DNA from: Mobula hypostoma
Lineage: Eukaryota
DNA: 64,000 nucleotides
Assembly (NCBI RefSeq): GCF_963921235.1
Contig: NC_086101.1
Coordinates: 2,108,001-2,172,000 of the forward strand
Reading direction: 5' to 3'
The translations under genes and the position numbers were made by a program. This document shows positions 1-64,000 of this stretch, piece after piece. The notes beneath the pieces were generated by a model. The model was given only the letters and a program-made list of their open reading frames with translations, made no database searches and was not told the DNA's origin. The number at the start of each line of letters is the position of its first letter. Position 1 is the first letter of the stretch.

Positions 1-282
1 TTTCTATGTTTCTAGAAACACTGACAATGTAAATGCATTGAAACTCTAAAATGCTTCAAAGTAAATGTTGTGGTACGTTTACTATTCAGAAAATGTATGA
101 ATTATATTCATTAACACAGGATATTTCACAATTATATTAACATAGATTTCAAAACTATATTATAATAATTATATTATACAAGGGAAAATGCAAGCTACAT
201 GACAACAAAGACTACGTATGCGGGAACATTTGTTACTGCACGGCCATACACCCGTGCAGCCTAGAGGGAAGAGTGGTCATAC

Positions 283-390
283 CTGTGTTCTGAAACAACG
301 TTGAAAGCATGAAGGCAGTAATTGATGTCAGCAAGCAGCCAAGACCAAAAATGGCCACTGTTATTATCTTGTATTCATGTGGGCGCATGC
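283..390 (-). CDS. Exon 3 (transmembrane) of unnamed Ig-superfamily membrane protein
   Basis: Minus-strand acceptor ttttcttgttcgtgtttcag| and donor |gtatga; 108 bp, phase 1-1; encodes GMRPHEYKIITVAIFGLGCLLTSITAFMLSTLFQNT (hydrophobic helix); splices in frame to the Ig exon. Confidence 0.8.
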
Positions 391-519
391 CTGAAACACG
401 AACAAGAAAACAATCAGCAACACTGCACTCGATTCAGCACTGCTGTCATATCAAATTGAAAACTAGTATGCGATTCTGACCGGTTTCAGGATCCACAGCT
501 TAAATATCTCTCAAGTAAG

Positions 520-820
520 CTGGAGTCTAGGAGCAGAGGTCACAGCCTCAGAACAGGGGAGGACTTTCTTTAGCCAGAGTGTAGTGATTCTTTGGAATTC
601 ATTGCCACAGATCGCAATGGAGGCCAAGCCACTGGGTATCGTTGAAGCAGAGCTCATAGGTTCTTGATTAGTCAGGGAATTAAAGGTTATGTGAACAAGG
701 CAAGAGAATGGGGTTAAGGGGAAAATTAAATCAGCCCCGGTGGAATAGCAGAGCAGACATGATGGGCAGAATGGCCTAATTCTGTTCCCATATCATATGA
801 ACATGTTAGAAGAATCCCAA
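520..820 (+). mobile_element. CR1 LINE 3' fragment
   Basis: Resembles the CR1 ORF2 end and 3' UTR (ttctttagccagagtgtagtg...tggcctaattctg) also seen at 44990-45235. Confidence 0.65.
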
Positions 821-1245
821 TAAATACCCATGCCGTCAGTTTGCAACACATTTCAAAGGTGGTCTGTTAAAGGAGCTCCCCACCCTGAAACATGACTGAA
901 TTTGGAGAGAACAATTCAGTTCCAGTTTTATGCCATTGTTTTGTTTTTAACTGACCTTTGACCAGTCATCAGAATCATAATCACTGGCACATGTTGTAAA
1001 ACTTGTTTTTGGTGGAAGGTGAAACTGCGTCCAGCAGAACTTTAACTCAAAAGGATTGATGTTTCAATTGATGCCAAGTCTCTGTGATAGGCAAGATCAG
1101 TCATCTCCCAGTAGTAACTCCTTCAGCATCACAGGATGAGCATCACCAAAACGCAGTTACAAAATGGTAATGAAGGTTTATCTTTGGATATTATCATGTC
1201 AGACTGAAGCATGAATGATCAGTATCTATCAGTCATATGAACAGA

Positions 1246-2074
1246 AACAGGCCAGGGCTGAGAAGTGGCAGATGCAGTTCAACCCAGATAAGTGTGAAGT
1301 GGTTCATTTTGGTAGCTCAAATATGATGGCAGAATATAGCATTAATGGTAAGACTCTTGGCAGTGTGGAGGATCAGAGGGATCTTGGGGTCCGAGTCCAT
1401 AGGACACTCAAAGCTGCTACGCAGGTTGACTCTGTGGTTAAGAAGGCGTATGGTCCATTGGCCTTCATCAATCGTGGGATTCAGTTTAAGAGCCGAGAGG
1501 TAATGTTGCAGCTATATAGGACCCTGGTCAGAGCCCAATTGGAGTACTGTGCTCAATTCTGGTCACCTCACTACAGAAAGGATGTGGAAACCATAGAAAG
1601 GGTGCAGAGGAGATTTACAAGGATGTTTCCTGGATTGGGGAGCATGCCTGATTAGAACAGATTGAGTGAACTCAGCCTTTTCTCCTTGGAGTGACAGAGG
1701 ATGAGAGGTGACCTGATAGAGGTGTATAAGAAGATGAGAGGCATTGATCGTGTGGATAGTCAGAGGCTTTTTCCCAGGGTTGAAATGGCTAGCACGAGAG
1801 GGCATAGTTTTAAGGTGCTTGGAAGTAGGTACAGAGGGGATATCAGTGGTAAGTTTTTTTACACAGAGAGTGGTGAGTGCGTGGAATGGGCTGCCAGCGG
1901 CGGTGGTGGAGGTGGAAATGATAGGGTCTTTTAAAAGACTCCTGGATGGATACATGGAGCTTAGAAAAATAGAGGGCTATGGGTAAGCCTAGGTAGTTCT
2001 AAGGTAAGGACATGTTTGGCACAGCTTTGTGGGCCGAAGGGCCTGTATTGTGCTGTAGATTTTCTGTGTTTCTA
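1246..2074 (+). mobile_element. CR1 LINE, 5'-truncated (RT C-terminus plus 3' UTR)
   Basis: WQMQFNPDKCEVVHFG, LEYCAQFWSP, RGDLIEVYK motifs; ends in a tttctgtgtttcta tail; in-frame stops. Confidence 0.9.
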
Positions 2075-3525
2075 CCAGAGGATTGGAGGATATCCAATGT
2101 TGTTCTGCTGTTTAAGAAAGGCTCTAAAAATAAACAGGGAAATTCTCAGCCAGTTACCCTGACATCAATACCGGGAAAATTACTGAAAGGGACTGGATAT
2201 AAGAGTATTTGGATTGCTTTGTGCATGCTAAGTCATGTCTAACCAATCTTATACAGTTTTTAGAAGAAGTTAAGAGGAAATTTGAGGAAGGGAAGGCGGT
2301 GGATGTTGTCTACGTGGACTTTAGGAGGGCATTTCATAAGGTCCGACGTGGGAGGCTGGTCTAGAAGGTTCAGTCGCTGGGCATTCAAGATGAGGTAGTA
2401 AATTCAATTAGCCAGTGGCTTTGTGGGAGAAGCCATTGAGTGGTAGTCGAGGTTGCCTCTCTGCCTGGAGGCCTGTGGCTAGTGGAGTCCTGCAGGGATT
2501 GGTGCTGGGTCCTGTTTGTTATCTCTATCAATGATCTGGATGATAATGTGTTTAATTGGATAATTTCACCTTTCGCCCTTAACCCATGACCTCTAGTTCT
2601 GGTTCCACCCTACCTCAGTCAAAAAAGCCTGCTTGCATTTACCCTGTCTATACCCCTCATAATTTTACATACCTTTATCAAATTTCACCTCAATCTTCGA
2701 CATTCCAAAGGATTTAATCCAAAACTATTCAATTTTTCCTTATAACTAAGTCCTCCAGACACAGCAACACCCTTGTAAATTTTCTCCACACACTTTCAAC
2801 CTTATTTACATTTTCCTGCAGGCAGGTGATCAAAACTGCACACAATACTCCAAGTTAGACCTCACCAATGTCTTATACAATTTCAACATAACATCCCATC
2901 TCCTGTACTCAATATTTAATTTATGAAGGTTAATGTGCCAAAAGCTTTCTTTATATTACCCTGTCAACCTATGACGCCACTTTCAACGTTTCAACGAGTT
3001 GCGGACCTATAATCCCAGATCCTTTTGTTCTACTGCAATCCTCAGTGCCCCAACATTCACTTATCTGGGTTGAACTCCATCTGCCACTTCTCAGACCAGT
3101 TTTGCATCCTATCAATGTCTCGCTGTAACCTCTGACAGCCCTCCATACTATCCACAACACCTCCAACCTTTGTATTATCAGCCAATTTACTAATCCATCC
3201 TTCCACTTCCTCATCCAGGTCACTTATAAAAAACACGAAGAGTAAGGGTCCCAGAACAGATCCCCGAGACACACCACTGCTCACCAGCCTCCATGCAGAA
3301 TATGACCCGTCTACAACCACTCCTTGCCTTCTGTGGGAGAGCCAGTTCTGGATCCACAAAGCAATGTCCCCTTGGATCCCATGCCCTCTCATGGCCCCTT
3401 CTGGTTCTCCTAATTTCATTCTTAAAATCCTTCCTGTTAGCCTTATAATTTTCTAGATCTCTATCATTACCTAGTTTTTTTGAACCTTTTGTAAGATCTT
3501 CTTTTCTTCTTGACTAGATTTACAA
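2075..3525. mobile_element. Mosaic of CR1 ORF2 fragments (+ 2075-2560, - 2561-3525)
   Basis: EDWRISNVVLLFKKG on +; GSVLGPLLF...ADNTKVGG...WQMEFNPDK on -. Confidence 0.8.
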
Positions 3526-5510
3526 AAGCCATCGGGCCAACCCAGAGCAAGTCAGCACCATTGAAAACCATAACAGGCGAGACCTTCAATGACAAAGGCA
3601 AACAGATGGAGAGATGGGTGGAGCATTACTCTGAACTCTTCTCCAGAGAAAACAGCATCTCGGACAGCGCGCTAGACGCCGTGGAATGCCTGCCTGTCAT
3701 GGAGGAACTTGATGCATTGCCGACTGCCGAAGAGCTGAGTAAAGCCATTGACAGCCTGCCCACTGGGAAGGCACCAGGATTGGATGGCATTCCACCAGAG
3801 GCCATCAAATGTGCAAAGGGCGTCCTGCTAAACCACCTGAACCAACTACTGTGCCAGTGCTGGACAGAGGGAGCAGTGCTGCAAGACATGAGAGACTGCA
3901 ACATTATCACCCTATATAAGAACAAAGAGGACAGAAGCGACTGTAACAACTACAGAGGAATCTCCTTGCTGAGCATCGTTGGGAAGGTCCTCACCTGCGT
4001 GGTCCAGAACAGACTGCAGAAAATAGCCGAAAGGGTATATCCTGAGTCTCAGTGCAGTTTTGGGTCAGAACGTTCCACAATCGATATGATCTTCTCCCTT
4101 CGACAGCTACAAGAGAAATGCAGAGAGCAAAGACAACCACTCTACATCGCTTTCATTGACCTCACGAAGGCCTTCGACCTTGTGAGCAGAGACAGTCTGT
4201 TCAAAATCCTCACCAGGATTGGTTGTCCCCCGAGGCTCCTCAGGATTGTTCAGTCATTCCACACAGACATGAAGGGTGTCGTTTAGTTCGACGGCTCTTC
4301 GGAGGCCTTCAGCATCCGCAGCGGTGTGAAGCAGGGCTGTGTGCTTGCCCCCACCCTGTTTGGCATCTTCTTCGCAGTCATGCTGAAGCACGCCTTTGGA
4401 ACATCAACTAATGGTGTCTAACTCCACACCAGATTGGACGGGAGGCTGTTTAGAATGTCCCGGCTGAGGGTGAAAACCAAGGTTCGTGAAGTACTCATCA
4501 GGGACATGTTGTTTACAGACGACACGGCACTGGCAACACACTCTGAAGAGCAACTGCAACACCTCATGGACAGCTTCTCAAGAGCCTCCCAGGACTTCAG
4601 CTTGACCATTGGCCTGAAGAAGACCAACGTGATGGTCCAAGGCACTGAGCACCCCCCCCCCGCCATTACCATCAACAACTACGAGCTGGAGGTAGTTCAC
4701 GAGTTTACATACCTTGGCTCCACCATCACGGACAGCCTCTCCCTAGACCCTGAGATCAACAGACGGATCGGACGAGCAGCCTCAACATTCGCCAGGTTGA
4801 CAAAGAGAGTCTGGGAGAACAGAAAGCTGACGATGCACACCAAGGTTGCAGTCTACTGGGCCTGTGTCCTCAGCACACTGCTTTACGGCAGCGAGACCTG
4901 GAGCCTCTACTCCAGACAACAGCAGCATCTCGACAACTTCCACCTTCGCAGCCTGAGACGCATCCTGGACATCACATGGACTGACCGAGTCACCAACAAT
5001 GAGGTCCTGGCCCGCGCCCAGATACCCAGCCTCTTCACCTTGCTCCAACAATGCTGACTCCGCTAGCTGGGCCACGTACACTGCATGTCAGATGGGAGGA
5101 TCCCGAAAGACCTGCTTTACGGGGAACTGGCCTCCGGCAAGAGGGCACAAGGGCGGCCCCATCTTCATTTCAAAGATGTCTGCAAGAGAGACATGAAGTC
5201 ATTGAAAATGACCGTCGAGAGGTGGGAGGACATCGCAAGCGATCGCTCTCACTGGAGGCTGGAACTACGCTGAGGTCTAAAAAGAGGAGAAGAGAAGCTG
5301 AGGCTTGCTGCTGAAGAAAAGCGCACTCGTCGGAAAAACAGCACCAAGACAACACTGGAGGATGGTGCCTTCAAGTGCAGTCGCTGCAGCCGAGACTGTC
5401 ACTCCCGTGTGGGACTCTACAGCCACAACAGACGCTGCTCTAACACAGACTGAAGCAAGACTTTCCAGGCACAGATCTATGGTCTCGTGAGACTAATGGA
5501 TACCACCACG
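3526..5510 (+). mobile_element. RTE-clade non-LTR retrotransposon, 5'-truncated, inserted into a CR1
   Basis: GKAPGLDGIPPE, NYRGISLLS, FIDLTKAFD, GVKQGCVLAPTLF, LFTDD, FTYLGS, LLYGSETW, GRIPKDLLYGEL; C-terminal CxxC...HxxxC; minus-strand CR1 resumes at 5511. Confidence 0.9.
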
Positions 5511-6070
5511 ACTGTACACCACGGTTCCTGTACCCTACCATCCTTTCCCTGTCTCATTGGAACGTATCTATGCAGAACCCCACACAAATATCCCCTGAAC
5601 ATTTGCCACATTTCTGCCATACGCTTCCCTGAGAACATCTGTTTCCAATTTATGCTTCCAAGTTCCTGCCTGATAGCTTCATATTTTCCCTTACTTCGGT
5701 TAAACATTTTCCTAACTTGTCTGTTCCTATCCTCCTCCAATGCTATGGTAAAGGAAATAGAATTGTGATCACTATCTCCAAAATGCTCTCCCACTGAGAG
5801 ACTGGGAGTCTCCAGGACCTCCCACATCTGACACCGAGCACAGAAAACTGGCCTCACACACGTTCTGTCTGTAATCTACACAAGTAACGTACCTCACGTT
5901 GACCCATTATTGCCTAAGCCCTGTTGAGCCAAAGCCTTCCTACTCTGTCTCCCTCTACTCTGTTGTCTGCCCCAACGGCCGCTTTGTGAAGCTGTCTTCT
6001 TTTTAAACTCTTCTCGCTGTTCGCTCTGGCCGACATCCACGCACTTGCGCAGTCATGCCCTGTTCAAACC
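5511..6070 (-). mobile_element. CR1 fragment (ORF2 GEHFGDSDHN region fused to ORF1/5' piece)
   Basis: ORF 5477-5857: FCARCQMWEV then SVGEHFGDSDHNSISF. Confidence 0.75.
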
Positions 6071-6149
6071 ACTTAAGAAATAACCTGGTACTTCACCTGT
6101 TGCTAGGGTGTCTCTGTGAGGGCCCTGGCAGTTTCTGCACTTGCCTTAA

Positions 6150-6640
6150 TTGAATTGACTTGACTTAATTTCTTACATGCTTCACATACATGAGGAGTAA
6201 AAATCTTTATGTTACATCTCCGTCTGAATGTGCAGTGTGCAAATTATAGCAACTTGTAACATATACAACAGAAATACACATGTGTCAGCATAAATTAATC
6301 AGTCTGATGGCCTGGTGGAAGAAGCTGTCCCGGAGCCTGTTGGTCCTGGCTTTTATGCTGTGGTACTGTTTCCTGGATGGTAGCAGCTGGAACAGTTTGT
6401 GGTTGGGGTGACTTGTGTCCCCAGTGATCCTTTGGGCCCTTTTTACACACCTGTCTTTGTAAACGTCCTGAATAGTGGGAAGTTCACAACTACAGATGGG
6501 CTGGGCTGTCTGCACCACTCTCTGCAGAGACCTGTGATTGAGGGAAGTACAGTTCCCGTACCACGCAGTGATGCAGCCAATCAGGATGCTCTCAGTTGTG
6601 CCCTGTAGAAAGTCCTTAGGAGTTAGGGACTCATGCCAAA
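6150..6640 (-). mobile_element. Rex1/Babar LINE 3' fragment
   Basis: HPNHKLFQLLPS...RTNRLRDSFFHQAIRLIN; nearly the same as 22400-22770. Confidence 0.8.
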
Positions 6641-6649
6641 CTTCACTTT

Positions 6650-9600
6650 CAGTAGCACAGAGGCTGGCACAGCACCCTACAGTGGCACGGAGGCCAGCGC
6701 GACACCCTACAGTGGCACAGAGGTCAGCACAACACCCTACAGTGGCACAGAGGCCAGCGCGACACCCTACAGTGGCACAGAGGCCAGCGCGACACCCTAC
6801 AGTGGCACGGAGGCCAGCGCGACACCCTACAGTGGCACGGAGGCCAGCGCGACACCCTACAGTGGCACAGAGGCCAGCGCGACACCCTACAGTGGCACGG
6901 AGGCCAGCGCGACACCCTACAGTGGCACGGAGGCCAGCGCGACACCCTACAGTGGCACGGAGACTGGCACAACACCCTACAGTGGCACGGAGGCTGGCAC
7001 AACACCCTACAGTGGCACAGAGGCCAGCACGACACGTTACAGTGGCACGGAGGCCAGCACGACACCCTACAGTGGCACGGAGGCCGGCACGACACCCTAC
7101 AGTGGCACGGAGGTCAGCACGACACCCTACAGTGGTACGGAGGCCAGCACGACACCCTACAGTGGCACAGAGGCTGGCACAACACCCTACAGTGGCACGG
7201 AGGTCAGCACGACACCCTACAGTGGCACGGAGGCCAGCGCGACGCCCTACAGTGGTACGGAGGTCAGCACGACACCCTACAGTGGCACGGAGGCCAGCGC
7301 GACACCCTACAGTGGCACGGAGGCCAGCGCGACACCCTACAGTGGCACGGAGGCCAGCGCGACACCCTACAGTGGCACGGAGGCCAGCACGACACCCTAC
7401 AGTAGCACGGAGGCCAGCACGACACCCTACAGTGGCACAGAGGTCAGCACGACACGTTACAGTGGCACAGAGGTCAGCACGACACCCTACAGTGGCACGG
7501 AGGCCAGCACGACACCCTACAGTGGCACGGAGGTCAGCACGACACCCTACAGTGGCACGGAGGCCAGCACGACACCCTACAGTGGCACAGAGGCCAGCAC
7601 GACACGTTACAGTGGCAGGGAGGCTGGCACAACACCCTACAGTGGCACAGAGGTCAGCACGACACGTTACAGTGGCACAGAGGTCAGCACGACACCCTAC
7701 AGTGGCACAGAGGCCAGCACGACACGTTACAGTGGCAGGGAGGCTGGCACAACACCCTACAGTGGCACAGAGGTCAGCACGACACGTTACAGTGGCACAG
7801 AGGTCAGCACGACACCCTACAGTGGCACAGAGGCTGGCACAACACCCTACAGTGGCACGGAGGCCAGCGCGACGCCCTACAGTGGCACAGAGGTCAGCAC
7901 GACACCCTACAGTGGCACGGAGGTCAGCACAACACCCTACAGTGGCACGGAGGCCAGCGCGACACCCTACAGTGGCACGGAGGCCAGCACGACACCCTAC
8001 AGTGGCACGGAGGTCAGCACGACACGTTACAGTGGCACAGAGGTCAGCACGACACGTTACAGTGGCACAGAGGTCAGCACGACACCCTACAGTGGCACAG
8101 AGGCCAGCACAACACCCTACAGTGGCACGGAGGCCAGCACAACACGTTACAGTGGCACAGAGGTCAGCACGACACGTTACAGTGGCACAGAGGTCAGCAC
8201 GACACCCTACAGTGGCACAGAGGCCAGCACAACACCCTACAGTGGCACGGAGGTCAGCACAACACCCTACAGTGGCACGGAGGCCAGCACAACACGTTAC
8301 AGTGGCACAGAGGCCAGCACGACACCCTACAGTGGCACAGAGGCCAGCACAACACCCTACAGTGGCACGGAGGTCAGCACGACACCCTACAGTGGCACGG
8401 AGGCCAGCACAACACGTTACAGTGGCACAGAGGCCAGCACGACACGTTACAGTGGCACGGAGGCCGGCACAACACCCTACAGTGGCACGGAGGTCAGCAC
8501 GACACGTTACAGTGGCACGGAGGTCAGCACGACACGTTACAGTGGCACGGAGGTCAGCACGACACCCTACAGTGGCACGGAGGTCAGCACGACACCCTAC
8601 AGTGGCACGGAGGCCAGCACGACACCCTACAGTGGCACGGAGGCCAGCACGACACCCTACAGTGGCACGGAGGCCAGCACGACACCCTACAGTGGCACGG
8701 AGGCCAGCACAGCACCCTACAGTGGCACGGAGGCCAGCACGACACCCTACAGTGGCACAGAGGCCGGCACGACACCCTACAGTGGCACGGAGGTCAGCAC
8801 GACACCCTACACTGGCACAGAGGCCAGCACGACACCCTACACTGGCACAGAGGCCAGCACGACACCCTACAGTGGCACGGAGGCCAGCACGACACCCTAC
8901 ACTGGCACGGAGGCCAGCACGACACGTTACAGTGGCACGGAGGTCAGCGCGACACCCTACAGTGGCACGGAGGCCGGCACGACACCCTACAGTGGCACGG
9001 AGGCCGGCACGACACCCTACAGTGGCACGGAGGCCAGCACGACACCCTACAGTGGCACGGAGGCCAGCACGACACCCTACACTGGCACGGAGGCCAGCAC
9101 GACACGTTACAGTGGCACGGAGGTCAGCACGACACGTTACAGTGGCACGGAGGTCAGCGCGACACGTTACAGTGGCACGGAGGCCGGCGCGACACCCTAC
9201 AGTGGCACGGAGGTCGGCGCGACACCCTACAGTGGCACGGAGGTCGGCGCGACACCCTACAGTGGCACGGAGGTCGGCACGACACCCTACAGTGGCACGG
9301 AGGTCGGCACGACACCCTACAGTGGCACGGAGGCCGGCACGACACCCTACAGTGGCACGGAGGCCGGCACGACACCCTACAGTGGCACGGAGGTCGGCAC
9401 GACACCCTACAGTGGCACGGAGGCCGGCACGGCACCCTACAGTGGCACGGAGGCCAGCACGACACCCTACACTGGCACGGAGGCCAGCACGTCACGTTAC
9501 AGTGGCACGGAGGTCAGCACGACACGTTACAGTGGCACGGAGGTCAGCGCGACACGTTACAGTGGCACAGAGGCCGGCACGACACCCTACAGTGGCACGG

Positions 9601-12600
9601 AGGCCGGCACGACACCCTACAGTGGCACGGAGGCCAGCACGACACCCTACAGTGGCACAGAGGCCGGCACGACACCCTACAGTGGCACGGAGGTCAGCAC
9701 GACACCCTACACTGGCACAGAGGCCAGCACGACACCCTACAGTGGCACAGAGGCCAGCACGACACCCTACAGTGGCACGGAGGCCAGCACAACACCCTAC
9801 ACTGGCACGGAGGCCAGCACGACACGTTACAGTGGCACGGAGGTCAGCGCGACACCCTACAGTGGCACGGAGGCCGGCACGACACCCTACAGTGGCACGG
9901 AGGCCGGCACGACACCCTACAGTGGCACGGAGGCCAGCACGACACCCTACAGTGGCACGGAGGCCAGCACGACACCCTACACTGGCACGGAGGCCAGCAC
10001 GACACGTTACAGTGGCACGGAGGTCAGCGCGACACGTTACAGTGGCACGGAGGTCAGCGCGACACGTTACAGTGGCACGGAGGCCGGCGCGACACCCTAC
10101 AGTGGCACGGAGGTCGGCGCGACACCCTACAGTGGCACGGAGGTCGGCACGACACCCTACAGTGGCACGGAGGCCGGCACGACACCCTACAGTGGCACGG
10201 AGGTCGGCACGACACCCTACAGTGGCACGGAGGCCGGCACGACACCCTACAGTGGCACGGAGGCCGGCACGACACCCTACAGTGGCACGGAGGCCGGCAC
10301 GACACCCTACAGTGGCACGGAGGCCAGCACGGCACCCTACAGTGGCACGGAGGCCAGCACGACACCCTACAGTGGCACGGAGGCCAGCACGACACCCTAC
10401 ACTGGCACGGAGGCCAGCACGTCACGTTACAGTGGCACGGAGGTCAGCACGACACGTTACAGTGGCACGGAGGTCAGCGCGACACGTTACAGTGGCACAG
10501 AGGCCGGCACGACACCCTACAGTGGCACGGAGGCCGGCACGACACCCTACAGTGGCACGGAGGTCAGCACAGCACCCTACAGTGGCACGGAGGCCAGCAC
10601 GACACCCTACAGTGGCACAGAGGCCGGCACGACACCCTACAGTGGCACGGAGGCCGGCACGACACCCTACAGTGGCACAGAGGCCAGCACGACACCCTAC
10701 AGTGGCACGGAGGCCAGCACGACACCCTACAGTGGCACGGAGGCCAGCACGACACCCTACACTGGCACGGAGGCCAGCACGACACGTTACAGTGGCACGG
10801 AGGTCAGCGCGACACCCTACAGTGGCACGGAGGCCGGCACGACACCCTACAGTGGCACGGAGGCCGGCACGACACCCTACAGTGGCACGGAGGCCAGCAC
10901 GACACCCTACAGTGGCACGGAGGCCAGCACGACACCCTACACTGGCACGGAGGCCAGCGCGACACGTTACAGTGGCACGGAGGTCAGCGCGACACGTTAC
11001 AGTGGCACGGAGGTCGGCGCGACACGTTACAGTGGCACGGAGGCCGGCGCGACACCCTACAGTGGCACGGAGGTCGGCGCGACACCCTACAGTGGCACGG
11101 AGGTCGGCACGACACCCTACAGTGGCACGGAGGCCGGCACGACACCCTACAGTGGCACGGAGGCCGGCACGACACCCTACAGTGGCACGGAGGCCGGCAC
11201 GACACCCTACAGTGGCACGGAGGTCAGCACGACACCCTACAGTGGCACGGAGGCCAGCACGGCACCCTACAGTGGCACGGAGGCCAGCACGACACCCTAC
11301 ACTGGCACGGAGGCCAGCGCGACACCCTACACTGGCACGGAGGCCAGCACGACACGTTACAGTGGCACGGAGGTCAGCACGACACGTTACAGTGGCACGG
11401 AGGTCAGCGCGACACGTTACAGTGGCACAGAGGCCAGCGCGACACGTTACAGTGGCACAGAGGCCGGCACGACACCCTACAGTGGCACGGAGGCCGGCAC
11501 GACACCCTACAGTGGCACGGAGGTCGGCGCGACACGTTACAGTGGCACAGAGGCCAGCGCGACACGTTACAGTGGCACAGAGGCCAGCACGACACCCTAC
11601 AGTGGCACGGAGGCCAGCACAACACCCTACAGTGGCACGGAGGCCAGCGCGACACGTTACAGTGGCACGGAGGCCAGCGCGACACGTTACAGTGGCACGG
11701 AGGCCAGCGCGACACCCTACAGTGGCACGGAGGCCAGCGCGACGCCCTACAGTGGCACAGAGGCCAGCGCGACACGTTACAGTGGCACAGAGGCCAGCGC
11801 GACGCCCTACAGTGGCACAGAGGCCAGCGCGACATGTTACAGTGGCACAGAGGCCAGCGCGACGCCCTACAGTGGCACAGAGGCCAGCGCGACGCCCTAC
11901 AGTGGCACAGAGGCCAGCGCGACACGTTACAGTGGCACGGAGGCCAGCGCGACACGTTACAGTGGCACGGAGGCCAGCGCGACACGTTACAGTGGCACGG
12001 AGGCCAGCGCGACACGTTACAGTGGCACGGAGGCCAGCGCGACGCCCTACAGTGGCACAGAGGCCAGCGCGACGCCCTACAGTGGCACAGAGGCCAGCGC
12101 GACGCCCTACAGTGGCACAGAGGCCAGCGCGACGCCCTACAGTGGCACAGAGGCCAGCGCGACGCCCTACAGTGGCACAGAGGCCAGCGCGACGCCCTAC
12201 AGTGGCACAGAGGCCAGCGCGACACCCTACAGTGGCACAGAGGCCAGCGCGACACCCTACAGTGGCACAGAGGCCAGCGCGACACCCTACAGTGGCACAG
12301 AGGCCAGCGCGACACGTTACAGTGGCACAGAGGCCAGCGCGACGCCAGCACGACGCCCTACAGTGGCACAGAGGCCAGCGCGACACCCTACAGTGGCACA
12401 GAGGCCAGCGCGACACCCTACAGTGGCACAGAGGCCAGCGCGACACCCTACAGTGGCACAGAGGCCAGCGCGACACGTTACAGTGGCACAGAGGCCAGCG
12501 CGACACGTTACAGTGGCACAGAGGCCAGCGCGACGCCAGCACGACGCCCTACAGTGGCACAGAGGCCAGCACGACGCCCTACAGTGGCACAGAGGCCAGC

Positions 12601-12895
12601 GCGACACCCTACAGTGGCACAGAGGCCAGCGCGACACCCTACAGTGGCACAGAGGCCAGCGCGACACCCTACAGTGGCACAGAGGCCAGCGCGACACGTT
12701 ACAGTGGCACAGAGGCCAGCACAGCACCCTACAGTGGCACAGAGGCCAGCGCGACACCCTACAGTGGCACAGAGGCCAGCGCGACACGTTACAGTGGCAC
12801 AGAGGCCAGCACAGCACCCTACAGTGGCACAGAGGCCAGCGCGACGCCAGCACGATGCCCTACAGTGGCACAGAGGCCAGCACAACACTCTACAG
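6650..12895 (+). repeat. 30-bp minisatellite, about 207 units (AGTGGCAC[A/G]GAGG[C/T]C[A/G]GC[A/G]CGACAC[CC/GT]TAC)
   Basis: Direct 30-bp periodicity; three 11-bp partial duplications near 12345, 12535 and 12845; lies in intron 2 of the Ig gene. Confidence 0.98.
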
Positions 12896-13130
12896 CAGAG
12901 CTGACCCAGGTTGAATTCCTGCTGCTGCCTCGAAGGAGTTTGTCCATTCTCCCTGTGACCGCGTGGATCTCCTTTGTGTGCTGGCATTTCCTCCCACAGT
13001 GCAATGGTGTACCGGTTGCTGGGTTAAATGGTTGCTCTAAGTTGTCCCATGATTAGGCTCTATCAGGGTTGCCGGGCGGTGCCTTTGGAAGGGCAGATTC
13101 CACCCTGCATCTCAATACTACAAATAATCT
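12863..13130 (+). mobile_element. tRNA-derived V-SINE (HE1-like)
   Basis: A-box-like TGGCACAGAGG, B-box-like GGTTGAATTCC (~12909), V-domain-like ttctccctgtgaccgcgtgg...tttcctcccacag, A-rich tail. Confidence 0.8.
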
Positions 13131-13359
13131 TAAAAAAAAGCTTGTAAAAAGTTGCAGGGAAGATGGGAGTGGGGAACGTCTGATGATCTTTAATGATTTT
13201 ATGAACTGGGCATGGACAATAAAAGCCAGAATTTGCAGAAACATTTATAAATAAAGATCCAGACCCCTTCCCTTTGCAAATAACATTTAAAATTGTTTAC
13301 TGTAGACACCTGACGTTGTGTCAGGTCACCCAGTGGTCTGAGGTGCTAATGAAACTCAC

Positions 13360-13620
13360 CGTCAACAACTAAATTGAATGTTTCTTTTTCAACGACACTA
13401 TTATTTCTTGCAATGCAGGTAAATAATCCGCAATCATCATAGTCAGCATCGGGAATATACAAGCTGGAATTGTCAGCAGACAGTTTATAAATAGTTGCTA
13501 TGTCGACATCTTCTTTCGTCCATTCAAATCTGCTACCATTCTCTGAAGAAATGCATTTCAGTTCGATCGTTTGGTGCGCTCTGCTGCTATTGTGTGTTAT
13601 TGTAAGTTCAGACCAAACAG
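13360..13620 (-). CDS. Exon 2: single C2/I-set-like Ig domain of unnamed membrane protein
   Basis: Acceptor tttttgctgttttag|, donor |gtgagt; 261 bp, phase 1-1, no stops: AVWSELTITHNSSRAHQTIELKCISSENGSRFEWTKEDVDIATIYKLSADNSSLYIPDADYDDCGLFTCIARNNSVVEKETFNLVVD; canonical C-x10-W...DxGxFxC. Confidence 0.9.
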
Positions 13621-14629
13621 CTAAAACAGCAAAAATCAGTGTTAATCCAACAATTTCACTTGTCTGCTAAAATCTATTGATTTACAACCTTTTTCTCTCA
13701 CTCTCGTGGGAGAATTACTTTTTAGGAAATTCATAACTTGGCTTCTCATTAATTTGCATATTCTAGTCGTCCCTGCCACTGAAAACTGCGTTCACATTTG
13801 GTTCATTTTCACACAGTAAACTTCAGTGGGAATCTCCCTTTACCGGCAGATTGCCTATCTGTAACTCCTGTAGTGGTCATCAATGCTGCCTCTCTCTCTC
13901 CACCAAGCTGCCACATCACACAGTGATGTGGGAGCGGGAAAATTCAAAAACCCGAGGCGCCGAGGGCCTTGTTCATTTGCAGGTTGAATTAGTGCTGGGG
14001 AAGGCAAATACACTGTCAGCACGCAATTCAAGAGGGGTTTGTATAATCTGGCATGCTGCAAGTCCGACTTGTTGATTTACTGACTGAGAGCTGGGGCGGA
14101 TCATGGTATTGAATTATCAGGCGGGAGGTACGGGAGCATTAGGACCCATTACTGGACGGGGCTGCCTGCTTGCAGCCGCCCGGAGCGAGGGGGAGGAAGC
14201 CGCGCCTTTCACTTGTGGCGGTGTGTTCACAACGGCGTTGAAGCTGCCCCTCGCAGGGGTTCGCTCTGGCAGAAGACAGGCTTGCACTCAGGCCTGAAGC
14301 CGCGGGGCCGCTTGCTTTTCAGCTGCCGGAGGAGAGCTGGCAGCTCTGCCGATTCCGCATGGGCTGCAGGGTCTGGACTACATGTTTGTCTGGCTGTGCC
14401 TTTGCACGTGTTTGTATATGTGAGGCCACAGACTTGAGTCGGGCGTTGGGCCGAGGCCTGGGCCTGGGCCTCCAAGCCGGGCGTCCTCACACACGGAACG
14501 GTCAGATGGTTATCAGTGGCCCCCACCCCGGATCGGGCAGGAGGTACGGGACAACACCTGTTCGGATGGGAAGCAGCCTCGCCCCCTCGGGCGCGGCGAG
14601 GGGAGGGCCGGGGGAGATGCCCGCCTCAC

Positions 14630-14693
14630 CTCGGACGACCACCGGGGCCAACAAGCCGAAGGCCCGGAGCCGGGAGGCGGCCAGCAGCGCCAT
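14630..14693 (-). CDS. Exon 1 (leader/signal peptide) of the Ig membrane gene
   Basis: Kozak gacgccATGg; MALLAASRLRAFGLLAPVVVR then phase-1 donor g|gtgagg, compatible with the Ig exon; lies in a CpG island. Confidence 0.75.
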
Positions 14694-14699
14694 GGCGTC

Positions 14700-14860
14700 C
14701 GTCGGCCAGCCGTCACCATGCCAACCGCTGTCGCGGGTCGCCCAATCGGAGCCGACCGCTGCCACGTGACCTCCAGCGCCACCGCCCATTGGAGTGTGGG
14801 CGGAGCTCTTGATTGACAGCTACTGTCCGGCCAATGGAGGGCGCGGGGGGGGCCTCGGCT
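14700..14860 (-). promoter_or_regulatory. CpG-island promoter of the Ig gene (island ~14140-15080)
   Basis: CCAAT 14742, ATTGG 14788, CCAAT 14831, E-box CACGTG 14763, dense CpG. Confidence 0.7.
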
Positions 14861-15374
14861 CTTGCCGGTTTGGGCTCCCGTTACCCGCCCGCTTGCAGGC
14901 GGCTGCTCCGTCCGGATTGAGTCCCGGCCGCCGACGGGTTTCGGCCCGAAGCAAGGCGCTGGGTTCTCACGCCCTTTCGGCGGGGTTGCTCGGTGGGCGA
15001 GCTCCAGCCCATCCAGGCAGGGAGATTGAGGTGTGCCCGAGCGGGGGCCTCTCACTGACGGTCAGCAAGGCCAGGCGGCTGCTTCTAGACTTCAGCAGAG
15101 GCCCATCTCAACAGGAGTAGGCCATTCAGCCCTTCGAGCCAGCACCACCATTCACTGTGATCATGGTTGATCATCCACAATCAGTATCCAGTTCCTGCCT
15201 TATCCCCATAACCTTTGATTCCGCTATCTTTAAGAGCTCTATCCATCTCTTTCTTGAAAGCATCCAGAGACTTGGCCTCCACAGCCTCCTGGGGCAGAGC
15301 ATTCCATATATCCATCACTCTCTGGGTGAAAAAGTTTTTCCTCAATGGCCTTAAACAGAAAATCCTGCAGAAAT

Positions 15375-15855
15375 TAGTGGGTATGACCCACTACATGAAC
15401 ATTGACTTCTCTAACTTCCGCTAATGCCCCACCTCCCCCTCGTACCCCATCTGTTATTTATTTATATACACACATTTTTCCTCTCTCTCTCTCTTTCTCC
15501 CTCTGTCCCTCTGAATATACCCCTTGCCCATCCTCTGGGTTCCCCCCCCCCACCTTGTCTTTCTCCCTGGGCCTCCTGTCCCATGGTCCTCTCACATCCC
15601 TTTTGCCTATCACCTGTCCAGCTCTTGGCTCCATCCCTCCCCCTCCTGTCTTCTCCTGTCATTTTGGATCTCCCCCTCCCCCTCCCACTTTCAAATCTCT
15701 TACTATCTCTTCTTTCAGTTAGTCCTGACGAAGGGTCTCGGCCTGAAACGTCGACTGCACCTCTTCCTAGAGATGCTGCCTGGCCTGCTGCGTTCACCAG
15801 CAACTTTGATGTGTGTTTCTTGAATTTCCAGCATGTGCAGAATTCCTCGTGTTTG
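15375..15855 (+). mobile_element. Penelope-like element 3' end (pseudo-LTR)
   Basis: Pyrimidine-rich tract then cctgacgaagggtctcggcctgaaacgtc...gatgctgcctggcctgctg; the same tail follows the GIY-YIG fragments at 27.0 kb and 60.7 kb. Confidence 0.75.
15721..15756 (+). ncRNA. Minimal type I hammerhead ribozyme motif (Penelope-associated)
   Basis: AGTC-CTGACGA-agggtctcggcct-GAAAC-GTC-GACT: stem I AGTC/GACT, CUGANGA and GAAA core, stem II, GUC cleavage triplet. Confidence 0.75.
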
Positions 15856-16159
15856 TGGGTATGACCCAGCCTGTCACGGGTAAAACCCTCCTCACCATTC
15901 AGCTGAACTGCATGAAACGCTGTTGCAGGAAAACAGCATCCATCATCCGGTACCTCCCACCCCCACCACCATCCAGGCCATACTCCCTTCTCGCAGCTGT
16001 CATCAGGAAGAAGGTACAGGAGCCTCAGGGCTCGGACCACCCCTCAGCCACCAGTCCTTTAAACCACAGTGGACATCTTCACTCAACTTCATTTGCCTCA
16101 TTATTCAACTGTTTCCACAACCAATGGACTCACTTTTGAGGACTTCTCATAGTGCCATA

Positions 16160-17960
16160 ATGAAGTACAGCACAGAAACAGGCCATTTGGCCCAACTAGT
16201 CCATGCAAAAACCTTTTAAACTGCCTCCCCTCAACGACCTGATCAGGGCCATAGTCCTCCATATCCCTACCGTCCACATACCTATCCAAACTTCATTCAA
16301 ACATTGCAATCAAGCTCACATGCACCATTTGTGCTGGCAAATATTCCGCACTCTTACAACCCTCTGACTGAAGAGGTTTCCCCTCATGTTCCCCTTAAAC
16401 TTTTCTCCTTTCACTCTTAAGCCATAACCTCTGGTTGTAGTCCCAGCCAACCTCAGTGGAAAAAGCCTGCTTGCATTTACCCTATCTATACCCCTCATAA
16501 TTTTGTATAACTCTATCAAATCTCCTCTCAATCTTCTATGTACTAAAGAACATGGAAGACCAAACCTATTCAATCTTTCCTTAGACCCAACAGCATCTTT
16601 GTAAATGTTATCTGTACTCTATCAACCTTGTTTACATCTTTCCTGTCAGTAGGTGACAAAAACTGCACATAATACTCCAAATTAGACCTCAATGACATCC
16701 TATACGTAACGTCCCATCTTCTGTACTCGGTCCATTGATTTATGGAGGCTGATGTGTCCAAAGCTTCTTTACGACCCTATCTACCTGTGATGCCACTTTC
16801 AATGATAGTCTTCCTCACTGTCCATGACACCCCCAGTCTTGGTGTCCTCCACAAATTTGCTGATCTAGTTAACCATATCATCGTCCAGATCACTGACTAT
16901 AGTTGACAAACAACTAAGGACCCAGCACTGTGGCACTCCACCAGCCAGAGTCAGAGAGACAACCGTCTACTACTCTCTGGCTTCTCCCACAAAGCCAACG
17001 TCTAATCCAGTTTACTACCTCATCCTGAATGCTGAGAGACTGAACCTACTTGACCAAGCTCCCATGCAGGACCTTGTCAAATGCCTCACTAAAGTCCATG
17101 TAGACAGCATCCACTGCCTTACCTTCATCCACATTCCTGGTAACTTTCTTGAAAAGCTCTATGATCGTTTGGACTTGACCTACCTCGCATGAGGCCATAT
17201 CTGTCTAAGTCCTCATTGTGCATGGAGTGGGTTGCCAGTGGTGGAGGTGGATACGAAAAGGTCTTTTAAGAGACTGCTGGATGGATACACAGAGCTTAGA
17301 AAAATAGAGGGCTATGGGTAAGCCTGGGTAGTTCTAAGGTAAGGACATGTCCAGCACAGCTTTGTGGGCCGAAGGGCCTGTATTGTGCTGTAGGTTTTCT
17401 ATGTTTCCATGTATCTGGTCCCTTATACCTCATGTTCTTGATATTTATTATTGTAAGAGACAAAATTAGTCCTCAGGAAGACCAGAATGGTAATCCATAC
17501 GTGGAACCAAAACAGATGGGGGAGATCTTAAATGGATTTTTTGCATCTGTATTTACTCGGGAGATGGAAACAGAGTCTACAGAAGTGAGGCAAAGCAGCA
17601 TCAACTTCATGGACCCATTACAGATTACAGAACAGGAGGTGTTTGCTGTCTTGAGGCAAATCAGGGTGAATAGATCCCCATGGTCGGACAAAGTGCTCTC
17701 TTGCACCCTGCGAGAAGCAAGTACAGAAATTGCCAGGGCCCGGGCAGAGATATTTAAGCCATCCTCAGAAACAGGTGAGGTACCGGAGGATTAGAGGACA
17801 GCGAATGTTGTTCCGCTGTTTAGGGAAAGCTCTGAAAATAAACCAGGAAATGATGGGCCGGTGAGCCTGATATCAGTAGTGGGGAAGTTATTGGACACGG
17901 ATGGGAGGGGTCTGGTCCTGGTGCAGGCGGTGGTTGAAATGGTTTCAGTTCAGACTAAAG
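16160..17960. mobile_element. CR1 fragments (- 16160-17190; + 17222-17960)
   Basis: RGDLIELYKIMRGIDRVN, LEYYVQF on -; CR1 3' UTR and ILNGFFASVFT on +. Confidence 0.8.
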
Positions 17961-18794
17961 GTGTTGCCCTTTTCTATGATTCTTATTCCTTTTTCCCCAT
18001 TTGTGTTTACACAGTTTGCTGTCTTCTGTACTCCGGTTGAATGCCTAGTTGGTGCAGTTTTTCAATGATTCTGTTATGGTTATTATGCTATAGATTTATT
18101 GAGTAAAAATTAATCTCAGGGTTGTATGTGGTTACATATATGTATTTTGATAATAAAATTTACTTTGAATTTTGGAATTAACTTTGAAAACAACTGCGTA
18201 CTTTGCTCTTCACACTCTTTCTGACAAATGATCACCGCAGGCTCCGGCCTGTGACTTTTCTTTGGACTTGGAGGTGATTTGATGCGGCAGAACTGAGTAA
18301 GGCACCATGACGAAAGATTTGATCAATTTCAGTGCCAGGCCGGGTTGAGACAGAGAAGTGGCAGGGCCCAGGACCCAGAGCAGATTGAAGTGATGTGGTG
18401 TTTGAACAGAGGCCAATCGGTGATCTGAGGCATGAGAAGATATAGCACACTCAGGTTCACTGACTGAGTTCGTAAGGTATTGATTTGCAGCAGATTGGCA
18501 CTTGTACAGCAGCCAATCAGCCATTGGGGTTGATTGGCAAGAACAGATAAAAATAAGGCAGGGACAAGTGGAGTGGCCATTGCTGGAATGGACAATGTTG
18601 AAGTGGTTATTTGAGACTTTAGCTCTTCGAGGCTTGAGCAAGAGAAGGTGAAAAAGCTGTAGGTAGGTTTTTTTTTCCAGTTTATTTATTGTTTCCTACT
18701 TTAGGACAGTAGGGATGCCAGGCAGACATTGCTGTTAGTGTTCGGCCCTTGCCCTGATGATTTTAATCTTGCTGACATTTTAATCTTTACGGAG

Positions 18795-19636
18795 TGTGAC
18801 GAGAATACACACAGATAAGATGTTAGCTGTCCTGTGTGATCAGCAGTTGGTCTGCCACCTGTCTTCAAGAGAGAGATAAGGAACACAATGAAACAGCATC
18901 TGGAGATGTGTAATGAAGGAACGGGGGAGAGAGAGCTGTCTGGAGCGGCTCCCCCTTTGAACCCTGAACTGTTTGAAGTGATGGCAGGCGATACCCCAGC
19001 AGGGGGATAAAAAGGGACAGGTTCGCTAAGGCAGAGACACACGACACCCGAGGTAACGAGACCCTGGAAGCGGTGCGCCTCTCACAAGTCGGTGGGAAGT
19101 ACCGGACAACGCACAGGGTGGAAAGGTATGATCAGCGGGAACCCGGTGTGTGTCCACCCTCGCTTGGGTGCCGGGTTCACTGCAGAGGATCGACCGCATC
19201 TGCAGGAGGGGTCACAGTCGGTGACCTCAGGTGACATCACAAAGGACCCGCCCGAAAGCTGCTTGTGAGCCATCTCGCCGGTCTGTGAGAGGAAGCCGTT
19301 TCTGAATGATCAGTCGTTCCCGTTCTCTCTCTCCCTCCCCCCACGTTGTCCATCGCCATGGCAACGATTACTGCGAACTGAACTAAACCGAACTGGACTT
19401 TTGTGTCACTTTGAAATTGGTCATTTACCCCTAGACAACGATAGAGCTTGATTGATGCTGTTATCTTAATTCTGTGCACATGTGTGTTTATCATTGCTGA
19501 ACTGTTGCATTTATTATCCTTTTGATCACGGTGTTGCTTGTTTCTTTAATAAAACTTTCTTAGTTCTAGTAATCCAGACTCCAACTGAGTGATCCATTTC
19601 TGCTGGTTTGGCAACCCAGTTACGGGGTACGTAACA
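18795..19636 (+). mobile_element. Solo LTR (842 bp, Gypsy-like)
   Basis: TGTGACG...CGTAACA termini, exact GGAG TSD (18791-94 and 19637-40), TATA-like ataaaa ~19007, AATAAA ~19548. Confidence 0.9.
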
Positions 19637-19699
19637 GGAGTAATGGAGCTGGCCACGGGTACTTCATCCTGCTCTCCGTTCTACTTCATCCATCAAGGG

Positions 19700-20575
19700 A
19701 ATGGATGTGGAAGTCGTCCGGAACTACAGATATCCGGGAACTCACCTGGACATTTAACTGGACTGGAATAAAAATCCAGGGTCTCTATACAAGAAGGGAC
19801 AGAGCTGACTGTACTTCCCGAGGGGGCTCCGGTCACTCCACGTCCGCGGTACTCTGCTGCGGATGTTCTTCGACTCAGTGGTGGCCAGCATTCCATTCCA
19901 CGCTGCAGTCTGCCGGGGCAGCAGGGTGAGAGCAGCTGATGCCTAGAAGATCGATACGCTCGTCGGGAAGGCTGGTTCTGTTCTGGGGGTTGTGTCTGAG
20001 GAGAGGACACTGCAGAAGCTACAGGGAATTATGGACAACCCCTCTCACCCCTCCATGACCTATTGGACCAACAGAGGAGCACCTTTAGTGACAGACTGGT
20101 TCCACGAGGGGCACCACCGAACGTCACAGGAGATCCTTTCTCTTTTGTTTGGCGTGTGCGTGTCCATGTCTTTTTCATGGCTTTTTACCAGGCGCGAAGC
20201 GAGAGAGAGACTGTGTGGTGCGCCACTCCTCACGCAGTATTTTTCCCTTTTATTTTACGAGGTCGAGTTGTGATCTTGCCACTCAACCCGGCACAGATGG
20301 AAAGCGTACTCGGGAGCGGACCCGACTGGTTTCGAACCCGGGCACCTCCGCTCCCCGGTCCCAGGAGCACCTATAAGACTCTACAAATCCTCCTCCTCAA
20401 GTATTTAAGTAGATGGTTTCGTTGCACATTTGTATTTTGCACTGTTACTTCTGAATACACACATTGTATTTTTTTCATACCTCAATGCTTATATTTTGCA
20501 TTTTTAAGTATATATCTCTGACCGAACAATCTTGCAACAACAATTTCCTTCAGGATAAATGACGTTTGATCTTAC
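19700..20575 (+). mobile_element. Degenerate Rex1 3' end interrupted by a minus-strand tRNA-derived SINE (~20130-20365)
   Basis: Similar to 52168-52690; the SINE carries a B-box GGTTCGAAACC on the minus strand (~20328-20338). Confidence 0.6.
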
Positions 20576-21659
20576 CTCAGTGAAACAATGTTGTATGCAG
20601 GAAGTGGCAACCCCAGACAACTCCATAATGGGCACTCGCCTCCCCAGCAGTGAGCACAACTTCAAAATGCGATGTCTCGAGAGATGACGCCCATCGGTGA
20701 GGCCCCCGTCACCCAGGGCAGGCCCTCTTCTCACCGCTATGCTGTCGGAGGAGGCACAGGAGCCTGAAGATGGGGCAGCCAGCAAGTGTCGCCAACACAA
20801 CACCGACCCTAACCCGTACACCTTTGGGACGTGGGAGGTCGGTACGAGAGAACCCAGCAGAAACCTGTGCCGTCAGCAGTGCAAAGTGAACCCAATGGTC
20901 GATGTGATACGCTAACCTCTCCCACTGTACTGTCTGAAGTTTCGAAGAATGAAAGGGTATCACAATACAACAAGACAATTCTTACAGTATCTGACAGGCT
21001 CCATGCAGGAAGAACCAGATCACATTTAGGAAATGGGGGAGCAGTTCTTCACTCAGATGGGGGCCTTTTTCTCCTGGGGTGTGAATGCTCAGTCACTGTG
21101 TACTTGTGGGTCCTCAGCAGATCAGCCACAACCAGGGTAGGTGCAGTATTCAGCCAGTTCCTGTCTGCAGGGCCGGGGCCGGGGAAAGGTGGTGCCCGCC
21201 CACAGCACCTGTAAGGGCCGGCCCAGCTCCCTCCGGAAGCAGCACTGTGCTTCCTGTGTCCCGAGGGAGAGGAACTCAGACCTGAGGGAAGTCTACAAGG
21301 GAGGAGGATGGAGACCAGGAAGGAAGGGGAACAATGATGGGGGAAAGGAGGAATGGATAGGAGAGAAGCAAGTTAAAAGATGAAGAAGGAAGACGTGGAG
21401 AGCTGAGGGGGAGGGAGACGAGGAGGAGGGGGGGATCGAGAGGGAAGAGGACACAACAGTAAGAGGGGTAGACGGTGTGTGGGTATGGAAGGGATGTGGA
21501 GGGGGAGTGTCTCTGGCAGAACAGGAGATTCACACCAAGAGCAACACACATAGAAACTGAGCCAGTTCCATAATGGACACTAGCCTCCCCAGCACAGATG
21601 ACATCTTCAATGGGCGAGGCCTCAAAAAGGCAGCATCTGTCATTAAGGACACCCATCAC

Positions 21660-22770
21660 ACTCTGAGAGGCTGGTCAAGGACTACGTCTGCAGCTTGCTG
21701 CCGCCCACACTGGACCCCCTACAATTCACCTACCGACACAATCGATCGACAGACCATGCAATAGCCACAGCTCTACACACGGAACTTACACATCTGGGGA
21801 AGAGGGATGCTTATGTGAGAATGCTGTTCTTGGACAACAGCTCAGCATTCAACACCATAATTCCCTCTAGGATCAACGAGAAGCTCAGAGATCTCGGCCT
21901 TCACCCTGCCTTGTGCAGCTGGATCCTGGACTTCCTGTCAGATCACCTCTGCTCCTCAGGTCTGTGTCCTAAGCCCCTCCTTTGCTCTCTGTATACCCAC
22001 AACTCCAATCTGCGAATTAAATTTGCTGACAACACTACACTGATTGGCCTAATCTCAAATAATAATGGGGCAGCCTACAGAGAAGAAGTCATCACCCTGA
22101 CACAGTGGTGTCAAGAAAACAACCTCTCTCTCAATGTCGCAAAAACAGAGGAGTTGGTTGCGAACTACAGGAAGCATGGAGACGGGTTAACCCCTATTGA
22201 CATCAGTGGATCTGGGGTTGAGAGGGTGAAGTTCCTCGGCAAACACATCACTGAGGATTTGTACATACCAGCTGTGTGGTGAAAAAGGCACAAGTCCTAA
22301 GGACTTTCTACAGGAACACAACTGACAGCATCCTCCTGACTGGCTGCGTCACTGCCTGGTATGGGAACTGTACCCCTCTTAATCGCAAGGCTCTGCGGAG
22401 AGTGGTGCAGACAGCCCAGTGCATCTGTAGATGTGAACTTCCAGGACATTTACAAAGACAGGTGTGTAAAAAGGGCCCGAAGGATCACTAGAGACCTGAG
22501 TCACCCCAACCACAAACTGTTCCAGCTGCTGCCATCTGGGAAACGGTATCACAGCATAAAAGCCAGGACCAACAGGCTCTGGGACAGCTTCTTCCACCAG
22601 GCCATCAGACTCATTAATTCATACTGACACAACTGTATTTCTATGTTACATTGACTGTCGGTTATACATACTATTTATTACAAGTTACTATAAATTGCAC
22701 ATTTAGAGACAAAATGTAAAGATTTTTACTCCTCGTGTATATGCAGGATGTAAGAAGTAAAATCGGTTCT
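21660..22770 (+). mobile_element. Rex1/Babar LINE, truncated and internally deleted
   Basis: [46 protein letters not shown]. Confidence 0.85.
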
Positions 22771-23072
22771 TGTCATTGCCTCCGTCAGGGAGGAGACACA
22801 CACTCAACATTTCAGAAACAGCTTCCTCCCCTCCGCCAGCAGATGTCTGAAAGGAAAGTGAACAGTACTTCAGTATTTTTATTTTGCCCTCTTCTTGCAT
22901 TACTTCAATAATGAGTTGGTATAACTCTACTCACTGTGATTTATAGTTTAAAACGCATCGCAGTGTACTGTATATCTCAGGACACACGCCAGTGAACCGC
23001 AGCACAGAAACGCACAGGAGCTGCGGGGCTTCTCAGAGGTCTCCGCCCGGAACTGCCACTGTCTACCCCGCT

Positions 23073-25528
23073 CCGGATAAACGCCGACTTCACTCCGAGC
23101 GCCCGCCGCTCCGGATAAACGCCGACTTCACTCCGAGCGCCCGCCGCCCCGGATAAACGCCGACTTCACTCCGAGCGCCCGCCGCCCCGGATAAACGCCG
23201 ACTTCACTCCGAGCGCCCGCCGCTCCGGATAAACCCCGACTTCACTCCGAGCGCCCGCCGCTCCGGATAAACCCCGACTTCACTCCGAGCGCCCGCCGCC
23301 CCGGATAAACGCCGACTTCACTCCGAGCGCCCGCCGCTCCGGATAAACGCCGACTTCACTCCGAGCGCCCGCCGCTCCGGATAAACCCCGACTTCACTCC
23401 GAGCGCCCGCCGCCCCGGATAAACGCCGACTTCACTCCGAGCGCCCGCCGCCCCGGATAAACGCCGACTTCACTCCGAGCGCCCGCCGCCCCGGATAAAC
23501 GCCGACTTCACTCCGAGCGCCCGCCGCTCCGGATAAACGCCGACTTCACTCCGAGCGCCCGCCGCTCCGGATAAACCCCGACTTCACTCCGAGCGCCCGC
23601 CGCCCCGGATAAACGCCGACTTCACTCCGAGCGCCCGCCGCCCCGGATAAACGCCGACTTCACTCCGAGCGCCCGCCGCCCCGGATAAACGCCGACTTCA
23701 CTCCGAGCGCCCGCCGCTCCGGATAAACGCCGACTTCACTCCGAGCGCCCGCCGCTCCGGATAAACCCCGACTTCACTCCGAGCGCCCGCCGCCCCGGAT
23801 AAACGCCGACTTCACTCCGAGCGCCCGCCGCTCCGGATAAACCCCGACTTCACTCCGAGCGCCCGCCGCCCCGGATAAACGCCGACTTCACTCCGAGCGC
23901 CCGCCGCTCCGGATAAACGCCGACTTCACTCCGAGCGCCCGCCGCTCCGGATAAACGCCGACTTCACTCCGAGCGCCCGCCGCTCCGGATAAACGCCGAC
24001 TTCACTCCGAGCGCCCGCCGCTCCGGATAAACGCCGACTTCACTCCGAGCGCCCGCCGCCCCGGATAAACGCCGACTTCACTCCGAGCGCCCGCCGCCCC
24101 GGATAAACGCCGACTTCACTCCGAGCGCCCGCCGCTCCGGATAAACGCCGACTTCACTCCGAGCGCCCGCCGCTCCGGATAAACCCCGACTTCACTCCGA
24201 GCGCCCGCCGCCCCGGATAAACGCCGACTTCACTCCGAGCGCCCGCCGCTCCGGATAAACGCCGACTTCACTCCGAGCGCCCGCCGCCCCGGATAAACGC
24301 CGACTTCACTCCGAGCGCCCGCCGCTCCGGATAAACGCCGACTTCACTCCGAGCGCCCGCCGCTCCGGATAAACGCCGACTTCACTCCGAGCGCCCGCCG
24401 CTCCGGATAAACGCCGACTTCACTCCGAGCGCCCGCCGCTCCGGATAAACGCCGACTTCACTCCGAGCGCCCGCCGCCCCGGATAAACGCCGACTTCACT
24501 CCGAGCGCCCGCCGCCCCGGATAAACGCCGACTTCACTCCGAGCGCCCGCCGCTCCGGATAAACGCCGACTTCACTCCGAGCGCCCGCCGCTCCGGATAA
24601 ACGCCGACTTCACTCCGAGCGCCCGCCGCTCCGGATAAACGCCGACTTCACTCCGAGCGCCCGCCGCCCCGGATAAACGCCGACTTCACTCCGAGCGCCC
24701 GCCGCTCCGGATAAACGCCGACTTCACTCCGAGCGCCCGCCGCTCCGGATAAACGCCGACTTCACTCCGAGCGCCCGCCGCCCCGGATAAACGCCGACTT
24801 CACTCCGAGCGCCCGCCGCCCCGGATAAACGCCGACTTCACTCCGAGCGCCCGCCGCTCCGGATAAACCCCGACTTCACTCCGAGCGCCCGCCGCTCCGG
24901 ATAAACGCCGACTTCACTCCGAGCGCCCGCCGCTCCGGATAAACCCCGACTTCACTCCGAGCGCCCGCCGCTCCGGATAAACGCCGACTTCACTCCGAGC
25001 GCCCGCCGCCCCGGATAAACGCCGACTTCACTCCGAGCGCCCGCCGCCCCGGATAAACGCCGACTTCACTCCGAGCGCCCGCCGCCCCGGATAAACGCCG
25101 ACTTCACTCCGAGCGCCCGCCGCTCCGGATAAACCCCGACTTCACTCCGAGCGCCCGCCGCCCCGGATAAACGCCGACTTCACTCCGAGCGCCCGCCGCT
25201 CCGGATAAACGCCGACTTCACTCCGAGCGCCCGCCGCTCCGGATAAACGCCGACTTCACTCCGAGCGCCCGCCGCTCCGGATAAACGCCGACTTCACTCC
25301 GAGCGCCCGCCGCTCCGGATAAACGCCGACTTCACTCCGAGCGCCCGCCGCTCCGGATAAACCCCGACTTCACTCCGAGCGCCCGCCGCCCCGGATAAAC
25401 GCCGACTTCACTCCGAGCGCCCGCCGCCCCGGATAAACGCCGACTTCACTCCGAGCGCCCGCCGCCCCGGATAAACGCCGACTTCACTCCGAGCGCCCGC
25501 CGCCCCGGATAAACGCCGACTTCACTCC
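23073..25528. repeat. 38-bp CpG-rich minisatellite, about 64 units (CCGGATAAAC[G/C]CCGACTTCACTCCGAGCGCCCGCCGC[T/C])
   Basis: Direct periodicity (23073, 23111, ...); only two variable positions seen. Confidence 0.98.
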
Positions 25529-25539
25529 GGAGCGGCAGC

Positions 25540-25657
25540 CTCGGCGGATCGCCCCCGCTTTCCCATTGCACCCGCCCCCGGATCGCCATTGGCTGCTTGC
25601 CGATAATTGACAGCGTGAACTGCAACGACATATCCGGTGGGAGAGCGTGCAGCAAAC
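25540..25657. promoter_or_regulatory. C11orf98 core promoter / 5' UTR
   Basis: GC box CCCGCCCC 25571, ATTGG 25588, CpG-rich, immediately upstream of the ATG. Confidence 0.65.
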
Positions 25658-25693
25658 ATGGCCCCGGGAGGCAAAATTAATCGTCCGCGCACG
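25658..25693 (+). CDS. C11orf98: C11orf98 exon 1 (MAPGGKINRPRT)
   Basis: Kozak aacATGg; matches the recalled human N-terminus MGAPGGKINRPRT; donor |gtaact, phase 0. Confidence 0.93.
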
Positions 25694-25704
25694 GTAACTG
25701 GTGG

Positions 25705-26540
25705 TGGGGATGAGGATGGAGGCAAGCGAGGGAGGGAGGGAGGCGAGTAGGTGAGGGTGGAGGGAGGAGCGGAGGGGCTGAGGGTGGGTGGAGGGGAGAC
25801 GAAGGTTGGGGGAGGGGAGGGGTAAAGTTGGGGGGAGGAGGGAAGGGGTGAGGTAGGGGGGAGTGGAGGGGGTGAGGGTGGCTGGAGGGGAAGGGTGGCT
25901 GGAGGGGAGGGGTGAGGGTGGAGGAGGGGAGGGGTGAGGGTGGGTGGAGGGGAGACGAAGGATAGGAGGGAGGAGAGGGGTGAGGGTGGGGGAGTGGAGG
26001 GGTGAGGGTGGGGTGGGGGTGGGGTGGGGTGGGGAGGGGTAAGGTTGGGGGAGGAAGGAAGGGGTGAGGGGGAGTGGAGGGGTGGGGGAGGGGAGTGGGT
26101 GAGGGTGGCTGGAGTGGAGGTGTGAGGTTGGAGGGAGGAGCGGAGGAGCTGAGGGTGGGTGGAGGGGAGACGAAGGTTGGGGGGAGGGGAGGGGTAAAGT
26201 TGGGGGGAGGAGGGAAGGGGTGAGGTAGGGGGGAGTGGAGGGGGTGAGGGTGGCTGGAGGGGAGGGGTGAGGGTGGAGGAGGGGAGGGGTGAGGGTGGGT
26301 GGAGGGGAGACGAAGGATAGGAGGGAGGAGAGGGGTGAGGGTGGGGGAGTGGAGGGGTGAGGGTGGGGTGGGGAGGGGTAATGTTGGGGGGAGGAAGGAA
26401 GGGGTGAGGGGGAGTGGAGGGGTGGGGGAGGGGAGTGGGTGAGGGTGGCTGGAGTGGAGGTGTGAGGTTGGAGGGAGGAGCGGAGGGGCTGAGGGTGGGG
26501 GGAGGGGAGGGGTGAGGGTGAGTTTTGGGGGAGGGGTGGC
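25705..26540 (+). repeat. G/A-rich low-complexity tract with an internal ~360-370 bp duplication (C11orf98 intron 1)
   Basis: ggagacgaaggttggggg at ~25795 and ~26167; ggagacgaaggatagg at ~25951 and ~26306. Confidence 0.85.
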
Positions 26541-26994
26541 CCTGATGATGGATTCTACTTTCCTGCACTGCATCCCGTGTAGATGCGCTCAATGATCTGA
26601 ACAGCTTTACCCGTGATGGACTGTGCCAAATCCTTTTGGAGGATTTTCCGTTCAAGGGCATTGGTGTTTCTATACAGGCCGCGATGCAGCCAGTCAGTGT
26701 ACTCTCCACCACACCTATCGAAGTTCGTCAGAGTTTTTACTATATCAAATCTTGGCAAACTCCTAAGGAAGTAGAGGTGTTATATTCCCACTTCACTTTG
26801 GCAGATTTTGAAAGTGCCAGAGGTGGTGCTGAGATATTGTGGAATAATTCCTGCAAGGGGCGTTAGGCTAGAGAAGCTGGGGGTATTCCAATGCAGCTCA
26901 GAAATGGACTGGTGAGAATTTTCTGCTGGGATCTGGAATAGACTTGATGGCCTGAATGGCCTCTTTTTATTGCAGTAAATCATTTTGAGGGTTT

Positions 26995-27500
26995 ACTCAG
27001 AGGCCCAAACAGTCCTTCCAGGTGAGGTGACACTTCACCAGTCAGCCTGTCAGGGTCATCAGTTGTGTCCAGTGTTCCCCCTGTGTGTACATCGGTGTGA
27101 CCTAACGTACTTGGTGAGCACTTTCGCCTTTTGCACCACAAAAGGCAGGATTTCCCGGTGGCCAATCATCTCAGTTCAGCTTCCTATTCCCATTCTCATT
27201 CCGACATGTCTGTCCATGGCTGCCTCTACGACCACAAAGAGGCCGCTCTCAGGATGGAGGAGCAACACCTCATTTTCCATCTCCTCCCCCCCTTCCCACA
27301 CTCACCCACCTTCCCCTTCACCTGCTAGCTAGAGCTTCCCCATCCCCAACCTTATGTACTGTCTTTCTCCCCTTTCTTTCTGATCTTGAAGAAATGTTGA
27401 CTGATTACTTTTTTCCATAGATGCTGCCTGAGTGGTTGAGTTCCTCCTGCATTTTGTGTGAGTTGCTCTGCATTTCCAGCATCTGTAGAACCGCTTGTGT
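26995..27500 (+). mobile_element. Penelope-like fragment (decayed GIY-YIG region plus tail)
   Basis: ggcccaaacagtccttccaggtgagg (GPKQSFQVR), tacatcggt (YIG), same tail family as 15375-15855. Confidence 0.7.
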
Positions 27501-27530
27501 CTAATTGTTTTCCTCCTGTGGCCTCTGCAG

Positions 27531-27652
27531 GAGTTACAGAGGAAGCTTTTCAAGAGGCGATGGGTTGCCAGAAAAGCGAAGAGGAAGAAGGCTATAGTTG
27601 GCGCTGTGATTGACGAGGGTCTGATCACCATCCATCACCTGAAGAAGCGATG
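27531..27652 (+). CDS. C11orf98: C11orf98 exon 2
   Basis: ctctgcag| [40 protein letters not shown] |gtgaga; VGAVIDxGLITxHHLKKR family motif. Confidence 0.95.
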
Positions 27653-28619
27653 GTGAGAGAGCAGCGGTTGCGCCAGTCTCTCGTGCCGACACAGGCATTT
27701 GCCGGTGAAGCTGTGTAACTCCCACTTTCCAAAGCTTTTTGCTGTCACGGGTCGATGTCCTGAAGAAGGTCTCGGCCTGAAACGTCTGCTGCTCACTCCT
27801 TTTTATAGGTGCTGCCTGATCTACCGAGCTCCTGCTGCACTTTGTGTGTGTCTCCTCAGTCAGAAGTTGTGGATCGCAGAAATGCCCTCTCCCAGGGGCC
27901 ATGGGTGCATGGTCTGAGTCTATCCCAAGCTGGGAATTGAGAAATGTTTGTGCACTGAGAGACTTGAAGTACCGAGGGCATTGGGTCGATCTGAAACCCC
28001 TCTCCTGCTCTCCTGATTCAATCCCCAAACCACGGTCTGCACTCTTCCAATTCTGGCCTCAAGTTTAATACCTCAGAGCCAGCGGTATCTTCCTATCCCT
28101 CTGGAATTCCACAGCTGTCTGTCTGCTTCTCCTGTTCTGGTCAAAGGAGACTTCGCCCAAATAGCAAATGACTGCACTTCAAGTCAGCACAGAACCAAGC
28201 CCTTCAACTCATCTAGCCAATGCCAAAATGCTTTTTACCATAGCCCTGCATATCCCTCCCATCCATGTACTTGTCCAGACTTATCTCAAATGAAACCTAC
28301 ACTACCAGCTCGTTCCATGTTCTCACCACATTCTGAATGAAGAAGTTCCCCTTTCACCTATGACCTCTAGTTGTCACCTCACCCAACTTCAGTGGGACAA
28401 GTCTGCTTGCATTTACCCTGTCTATACCTCAATCAAATTCTCCCTGTAACTCAGGTTCTCAAGTCCCGGCAAAACTTTGTAAATTTTCTCTGCGTTCTTT
28501 CAAGCTTATTAATATCTTCCTTGTAGGTAGGTGATCAAAACTGCACACAAGACTCCAAATTAGGGCTCACCAATGTCTTATACAATTTCAACATAACATT
28601 CCAACTCCTGTACGTAGTA

Positions 28620-28928
28620 AAGGCATCTGTTTGTCTTGCAAGACCATGGATCTGTGCCTGGAAAGTCTTCACTCTCCAGGGCACAGGCCTGGGCAAGGTT
28701 GTATGGAAGACCAGCAGTTGCCCATGCTGCAAGTCTCCCCTCTCCACGATACCAATGTTGTCCAAGGGAAAGGCATTAGGACCCATACAGCTTGGCACCA
28801 GTATCGTCGCAGAGCAATGTGTGATTAAGTGCCTTGCTCAAGGACACAACACATTCCCTCGGCTGGGGCTCGAACTCACGACCTTCAGGTTGCTAGTCCA
28901 ACGCCTTAACTACTTGGCCACATGCCCA
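28620..28928 (-). mobile_element. tRNA-derived CORE-like SINE inserted in a minus-strand CR1 (~28190-29060)
   Basis: B-box-like GAGTTCGAGCC and gtgtccttgagcaaggcacttaa on -; 18-bp TSD caactcctgtacgtagta / caactcctatacatagta. Confidence 0.8.
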
Positions 28929-29144
28929 CAACTCCTATACATAGTACTTTTATTTCTGTGCTAAAAGCTTTCTTTACAGCCCTACCTCACTGTGACGCAC
29001 TTTCAGTGAATTATGGATTTGTATTCCCAGATTCTTTTGTTGTACCACAGTCCTCAGCGGCCTGTGTAAGTCTCGGGTATTGCTCTGTGAGGGGTTGGGT
29101 TAAGCAGTGCATTACAGTACGTGTTTGATGGTTCTCGTTTGCAG

Positions 29145-29242
29145 TTCCAATAAAAGGGCGAATATCACACTCTCTGGGAAGAAGAGGAGGAAGCTGCAGA
29201 AACAGATTCAGCACAGTCAGAGGGAGCGCTCCGCTATGGATG
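29145..29242 (+). CDS. C11orf98: C11orf98 exon 3
   Basis: tttgcag| (C)SNKRANITLSGKKRRKLQKQIQHSQRERSAMD |gtacgt; RANITLSGKKRRKL motif. Confidence 0.95.
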
Positions 29243-29427
29243 GTACGTGAGACGATCTCTCCCTGCTTTCCCCTCGGGGAATATGTCTGCTTGCGTAAGC
29301 TGCTGGGAGCACTCGTCTGGGTAGGGTTCCCAGTGAGAAAGAGATGCGGGTGGCATTCTAAACCTGACGGTGATATGTTAGTTTGGATTCTTGCCGGGAT
29401 GCCATGAAAGAATCTGAATCAGGTTTA

Positions 29428-31042
29428 CAGTCACATGCAAAAGTTTGGGCACCCCTGGTCAAAATTTCTGTTACTGTGAACAGCTAAGTGATTAGAAGAT
29501 GAACTGATCTCCAAAAGTCATAAAGTTAAAGATGAAACATTCTTTTCAACATTTTAAGCAAGATTAGTGTATTATTTTTGTCTTGTACAATTTTAGAGTG
29601 AAAAAAAGGAAAGGAGCACCATGCAAAAGTTTGGGCACACTGAGAGATTTGAGCTCTCAGATAACTTTTACCAAGGTCTCTGACCTTAATTAGCTTGTTA
29701 GGGCTATGGCTTGTTCACAGTCATCGTTAGGAAAGGCCAGGAGATGCAAATTTCAAAGCTTTATAAATACCCTGACTCCTCAAACCTTGTCCCAACAATC
29801 AGCAGTCATGGGCTCCTCTAAGCGGATGCCTAGCACTCTGAAAATTAAAATAAATGATGCCCACAAAGCAGGAGAAACAGGAAAAGGCTATAAGAAGATA
29901 GCAATGTGTTTTCTGGTAGCCGTTTCCTCAGTTCATAATGTAATTAAGAAATGGCAGTTAACAGGAACGGTGGAGGTCGAGTTGAGGTCTGGAAGACCAA
30001 GAAAACTTTCCAAGAGAATTGCTCATAGGATTGCTAGAAAGGCAAATCAAAACCCCCGTTTGACTGCAAAAGACCTTCAGGAAGATTTAGCAGACTCTGG
30101 AGTGGTGGTTCACTGTTCTACTCTGCAGCGACACCTGCACAAATATGACTTTCATGGAAGAGTCATCAGAAGAAAACCTTTCCTGCATCCTCACCACAAA
30201 ATTTAGTGTCAGAAGTTTGCAAAGGAACATCTAAACAAGCCTGATGCATTTTGGAAACAAGTCCTGTAGATTAATGAAGTTAAAATAGAACTTTTTGGCC
30301 GCAATGAGCAGAGGTATGTTTGGAGAAAAAAGGGTGCAGAATTTCATGCAAAGAACTCCTCTCCAACTGTTAAGCACGGGGGTGGATTGATCATACTTTG
30401 GGCTTGTATTGCAGCCAGTGGCACGGGGAACATTTACTGGTAGAGGGGAAAATGAATTCAATTAAATACCAGCAAATTCTGGAATCGAACATCACACTGT
30501 CTGTAAAAAAGCTGAAGATGTAAAGAGGATGGCTTCTACAACAGGATAATGATCCTAAACACACCTCAAAATCCACAATGGACTACCTCAAGAGGCGCAA
30601 GATGAAGGTTTTGCCATGGCCCTCACAATCCCCCAACCTAAACATCATTGAGAATCTGTGGATGGACCTCAAAAGAGCAGTGCATGCAAGATGGCCCAAG
30701 AATCTCACAGAACTGGAAGTCTTTTGCAAGGAAGAATGGGCGAAAATCCCCCAAACAAGAATTGAAAGACTCTTAGCTGGCTGCAAAAAACGTTTACAAG
30801 CTGTGATACTTGCCAAAGGGGGTGTTACTACCTACTGCCATTTTGCTTTGGGCCCTTTTCCTTTTTTGTTATTTTGAAACTGTAAAAGATGGAAATAAGA
30901 AAGTAATCTTGCTTAAAATATAAAAGAAATGTGTCATCTTTAACTTTATGCCTTTTGGAAAACAGGTCATCTCTTACTCGCTTAGCTATTCACAGTAACA
31001 GAAATTTTTGACCAGGAGTGCCCAAACTTTTGCGTGCCACTG
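29428..31042 (+). mobile_element. Tc1/mariner transposon (IR/DR type), full length, dead transposase (~29808-30840)
   Basis: TA...TA TSD; CAGT termini; ~200-bp TIRs with inner repeat atgcaaaagtttgggcac; GRPRK, QDNDPKH and WPSQSPNLNIIENLW motifs; stops at ~30204, 30268, 30521. Confidence 0.93.
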
Positions 31043-31372
31043 TATTATCACTGAAAGAATCTGAATCAGGTTTATTATCACTGACGTATATAGCATAAGT
31101 TGTTGTTTTGTGGCAGCAGTAGAGTGCTTATAGAAATGACTATAGGTTACAACAGTACGAATTTCAGAAAGAGAACAGTATAGTCAGTGGTAAACTCAGC
31201 CAGCTCCACCATGGGCACTTAGCTTCCCAGCAATGAGGACACCAGGAGACGAGGCCTCAAAAAGGCGGCATCCATCATTGGAGCCAGGGAGCGTCGACTC
31301 AGACCATGAGAGGCCTGCATCGGGCATTTTCATGCCTTACAGGGCGCAGATTGGAAGTCTGTGTGGGGCGCC

Positions 31373-32146
31373 TGTTACCTTTCCCCGTGACGGGTTAAAG
31401 AACCAGCAGAAATGGAAGACACTTTGGAGTCTGGTATTGCTATTAACTAATGGTATTTATTGGTACCTATGCGATACAGTAATATAAAATCAGATATATC
31501 AAACAGATTAGCAATGATTTTATATATGTGTGGAAATATAAAAACCAAGCTTCTTCAAGCCTGGGGGTAAAGGGATACAGTCTTACGATGATGAGTAAAG
31601 TTCAGTTCAGTTTGTGGTATTGTGTTGAGAAGTGATGGAGAGAGAGAGGTGTTATGGTTATTCGAGTAAGCCGATGCTTCCCGTTGTCCTCCAAAATCCT
31701 TAAGAAGTCACTGAATGTGACCACAGCAAAGGGGACTGTTTTCTGTAATGAAGTTATCAACCCAGGTGAGGGTTGGACACACTAATAACTTCCCACCGGT
31801 CACACCTATTCCACACTGTGAGAGCCACTGATCGATCCTCTGAAAACCCACCTTTCTGTGGGCACAACAAAGCTCACCCAGTGTCCAAAATCATGTGTCT
31901 GTCTGTCTACCAGCTGACCTTGTATTTATCTCAGCATGCTGAACACCAGCCGTCCATCAAGTAGGTCCTCCCTTCTCTCTCTGTAGGAGCTCAGAAGCTG
32001 GCAGTGTCCTTGCAGAAATTCCAAACAAACTGTGAGCAGTCTTTGCCCCCATCTCTCTCTCTCTCTCTGTAACAAGCTGTTTGTGTTGTGCAGCTCATTC
32101 TTTTTAAAGGCACGGTCCATAAGGGATAATTCAGGATTCGGTCACA
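31373..32146 (-). mobile_element. Solo LTR related to the 18795-19636 LTR, splitting a CORE-like SINE
   Basis: TGTTAC...GTCACA termini; CGCC/TGCC TSD; shared aaccagcagaaatgga...ggagtctgg motif. Confidence 0.8.
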
Positions 32147-32631
32147 TGCCACTCCTTGCACAGACACTAGAGCAATGTGTGCCTTGCCCAAGGACACAAA
32201 CACGCTGGCACGCTGGCACAGCTGAGGCTCAAACTAGCAACCTTCAGATCACTAGATGAATGCGTTAACCACTTGGCCACGTGCCCAACCCAAAAGGACC
32301 CTCATCACTCAGGGCATGTCCTCTTCTGATTGCTACCATCAGGGAGAGGTACAGGAGTCTGCAGACACACACTTTGTCCCCACTGCTATCAGATTTCTGA
32401 GCAGACATTGAACCCATGAACACTATCTCATCATTTTTGCTCTCTTCTTGCAATTTTTATATATGTTCCTTATTATAATTTATTGTAAGTTTTTTGCCTT
32501 GCTGCCACGAAATAACATTTAACAGCATTAGTCAGTGATAATTCTGACCCCCCCCCCCAGCATGCAGTCTGTTTGCTGAGTCACTCCTATTCAAATGATT
32601 TGACCATATTTTTGTCCTTTGGCATTTCCAG

Positions 32632-32744
32632 TTGAACCCATTCTTCAAAGGACCAGGCAGGCGGTGGCCATGAGGGTGAGGGACGGAGGGGCAGAGCAGA
32701 AAACGGAGGTGCTGGAGGTAGACATGAAGGACGAACAGTCGTGA
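32632..32744 (+). CDS. C11orf98: C11orf98 exon 4 (last coding exon)
   Basis: tttccag| (V)EPILQRTRQAVAMRVRDGGAEQKTEVLEVDMKDEQS*; C-terminus resembles human DVEMKDLEDES; total 122 aa. Confidence 0.85.
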
Positions 32745-32989
32745 AGTGGAGTGGTCGGTGTGAAAAGCACAGGGCAGAGCTGGAGGCCTCGGTGTGCTTG
32801 GCGTGTGGAACCAGACCGATCTGCGTCTCTGGCCAAACCGCTACCATGAAGAGACGGTGGTTAATAGCACCCAGTTCTAGTGCTGCTCCACCTGACGGCC
32901 CCTGTACGGAGTGACACAACGGCAGTGCGGTCTGAAGTAATACTGATCACGTTTCATACAGGCAATATGGTTCAAAGTGCAAATACGAA

Positions 32990-33006
32990 AATAAACATGA
33001 AATAAA
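32990..33006 (+). terminator. Tandem polyadenylation signals of C11orf98
   Basis: AATAAA at 32990 and 33001, about 250 nt after the stop codon. Confidence 0.7.
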
Positions 33007-34014
33007 AGAAAAAAACATGTCACTTCAAAGCAAAGTTAAATAGGTTTTGAGTCTGCATCACTTACAGTTTTGGGTGTTGAATTCCACTGTTTTGGAGCGT
33101 AGTTCAAAAAATCTGTCCTGCCGATTATCTTTCGAGGAAGATTGTTTAAATTTGAGAGTGATGGAAGAAGGCCTGGGAACTCAAGCAGGATTATAAAACA
33201 TGATTTTATGATGTACTCAGGACCTAAGCCTGTACAGAAGAGATGGCTTGCAGTTGAACTGGAAGGGGACTAATATCCTTGTGGGAAGGTTTGCTCGGGC
33301 TGCACGGTGGGGTTTAAACCAAGAGTTGCAGGGGGATGAGAACCAGAGTTCGGAATAGTTAGTGGAGAGACAGATGTTGGTAAGACATCTCTTTATGTAT
33401 ATTTAAGGCAGAGGTTGATAGATTCTTGCTGAGTCAGGGCATGAAGGGATACAGGGAGAAGGCAGAGATTTCGGCTGGGAGGAGAATTGGATCAGCCATG
33501 ATGAAATGGCAGAGCAGACTTGATGGGCCAAATGGCCTAATTCTGCTATGACCATGTTAATGAGGATATATTACAGAGCACCCAACAGTCGGGGATTTTG
33601 CAGAAAGATTGCGGACTGTTGCAAGAAACATAATGTTGCTATAGCAGGTGATTATAACTGTCCACATACTGACTGGGACTCTCCTACAGTAGATTGGATG
33701 GAGGTTGTTAAGTGTGTTCAGGAATGTTTCCTTGCTCTTAATCTCAGAAAGGATCTAGCAAATGAGGATTGGGACAGGCTGTTTTCTGGTAAAGGTGCAC
33801 TTGTTAAATGGGAAGCCTTCAAAAGTGAAATTTTGAGAGTACAAATTTTATATGTACCTGCCGGAATAAAAGGTAAAGATGACAGGTGTAGAGAACCTTG
33901 GTTTTCAGCAGATATTGAGGCCCTGGTTAAAAGAAAAAAAGGAGGTGCATACCAGGTATAGGCAGGTAGGAACAAATGAGGTGCTTATTGCAGGAGAACA
34001 CTTAGGAAATAAAT

Positions 34015-34685
34015 CATCATCAGGTTCCCTGCCCAGTTTGAGCTTTGACTGCCATGGCCCACACACTCCCGTTTCGGGTCAAGTGGATCGATTCATTGGT
34101 ATTCATTTCCAGTTCTCTGTCTGCTGTCTCCATCATCATTTGTCTTTGTCTTTCTCTTGCTTTCTTCCCTTCAATATTTCCTTTAATTACCATGGATTCT
34201 AACTCCTCTTTCCTAATCACATGTCCAATGAAGTTACGTTGCCTTTTCATGATCTCATACATTATTTCTCTTTTTGGGTTTGCTCTGTTCATGACATCCT
34301 CGTTAGATATTCGTTTTGTCCATGATATTCTTTCCATCCTCCTCAAAAACCACATCTCTGCTGCTTCAATTTGTTTCCTCATGTTAATAGATATTGTCCA
34401 ACATTCTGAGCTGTATAACATAACTGGATAAACGTAACATTTCATTACTCTGAGGTGGGTTGTCATGCCTAGTTTAGTGTTGGTTAGTATGCTCTTCATT
34501 CTTGTGAAGGTGTCTTTTGCCATCCCTATTCTACTTTTGATGTCCTTGTCGCCCCTGCCAGCTGATGTCACCCAGCTTCCTAAGTAGCAAAAGTTCTGTA
34601 CTTGTTTCATGTCTTCCCCGTTTATTCTCAGCCTGCAGATAGGATTCTGCTTCTTTTTGGATATCACCATACATTCTGTCTTTTT
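34015..34685 (-). mobile_element. RTE-clade 3' fragment inserted in decayed CR1 (~33210-35000)
   Basis: KTECMVI, FCYLGS, LYSSECW, RISNEDV; (GAT)n tail; CR1 resumes at gaagaaatcagg. Confidence 0.85.
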
Positions 34686-35954
34686 GAAGAAATCAGGAAG
34701 GCTAAAAGAAGGCACAAGGTTGCCCAAGCAGACAAAGTGAAGGAGAATCCTAAGGTAATTCTACAGATGTATTAAGAGCAAAGGGATTGTAAGGGCCAAA
34801 ATTGATCTTCTGGAAGGGTAATCCATGTATGGCACTGAATGAGATGGGGAGGGAGATCTTAAATTTTGCTTTGCATCTGTATTTACCCCGGGAGACAGAC
34901 ACAGAGACTATAAAAGTGAGGCAAAGCAGCATCAACTTCAGAGACCCTATACAGATTTCAGAGAAAGAGGCTTTTGCTTTCCTGAGCCAGATCGAGTGGA
35001 TTGTTGGCAACAAAGAGCTGGAAGGCTCTGTTTGCACTCTTACTTCTAAATAAATAAGTATTGGTAAGAATTAGAATTTTCATTAATAAAATGAATTTTC
35101 CCCACATAGCTGGGGCGTTTGTTAAGTTGCAATGATAGCTGGCACAGTACTAAAATGACTCACATTCAGGGTGTGATTGGGATCTTGAGGCACACAGAAG
35201 CCCACCACAGACAAGAGCAAGTGGGCCACCACACAAACTTTCCAGCCTCTGCACTTGTTCTGGCATCTTCTGTCTCAGTGCAAGGGCCAGCCTTCCACAC
35301 AGTGCTGTGGTCTGAGGTATTTAGAAAGAAATCATGAACGCAGGTCACAAACATCTGGATCTTCAGTCTGTTCTTGACTACAATGGGGACAGATACAAAC
35401 AGTGGAAAGGTCAGACTGAGGAGGCGGCTTCAGGGCTCTGGCAGAATGATAAGTGTCCAGTGGGTTTTAGCTCTCGGATGCCACCAGCTGATGGTTTTCC
35501 CGTCAGTTCCCAGCACTATTCTTCACGAAGATTAGATTAGATTCAACTTTATTGTCACTGTGCCGAGTACAGATGCAAAGCCAATGAAATGCAGTTAGCA
35601 TCTAACCAGAAATGCAAAGAATAGTGTTATTTACAGAATAACTGCGAATAAAAAGTAAGTGCTACAGCACACAAATATAAAAGTACTGAGACAGTACAAT
35701 ATGGGTGCAATACTGCTTAGCGCTGTGATGTGAGGTTCAGCAGGGTCACAGCCTCAGGGAAGAAGCTCTTCCTGTGCCTGCTGGTGCGGGAGCGGAGGCT
35801 CCTGTAGCGCCTACCGGATGGGAGGAGAGTAAAAAGTCCATGGTTAGGGTGAGATACATCCTTGATAATGCTTTTCACCCTGTCCAGGCAGCGTTTATGT
35901 AGATGTTCTCAATGGTGGGCAATTGGGTGCAGATAAATCTGCCAGGCAGGGTCC

Positions 35955-38900
35955 AATACGGGAGGAAAAGGAGGTCCTGCAAAGAGAGTTTAGGGAGTTA
36001 GGTGCAAAGTTGAAGGACAGGACCTCCAGGGTTGCAATCTCAGGATTGCTACCCGTGCCACGTGCTCGTGAGGCTAGAAATAGGAAGATAATGCAGCTAA
36101 ATACGTGGCTAAGGAGATGGTGCAGGAGGGAGGGCTTCATGATTCTGGACAATTGGTCTTTGTTCCAGGGATGGTGGGACCTGTTCTGACAGGACAGGTT
36201 GCACCTGAACTGGAGGGGGACTAACATCCTTGTGGGAAGGTTTGCTAATGCTGCTCCGGGGGGGGGGTTTAAACTAGATTTGCAGGGGGAGGGGAACCAG
36301 AGTGTTACAGCAGATAGTGAGGTGGAGGAGGATAAAGGTCATGCGAGGACTGCATGTATAGACAGAAATCAAAGGTTTGTACGTGATAGAAATGTTCTCA
36401 GGTGCATCAATTTCAATACAAGGAGTATTGTAGGTAAGGCAGATGAGTTTAGGGTGTGGATTGCCATGTGGGATTACGACATTATTGCTACTAGTGAGAC
36501 TTGGTTGCAGGAGTGGCAGGACTGGCAGCTTAATGTTCCGGGGTTCCATTGTTTCAGACGTGATAGAGGGGGAGGGATGACAGGGGGAGGAGTGGCATTA
36601 CTAGTCAGGGAAAATATCACAGCTGTGCGTAGACAGGACAGCCCGGAGGGCTCGTCTACAGAGGCCATATGGGTGGAGCTGAGGAACGGGAAAGGTGTGA
36701 CCACACTAATAGGGTTGTATTATAGACCAACCAATAGTCAGAGAGAATTGGAGGAGCAAATTTGTAGAGAGATAGCAGACCGATGTAAGAAACAGAAAGT
36801 TGTAATAGTAGGGGATTTTAACTTTCCACATACTGACTGGGACTCCCACACTGTGAAAGGGCTGGATGGCCTGGAGTTTGTCAAATGTGTTCAGGAAAGT
36901 TTTCTAAATCAATATATAGAGTTAACAACGAGAGAGGATTCGATGTTTGATCTCTATTAGGGAACCAGACAGGTCAGGTGACAGAGGTATGTGTAGGTGA
37001 ACATTTTGGGTCCAGTGACCATAATGTCATTAGTTTCAAGTTAATTATGGATAAGGATAGGTCTGGTCCTTGAGTTAAGGTTCTAAATTGGTGAAGGGCC
37101 AATTTTGTGGAAATGAGAAAGGACCTAGGAAGAGTGGATGGGGATGAGTTGTTTTCTGACAAGGATGTGTTCAGTAAGTGGAAGGCCTTCAAAGGCGAAA
37201 TTTTGAGAGTGCAGAGTTTGCATGTTCCTGCCAGGATTAAAGGCAAAGTTAACAGGCATAGGGAACCTTGGTTTTCAAGGGATATTGGTGACCTGGTTAA
37301 GAAAAAGAGAGAGTTGTATAGCAGGTATAGGCAACAAGGAACAAATGAGGTACTTGTAGAGTATAGAAAATGTAAGAAAATACTAAAGGAGGAAATCAGG
37401 AAGGCAAAAGGAAGACATGAGGTTGCTTTGGCAGATAATGTGAAGGTAAACCCAAAGGGTTTCTACAAGTATATTAAGAGTAAAAGGATAGTAAGGGACA
37501 AAACTGGTCCCCGAGAAGATCAGAGTGGTCATCTATGTGGAGCCTCAGGAGATGGGGAAGATCTTAAACAATTTTTTTGCATCAGTATTTACTCAGGAAA
37601 CTGGCATAGTGTATATGGAAGGAAGGGAAACAAGCAGTAGTGTCATGGAACATACGGAGATTCAAGAGGAGGAGGTGCTTGCTGTCTTACAGCGAATAAA
37701 GGTAGATAAATCCCCCAGGCCTGACATGGTATTTCCTTGGATCTTTAGAGAGACTAGTGTAGAAATTGCAGGGGCCCTGGCAGAAATATTTAAAATGTCC
37801 TTAGCCACGGGTGTGGTGCAGGAGGATTGGAGGGTAGCTCATGTTGTTCCGTTGTTTAAAAAAGGCTCCAAAAGTAAACCAGGTAATTACAGGCCAGTGA
37901 GCCTGACATCAGTAGTAGGTAAATTATTGGAAGGTGTTCTGAGAGATCGGATATACAAGTATTTGAACAGCCAAGGGCTGATTAAGGATAATCAGCATGG
38001 CTTTGTGCATGGTAGATCGTGCTTAACGAATCTTGTAGAGTTTTTCGAGGAGGTTACCAAGAAAGTAGATGAAGGAAAGGCTGTGGATGTTGTCTACATG
38101 GACTTTAGTAAGGCCTTTGACAAGGTCCCACGTGGGAGGTTAGTTCAGAAGGTTCAGACACTAGGTACCTATGGAGAGGTTGCAAACTGGATTTGAAATT
38201 GACTGTCTGGGAGAAGACAGAAAGTGGTAGTGGATGATTGCTTATCAGACTGGAGGCCTATGACTAGTGGTGTGCTTCAGGGATCTGTGCTGGGACCATT
38301 GTTGTTTGTTGTCTATATTAATGATCTAGATGATAATGTGGTAAATTGGATCAGCAAGTTTGCTGATGACACTAAGATCGGAGGCGTTGTGGACAGCGAG
38401 GAAGGCTTTCAAAGCTTGCAGAGAGATCTGGACCAACTGGAAAAATGGGCCAGAAAATGGCAGATGGAATTTAATGCAGACAAGTGTGAGGTGTTGCATT
38501 TTGGAAGGACAAATCAAGATAGGACATACGCAGTAAATGGCAGGGCACTGAGGAGTGCGGAGGAACAAAGGGATCTGGGAGTTCAGATACATAATTTCCT
38601 GAAAGTGGCGTCACAGGTGGATAGGGTTGTAAAGAAGGCTGTTGGCATCCTGGCATTCGTAAATCAAAGTATTGACTATAGGAGTTAGGATGTTATGGTG
38701 AGGTTGTATAAGACACTGGTGACACCAAATTTGGAGTATTGTGTACAGTTCTGGTCACCTAACCATAGGAATGATATCAGTAAGATTGAAAGAGTACAGA
38801 GAAGATTTACTAGGATGTTGCCAGGTCTACAGGAGTTGAGATACAGGGAAAGATTGAACAGGTTAGGACTTTATTCCTTGGAGCATAGAAAAATGAGGGG

Positions 38901-39246
38901 AGATTTGATAGAGGTTTACAAAATTATGAGGGGTATAGACAGAGTAAATGCGAGTCGACTCTTTCCACTTAGATTAGGAGAGATAAATAGGAGAAGGCAT
39001 GGCTTTAGGGTGAGGGGGAACTTCTTCACTCAGAGAATGGTGGGGGTGTAGAACAAGATGCCATCTGACGTGGTAAATGCGGGCTCACTCCTAAGTTTTA
39101 AGAATAAATTGGATAGATACATGGATGGGAGAGGTCTGGAGGGTTATGGACTGGGTGCAGGTCAATGGGACTAGCGGAATGAAGTTTTGGCACAGACTAG
39201 AAGGGCCGAATGGACTGTTTTCTCTGCTGTAGTGTTCTATGGTTCT
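35955..39246 (+). mobile_element. Near-full-length CR1 LINE (ORF1 SGNH end, ORF2 APE plus RT), disabled
   Basis: VAISGLLP and HLNWRGTN (ORF1); SETWL, VGDFNFP, NYRPVSLTS, QGSVLGPLLF, FADDTK; ttctatggttcta tail; several stops and a frameshift. Confidence 0.95.
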
Positions 39247-39249
39247 AAA

Positions 39250-40840
39250 CAGAAATACTGTATATTAAAAAAAAGTGAGGTAGTGTCCAAAGATTCAATG
39301 TCCATTTAGGAATCGGATGGCAGAGGGGAAGAAGCTGTTCCTGAATCGCTGAGTGTGTGCCTTCAGCCTTCTGTACCTCCCACCTGATGGTAACAGTGAG
39401 AAAAGAGCATGTCCTGGGTGCTGGAGGGCAGCAATGAGAAAAGAGCACGGGGTGGAAAGGGTCAGGAGCAGAGTGCTAGGGTCAAATCAGCAGGGGTAGA
39501 GTCAAGAAAAGGGTTCTGGGGTCAGTGGAGCAGTGCTAGGGGCAGAGGGAAGGGTTCTGGGGGTCAGGAGGGCAGGGGCAGGTATCAGGAGAAGGGTTCT
39601 GGGGGTCAGGAGCACAGTGCTGGGGTCAGGAGAAGGGTTCTGGGGTCAGTGGAGGGCAGGAGTCAGGAGGAGGGTTCTGGGGGTCAGAAGGGTAGAGACA
39701 GGGGTCAGGAGAAGGGTTCTGATGCCTGTGCTCAGACAGCAGTTTTTCCTCCTGCCCTGTACGGATGAGGTGTGTGGATGGGTGAAACGCAGTGTAGTGG
39801 GTTTCTAGTTATTGATGCTGCCTTTCTGAGACACCGCTTTCTAAAGATGTCCTGGGTACTTTGTAGGATTGTACCCAAGATGGAGCTGACTAGATTTACA
39901 ACCTTCTGCAGCTTCTTTCGGTCCTGTGCAGTAGCCCCTCCATACCAGACAGTGATGCAGCCTGTCAGAATGCTCTCCATGGTAAAACTATAGAAGTTTT
40001 TGAGTGTATTTATTGACATACCAAATCTCTTCAAACTCCTAATAAAGTATAGCCGCTGTCTTGCCTTTTTTATAACTATATCAATGTGTTGGGACCAGGT
40101 TAGATCCTCAGAGATCTTGACACCCAGGAACTTGAAACTGCTCACTCTCTCCACTTCTGATCCCTCTGAGGATTGGGATGTGTTCCTTCGTCTTACCCTT
40201 CCTGAAATCCACAATCAGCTCTTTCGTCTCACTGATGTTGAGTGCCAAGTTGTTGCTGTGACACCACTCCACTAGTTGGCACATCTCACTCCTGTACGCC
40301 CTCTCGTCACCACCTGAGATTCTACCAACAATGGTTGTATCATCAGCAAATTTGCAGATGGTATTTGAGCTATGCCTAGCCACACAGTCATGGGTATAGA
40401 GAGAGTAGAGCAGTGGGCTAAGCACACACCCCTGAGGTGCACCAGTGTTGATCGTCAGCGAGGAGGATACGTTATCATCAATCCGCACAGATTGTGGTTT
40501 CCAGTTAGGAAGACGAGGATCCAATTGCAGAGGGAGGTACAGAGGCCCAGGTTCTGCAACTTCTCAATCGGGATTGTGGGAATGATGGTATTAAATGCTG
40601 AGCTATAGTCGATGAACAGCATCCTGATATAGGTGCTTGTGTTGTCTAGGTGGTGTAAAGCCGTGTGGAGAGCCATTGAGATCGCATCTTTTGTTGACCT
40701 ATTGTGGCGATAGGCAAATTGCAATGGGTCCAGGTCCTTGCTGAGGCAGGAGTTCAGTCTTGTCATGACCATCCTCTCAAAGCATTTCATCACTGTAGAT
40801 GTGAGTGCTACCAGGCAATAGTTATTAAGGCAGCTCATGT
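39250..40840 (-). mobile_element. Rex1/Babar LINE interrupted by a duplicated block
   Basis: [48 protein letters not shown]. Confidence 0.9.
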
Positions 40841-41416
40841 AGTTATCCTCTTTTGTTCAAAGCCAGATGGTTGAGTGATAGTAACTGTTCTTGAACCTGG
40901 TGCTGTGAGTCCTGAGTCTCCTGTACCTTCTACCTGATGGCAGCAGTGAGAAAAGAGCACGGGGTGGAAAGGGTTAGGAGCAGAGTGCTAGGGTCAAGAC
41001 AGCAGGGGTAGAGTCAAGAAAAGGGTTCTGGGGTCAGTGGAGCAGTGCTAGGGGCAGAGGGAAGGGTTCTGGGGGTCAGGAGGTCAGTGCTAGGGGCAGA
41101 GGGAAGGGTTCTGGGGGTCAGGAGGACAGTGCTAGGGGCAGAGGGAAGGGTTCTGGGGGTCAGGAGGACAGTGCTAGGGGCAGAGGGAAGGGTTCTGGGG
41201 GTCAGGAGGACAGTGCAGAGGTCAGGAGAAGGGTTCTGGGGGTCAGGAGGACAGTGCTAGGGGCAGAGGGAAGGGTTCTGGGGGTCAAGAGGACAGTGCA
41301 GAGGTCAGGAGAAGGGTTCTGATGCCTGTGCTCAGACAGCAGTTTTGCCTCCTGCCTGGTACTGATGAGGTGTGTGTATGGGTGAAAGGCAGTGTAGTGG
41401 GTTTCTAGTTATTGAT
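39428..41416 (+). repeat. Local direct duplication (39428-39816 and 40941-41416) containing a ~42-bp purine-rich tandem repeat
   Basis: Both copies run from gcagca.tgagaaaagagcacggggtggaaaggg to gggtttctagttattgat. Confidence 0.85.
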
Positions 41417-41821
41417 TACCTATACCCAAGGACATGGTGGAGTTGCCCGTAGCGGAACATTATTAGAGAGCCAGTGACCGCAGTTCCGTTCTCACCGCTG
41501 CCTGTACGATGACTGTGTGGGTTTCCTCCGGGTGCTCTGGTTTCCTCCCACAGTCCAAAGTTGTGCAGGTTATGGTCAGCAGGTTCTGTATTGGTCTGTT
41601 GGCACCGGATGCTTGCTGTCCAACCCCAGAACATCCGTGAACTGGGCTGGTTGTTGCTGCAAAGCACACATTGCACAGTATGTTTCATTCTGGGTGCAGG
41701 ATTCCAACATCTCTCTGCGTCAGGAACATAGAAAACCCACAGCACAATACAGGCCCTTCGGCCCACAATGCTGTGCCCAACATGTCCTTACCTGAGAAAT
41801 TACCAAGGGCTTACCCACGCA

Positions 41822-43175
41822 TTGTTGGATCTGACTGTTAGATTAGACTGTTTAGTTGTTATTTCCTTTACAGGTTAACAATTAATTGTCTGTTACACGT
41901 GCACACAAACTGATTATTTTTGTGTACATGTAACAGTCTTGTATGCCTCCTAGGGGTCGCAGTTGCCCCCCAGAAATCGGACAAGGTCTATCCGAACCAG
42001 AAACCCTCTGGATCGACGGTTCCGTGTGGGCAGCACTTACCGCCGACGCAGAGCTAACGTTGCCGGTGATCAGCGGGGACTCAAGAAACGCAGCTACGAT
42101 CAGCGCAAAGTCATCGAGGCAGCGAAACGACAATACAGGGACAGGATCCAGACACAACTCTCCACCAACGACACACGCAGTGTATGGCAAGGTCTGCACA
42201 CCATCGCAGGCTTCAAAGCTATGCGCAGTGGCGCAGCCAACATCGCCGCCTCTCTCCCAGATGAGCTAAATCTTTTTTACTCTTGGTTTAACGTCGCCAA
42301 CTCTGAGTCCCTGAGGAGAGCCATTGAAGCGATCTGCACTTTGATCATCTCTGAGGCTGAAGTACGAAGGTGTTTCTAACGGGTGAACAGTCGCAAGGCC
42401 GTGGTACCGGACAGCATCCCAGGGCGAGTACTCAGGATGTGCGCAGCGCAACTGGTAGATGTGTTTACAGACATTTCTAATCTCTCCCTCTCCCAGTGTA
42501 GAGTGCCTTCCTGCTTCAAAACATCCACTGTCGTTCCTGTACCTGAAAAGACCAAGGCAGCATGTCTGAACGACTGACGTCCTGTCGCACTCAGTAATAT
42601 TCAATATAGATACACTGAACGTCAGAGAAATGTATACAATATACATCCTGAAAAATCTCTTTCTTCGCAAACATCCACAGAAACAGAGGAGTGCTCCAAA
42701 GAATGAGTGACAGTTAAACGTTAGAACCCCAAACACTCCCCCCACCCCCAGCTCCCCTCTCCCCCTCCCACTCACCTCAGTAATAAATAAATGCTTTGAG
42801 AGGCTGGTCAAGGATTACATCTGCAGCTTGCTACCACCCAGAATGGACCCCTACAATTCACTTACCGACACAACTGATTGACAGACGATGCCATAGCGAC
42901 AGCTCGACACACCGTCCTTACACATCTGGAGAAGAGGGATGCTTATGTGAGAATGCTGTTCTTGGACTACATGCAACACCATAATTCCCTCCAGGCTCGA
43001 CAAGAAGCTCAGAGACCTCGGCCTTCACCCTGCCTCGTGCAGCTGGATCCTGGATTTCCTGTCAGATGGTCGGCAGGTGGTAAGAGTGGGCTCCCTCACC
43101 TCTGCCCCTCTGACCCTCAATACAGGTGCCCCCAGGGCTGTGTCCTAAACCCCCTCCTTTACTCACTGTATATCC
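41822..43175 (+). mobile_element. Rex1/Babar LINE fragment with a small insert (~42595-42780)
   Basis: [45 protein letters not shown]. Confidence 0.85.
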
Positions 43176-43358
43176 ATCAACAGACAACAAAATTCAGATT
43201 GATTTGCCCATGGTAAAGACCCATGTGTCTCTGCCTTTTCCAAATGATCAGTATCTTCCCTGCCAGTGAGATTAGGCTTAGAGTTCTATTTCCTGTGGCC
43301 TCATTTCTCCCCCTTTCTTACTGCCCCGCCCTCTGGCAGTGAAGCTTTTTAGAATGGC

Positions 43359-44181
43359 CTGTCTGATGATCTTAGTGAAGAGTAATGGCCTTACCCCTGT
43401 CTGATGATCTTAGTGAAGAGTAATGGCCTTACCCCTGTCTGATGATCTTAGTGAAGAGTAATGGCCTTACCCCTGTCTGATGATCTTAGTGAAGAGTAAT
43501 GGCCTTACCCCTGTCTGATGATCTTAGTGAAGAGTAATGGCCTTACCCCGTCTGATGATCTTAGTGAAGAGTAATGGCCTTACCCCTGTCTGATGATCTT
43601 AGTGAAGAGTAATGGCCTTACCCCTGTCTGATGATCTTAGTGAAGAGTAATGGCCTTACCCGTGTCTGATGATCTTAGTGAAGAGTAATGGCCTTACCCC
43701 GTCTGATGATCTTAGTGAAGAGTAATGGCCTTACCCCTGTCTGATGATCTTAGTGAAGAGTAATGGCCTTACCCCTGTCTGATGATCTTAGTGAAGAGTA
43801 ATGGCCTTACCCCGTCTGATGATCTTAGTGAAGAGTAATGGCCTTACCCCTGTCTGATGATCTTAGTGAAGAGTAATGGCCTTACCCCTGTCTGATGATC
43901 TTAGTGAAGAGTAATGGCCTTACCCCTGTCTGATGATCTTAGTGAAGAGTAATGGCCTTACCCGTGTCTGATGATCTTAGTGAAGAGTAATGGCCTTACC
44001 CCTGTCTGATGATCTTAGTGAAGAGTAATGGCCTTACCCCGTCTGATGATCTTAGTGAAGAGTAATGGCCTTACCTCTGTCTGATGATCTTAGTGAAGAG
44101 TAATGGCCTTACCCCTGTCTGATGATCTTAGTGAAGAGTAATGGCCTTACCCGTGTCTGATGATCTTAGTGAAGAGTAATG
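43359..44181. repeat. 37/38-bp minisatellite, about 21.5 units (CTGATGATCTTAGTGAAGAGTAATGGCCTTACCCCTGT)
   Basis: Direct periodicity; variation only in the C-run. Confidence 0.97.
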
Positions 44182-45252
44182 CTCCTGCCATTGCAGTTGT
44201 GACTTTCAAGGCCCTCCATTGGTCAGGCTCGACCATGGATGCTGCATCTCAGCTGTCTGCATGATACGCGAGCCAGGGCAGTACGATGCAGAGGGCAGGC
44301 TGTTGTGCACGCAGCAGGCTCCCCCTCTCCACGCAGCTGATGAATCCAAAGGGACGACAGATACTAATACAGTTCGGACCCAGCGACGTCACAGGAGTTG
44401 CCAGTCAGTATTGAACTCAACGTAAGACTGCCTCAGGGACTCAAACCCCAGAGTTTTCCTTTGGGTTTACGCCTGAAAGCTTCCCGGTGAAGGTGTATAG
44501 TCTTCAGGAAGCGGAGGCTTGAGATCAGAGTTTTCCTTCTCCTAGATGAGCTGCCAACCCCAGTTGTCGAGCTGACTGGCCAGTGGTGTCACTGAGAGCT
44601 AAAACCGGCAGGAAATTTTCCATTCCCCCAAAGCTGCTTCCTCTGAACTCTTCATTAATTGTGTCTGTCTCGACCGCAGTCAGGATGTACAGACTTTATA
44701 AAGGACTGGTGAAAAGTATTGTGAACATTTACCTTAGAAAGGATGTGCTGAAACTGGAGAGGGTACAAAGGAGGTTCATGAGACTGATTCCAGGATTGAA
44801 TGGCTTGTCATGTGAAGAGCACTTAATAGCTCTGGGCCTGTATTCACTACAATTCAGAAGAGTGAGGGATGACCTCATTGAAACCTATCGGATGGTGAAA
44901 GCCCTTGATAGAGTAGATGTGGAGAGGATGTTTCCTGTCGTGGGAGAGTCTATGACCAGAGGACACAGCTCAGTCCTTTTAGAGCTGAGATGAGGAGGAA
45001 TTTCTTTAGCCAGAGAGTGCTGAATCTGTGTAATTCTTTGCCACGGGCAGATATGGAGGCCAGGTTTTTACGTATATTTAAGACAGAGGTTGATAGATTC
45101 TTGATTGGTCAAGGCATGAAGGGATATGGGGAGAAGGCAGGAGATTGGGGCTCAGAGGAAAATTGGACCAGCCATGATGAACTGGTGGAGCAGACTTGAT
45201 GGGCCAAATGGCCTAATTCTGCTCCTATATCATATGGAATGCACTGAAGTTC

Positions 45253-47732
45253 TGTGTGTTTGGGAACTGGATTAATGATTTGTTTCTAAATACCTCTTGT
45301 GGGTTCTAGAGTGACTCCCAACTGCAAGGCCTACTCCCACTGGCACCTCCCAGTCTCCACCCAGCTAATGGGATTGACCTGCCACTCACTCCAGACTCAT
45401 CACCGGCAACCTATTTAGCCCCAGTTCTCATCAATCACTCATAGATATTAAGGAAGAGGATGTGCTGGAGCTTTTGGAAAGCATAAGTTGGATAAGTCAC
45501 TGGGACCGGATGGGATGTACCCCAGGCTACTGTGGGAGGTGAGGGAGGAGATTGCTGAGCCTCTGCTGATGATCTTTGCATCATCAATAGGGACGGGAGA
45601 GGTTCTGGAGGATTGGAGGGTTGTGGATGTTGTTCCCTTATTCAAGAAAGGCAGTAGAGTTAGCCCAGGAAATTATAGACCAGTGAGTCTTACTTCAGTG
45701 GTTGGTAAGTTGATGGAGAAGATCCTGAGAGGCAGAATTTATGAACATTTGGAGAGGCATAATATGATTAGGAATAGTCAGCATGGCTTTGTCAAAGGCA
45801 GGTCATGCCTTATGAGCCTGATTGAATTTTTTGAGGATGTGACTAAACACATTGATGAAGGTAGAGCTATAGATGTAGTGTATATGGATTTCAGCAAGGC
45901 ATTTGATAAGGTACCCCATGCAAGGCTTATTGAGAAAGTAAGGAAGCATGGGATCCAAGGAGACATTGACAATAGACAATAGGTGCAGGAGTAGGCCATT
46001 CAGCCCTTCGAGCCAGCACCACCATTCACTGTGATCATGGCTGATCATCCACAATCAGTATCCAGTTCCTGCCTTCTCCCCCATATCCCTTGACTCCGCT
46101 ATCTTTAAGAGCTCTATCTAACTCTTTTTTGAAAGAATCCATAGAATTGGCCTCCACATTGCTTTGTGGATCCAGAACTGGCTTGCCCACAGAAGGCAAA
46201 GAGTGGTTGTAGATGGGTCATATTCTGCATGGAGGTCAGTGACCAGTGGTGTGCCTCAGGGATCTGTTCTGGGACCCCTACTCTTCATGATTTTTATAAA
46301 TGACCTGGATGAGGAAGTGGAGGGATGGGTTAGTAAATTTGCTGATGACACAAAAGTTGGGGGTGTTGTGGATAGTGTGGAGGGCTATCAGAGGTTACAG
46401 CGGGACATTGATAGGATGCAAAACTGGGCTGAGAACTGGCAGATAAAGTTCAACCCAGATAAGTGTGAGGTGGTTCATTTTGGTAGGTCAAATATGATGG
46501 CAGAATATAGTATTAATGGTAAGACTCTTGGCAGTGTGGAGGATTAGAGGGATCTTGGGGTCTGAGTCCATAGGACTCGCAGGTTGATTCTGTGGTTAAG
46601 AAGGCATACGGTACGTTGGCCTTCATCAATCGTAGGATTGAGTTTACAAGCTGAGATAATATTGCAGCTATATAGGACCCTGGTCAGACCCCACTTGGAG
46701 TACTGTGCTCATTTCTGGTCGCCTCACTACAGGAGGGATGTGTAAATCATAGAAAGGGTGCAGAGGAGATTTACAAGGATGTTGCCTGGATTGGGGAGCA
46801 TGCCTTATGAGAATAGGTTGAGTGAACTAGGCCTTTTCTCCTTGGAGCGACGGAGGATGAGAGGTGACCTGATAGAGGTGTATAAGATGATGAGAGGCAT
46901 TGATCGTGTGGATAGTCAGAGGCTTTTCACCAAGGCTGAAATGGCTAGCATGAGAGGGCAGAATTTTAAGGTGCTTGGAAGTAGGTACAGAGGAGACGTC
47001 AGGGGTAAGTTTTTTATGCAGAGAGTGGTGAGTCTGGTGACGGTGGTGGAGGCGGATACGCCAGGGTCTTTTAAGAGACTCCTGGATGGAGCTTAGAAAA
47101 ATAGAGGGGTGTGGGTAAGCCGAGGTAGTTCTAAGGTAAGGACATGTCCAGCACAGCTTTGTGGGCCGAAGGATCTGTATTGTGCTGTAGGTTTTCTATG
47201 TTTCTATGTTTCATCCAACCAGCCGGATTGAACCAGTTGCTCCAAACTTTCACTTTCCCTGCCTAAAGTTTACCTTGTACTGTAGTGATTAGTTTCTTCC
47301 CTCTCTTGTTTTGTGTCCTCCCTCTTCCCCCCCCCGTTGAAGTTTAAGGGAATTAGGGGATTCTCAGATTCCTGTAAATAATGGGTTAAGTACCAACTAT
47401 GTTTGTGTATTTTGTGAGTTACTGCAGTGTGTTTGAATAATGTCTCACAGTTGCTTATTTGGAGCAAGGTTATGGTTAAAGTTCACACAGATCCACATAA
47501 GATATCTCCTGATTTTTCCCACCTTTTAGTGTCGACAAAAGGCAGTACCTGATGGGAATTAGACAGGACATTCCTTTCTTAATTAAAGCACAAATTGGTG
47601 GATGTTCTTAACTTTGTAATTAAGTTTTGGCTCCAACAAACCAGGTAGGACATTTCTTTCTTTAATTAAAGTGGCTGGAGTGTCTATCAAACTGATTGTT
47701 CTTTTGTATTGGTGGCCTTATAAATTGTAACA
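45253..47732 (+). mobile_element. Solo LTR (~700 bp) interrupted by a CR1
   Basis: TG...TGTAACA termini with GTTC on both sides (45249-52 and 47733-36). Confidence 0.65.
45441..47211 (+). mobile_element. 5'-truncated CR1 with a nested minus-strand LINE 3' fragment (~45969-46155)
   Basis: RT motifs, (tttctatg)n tail; nested insert flanked by ACATTG. Confidence 0.9.
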
Positions 47733-48056
47733 GTTCTGGAAGGCGAACAGTGAACTTGTGGAACCACCAGAGGGATGAGACGCTTCTCCCCTGATGTCGG
47801 GACCAAGTTCACTCTCCGGTTGAACTCGAAGAAATAAATTGGTGAAAAGATAAACGATCCTTTTGTGCTGTTGTTATTTGGTCCGGCATTTTTTAAAGTT
47901 TACACCCCTGGTTTGTTATTTTTACAATATATTATTAAAATTATCATTCATCGCTAAATCGATTCCACTACTCTGGGTTTGTATCAAGCATTTCCTAAAA
48001 CTGACTGTAAGGGGGTTAATTTTAGTAATGCAGTTCAACATAAAGTTATTATCAAA

Positions 48057-48060
<4 letters not shown>

Positions 48061-48088
<28 letters not shown>
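48061..48088. repeat. (AT)n microsatellite
   Basis: About 14 AT units. Confidence 0.95.
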
Positions 48089-48139
48089 TACCATATACAA
48101 CCCCGAGATTCACTTTTCTACGGATGTACTCAATACATT

Positions 48140-50720
48140 GAAGTTCAAAGTAAGATTTATTATCAGAGTGCATACACATCACCATAAACAATCCTGCGGG
48201 CATACCCAGTAAATCTATAGAACAGTGACTGTAAACAGGATCAATCGACAACAAACTGCGCAAATGCAGATGTAAATAAAGAGCAGTAAATAACAAGATA
48301 AAGTGTCCTTAAAGTGAGACCAATGGTTATGGGAACACCAGAAGTAGAATAATCACCATAACAGAATCACTGAAAGACCACTCCAACTAGGGTGATCAAC
48401 CAATGTGCAGAAAATAACAAACTGTGCAAATATAAAAATAATAAATAATAATAATAAATAAATCAGTAATAAATATTGAGAACATGAGATGAAGAGTCCT
48501 TGGACGAGAGTCCACTGGTTGTTGGAACAGTTCAGGATGGTGTGAGTGAAGTTATCCTCTCTGGTTCCACAGCCTGATGGGTGAGGGGTGAGGGGTAGTA
48601 ACTGTTCTTGCACCTGGTTGTGAGAGTCCTGAGGCTCCTGTACCTTCTCCATGATGGCGGCAGTGAGGAGAGAGCATGTCCTGCGAGGTGGGAGTTTCTG
48701 ACGATGGTTGCTGCCTTCCTGCAACGGCATTTCATGTAGAGGTGTTCAATGGTGTCAAGGGCTTTACCCGGGTTGGACTGGGCTCTATCCTCCGTTTTGT
48801 ATCATTTTTCCATTCAAGTGTCCATACCAGGCCGTGATGCAGCCAGTCAATATGCTCTCCACTCTAGAAGTTTGTCAAAGTTTTAGATGTCGTACTGAAT
48901 CTCCGCAAACTCCTAAGGGAGTAGAGGTGTTGCGTACTGGGCCCAGGACAGATCCTCCGAAATAATAACTCGGGAATTTAAAGCTGCTGACCCTCTCTCT
49001 CTCTCTCTGATTCCCCTGATGAGGACTCAATGTCCAAAACACAAAAGAGCTGATTGTGGACTACGGGAGAAACAGAGACGGGCTTACCCCAAGCAACATC
49101 AATGGGTCTGCAGCTGAGAGGGTGAGTAGTTTCAAGTTCCTTGGTATACACATCACCGATGATCTCACCTGGACTGTACACATCGGCTTTGTGGAAAAAA
49201 AAAGCACAACAGTGTCTCTTCCACGTCAGGTGACTGAAGTCGTCCAGCATGGGCCCCCAAATCCTCGAGAGCTTCTACAGGGGCACCATTGAGAGCATCC
49301 TGACCGGCTGTGGGAACTGCACCAACCGTGATCGCTGGGCACCGCAGAGAGTGGTACGGACAGCCCAGCACATCTGTGGGTGTGAACTTCCCTCCACTGA
49401 GGACATTTACAGTGGCAGATGCAGAAAGAAGGCCTGGAAGATCATCAGGGAACACCGATCACCCCAACTATAAAATACTTCCGTCTGGCAAACACTACCA
49501 CAGCATTAGAGCCAGGATCAACCGGCTACGGGACAGCTTCTTTCTACAGATCATTACACTCTTAAATTCACATGTCTGTACATTGCAACGGAGCCATAAC
49601 ACAAAGATTTTTACTCACTCATGTTGTGGGATGGTTGTAAGATTTAAATAAATTCAAATTTACGGACGTCTGGTTTCCTTCTCCTGAAGTCAATAATCGG
49701 CTCTTGCTGACATTGAGCAAGTGGTTGTTGTTATGGACCACTCATTCAGATTTTCAACTTCCCTCCTGTATACTGATTTATCGCCGTCTTCCATTCAGTC
49801 TACCGCAGTGGTGTCATCGGCAAACTGGAGTATGTGCTGAGCCACACAGTCACAGGTGTGAAGTGAGTGGAACGGGAGGCGAAGCAACAGCCTTGTGGTG
49901 GAGATTGTGGAGATGCTGCCGCCAATCGGGACTGCGGTCCGTAAGTGAGGAAATGCACAAGGAGGTACTGAGGTCAAGTTCTGAGAGCTTATCGGTTAGT
50001 TTTGAGGGGATGGTGGTATCGAATGCTGAGCTGTAGTCGACAAAAAGCGTCCGGTCATTTGCATCGTTGCTGTCCAGGTGTTCCAGGGTTGGGTCAAGAG
50101 CCAAAGACATGACACCTGCTGAGTTGTCAGATAGGAGCGGACCTCAAACAAGAGTCGTTATGTTTCATCGCCAACCTCGCGAAACACCTCATCACTGCTG
50201 ATGTGAGTGGCTACTCCGCGATACTCCCTGAGGCGGGTCACCGGTATAACTGAAGCCTCACACAGCAGCAGGCCAGGCAGCATCTCTAGGAAGAGGTACA
50301 GACAACGTTTCAGGCCGAGACCCTTCTCGAAGCAATTGGTCAAAGCAAGAGGTGAAAGATCTCAGTGAACACTCCAGTCTGCTGATCGGTGTACACGTCG
50401 TTGGTACCATATCTGGGCCGAATGCATTTCGCTGATTCGCCCTCCTAAAGGTGGCTTGCAGCGTTAGCCTCATCGGAGGATGAGGGAGTTTGTGATGGTT
50501 CCTTCATGACTTGATGCTCAAAGTCAGCATATTACCACCAGGGAGGGGGTACCGGAGCCTGAAGACCCACGTTCAACATTTTAGGAACAGCTTCTTCCCC
50601 TCTGTCGTCAGATTTCTGAATGGCCAATGAATCTATGAAAACTACCTCACCATCTTCCTCTATTTTTTTGCGCTACTTTTCAATCTATCTCTTCTTGTAA
50701 TTTCAAGTCTGGCACTGCAC
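48140..50720. mobile_element. Cluster of decayed Rex1/Babar fragments in both orientations
   Basis: FKFLGIHITDDLTW on +; VDYSSAFDT and QFADDT on -. Confidence 0.7.
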
Positions 50721-51449
50721 CGCTGTCGCAAGCCATTTCATCAGGGATGGTAACTGTGATTCTGAATGTGGCCGCTCACTGATTGATTGCCACACATCAC
50801 GGGACAGGACAGGGGGAAGCCGCGTCCACGACAAATACCACAGGGATTTAAGTCCCAGGAGGAGGCTCACGAAAGGGAGGGTTGGACGTTGATGCCCCTG
50901 GGCCTGCACTCGCGGATGTTTAGAAGAATGGGACGGGGAGGGATCCCAAGGAAACCTATCAAATGACTCCATAGAGCGGATGTGGAGAAGATGTTGCCGG
51001 CGATGGGGGAGTCTTGGACCAGAGAGGACACAGCCTAGGAATAGAGGAACGTCCATTTAGAACGGGGACGAGGAGGAATTTCCTGAGCCACTGGGTGGTG
51101 AATCTATGAAATTTATTGGCCCGAAGAGCCGAGCAGTTGGCGTATTTAACGCGGAGGTCTTCATTAGTCAGGGCATCAAAGTTACGGGGAAAAGCAGGTG
51201 AACGGGGTTGAGAGGGATAATAAACAGATGGCTCCTTTCTCTGGTGGCCTTACCGCCCACCCGATCGCTATCGCGGTTGTGAGGGGCTCGCTCCTCCGAT
51301 GGCCGACACCGCCGGTTGGGTAAATTTCGCCGACCAAGCGCAGGCCTCGCGTTCCAGATGCGAACCAGGTACGGGATGTCAGTGATACACGTTACCGGGG
51401 TCGGGGGGCGGGGGCCGAGTCCCTCCCCGAGTCTGGCCTCGGCCGCTGC

Positions 51450-51725
51450 TCATAGCTCTGCCTCCTCGTCCTGTGCGGTCCACAGCCAGTATGCCAGGTA
51501 GCGGCCGATAGCCGACCAGTGGGTGATGTACCAGACCTTGTAGACGACCTCGGCGCTGAGGACCAGCAGCAGCAGTGCGAGGAAGACGAAGAAGACCCGG
51601 TCGGCATAGTGTATCACCTTGTGTCTGAGGGTCTGGCCCCGGGGTCCGGGCGCCGGCTCTTCTTCCACCTCGTCCTTGCTGATGGCCTCGGACTCGCCCG
51701 GGACCGGCTCATCCACGTCCGCCAT
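51450..51725 (-). CDS. SMIM40: Small integral membrane protein 40 (91 aa, single coding exon)
   Basis: cggATGg; ...DRVFFVFLALLLLVLSAEVVYKVWY...QDEEAEL*, parallel to recalled human SMIM40 DKAFFIFLALFLTLLMLEAAYKLLW...QKEEELEL; donor |gtaac after 51396. Confidence 0.85.
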   Translation of the reverse strand: MADVDEPVPGESEAISKDEVEEEPAPGPRGQTLRHKVIHYADRVFFVFLALLLLVLSAEVVYKVWYITHWSAIGRYLAYWLWTAQDEEAEL

Positions 51726-52167
51726 CCGCCGGGTCCTGTGCCGAGGGGCCCCTCGGACTCGCTGGTTACGGGTGAGAGGGGCGTCCGCCGACAGGAGCGG
51801 GTGTCTGATCGCAGCCGGCGGGCGCGGGTGGCGAACACCGCCTCTCAGGTCAACAGCACGTCTAAATCCGCCTTGATCCAGCCCGGTTTTAGCGGAATAA
51901 TCCCCGGCTGACGACAGCCCGAGCCCGGAACGAGGGAACTGGGTCACCCGTGGAAGAGAGAGAGGCTCAGCGGGTTGGTGGCGTGGCTGGCATCGCCAAT
52001 GCCCTTGAAAGGAAAAGGCTACAGATTGTAGTGGGCACGGCCCAGGCCACCATGGGCAAAGCCCTCCGCTCCATTGAACACATCTACAGGGAGCGCCGTC
52101 ATCCCACCATCCAGGCCTCCTTATCTAATCGGGGAGGAGGTACAGGAGTCTCGGGTCACACAACGCC

Positions 52168-52695
52168 AGGTTAGCAGGATGCTGAGGATGTTCTACGAGT
52201 CTGTGGTGGCCAGTGCGATCATGTTTGCTGTTGTGTGCCGGGGCAGCAGGCTGAGGGTAGCAGACACCAACAGAATCAACAAACTCATTCGTAAGGCCAG
52301 TGATGTTGTGGGGATGGAACTGGACTCTCTGACGGTGGTGTCTGAAAAGAGGATGCTGTCCAAGTTGCATGCCATCTTGGTCAATGTCTCCCATCCACTA
52401 CATAATGTACTGGGTGGGCACAGGAGTACATTCAGCCAGAGACTCATTCCACCGAGATGCAACACAGAGTGTCATAGGAAGTCATTCCTGCCTGTGGCCA
52501 TCAAACTTTACAACTCCTCCCTTGGAGGGTCAGACACCCTGAGCCAATAGGCTGGTCCTGGATTTATTTCATAATTTACTGGCATAATTTACATATTACT
52601 ATTTAACTACTTATGGCTCTATTACTATTTATTATTTATGATGCAACTGTAACGAAAACCAATTTCCCCCGGGATGACTATGACTACGACGACAA
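52168..52695 (+). mobile_element. Rex1-type LINE 3' end
   Basis: FYESVVAS, HPLH, RKSFLPVAIKLYN; (GACTAT)-like tail. Confidence 0.8.
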
Positions 52696-53139
52696 CAGGT
52701 GGTACCCCTCGAGCTGCGCTCCTGAATCGTGTGGATAAACCCCACCCCACCCCACTCCCCACTCCCCACTCCCCACTCCCCCCCCACTCCCCACCCCACC
52801 CCACTCCCCACCCCCCACCCCACCCCACTCCCCACCCCACTCCACACCTCACCCCACCACACTCTACTCCCCACCCCACTCCCCACTCCACCCCACCCCA
52901 GTCCCCACCCCACCCCCCCCACTCCCCACCCCACCCCCCCCACTCCCCAACTCTGACTCCGCGACTTTTATATGTCCAGCTGCTGCTGGTGGGGGCTCAG
53001 CCCGGAACGTCGACTTTCCTTGCCGTGACTGCTGAGTTTGTGCGCGGTACCTGGGTCTGCGGGTTTTCTCTGGTTCCGGTTCTGAAACTTACTTTGACCC
53101 CTGGAGAGGGGGGGCAGTGTCGGAGACAGGACAACTCCC

Positions 53140-53310
53140 GCGCCGCCGCCGCCGAGCGCTTGCCCGAGGACGCGCGCTCCCGCCGCCGAGCGCTTGCCCG
53201 AGGACGCGCGCTCCCGCCGCCGTGCGCTTGCCCGAGGACGCGCGCTCCCGCCGCCGTGCGCTTACCCGAGGACGCGCGCTCCCGCGCCGCCGCCGCCGCC
53301 GCCGCCGCTG
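53140..53310. repeat. 34-bp CpG-rich repeat x4 plus (GCC)n
   Basis: gccg[a/t]gcgctt[g/a]cccgaggacgcgcgctcccgcc. Confidence 0.9.
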
Positions 53311-53481
53311 TTCGCTGACCAAGAGCGCGGGCTCTGATGCCAACCGTCCGCAGTTTGAAATCGCAGGTCGGCGCCGCCTCGGCCAATCAGCTGAGGCGGT
53401 GGATGAGACACGTGACTCGGAGCGTCCAATAGATTCAGAGCGGTTGCCCGGTGAGCTGCCGTTTGTTTCAGGAAGGGCTCG
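53310..53481. promoter_or_regulatory. Putative bidirectional CpG-island promoter (SMIM40 - / KIFC1-like +) with non-coding first exons
   Basis: CHR-like TTTGAA 53354, CCAAT 53383 and 53426, CACGTG 53409; + donors gtgagc 53451 and gtgagg 53482; - donors gtaag ~53264 and ~53092. Confidence 0.7.
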
Positions 53482-53504
53482 GTGAGGCGCCAATTTAAAC
53501 CGGG

Positions 53505-54945
53505 GGTGGGGGTGGGGACCGGGCAATGGGGGGGGGCAGGGGGAGAGACGGGACGGGTGAAGGGAGTTGTGGTGAAGAGACGGAGGGGGATGAGACGGGA
53601 CGGGGGAGTGACGGGGTGGGGGTGAGACGGGGTGGGGGTGAGACGGAGGGGGATGAGACGGGGCGGGGGGGAGACGGAGGGGGGAGAGACGGGACCGGGG
53701 TGAGACGGGACGGGGAGACGGAGGGGGATGAGACGGGGCGGGGGGGAGACGGAGGGGGGTGAGACAGGACGGGGGGAGACGGGACGGGGGGGAGACGGGA
53801 CGGGGGGGAGACGGGACGGGACGGGGGTGAGACGGGACCGGGGTGAGACGGGACGGGGAGACGGAGGGGGAGTGACGGGATGGGGGGACGGAGCGGACAG
53901 ACGGGACGGGGAGACGGGACGGGGGTGAGAGGGGATGGGGGGACGGAGGGGGAAGACGGGACGGGGAGACGGAGGGGGAGAGACGAGACGGGGGTGAGAC
54001 GCGGGGGGGGGGAGAAATTGCCTGGGTGGGGAGAGGTGGGACACGGGCAGCCACCGATGGGTTAGGTGAAGAGAGACATGACTGTGGGGAGGAGGGGGGA
54101 GAGACGGGCAAGGGGCTGGGGATTGAGAGACGGGGCGGATGAAGACAGACGAGGCGGGGCAGGGAGAGGGGGAGATATAGGCCAGTGCGGACGGGGGGAG
54201 AGAAGGGCAGGGGCAGAAAGGAGGTGGGGTAGAGGGGGAGATGGGCCGGTGGGGTAGGGACAGAGACGGGGTTGTGTGGAGATGGGGGTAGGGGGAAGAG
54301 AGTAAGTCAGGCCTGGGGGGTAGAGAGATAGAGAGAGTTGGGGTGGGGGGAGTTCGAGAGAAATGAAGAGATGGGGTAGATGGGGTGGGGGCTGGGGAGA
54401 GACAGGGTGGGGGTAGAGGGAGTGGGAGGGAGAAGATGCCAAGGGTGATGAGGGTGGTTGGATAGGAGTTGGGGAGAGAGGTGAGGGAGGGGATGGTGGA
54501 GGGTGATGAGGGGTTTGGGGAGATGGTGATGGGAGAGGTGAGGGAGGGGAGGGTAGAGAGTGATGAAGGGTTTGAGAAGATGGTGGATAGTGATGAGGGA
54601 TTTGGGGAGATGGTGATGGGAGAGAGGCGAGGGAGGGGATGGTGGGTGATGAGGGGTTTGGGGAGATGGTGGACAGTGATGAGGGGTTTGGGGAGATGGT
54701 GATGGGAGAGAGGTGAGGGAGGGGATGGTGGGTGATGAGGGGTTTGGGGAGATGGTGATAGGGAGAGAGGTGAGGGAGGGGATGGTGGAGGGTGATGAGG
54801 GGTTTGGGGAGATGGTGATAGGGAGGGAGGGGAGGGCAGAGAGCGATAAGGGGTGAGTTGACAGAGGAACGGGACTGAAGGGGTGACGGGGTTGGTCGGA
54901 CTGACGGGGAGTGGGCATGGGCTGGGATGGGGGTGACAGGGGTGT
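53505..54945 (+). repeat. G/A-rich low-complexity and short tandem repeats (gagacggga; gatgaggggtttggggagatggt)
   Basis: Extreme G skew; mirrored by the C-rich tract at 52740-52950. Confidence 0.9.
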
Positions 54946-55032
54946 GTGTTGCTCTGTTTCTCCCACCTTTACCCTGTTCTAAAACTGGCTGTGACACACC
55001 CACTCCCTCTCCACTCAGCACTGATTCGCAGA

Positions 55033-55128
55033 ATGGATTGGAGCCGGGGGTTACCTGTTGGCCAAGACAGACCCGCTGAGAGCCGGCCCCTGACGAAGAA
55101 ACGCAAACTACAGGATGAAAATGCAGAG
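55033..55128 (+). CDS. KIFC1: First coding exon of probable kinesin-14 (KIFC1/XCTK2-like) N-terminal tail
   Basis: Acceptor ccctctccactcag| at 55018, agaATGg, MDWSRGLPVGQDRPAESRPLTKKRKLQDENAE |gtgagc; KRK...DENxE resembles recalled XCTK2; sits next to SMIM40. The motor domain is not in the window. Confidence 0.55.
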
Positions 55129-55589
55129 GTGAGCAGCTCCAAATCGGACCAGGATTAGGTTGTTATCGCTGTTTTATAAGACATTGTTTGATTTGGTGAT
55201 ATTGCCCAGAGGTTTTTCAGAAATGAAGAATGAGACACAAAGCTGAGTTATTAAACGTTCTCTCCACACTCAGGATTGTGTGGCCAGACATTGTCTCTGA
55301 ATTTGCCAGTGGTACAACTGTTGGCAGAATGTTAGATGGTCATGAGGAGGCAAGTGGAGTGGTGTCAAAACAACAAACGGGCACTTCGTCAGGAGAAGAC
55401 CTGCAGATGCTGGACACTGCCTGGCCTGCAGCATTTTGTGTGTGAAACTTGCACTCTTCATCAGTAAGATAAAGGAGTTGATTGTGGACTTCATAAAGGG
55501 CAAGACGAGGGAACACAGATAAGTCCTTTATCAGGGATCTCTGGGGAAAGGGTGAGCAACTTCAAATACCTTGGTGTCAAGATAAAGAT

Positions 55590-57147
55590 GTGACGTAGGA
55601 TCGGAAGATGTTGAATTCTTGTGGGTTAAATTAACAATCTGCAAGGGTAAGAGGACCCAGATGGCAGTTATCTACAGGCCTCCAACAGTGGCCGGGAGGT
55701 GGACCACAGGGAATAGAAAAGGCATGTCTATAGGGCAATGTTATGATAGCTGAGGGAAATTTCATCATGTGGGAAGATCAAGTTGGAAATGGATCTCTAG
55801 AGTGAGTTTGTTGAATGCCTACAAGATGGCTGTTTAGAGTAGTTTGTCATTGAGCTTACGACAGCATTAGCTATACCGGATTGGGTGTTATGTAACGAAA
55901 TGGAGGTGGTTAGGGAGCTTCAGGTAAAAGAATCCTTAGGTATCAGTGATCACAATATGATTGTGTTCAACTTGAAATTTGACAGGGAGAAAGTAAAGTC
56001 TGATGTAGCAGTATTTCAGTGGAGTAAAGGAAATTACAATGGAGTAATTACAGAGAGAAGTTGGCCAAAGTAAATTGGAAGGAGTTGTTGGCAGGGATGA
56101 CAGCCGAGCAGCAATGGTGTGAGTTTCTGGGGAAAAATGAGGAAGGAGCAGGATAGATGGTATTCCAAAAATGAAGAAACACTCAACTGGCAAAATAGTA
56201 CAATTGTGGCTGACAAGGGAAGTCAAAGCTAATGTCAAACCGAAAGAGAGGGCATACCACAAAACAAAAATTAGTGGGAAGACCGGATTGGGAAGCTTTC
56301 AAAATCCTACAGAGCAACTAAAAGAATCATAAGGAGGGAAAAGATGAAATATGAAAGCAAGCCAGCAAACAGTATCAATGTGGATAGTAAGAGCTTTTCA
56401 AGCATGTAAAAATTAAGAGATGAGAGTGGATATAGGACCACTAGAAAATGAGGCAGGAGAAATAATAATGGGGGCCAAGTAGATAGCTGATGAACTAAAT
56501 GAATATTTTGCATCAGTCTTTACTGTGGAGGACACTAGCAGTGTCCCAGATGTTAATGGATATGAGAAAAGAGAAGTAAGTGCAGTTACCATGACAAGGG
56601 AGAAGGTGATCAAAAAGCTGAAAGACCCAAGGGTAAATAAGTCACCTGGGGCATATGAACTTCGCCCTAGGCTTCTGAAAGAGGTAGCAGTAGAGATTGT
56701 GGAGGCATTAGAAATGATCTTTCAAAAATCATCAGACTCTTGTATGGTGCCAGAGGACTGGAAAATTGCAAATGTCACTCCACTCTTTAAGAAAGGGGGA
56801 AGGCAGCAGAAATACAATTATAGACCAGTTAGCCTGACCTCAGTGGTTGGGAAGATGTTGGAGTCAATTGTTAAGGCTGAGGTTGTGGAGTACTTGGTGA
56901 CACAGGACAAGATAGGTCAAAGTCAGCATGGTTTTCTTAAGGGAAAATCCTGTTGGAATTCTTTGAGGAGTAGGATAGATAAAGGGGATGCAGTAGATGT
57001 TGTACATTTGGACCTTCAGAAGGTCAAACATGAAGCTAAGAGCCCATGATATTACTGGAAAGTTACTGGCATGGTTAGAGCATTGACTGATTAGTAGGAG
57101 GCAGCGAGTGGGAATAAAAGGATCCTTTTCAGGTTGGCTGCCAGTGA
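55590..57147 (+). mobile_element. Decayed CR1 ORF2 (APE end to RT)
   Basis: LGISDHNMI, PEDWKIANVTPLFKKG, NYRPVSLTS. Confidence 0.85.
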
Positions 57148-58959
57148 GCAATTACATGTATATTATATAAAATTATAAGCTACCATAGAAAAGTTAAACT
57201 AGAAGAAAAAACCAAGAGAAATAACAATCTTACACCCTGCCATTTGTTGTTTGTGGTAAATTACAAAACCACCAAATAAATACAAAAGTGAGCTTGTGTT
57301 CGTGGACTGTTCAGAGATCAGATGGTGGAGGGGAAAGATAGGCCACTGCCAGTAGCTCACCAGAGTCTTCTGTCCAGGGCCAGTCTTTTCTGTTGTCTTC
57401 AGGTGCAGCTCATCTTTTTGGTGTATCCCTCCTCTCCCAGGGATGAGGTCTTTGGATCTTCTGTTGGCGTTTCGGTAGCGCTGGATTTTTATGGGATGGG
57501 GTTGCTAGCCCTGTCCCCAGTCCTCTTTTCACAACAGGTTTGGGACTGTCCATGGGGAAGAATCTGTTCCTAAAACGTTGTGTGTGTCTTCAGACTCCTG
57601 TACCCTCCGCCCTGATGGTAGCAATGAGAAAAGGGCGTTGTCTGGGTGGTGAGGGTCTTTTGAACATGCCTCGAAGTTGGGGTGGCTGCTTGAGTCAGCT
57701 TGTCTTGATATTGTGCATTAGAGCCTTTGTACCAGCCGTAATTGTACTGAAGGACTGAGTGGCCACCCTTGCTCCCATTTCTAAAGTACTTACCCAGCCA
57801 AATTCAAAGCACTGCACATCACCCAAAGGGACAGAATCAGGTGAATTGATAGAGGTAGACAAGGGGGTGGTGCAGGTGGATGCTGAAAATGAGGGCATAG
57901 CAACACAATGCAGGAGGGACTCAGCAGGCCAGGCAGTATCTGAGGACGGGAATGAACGACCGAGATCCTTCGTCCAAGATTCATGATTGTTCAATGTCAT
58001 TTCCAGTGCTCAAGTGTGAAGGAGAACAAAGTAATTGTTGCTTCCAATCTGATGCAGCACAAAAACCCCACAAAAGATAAGAACACAATAATAAAAAACA
58101 CAATAAATGCAAATACATAAGATAACTTGTATATAGAGATTGTGTGTCCTCAGTATTGCTGGACACAGGAGTGTCTGTACGTAAGGTGACTGACAGGAAA
58201 TGATAAGGTAGTGGTGTAAGGGTGGGTTAGTGTGTGGAGGTGTTGGTTAGCCTCACTGCTTGGGGAAAGTAACTGTTATTGAGTCTGGTGATCCTGGAGT
58301 GGATGCGATGATGTTACCGGCCCTTTTCTGGCACTTTTCTGTATGTACGTCCTTGATGTTGGGTAGGCTGGTGTTGGTGATGCATGGAGAGTTTTGACCA
58401 CCCGTTATCGAGCCACCTTGCCCGCCACAGTGCCAAGCAACATGTTAGCATGCTCTCTGCAGTTCATCTGTAGAATGACATGAGTATAGATGTGTAAAGT
58501 CCAGCTCTCTTCAGTCTCAGAAAGTAGCTTTCCTGATTGTGTGGAATATATTATGGGATCATGAGAGGTTGTGTGAGATGTGCACTTCCAGGAGTTTGAA
58601 ACTGCTTGAAGTTTCCACTTCTGTGCTGCGGTGTGACTGGTGCGAGTTCTCCCCAAGTTGATAGCCATCTCTTTTGTCTTGTCATGAAGAAAGAGGTTAT
58701 TTGTCTGGTACCAAGCCTCAGGTTCTTCCACCTTCTCTCTGTAGGCCATCTCATCGTTGTTGGTGGTGAGTTTGTCGTCAGCGAACTGACAGTGTGACTA
58801 CTGGAGTGTTTGGCCGCGCAGTTGTGTGCGAGCAGAGTGCCCAGCACTGGGCTCGGCACGAGGGGTGGGCTTACCCCTGCTGAGGGTGGTGGGGAGGGAG
58901 GAGGGCTCTGAGGTCTGTAACTGGTGCACCAATTGTGAGTTGGAGAGCTCTGAGAGAGG

Positions 58960-60075
58960 AGGCAGCGCACAGGCCCGGGAGCAAAGTTTAAAAGGGGAAA
59001 GCATCACGGGAACTCGGCTATAACCGGAACACCAATCATGAGTCGGAGAGCTGGGAAGGTCCAGGCATAAAAGGGAGACACTGCCTAGTGGAGCGGCCAT
59101 CGATGGAATGGTTTGAGGCAGAATGGTAGGACTTTGGCTCATTTGGGCTTCAGCGAGGTCAGTGAGTAGGGGGACTTCATTTTTTTTTTCCCCTTGCATT
59201 TTTTTTTGAGGGATAGAGAGCACCTGAAGGCACATGACAAGATAGGCCAAAGTCAGCATGGTGCCCTGAAAGGAAAATCCTGCCTGACTAACCAACTGCA
59301 ATTTTTTGAAGAAATTACAAGCAGGGTAGACAAAGGAAATACAGTAGATGTGGTGTACTTGGATTTTCAGAAGGCCTTTGACAAGACGCCACACATGAGG
59401 CTGCTTAGCAAGATAAGATCCAATGGAATTACAGGGGAGTTACTAGCCTGGGTGGAGCATTGGCTGATTGGCAGAAAACAGAGAGTGGGAATAAAGGGAT
59501 CCTATTCTGGCTGGCTGCCGGTTATCAGTGGGCAAAGAAGTGGCAAATGAAATACAATGTTGGAAAGTGTATGGTCATGCACTTTGGTGGAAGAAATGAA
59601 TGGGCAGACTATTATTTAGATGGGAAGAGAATTCAAAATGCAGAGATGCAAACGGACTTGAGAGTCCTTGTGCAGGATACCCTAAAGGTTAACCTCCAGG
59701 TTGAGTTGGTGGTGAAGAAAGCAAATACAATTTTGACATTCATTTCTAGAGGTATAGAATATAAGAGCAGGCTCTATAAGGCACTTGTGAGACCACACGG
59801 AGTGTTGTGTGCAGTTTTGGGCTCCTTATTTTAGAAAGGATATACTAACATTGGAGAAGGTTAGAGAAGATTCACGAGAATGATTCCAGGAATAAAAGGG
59901 TTACCATATAGAAACATTCTGAATGTTAAAAGGCCTGCACAGATTAGATATGGCCAAGTTATTTCCCATGGTAGGGGAGTCCAGGACAAGAGGGCACGAC
60001 TTCAGGATTGAAGGATGTCCACTTAGAGCAGAGATGTGGAGAATGGCCTACTTCTGCTCCTATATCCTATGGTCT
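58960..60075 (+). mobile_element. Internally deleted CR1
   Basis: SQHG..KGKSCLTN, YLDFQKAFDK, WQMKYNVGKC. Confidence 0.8.
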
Positions 60076-60419
60076 GTTGGTTAAGAAATCCAACACCCAG
60101 TTGCACAGTTGTGTATATTTATACCGAGGGATTTAACTAAGGTTTGTGGAACAATAGTGTTGAATACCGAACTGATATCCAGAACAACATTCTGGCATAA
60201 GTTCCACCAGGACTCGGGTTGAAGATCCAGCAAGACGTCACGGACAGCTGCTTCATGCAGACGCTGATTTGCAGTGAGTTGCCACAGATAGTGGTTGAGG
60301 TAGGCAGATTAACGTTATTTGTAACCCTTCCAGGCAAGTCCTTGTATAGGAGAGGTTTCGTGGGCTATGGGTCAAATGCAGACAGCACAGTCAGCGTGGA
60401 GGAGTTGTCTCCTTTCTGA

Positions 60420-61420
60420 CCATGTCATCTACCACCCTGACTCCAGTACTTCTCACCAGAGTCCTTGAACAGACTGCAGCTTCCCCGTTTTACATTGGTA
60501 ATATCCCAGGCTTCATGTCAGGCACACCACCACCCCGCCCCCCCCCCGGGCCTCACCCAAAACACATGAATGATCATTGTGCTCTATCCCTCTGTCCTTC
60601 TCTAATGCCAGCATTCCTTGACATGCCCCTACTCCCAAGCCTCACCACCCACTCCTGCTGACATCATTCAGGCCCTAAACAGTCCTTCCAGGTGAGGTGA
60701 CTCTCCATCAGGGTCATCTACTGTATCCACTGTCCCTAGTGCAGCCTCCTCTATGTTGGTGACATCCAACAGATTGGTGGATTGCTTCGTTGAGCACCTT
60801 TGCTCTGACTGCCGCAAAAGACGGGTTTTCCTGTTATCTACCCATTTTAATTCTACTTCCCATTTCCATTTGGACATGTCTGTCATGGGCTCCTCTACCG
60901 TCACAAAGAGGCCACTCAAGTTGGAGGAGCCTGATGGCATGAATATCAATTCCTCCAGCCTTGTAATTTCTCCCCCCTCCTCTCCCTAGTCTCTTTTTTC
61001 ATTCCCCATATCGGCTCTTCCCTCACTCCTTCTCTTCTTCTCACCTGCCCATCACCTCCTGGTGGTGTTCCTCCTTTCCGTTCTTTCACTCTTCTCTCCA
61101 ATCAGATTCTTTCTTCTCCAGCCCTCTACTTCTTCCGCTTATCACCTCCCAGCTTCCTTCTTCATTGCTCCCCTGCCGCACCCACCTACTTTTCCCCTCA
61201 CCTGGTCCGCCTAACACCTGCCAGCTTGTAGTCCTACCCCTCCCACACCTTATTCTGGCTTCTGCCCCATTGCTGTCCAGCGCTGGTAAAGGGCATCATC
61301 CGCCTGAAGTTTTGACTGTTCATTCCTCTCCATAGATGCTGCCTGACTTGTTGAGTTCCTCCAGCATTATGGGTATGTTGCTCGAGATTACCAGTGTGTG
61401 CAAAATCTCTTGTGTTTATC
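60420..61420 (+). mobile_element. Decayed Penelope-like element (GIY-YIG plus tail)
   Basis: GPKQSFQVR, GVIYCIHC, LYVG remnants; pyrimidine tract; gatgctgcctgacttgttgagttcctccagca tail. Confidence 0.7.
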
Positions 61421-61868
61421 AGTCATGGCCTTGTGTACATTTCCACTGACCCACCAACCCTCCTCGACTGCGACTGCCCACCGGCATAATATTCCTTCAG
61501 TGAGATTTACTGGAGGACCAACATTATTCTAATCCATGCCGACTGCCATAACTGAAGCAGGTGAGCACTTGGAAATGTGCTGAGATCAGAGGGTATACTT
61601 TGTACTTTATGTTCAGAACAAAATGGGGAGGGTCTGTGATATGAGGAATCACAGAAAGTGTAGTATACCTGTAACCCAGCTCAACATGGTTATTGTACAG
61701 AACTGAATTAATTTTGCACTCGGACATTTCCTGAGCTTTGGGAAAGGGCAATTGCCAGTTTTCTTCTAAGTCTTTGGCTTCATAGTGACAGCACAAAGGG
61801 GTTAGTTTTAAATGGTGCTTGGCATACATATGACACTGTCTCTTTTTGTTTATGGTTTGGAGCAACAG

Positions 61869-61979
61869 AATATCACTGGAAGTACAGTTAACAACCGGAT
61901 CCCATCATTACAACGCTCACGACTTCCACAGCCTTTAGCGAAGAAGACAGAGCTGACAACAGCAGTGACCAGAACCAAC
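61869..61979 (+). CDS. KIFC1: Next coding exon of the probable KIFC1-like gene
   Basis: T-rich tract and cag|, 111 bp, phase 0-0, NITGSTVNNRIPSLQRSRLPQPLAKKTELTTAVTRTN |gtgagt; SRLP and NRIP SxIP-like motifs. Confidence 0.55.
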
Positions 61980-62413
61980 GTGAGTCCCTCTGAGTGCCAG
62001 TCAAAGTATGGATGGGAGGGTCAGAGTCCCTAATGTGTGACGACTAAACACCGATGATGCTCAGGGAGGGTGGGGTCAGGGTGGGTCAGAGAAGTTTAGT
62101 AGAAGTGTAATATTCATTGCCCAGTGTCAGATCTGGATGTGTGGTTGGGAGGAGGGTCGGAGGGAAAGAGAAAAAGGCCTCATTCCCCACGTTACACTCG
62201 ATGCTTGTGAAATGCCGTTGGTTTCTTCAGCTGTGTAAGTCTAGGGAAGATGCTCCCAATCTGCCAAACCCGTGAGATTGAGACGGCTCTCACCCCGCCC
62301 AAACCCTGGTTTGTGTGGATGCTGTGTAACTTGCTACCCGGTTATAAATTAGTGCCACATAATAACAGGCAATACACTGCATATGATTAAAGGAATTATA
62401 TTTATTAATCTTA

Positions 62414-63285
62414 TGTCACGTGCCCAGCAACAATGAATATATAATTGAGTCAGGTTTGAAAAAACAAACATAAACATTTATTAAACTCTGCTCAACAATA
62501 GCGAAAAGAATTCAAACGACTAACTTAACCGGAAGTTAACTGCTATGCGGCAACTCTGGAACAGTTCCTAAAGTGGTAAATTCAAACACAGTCTTAAAAT
62601 GGTAAATTCGAAAGTCCAAGTGATTTACACAGTCAGTAAGGAGAGACTTCTCTGGAAACAGATTTCTTCGAAGACTTGACGTTACTGCTGATCCCGTCCA
62701 AAGGATTCGCGACGAAGGAAATAAAATGGCTTAAAGGAACTGATCTTTTCCTGGTGAATGAACACTGCAAAAAAAAAAACCTTCCTGATATTACAGGGGT
62801 TATCTCAGATGCAGGTCACTATTTCTGAACGAAGATTCAATAAGGTCGATCCTTTATGAAACCACCGAACGACACCAACTTTACTCGATCCTTCAGATTC
62901 CCGTACTTTAGTAAGATCTTCACTCTCCAATACTACCGTAAAGATAAATCAAAGATACCCCAAGCAAAACTGGCAGCGATTGGCGAAACTGCCAGCACAA
63001 CGATTTTACCTTGCAATAGAAAGTAAAACTCCACTTTAAAACGAAACTGTGTCATGAGATGAATACGCAGCATAATGGAGTAACAGATGAACTAACGAAA
63101 ACTAAACTGCGTCACAACAGGGGTTTCCCTTTATATATCTGTTGAGAACATGTCATCACGTGACCTCACACTCGTGGGAAAATCACATCACCCCACCATC
63201 ACAAGACCATTACGTCATGCTCACAAGATACTCAATTACATCTTGGTCATAAGACAGTCACAAGATGCCTACGAGGTATGTAACA
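62414..63285 (-). mobile_element. Solo LTR (872 bp) nested in another LTR-like element (~62234-63515)
   Basis: TGTCAC...GTAACA termini, exact CTTA TSD; minus-strand AATAAA ~62477 and TATATAA ~63130. Confidence 0.85.
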
Positions 63286-63514
63286 CTTAATTTACCTAAA
63301 GGTTTAGTAAAGAAAAGGGCCCATTTTAATTAAACAGTCAGATGTACAAGTTGGAGCTGGGCCTCAGTGGCTGTCAGTGAAACAAGTTGGACCTCAATGG
63401 ATCGGCACCTGGCTCCATCGAATCACGATCGCGCACCGGGTCAAATCCTACACCCGGTTCTGTCCAGCATCTTCGTCTTCATCTCCCACTGAACAAAGAC
63501 CAGCCCAAAACCAA

Positions 63515-64000
63515 CCTTCTCTGCACTCTTTCAACCTTATTAATATCCTTCCTGTAATTTGGTGACCAAAACTGAGCACGATACTCCAGATTCGGCCTCA
63601 CCAATGCCTTATACAACCTCATCATAACATTCCAGCTCTTATACTCAATACTTCGATTAATAAAGGCCAATGTACCAAAAGCTCTCTTTACGACCCTATC
63701 TACCTGTAACGCCACTTTTAGGGAATCTTGTACCTGTATTCCCAGATCCCTCTGTTCCACTGCACTCCTCAGTACCTTACCATTAACCCTGTATGTTCTA
63801 CCTTGGTTTGTCCTTCCAACGTGCAATACCTCACACTTGTCTGTATTAAACTCCATCTGCCATTTTTCAGCCCATTTTTCCAGCTGGTCCAAATCCCTCT
63901 GCAAGCTTTGAAAACCTTCCTCACTGTCCACTACACCTCCAATCTTTGTATCATTAGCAAATTTGCTGATCCAATTTACCACATTATCATCCAGATCATT
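63515..64000 (-). mobile_element. CR1 RT fragment
   Basis: KFANDTKIGG...WQMEFN...LEYRAQFWSP. Confidence 0.9.

What the first reader, a model, noticed from the sequence alone, without database searches (positions are those of the whole stretch)
283..14693. Ig-domain membrane gene missed by the ORF track
Seen: three phase-1-compatible minus-strand exons with canonical splice sites give a leader (MALLAASRLRAFGLLAPVVVRAVWS), one short Ig domain (45 aa between cysteines, an extra Cys in DCGLFTC, four N-glycan sequons) and a TM helix, continuing off-window. Known: phase 1-1 Ig exons are typical of the IgSF, and LSADNSSLYI resembles CEACAM/HEPACAM C2-type domains. Inference: those families normally start with an IgV domain, so a leader joined directly to a lone C2/I domain under a housekeeping-type CpG/CCAAT promoter is unusual. 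The TM is not followed by a basic stop-transfer cluster, so further TM exons (a CD47-like topology) are possible. It may be a lineage-specific receptor family.
Basis: partly seen in the sequence, partly recalled or inferred. Interest (0 to 1): 0.75.

Follow-up and report, generated by a model that had tools for sequence, protein, structure and literature searches.

The report
Ray gene: one Ig domain, five-pass anchor
The three exons are the real, expressed start of a devil-ray gene, listed but unnamed in public annotation, for a surface protein that carries one antibody-like domain on a five-pass membrane anchor, a build known in mammals only from the "don't-eat-me" protein CD47.

Summary
Minus-strand exons 14693-14630, 13620-13360 and 390-283 have GT/AG sites and are all phase 1. 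Their 144 aa equal the N-terminus of RefSeq LOC134346412 of Mobula hypostoma ("uncharacterized protein", 311 aa). Spliced contigs from three runs join exon 1 to exon 2.

The full protein is a signal peptide, one I-set/C2 Ig domain, five TM helices and an acidic tail.

I found orthologues only in rays, skates and sharks. In little skate the gene has nine coding exons: leader, Ig, one phase 1-1 exon per TM helix, two tail exons. A full-length transcript confirms them. Published CD47 descriptions fit this layout.

An extra Ig cysteine (C85) and a cysteine in the TM4-TM5 loop (C249) are invariant. They could form a bond like CD47's C15-C245.

Homology to CD47 is unproven. Pfam and profile searches find no CD47 match. 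Foldseek and language-model features rank CD47 first or near it, but TM-scores are low. Closer structural neighbours are unnamed "HEPACAM-like" Ig + multi-TM proteins of reptiles, frogs and sharks.

The scan earlier noted other Ig + 5-TM genes 20-29 Mb away in this genome. I did not test kinship with them.

The function is unknown.

The parts
14000..15250 (.). CpG-island promoter with CCAAT/ATTGG boxes and a CACGTG E-box upstream of the start codon
   Evidence: GC 0.60-0.71 and CpG observed/expected 0.69-0.90. The motifs were read. An RNA contig reaches 14707.
14630..14707 (-). Exon 1: at least 14 nt of 5' UTR plus CDS 14693-14630. It encodes the signal peptide MALLAASRLRAFGLLAPVVVR and the first base of the next codon. 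Phase 1 donor.
   Evidence: (X2 record 9 covers 14630-14707).
13621..14629 (-). Intron 1 (1009 nt, GT..AG)
   Evidence: The joint 13620^14630 is seen in contigs of three runs.
13360..13620 (-). Exon 2 (261 nt, phase 1-1): one I-set/C2 Ig domain. It holds the canonical pair C44-C90, the extra C85 and four N-glycan sequons.
   Evidence: Pfam Ig_3 and I-set above cut-off. Z 11.2 at 1.9 A rmsd to FGFR2 Ig-C2. RNA contigs cover it. The skate orthologue's exon has the same length.
391..13359 (-). Intron 2 (about 13 kb). It holds a 30-bp minisatellite at 6650-12845 and LINE/RT fragments at about 1200-5900.
   Evidence: One contig (X1 record 1) reads from exon 2 into this intron as far as 13206.
283..390 (-). 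Exon 3 (108 nt, phase 1-1): linker GMRPHEYK plus TM helix 1
   Evidence: Run X2 holds all its sampled words. The skate exon has the same length.
1..282 (-). Start of intron 3. The gene runs on beyond the left end of the window: four more TM exons and the tail exons.
   Evidence: GTATGA donor at 282-277. The gene spans 51,143 bp in the Mobula hypostoma assembly. The rest of the protein is in P0156.

Best explanation
This is the 5' third of a real, expressed and conserved chondrichthyan gene, RefSeq LOC134346412 of Mobula hypostoma.

Shown:
- The protein is a 311-aa multi-pass membrane glycoprotein: cleavable signal peptide, one N-glycosylated I-set/C2 Ig domain, an 8-residue linker, five TM helices and an acidic cytoplasmic tail (EDEESEEEHDKKEDE).
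- The gene is modular. In the skate orthologue there is a leader exon, an Ig exon, one symmetric phase-1 exon per TM helix, and two short tail exons.

Inferred:
- The signal peptide and the glycan sequons place the Ig domain outside the cell and the tail inside. The TM4-TM5 loop (ECL2) then lies outside.
- The invariant spare cysteines C85 and C249 probably form an inter-domain disulfide. C85 sits in the membrane-facing E-F turn of the Ig domain. C249 sits in ECL2, which is the best conserved segment of the protein. The bond would hold the Ig domain down on the helix bundle, as C15-C245 does in CD47.
- The CpG-island promoter suggests broad expression.
- The most likely role is a cell-surface recognition molecule: a ligand or co-receptor for an unknown partner, built like CD47. 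The acidic tail, with casein-kinase-type SEEE sites, may steer trafficking.
- By evolution it is a single-Ig member of an undescribed group of Ig + pentaspan proteins. Common descent with CD47 is plausible but unproven.
For: - The exons, splice sites and frame were read directly.
- The exon 1-exon 2 junction is present in spliced contigs of three runs.
- Exon 3 words are present in the same run whose contig extends 135 nt past exon 2.
- The 144 aa are identical to the N-terminus of P0156.
- Five hydrophobic helices appear in all full-length orthologues and in the AlphaFold model: H111-139, 145-177, 181-205, 217-242, 253-292.
- Orthologues exist in Hemitrygon, Hypanus, Amblyraja, Leucoraja and Mustelus.
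- The skate gene has a unique nine-exon solution in which exons 2-7 are all phase 1-1. A full-length transcript contig matches all nine blocks at 98-100%.
- C44, C85, C90, C210 and C249 are invariant in seven sequences. ECL2 is 13/17 identical between ray and shark, against 42/83 for the Ig domain.
- CD47 is the top whole-length Foldseek hit in PDB and in AFDB Swiss-Prot.
- CD47 clusters are the top three by language-model features once generic Ig families are skipped: score 0.87-0.88, 182-190 of 256 features.
- CD47's ECD-ECL2 disulfide and its exon plan are described in PMC8410850 and PMC10902115.
Against: - Nothing here shows surface location, glycosylation, the disulfide or any ligand.
- There is no sequence similarity to CD47. 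Pfam PF04549 and PF08204 give no hit at E<=10. A profile of the TM region finds no CD47 chain in the PDB.
- Foldseek TM-scores to CD47 are only 0.21-0.26 with rmsd about 20 A. CD47 is not among the top 50 by VIA-align Z.
- The model is of middling confidence: pLDDT 65.8, pTM 0.50.
- The Ig domain is I-set/C2, not V-set. Its spare cysteine sits at a different place in the fold than CD47's C15.
- The acidic tail could instead point to an intracellular (TGN/endosome) residence.
- The exon 2-exon 3 junction in this species is inferred, not seen directly.
Confidence: 0.8

Rival explanations
1. It is the cartilaginous-fish orthologue of CD47 itself, diverged beyond sequence recognition and with its V domain remodelled into a short I/C2-like domain.
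For: - Same architecture and the same exon plan: leader, Ig, five TM exons, short tail exons.
- A spare cysteine pair linking the Ig domain to ECL2.
- CD47 ranks first by Foldseek and by language-model features.
- A CpG-island promoter, which fits a broadly expressed gene.
Against: - No Pfam CD47 or V-set_CD47 hit and no profile hit to CD47 in the PDB.
- The Ig type differs.
- CD47's conserved SWF linker motif is absent from the linker DGMRPHEY.
- AFDB clusters annotated HEPACAM-like match much better than CD47: E 2e-10 and TM 0.48, against 6.5e-6 and 0.23.
- This genome has several Ig + 5-TM genes, and an earlier unchecked note places another candidate next to BBX, the neighbour of human CD47.
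Confidence: 0.1
2. It is a single-Ig offshoot of a wider, unnamed vertebrate family of CEACAM/HEPACAM-like V-C2 ectodomains on a multi-pass anchor. That family arose independently of CD47, so the likeness to CD47 is convergence.
For: - AFDB cluster hits: A0A3Q0GE46 'HEPACAM-like' (E 2.3e-10, TM 0.48, 272 columns), A0A4D9ECI9 'HEPACAM family member 2', and the unnamed 'Ig-like domain-containing protein' A0A401PWX1 (TM 0.50).
- The ESM Atlas's own model of P0156 aligns 254 residues (24-284) at TM 0.66 to a 427-aa cluster of 110 chordate members carrying V-set and I-set domains.
- The horn-shark 'CEACAM1-like' protein P0102/P0159 has the same DCGxYTC motif. BLAST aligns 163 aa through the Ig domain, TM1 and TM2 at 28% identity (E 6e-13), and it has a GC(E/A)P loop before its last helix.
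Against: - TM-only similarity to the horn-shark protein is marginal: hhalign E 0.034 with probability 1.5%, and shuffle p about 0.05.
- I could not fetch the AFDB or Atlas sequences, so I could not test them by sequence.
- Convergence and deep common origin with CD47 cannot be told apart with the data in hand.
Confidence: 0.35
3. It is a single-pass Ig receptor, as the three window exons alone suggest, or a secreted single-Ig protein. On this view the five-TM form is an annotation artefact.
For: - One contig reads from exon 2 into intron 2 and would end ...VVDGEFH*.
- Short read-through fragments exist in other species: P0062 and P0095.
- RefSeq lists isoforms that skip single TM exons.
Against: - A full-length spliced skate transcript carries all five TM exons.
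- The TM helices and ECL2 are better conserved than the Ig domain.
- Contig X2 continues 135 nt past exon 2, and that run holds exon 3.
- The read-through contigs can be unspliced pre-mRNA from a 13-kb intron.
Confidence: 0.04

Closest known systems
CD47 (integrin-associated protein), vertebrates; full-length structure PDB 7MYZ
   Same: - One extracellular Ig domain followed by five TM helices and a short cytoplasmic tail.
- A leader exon, one Ig exon, separate exons for the membrane domain and small tail exons.
- A spare cysteine in the Ig domain and one in the TM4-TM5 loop.
- Top whole-length Foldseek hit and top named language-model neighbour.
   Different: - The Ig domain is I-set/C2 (45 residues between the cysteines), not V-set.
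- The spare Ig cysteine is in the E-F turn, not near the N-terminus.
- There is no SWF linker.
- There is no Pfam PF04549/PF08204 match and no profile match.
- TM-scores are only 0.21-0.26.
- The tail is strongly acidic.
Predicted 'HEPACAM-like' / 'CEACAM1-like' Ig + multi-TM proteins: AFDB A0A3Q0GE46, A0A4D9ECI9, A0A401PWX1; horn shark XP_067865339 (P0159)
   Same: - A membrane-proximal C2 domain with the D-C-G-x-[YF]-x-C motif, followed by several TM helices.
- These are the best structural matches: E 2e-10 and TM 0.48-0.50, and TM 0.66 for the Atlas model.
- BLAST alignment runs through the Ig domain, TM1 and TM2 at 28% identity.
- A G-C-x-P loop precedes the last helix.
   Different: - Those proteins carry a V domain and one or two C2 domains. 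This one carries a single Ig domain directly after the leader.
- TM-only sequence similarity is not significant.
- None of them has been characterised, and their names come from automatic annotation.
Poxviral CD47-like proteins (e.g. myxoma M128L)
   Same: An Ig domain plus five TM helices with the conserved inter-domain cysteine pair, per PMC8410850.
   Different: Those proteins retain recognisable sequence identity with CD47. This family does not. It is cellular and restricted to cartilaginous fishes.
Other Ig + five-TM genes of this same genome (scan notes s1-141772, s1-141813)
   Same: Same chromosome, 20-29 Mb away. They are described as Ig ectodomains on a five-pass anchor, found only in sharks and rays, and unnamed in the annotation.
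   Different: They are described as having two Ig domains, or CD2/SLAM-like V domains.

Membership tests
Immunoglobulin superfamily, I-set/C2-type domain | Pfam Ig models matched above their curated cut-offs | tested here: met
   Ig_3 35.0 bits (cut-off 30) and I-set 31.8 (cut-off 23.7) on exon 2.
Immunoglobulin superfamily, I-set/C2-type domain | Canonical B-F cysteine pair, the strand-C tryptophan and the D-x-G-x-Y-x-C turn | tested here: met
   C44 ... W54 ... D83-D-C-G-L-F-T-C90. C44 and C90 are invariant in seven sequences.
Immunoglobulin superfamily, I-set/C2-type domain | Ig beta-sandwich fold closest to C2/I-set domains | tested here: met
   Z 11.2, rmsd 1.9 A over 79 residues to the FGFR2 Ig-C2 domain 4hwu_A. 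NCAM and contactin Ig domains score Z 10.8-11.0. The Ig part of the model has pLDDT of about 72-82 over most of its length.
CD47 family | V-set Ig domain of the CD47 type (Pfam PF08204) | tested here: not met
   No PF08204 hit. Generic V-set scores 16-20 bits, below its cut-off of 26. The domain is I-set/C2.
CD47 family | CD47 five-TM region recognisable by sequence (Pfam PF04549) | tested here: not met
   No hit at E<=10 in four family members. A TM-region profile finds no CD47 chain in the PDB.
CD47 family | Architecture: one Ig domain, five TM helices, short cytoplasmic tail | tested here: met
   Five helices by hydropathy and in the model. CD47 is the top whole-length Foldseek hit.
CD47 family | Inter-domain disulfide between the ectodomain and ECL2 (C15-C245) | tested here: inconclusive
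   C85 (Ig) and C249 (TM4-TM5 loop) are invariant in all seven sequences. The Ig cysteine sits at a different position than in CD47, and no bond was demonstrated.
CD47 family | SWF loop in the linker between the ectodomain and helix I | tested here: not met
   The linker is V-D-G-M-R-P-H-E-Y-K, with D, G, P, E and Y invariant. The motif described in PMC8410850 is absent.
CD47 family | Gene plan: leader exon, Ig exon, separate exons for the membrane domain, small tail exons | tested here: met
   The skate orthologue has 9 exons, with exons 3-7 carrying one TM helix each, all phase 1-1. The first three exons in the window agree. The CD47 plan is taken from PMC10902115. That CD47 exons 3-7 carry one helix each is my recollection, not something I tested.
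CD47 family | Binding of SIRP-alpha or thrombospondin | not testable with these tools
   This needs binding assays.
HEPACAM / CEACAM families | N-terminal V-set domain followed by C2 domain(s) and a single TM helix or GPI anchor | tested here: not met
   RNA joins the leader directly to the only Ig exon. The protein has five TM helices. Only the C2-type domain resembles these families: CEACAM1 hits in the PDB at E about 1e-3.
Chondrichthyan LOC134346412 orthologue group (unnamed) | Collinear similarity over the Ig domain, five TM helices and acidic tail, with the invariant motifs DCG, DGW, WLP and EEGC | tested here: met
   The window protein is identical to P0156 over its 144 aa. It is 83-85% identical to stingray proteins and 51-52% to skate and shark proteins. 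Alignments are, and profile hits at E 1e-106 to 1e-170.

The most novel reading that the evidence does not exclude
CD47 is not a one-off. It is the only mammalian survivor of an ancient jawed-vertebrate superfamily of Ig-on-pentaspan surface proteins. Cartilaginous fishes keep several lineages of that superfamily. This single-I-set member, broadly expressed from a CpG-island promoter, would serve as a second 'marker of self' type ligand for an as yet unknown inhibitory receptor.
Probability: 0.25. Interest if true: 0.75.

Novelty: new variant of a known kind. Interest (0 to 1): 0.55.

Why it matters
[quoted passage not shown] Here is a second, clearly distinct Ig + five-TM family. It has the same exon plan and a matching spare cysteine pair, and it is conserved across rays, skates and sharks.

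It gives a natural comparison for asking what the pentaspan anchor and the tethering of the Ig domain to ECL2 are for. It also allows a test of whether CD47 had relatives that mammals lost.

The immediate practical value is modest. It gives an unnamed RefSeq locus a described architecture and a gene model confirmed by RNA.

Tried and rejected
- Word-index search with the Ig exon found nothing. The candidate length window excluded the 311-aa protein.
- A single-sequence AlphaFold model of exon 2 was too poor to use, pLDDT 45.
- TM-region searches were uninformative. phmmer and a profile against the PDB gave only chance hits: KdpA at E 6.2 and K2P at E 0.07. Atlas features on the TM part alone gave no usable hit. 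A word-index search of the TM region returned only close orthologues.
- VIA-align second look and wide search were filled by Ig domains. The helix bundle matched only generic four-helix bundles (p130Cas, Z 9.9), and CD47 was not in the top 50. The TM fold comparison is therefore inconclusive.
- Horn-shark TM domain against this family: hhalign E 0.034 and shuffle p about 0.05. This is not significant.
- A 'DUF5564' gene lies upstream in skate and shark. The skate locus there is P/S-rich low-complexity sequence and repeats, so I rejected it as a synteny marker. No paper mentions DUF5564 or PF17719.
- The downstream convergent skate gene (878 aa, no Pfam hit) could not be named.
P0122 is not on record, so its organism stays unknown.
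- I did not obtain CD47 sequences from any tool, so I ran no direct profile-profile test against CD47.
- Mitochondrial presequence reading of the arginine-rich leader: rejected. Orthologues have ordinary signal peptides, the next exon is a glycan-sequon-bearing Ig domain, and the N72 sequon is kept in all aligned sequences that include the Ig exon.
- Literature searches for a described Ig-pentaspan family other than CD47 and its poxviral copies found none.

Full report
**What is in the window.**
- Read on the minus strand, the sequence shows an ATG at 14693, with exon 1 ending at 14630 before GTGAGG.
- Exon 2 runs 13620-13360 (261 nt), behind TTTTAG and before GTGAGT.
- Exon 3 runs 390-283 (108 nt), behind TTTCAG and before GTATGA.
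- Every junction is phase 1.
- The spliced reading frame gives 144 residues with no stop: a leader, an Ig domain and a hydrophobic helix.
- Cysteines lie at 44, 85, 90 and 127. N-x-S/T sequons lie at 32, 49, 72 and 94.
- Exon 2 passes Pfam's curated cut-offs for Ig_3 (35.0 against 30) and I-set (31.8 against 23.7).
- The start lies in a true CpG island, with GC 0.71 and CpG observed/expected 0.90 at 14501-15000. CCAAT/ATTGG boxes and a CACGTG are present.

**Is it expressed and spliced as proposed?**
- Three runs of the same species hold exon 2 completely.
- Their contigs skip exactly 13621-14629, which is GT..AG on the minus strand. Exon 1 is therefore joined directly to the Ig exon.
- One of these contigs reaches 14707, so the 5' UTR is at least 14 nt.
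- That same contig carries 135 further bases beyond the 3' end of exon 2. The same run holds every sampled word of exon 3. This fits exon 3 (108 nt) plus 27 nt of exon 4, but I did not see the second junction directly.
- A related species also holds exon 2, with six substitutions.
- One contig runs on from exon 2 into intron 2. It would end the protein as ...VVDGEFH*. I take this as pre-mRNA, or possibly a minor soluble form.

**Identity.**
- An exhaustive HMMER search with the Ig exon returned the expected flood of multi-Ig giants.
- It also returned a few single-stretch, high-identity hits of 265-310 aa, and one model of 688 aa.
- These are "uncharacterized protein" models from Hemitrygon akajei, Hypanus sabinus, Amblyraja radiata and Mustelus asterias.
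- A profile search added Mobula hypostoma LOC134346412 (P0156, 311 aa) and a skate transcript-derived protein. Cluster listing added Leucoraja erinacea.
- The window's 144 residues are identical to the first 144 of P0156. The leftover base G fits its next residue, D.
- The window is therefore Mobula hypostoma or a near twin. The gene is already predicted there and spans 51 kb. It was "missed" only by the scan's ORF track.

**The whole protein.**
- All full-length orthologues have five strongly hydrophobic helices after the Ig domain.
- An AlphaFold model built on five sequences (pLDDT 65.8, pTM 0.50) shows a beta-sandwich followed by five long helices.
- The tail is acidic: EDEESEEEHDKKEDE.
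- With a signal peptide and a glycosylated Ig domain outside, the TM4-TM5 loop is extracellular.
- This loop, KKYEHSEEGCAPEWPLLHR, is the best conserved part of the protein. It is 13/17 identical between ray and shark, against 42/83 for the Ig domain.
- Five cysteines are invariant in all seven sequences, including the most divergent one (about 33% identical overall): the canonical Ig pair C44/C90, the extra C85, C249 in that loop, and a cytosolic C210.
- C85 lies in the E-F turn, which in an Ig domain faces the same end as the C-terminus of strand G. That end faces the membrane.
- A C85-C249 disulfide is therefore the natural inference. It has not been shown.

**Gene plan.**
- The little-skate locus could be fetched.
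- Fitting the RefSeq protein to it gives one unique solution of nine coding exons: 85 nt leader, 261 nt Ig, then 108, 102, 117, 84 and 93 nt with one TM helix each, then 38 and 75 nt for the tail. Exons 2-7 are all phase 1-1.
- The Ig and TM1 exons have exactly the lengths seen in the window.
- A 1425-nt transcript contig from a public run matches all nine blocks at 98-100%. The five-TM mRNA is therefore real.
- The symmetric phases explain why RefSeq lists in-frame isoforms lacking single exons.

**Comparison with CD47.**
[quoted passage not shown] It describes the C15-C245 bond between the ectodomain and ECL2 as a conserved anchor, kept even in poxviral copies.
- PMC10902115 states that the constant exons encode the ectodomain and the membrane domain, and that the later small exons encode alternative tails.
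- The ray family matches in architecture, in gene plan and in having a spare Ig/ECL2 cysteine pair.
- CD47 is the top whole-length Foldseek hit in the PDB (7myz_C, E 1.8e-5) and in AFDB Swiss-Prot (E 1.4e-6).
- CD47 clusters are the three nearest named clusters by language-model features once generic Ig families are excluded: 0.87-0.88, with 182-190 of 256 features.
- Membership fails on every sequence test, however. There is no PF04549 or PF08204 hit and no profile hit to CD47 in the PDB. The Ig domain is I-set/C2 rather than V-set. There is no SWF linker.
- Foldseek TM-scores are only 0.21-0.26, and the VIA-align lists do not contain CD47.
- So it works like, or at least is built like, CD47. 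It cannot be filed as a CD47 family member.

**Closer neighbours.**
- AFDB fold clusters give better matches than CD47: an automatically named "HEPACAM-like" protein (E 2.3e-10, TM 0.48 over 272 columns), a "HEPACAM family member 2" and unnamed "Ig-like domain-containing" proteins.
- The ESM Atlas's own model of P0156 aligns 254 residues at TM 0.66 to a 427-aa cluster of 110 chordate proteins with V-set and I-set domains.
- Among the sequence hits, a horn-shark "CEACAM1-like" protein (V-C2-C2 plus several TM helices) shares the DCGxYTC motif. It aligns through the Ig domain, TM1 and TM2 at 28% identity (E 6e-13).
- Its membrane part alone is only marginally similar: hhalign E 0.034 and shuffle p about 0.05.
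- The gene is most economically read as a single-Ig member of a wider, undescribed set of Ig-on-multi-pass proteins.
- Earlier notes of this scan report two other Ig + five-TM genes 20-29 Mb away on the same chromosome. I could not compare sequences, so kinship is open.

**Function.**
- Nothing here measures function.
- The most likely reading is a glycosylated cell-surface recognition molecule. Its Ig domain would be held on the helix bundle by the linker and a disulfide, and the gene would be broadly expressed from a CpG-island promoter.
- The strong conservation of TM1, TM4 and ECL2 suggests that the bundle does more than anchor. It may make lateral contacts, as CD47 does with integrins.
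- The acidic tail, with casein-kinase-type sites, may direct sorting.
- All of these points are inferences.

**Verdict.**
- The gene is already in RefSeq, but it is unnamed, and my literature searches found no description of it.
- I rate it a new variant of a known kind, the CD47-type Ig-pentaspan build, and of moderate interest.

Noticed in passing
window 6650-12845: A large minisatellite sits inside intron 2: about 190 copies of a 30-bp unit (CAGTGGCACGGAGGCCAGCACGACACCCTA) at 92% match, plus about 16 more degenerate copies. GC is 0.62-0.68 with a strong positive AT skew. It is already listed by the scan as s1-142594.
   Followed up: partly
window 15112-15300: A short interspersed repeat just upstream of the CpG island attracts hundreds of RNA contigs with summed depths of 10^3-10^4 in all four runs. 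It is an abundant transcribed SINE-like element, not part of the gene.
   Followed up: no
window 14747-15006: One run has a 260-nt contig over the upstream half of the CpG island, beyond the gene's 5' end. On the plus strand it holds only a 27-codon ORF. It could be a divergent promoter transcript or an alternative first exon; a stingray isoform (P0151) has a different first exon.
   Followed up: partly
window 13206-13359: One RNA contig continues from exon 2 into intron 2. Read through, the protein would end ...VVDGEFH*, a secreted single Ig domain. Fragments P0062 and P0095 from other species show the same read-through. This may be only pre-mRNA.
   Followed up: partly
window 1215-5900 and many places between 16 and 64 kb: There are reverse-transcriptase/LINE fragments, with the recurring 'RRLRGDLIEVYK..MRGIDRV' tails. 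No other convincing cellular gene appears in the remaining 49 kb of the window.
   Followed up: no
window 25487-26727 and 52600-55160; L002 2600-7100: These are long P/S-rich low-complexity ORFs. In skate and shark assemblies similar sequence upstream of the orthologue is called as a gene hitting Pfam DUF5564. It looks like a spurious prediction on simple repeats.
   Followed up: partly
P0040 (Mustelus asterias LOC144487916), residues about 290-688: The shark model carries a 400-residue serine/threonine-rich and coiled C-terminal extension that is absent from all ray and skate orthologues. It may be a fused gene model or a lineage-specific tail.
   Followed up: no
P0038, P0153, P0155, P0122 (RefSeq/UniParc isoforms of orthologues): These isoforms lack exactly one exon each: TM3, TM5, the Ig exon or TM1. 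That is possible in frame because exons 2-7 are all phase 1-1. Skipping one TM helix would invert the topology of everything downstream, so they are either artefacts or a notable regulatory device.
   Followed up: partly

What the first reader, a model, noticed from the sequence alone, without database searches (positions are those of the whole stretch)
6650..13130. 6.2-kb minisatellite built from the Pol III A-box segment of a SINE head
Seen: the array runs without a break into a V-SINE body (B-box-like GGTTGAATTCC at ~12909, V-domain, A tail). Each 30-bp unit carries TGGCAC[A/G]GAGG, a 9-10/11 match to the A-box consensus TRGCNNARYGG; the first unit reads TAGCACAGAGG. The unit is bounded by CAGT...CAGT microhomology. 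Inference: the tRNA-derived head was duplicated by slippage and amplified about 200-fold, leaving about 200 A-box-like motifs upstream of one B box, antisense within intron 2 of the Ig gene. This looks like satellite birth from a SINE promoter and might act as a TFIIIC platform or insulator.
Basis: partly seen in the sequence, partly recalled or inferred. Interest (0 to 1): 0.75.

Follow-up and report, generated by a model that had tools for sequence, protein, structure and literature searches.

The report
Minisatellite grown from SINE head
A 6.2-kb run of about 207 copies of a 30-base unit in a ray gene's intron was copied from the front (tRNA-like) end of one SINE that is still attached; this is a clean example of a known way that repeat arrays arise, with no sign of function.

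Summary
A 30-bp tandem array runs from 6650 to about 12892 (about 207 units) and joins the rest of a tRNA-derived SINE (to about 13130) without a break.

The origin claim is supported. A profile built only from related SINE copies of other organisms aligns to 12862-13000 (E 8.5e-11) and covers the whole last unit. The unit equals head positions about 9-39: the A box through the anticodon-arm region. In the closest relative this segment lies between two short ACAG repeats. The SINE has no separate head of its own.

The array grew by single-unit duplication and by duplication of blocks of about 900 bp. It lies antisense in intron 2 (391-13360) of an Ig-domain membrane gene and makes up 48% of that intron.

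The TFIIIC platform or insulator idea has no support. TFIIIC is anchored by the B box. The units carry only degenerate A-box-like motifs, and the single B box is itself mutated.

The long plus-strand open frames, which read like a mucin repeat, are a by-product of the unit. Three 11-bp insertions shift the frame.

Earlier notes of this scan report many transposon-seeded arrays in this same ray genome on other DNA, and SINE-derived satellites are published for squamates. I rate it a new member of a known kind, of low to moderate interest.

The parts
6650..12892 (+). 30-bp minisatellite of about 207 units, consensus CAGTGGCACGGAGGCCAGCACGACACCCTA. Each unit corresponds to SINE head positions about 9-39 (A-box-like motif through the anticodon-arm region).
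   Evidence: Homology to SINE heads.
8780..11450 (+). Zone of higher-order structure inside the array: a block of about 30-32 units (900-960 bp) present three times at 98-99% identity.
   Evidence: runs of 6-7 identical units at lags of 30, 31, 32 and 62 units; sliding identity up to 0.993.
12320..12862 (+). The end of the array nearest the SINE. It holds three 41-bp units (at 12320, 12511 and 12822), each with an 11-bp internal duplication (GCCAGCACGAC) that shifts every reading frame.
12863..12892 (+). Last unit, which is also the SINE's own head segment. It has no CpG and 57% GC. Its A-box-like motif TGGCACAGAGG is at 12866.
12893..13130 (+). Rest of the parent tRNA-derived SINE: the 3' half of the head with the B-box-like motif GGTTGAATTCC (12909-12919), a conserved central core (about 12935-13000), and the 3' region with an A-rich tail.
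   Evidence: nhmmer E 8.5e-11 against a profile of non-ray SINE copies.
6162..6645 (-). 5'-truncated 3' fragment of a LINE (C-terminal ORF2 plus 3' UTR). It lies head-to-head against the array start, within about 5 bp.
   Evidence: It is 80% identical to a copy at 22292-22764 that continues upstream into an ORF matching Pfam RVT_1 (reverse transcriptase).
13361..13620 (-). Exon 2 (Ig domain) of the host gene. Its donor site GTGAGT lies just below 13361.
   Evidence: Pfam Ig_3 3.9e-08, I-set 2.8e-07.
14628..14693 (-). Exon 1 of the host gene (start codon and signal-peptide-like sequence MALLAASRLRAFGLLAPVVVR), followed by a GTGAGG donor.
   Evidence: read directly from the sequence.
283..390 (-). 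Exon 3 of the host gene (transmembrane segment). The acceptor is tttcag|GC, the donor is ACAG|gtatga, and the phase fits the end of exon 2. Intron 2 is therefore 391-13360.

Best explanation
One copy of a tRNA-derived SINE sits on the + strand, antisense in intron 2 of an Ig-domain membrane gene of a ray.

A 30-nt piece of its head, running from the A box to the anticodon-arm region, was first duplicated at the DNA level. The likely mechanism is slippage or unequal exchange between two short ACAG repeats that flank this segment in the head.

Once two or more copies existed, replication slippage and unequal sister-chromatid or homologue exchange, including duplication of blocks of about 900 bp, grew the array to about 207 units (6.2 kb).

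Shown: the array itself, its homology and continuity with the SINE head, the block duplications, and its position in the intron.

Inferred: the slippage mechanism, the order of events, and the neutrality of the array. Its only evident effect is that it makes up nearly half of intron 2 and adds a GC-rich, CpG-dense block there.
For: - Array anatomy.
- Homology: in alignment A1 the last unit plus the junction is colinear with the heads of independent SINE copies (L007, L015, L006 and others). Those copies start GGGCAGCA|CAGTGGC.TAGTGGTTAGCACTG.TGCCT.A|CAGCAAG.
- A profile built without any ray sequence matches 12862-13000 at E 8.5e-11, and the alignment begins at the first base of the last unit.
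- The unit scores above 5000 shuffles against the two closest heads (p 0.0004 or less).
- The A-like to B-like spacing in the last unit is 43 nt, which is tRNA-like.
- There is no second head and no other copy of the unit elsewhere in the window.
- A block of 30-32 units is repeated three times at 98-99% identity.
- 17 of 30 unit positions are invariant across 189 units, and variation sits at a few hot positions, as in classical minisatellite variant repeats.
- The unit lacks the first 8 nt or so of the SINE RNA. This argues against reverse-transcriptase template switching to RNA 5' ends and for a DNA-level origin (inference).
- Published precedent: SINE-derived satellites with head-containing units (PMC10702118).
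- Earlier scan notes report many transposon-seeded arrays in this genome.
Against: - The head consensus used comes from related SINEs of other, unidentified organisms in metagenome contigs, not from this ray's own family. Identity over the unit is only about 65-70%.
- No target-site duplication was found around the SINE plus array. The first 8 nt or so of the head are missing, so the original insertion boundaries are not defined.
- Neutrality is assumed, not tested.
Confidence: 0.85

Rival explanations
1. The array has a function as a TFIIIC, Pol III or chromatin-boundary platform. About 200 A-box-like motifs, and in 39 units a weak B-box-like motif at tRNA-like spacing, would recruit TFIIIC and act as an insulator or chromatin organiser inside the Ig-gene intron. 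This concerns function and is compatible with the same origin.
For: There are 202 A-box-like motifs on one strand. In 39 units the sequence GGC[A/G]CGACACC matches GGTTCGANNCC with 2 mismatches, 43 nt downstream of the preceding A-like motif. The block is CpG-dense (observed/expected 0.75, 66% GC) and so resembles a CpG island. TFIIIC-only sites are known to act as insulators (PMC11811891).
Against: TFIIIC is anchored by high-affinity B-box binding, and A-box binding is weak or undetectable on its own (PMC11811891). No unit matches the B box with one mismatch or fewer. The 2-mismatch matches lack the conserved TT, and matches of that quality occur at 1.3 per kb in the rest of the window. The SINE's own B-box-like motif departs at the core C-G positions. 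132 of the A-like motifs carry 2 mismatches to TRGCNNAGTGG. There are no binding or expression data.
Confidence: 0.04
2. The array came first. A 5'-truncated SINE then inserted beside it, or annealed to it, so the array did not arise from this SINE copy.
For: No target-site duplication encloses SINE plus array. The window holds several unrelated minisatellites, so arrays are common here.
Against: The last unit supplies exactly the missing 5' half of the head, in register and at tRNA-like spacing from the B-box-like motif. All other units are about 90% identical to it. An unrelated array would have to mimic the head by chance (p 0.0004 or less against the nearest heads). If the earlier array were itself head-derived, the origin claim would still stand.
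Confidence: 0.04
3. The array is a protein-coding mucin-type (Pro/Thr/Ser-rich) repeat exon on the + strand. One frame reads SGTEASTTPY about 190 times in an ORF of 2093 codons.
For: Two + frames stay open right through the array. The translation scores against annotated mucin-2-like proteins (E 5e-19). AG and GT dinucleotides lie at its borders.
Against: The three 11-bp insertions move the reading into the two other frames, so the Pro/Thr/Ser-rich frame is not kept. The frame QWHGGQHDTL is open as well, so openness follows from the unit's composition. Six of eleven variable positions change the amino acid in that frame, including Pro to Arg in 25% of units. The ORF runs into the SINE body, lies between transposon fragments, and is antisense inside another gene's intron. 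The mucin hits are invertebrate and compositional (22-65% identity over repeats). A 120-residue piece finds nothing.
Confidence: 0.02
4. The length or the internal order of the array is an assembly artefact. The array is real, but its size or block structure is misassembled.
For: Long, near-identical internal blocks are the kind of structure that assemblers can duplicate or collapse.
Against: The register is strict and the patterns of unit variants are ordered and non-random. The edges are distinct, and there are no Ns.
Confidence: 0.05

Closest known systems
SINE-derived satellites (sSat) of squamate reptiles (Vassetzky, Kosushkin and Ryskov 2023, PMC10702118)
   Same: Both are tandem arrays whose unit is a portion of a tRNA-derived SINE. 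In several of the published cases the unit includes part of the head with a promoter box. They arose independently from different SINE families.
   Different: The published units are 67-215 nt, usually include box B and/or the body, and occur at many loci with satellite-like, probably subtelomeric, distribution. Here the unit is only 30 nt, covers box A and the anticodon-arm region only, and is seen at one locus still attached to its parent copy. The host is a ray, not a reptile.
Transposon-seeded in-situ arrays reported by this scan in the same ray genome (for example s1-142417 from a CR1 LINE, s1-141887 from Penelope, s1-141961 from an LTR, s1-143012 'SINE inflated to 5.5 kb')
   Same: The process is the same: a short internal piece of a dead mobile element is amplified head-to-tail on the spot, often inside introns.
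   Different: The parent segment here is the Pol III promoter-bearing head of a SINE. I did not re-test those notes.
Classical GC-rich minisatellites (own knowledge of the Jeffreys-type class)
   Same: The unit is 10-60 bp and GC-rich. A few variant positions are interspersed along the array, the edge units are diverged, and growth is by unequal exchange or slippage.
   Different: Here the ancestral sequence of the unit can be named. Length polymorphism and recombination activity are untested.
Extra-TFIIIC (ETC) sites and tRNA-gene insulators
   Same: The only shared feature is sequence of Pol III type-2 promoter origin (A-box-like motifs).
   Different: ETC sites and insulators depend on B-box recognition by the tauB part of TFIIIC (PMC11811891). 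The units here lack a B box.

Membership tests
SINE-derived satellite / minisatellite | Head-to-tail tandem array of at least four units | tested here: met
   About 207 units, 92% matches between neighbouring copies.
SINE-derived satellite / minisatellite | The unit is homologous to a defined part of a SINE | tested here: met
   The unit is colinear with head positions about 9-39 of independent SINE copies. A profile alignment at E 8.5e-11 runs through the last unit.
SINE-derived satellite / minisatellite | Many loci across the genome, or heterochromatic or subtelomeric distribution (a satellite in the strict sense) | not testable with these tools
   There is one locus in this window. No whole-genome search was available. 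A look-up by sequence was blank.
tRNA-derived SINE of the V-SINE superfamily (HE1-like) | tRNA-related head with A and B boxes at tRNA-like spacing | tested here: met
   TGGCACAGAGG is at 12866 and GGTTGAATTCC at 12909, 43 nt apart. Both are degenerate: 1 and 2 mismatches to the consensus. ARAGORN and Rfam find no tRNA.
tRNA-derived SINE of the V-SINE superfamily (HE1-like) | The conserved central V domain | tested here: inconclusive
   The locus shares a conserved core (GGAGTTTG..C.TTCTCCC.GTG ... TTTCCTCCCACAG) with 12 independent SINE copies. No curated repeat library was available to confirm that this core is the V domain; my memory of HE1-type consensus sequences says it is.
tRNA-derived SINE of the V-SINE superfamily (HE1-like) | 3' tail shared with a partner LINE | tested here: inconclusive
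   The tail shows no significant similarity to the 3' end of the adjacent LINE family (p 0.34 and 0.98). Other LINE families were not tested.
TFIIIC-bound ETC site / insulator | A B-box motif able to anchor TFIIIC | tested here: not met
   No match with one mismatch or fewer anywhere in the array. There are 39 matches with 2 mismatches that lack the TT, a quality found at 1.3 per kb in the rest of the window.
TFIIIC-bound ETC site / insulator | TFIIIC occupancy or boundary activity | not testable with these tools
   No ChIP or chromatin data were available.
Mucin-type (Pro/Thr/Ser-rich) coding tandem repeat | One reading frame kept along the repeat under purifying selection | tested here: not met
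   Three 11-bp insertions shift the frame. Variation shows no third-position bias and includes Pro to Arg in 25% of units.
Mucin-type (Pro/Thr/Ser-rich) coding tandem repeat | Expression as part of a spliced mRNA with a signal peptide | not testable with these tools
I did not look for a + strand signal-peptide exon; the upstream 5 kb that I examined is LINE debris.

The most novel reading that the evidence does not exclude
The amplified A-box segment is not inert. About 200 phased A-box-like motifs, 39 of them followed at tRNA-like spacing by a weak B-like motif, form a 6-kb CpG-dense block. That block could weakly recruit TFIIIC, condensin or cohesin, or stay unmethylated, and so act as a new boundary or regulatory element inside an immune-type Ig-domain gene. 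This would be a satellite born from a Pol III promoter that keeps some promoter-factor affinity.
Probability: 0.04. Interest if true: 0.7.

Novelty: new member of a known kind. Interest (0 to 1): 0.25.

Why it matters
The locus is an unusually legible snapshot of how a tandem array starts. The parent SINE is still attached. The amplified segment can be mapped to the base: head positions about 9-39, bounded by a short ACAG repeat. The later block duplications are still visible.

It extends SINE-derived tandem repeats, documented so far mainly in squamates, to a cartilaginous fish. It also adds to the picture from this scan that this ray genome readily turns transposon fragments into intronic arrays; this one makes up nearly half of a 13-kb intron.

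It does not open a new biological question unless the array turns out to bind Pol III factors.

Tried and rejected
- **Other copies in the window.** I looked for other copies of this SINE family to build a same-genome head consensus. There is only one diverged relative, at about 41430-41660.
- **tRNA and RNA family scans.** ARAGORN and Rfam found nothing.
- **Protein searches as a route to other loci.** I used the array ORF as a protein query to find the same array elsewhere. It gave only compositional hits to invertebrate mucins, and a 120-residue piece gave nothing. The Ig exon as a query for orthologues also gave nothing, so the orthologous-intron test could not be done. I did not use the large representative-protein search, because the claim does not rest on the protein.
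- **Target-site duplication.** No shared 6-mer was found, either around SINE plus array or around LINE plus array plus SINE.
- **Partner LINE.** The idea that the adjacent LINE is the SINE's partner, sharing its 3' tail, showed no significant similarity.
- **Hairpin-driven expansion.** Single-strand DNA folding of four-unit stretches was no better than shuffles (z from -1.05 to +2.0).
- **Simple higher-order period across the whole array.** Lag-identity shows only weak bumps. The structure is a local triplicated block.
- **CTCF-like motif in the unit.** By eye there was no convincing match. This was not computed.
- **Look-up of the unit in earlier findings.** It was blank.
Full report
**What is there**

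Tandem Repeats Finder reports a 30-bp array at 6650-12343 (189.8 copies, 92% matches, no indels). The same unit continues at 12344-12845. My own split gives about 207 units. Three of them are 41-bp units at 12320, 12511 and 12822, each carrying an 11-bp internal duplication. The last unit starts at 12863. The consensus is CAGTGGCACGGAGGCCAGCACGACACCCTA.

In the 189 units that lie in strict register, 17 of the 30 positions never vary. Variation is concentrated at positions 10, 15, 17, 20, 22 and the linked pair 27/28. The motif TRGCACRGAGG occurs 202 times, all on the + strand and all inside the array, against 0.17 expected by chance. The window has no Ns.

**Is the unit a piece of a SINE head?**

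The window holds no second good copy of this SINE; there is only a diverged relative near 41430-41660. ARAGORN and Rfam find nothing. I therefore scanned the metagenome collection with a degenerate pattern taken from the SINE's conserved core.

Twelve of the 19 loci returned are related tRNA-derived SINEs from some other aquatic host. None looked human and none was treated as such. The remaining loci are chance matches.

In alignment A1 the complete copies begin GGGCAGCA, followed by CAGTGGC.TAGTGGTTAGCACTG.TGCCT.A, then CAGCAAGAAG...GGTTCGA, and then the shared core GGAGTTTG..C.TTCTCCC.GTG. The ray locus aligns colinearly. Its last unit corresponds to the segment from CAGTGGC to CCT.A: 31 nt in the relatives, 30 nt here, with one 1-nt gap. 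It runs straight into CAGCAGAGCTGACCCAGGTTGAATTCC and the core.

A profile built only from the non-ray copies matches window 12862-13000 at E 8.5e-11, and the alignment begins at the first base of the last unit. Against the two closest heads, the unit beats all or nearly all of 5000 shuffles (p 0.0004 or less); against more distant copies the signal is weaker. The A-like to B-like distance in the last unit is 43 nt, which is tRNA-like.

So the SINE has no separate head. The last array unit is its head segment, and the other units are about 90% identical copies of it.

**How it probably arose**

In the closest relative (L015) the amplified segment lies between two ACAG repeats: GCACAG|TGGC and TTACAG|CAAG. 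In the ray, the inter-unit junction is CTACAG|TGGC and the final junction is CTACAG|CAGA. The microhomology is therefore (A)CAG, not CAGT.

A first duplication by slippage or unequal exchange between these repeats is the simplest start. This is an inference. The unit lacks the first 8 nt or so of the SINE RNA. That argues against reverse-transcriptase template switching, which copies through to RNA 5' ends, and for a DNA-level event.

Later growth was not only unit by unit. A block of 30-32 units (900-960 bp) is present three times between about 8780 and 11450 at 98-99% identity. The 41-bp variant unit recurs three times. Four-unit stretches fold no better than shuffles as single-stranded DNA, so there is no sign of hairpin-driven expansion.

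**Surroundings**

The host gene is on the minus strand.
- Exon 1 (about 14693-14628) encodes a signal-peptide-like start and ends at a GTGAGG donor.
- Exon 2 (about 13620-13361) is an Ig domain (Pfam Ig_3 3.9e-08, I-set 2.8e-07).
- Exon 3 (390-283) encodes a transmembrane segment behind a tttcag acceptor, in the phase required by exon 2.

I described these exons by reference and did not join them into a spliced model for any search.

Intron 2 is thus 391-13360 (12,970 bp), and the array makes up 48% of it. The rest of the intron is mostly LINE debris (Pfam RVT_1 hits).

Immediately left of the array, 6162-6645 is a 5'-truncated LINE 3' fragment on the minus strand. It is 80% identical to a copy at 22292-22764 that continues into a reverse-transcriptase ORF. 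LINE and SINE therefore lie head-to-head within about 5 bp. No target-site duplication was found for any combination. The SINE tail does not resemble that LINE's tail. The order of these insertions remains open.

**Function**

The TFIIIC platform idea is not supported. TFIIIC is anchored by high-affinity B-box binding, and A-box binding is weak or undetectable alone (PMC11811891). No unit matches the B-box consensus with one mismatch or fewer. Thirty-nine units carry GGC[A/G]CGACACC, which has 2 mismatches, lacks the conserved TT, and lies 43 nt after the preceding A-like motif. Matches of that quality occur at 1.3 per kb elsewhere in the window. The SINE's own B-like motif departs from the consensus at the C-G core positions. 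This leaves a small residual probability for weak factor binding.

The array is GC-rich (66%) and CpG-dense (504 CpGs, observed/expected 0.75, against 0.40-0.50 in the flanks). Both edge units have no CpG and 57-60% GC, whereas interior units have 1.7-3.0 CpGs and 62-67% GC. Either the edge units decayed, or GC-biased conversion enriched the interior. I could not determine the direction of these changes.

**A rival I raised myself**

Two + strand frames are open through the whole array (ORFs of 2172 and 2093 codons). One of them reads SGTEASTTPY and scores against annotated mucin-2-like proteins (E 5e-19).

This is a by-product of the repeat unit, for four reasons:
- The 11-bp insertions move the reading into the other two frames.
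- The non-mucin frame is equally open.
- Variable positions show no third-codon bias and include Pro to Arg in a quarter of units.
- The ORF runs into the SINE body and lies antisense in another gene's intron.

**Comparison with what is known**

SINE-derived satellites, including units that contain part of the head and a promoter box, are described for 56 squamate genomes (PMC10702118). Earlier notes of this scan, which I did not re-test, name the genome as a devil ray. They list many transposon-seeded in-situ arrays on other DNA of the same genome, among them another SINE-derived one.

This locus is a new member of that known kind. It is notable only for its very short A-box-only unit and for the clarity with which its parent can be read.

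**Limits**

- The head consensus is from other organisms.
- The V-SINE/HE1 label rests on my memory of consensus sequences, not on a curated library.
- No reads, no orthologous locus and no expression data could be obtained.

Noticed in passing
window:6162-6645 (-) against window:6650: A 5'-truncated LINE 3' fragment abuts the 5' side of the SINE-derived array head-to-head, within about 5 bp. An earlier scan note (s1-143373) describes a head-to-head LINE/SINE pair inside one target duplication elsewhere in this genome. Here I found no target duplication and no tail similarity, so a joint insertion is neither supported nor excluded.
   Followed up: partly
window:6650-6679 and 12863-12892 compared with the array interior: Both edge units have no CpG and 57-60% GC. 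Interior units carry 1.7-3.0 CpGs and 62-67% GC. Relative to the last unit, most high-frequency differences are A-to-G or T-to-C. This is either CpG decay at non-homogenised edges or GC-biased conversion inside the array.
   Followed up: partly
window:23068-25534: A second large, very homogeneous minisatellite: 38-bp unit, 65 copies, 97% matches. It starts about 300 bp beyond the 3' end of another copy of the same LINE family (22292-22764). Its origin was not examined.
   Followed up: no
window:43358-44181; also 41021-41321, 25738-26520, 53139-54009, 54476-54836: Further minisatellites and G-rich or purine-rich tandem repeats (for example 38 bp x 22 copies at 98%). The window as a whole is rich in tandem arrays.
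   Followed up: no
L015:1175-1502 (-) and L003:1036-1363 (-): Two of the related SINE copies from metagenome contigs carry partial duplications of their own heads. L015 has an extra A-box-bearing fragment just upstream of a complete head. L003 has two B-box segments in tandem. Head-internal duplications may be recurrent in this SINE group.
   Followed up: no
window:41430-41660: A diverged SINE copy shares the conserved core (TGGGTTTCCTCCGGGTGCTCTGGTTTCCTCCCACAGTCCAAAG) but has a decayed head. It lies directly after a 42-bp minisatellite (41021-41321).
   Followed up: no
window:283-14693 (-): The host gene has three exons in the window (signal peptide, one Ig domain, transmembrane segment) with consistent splice phases. 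Its Ig exon found no relatives in the word-based protein search.
   Followed up: partly
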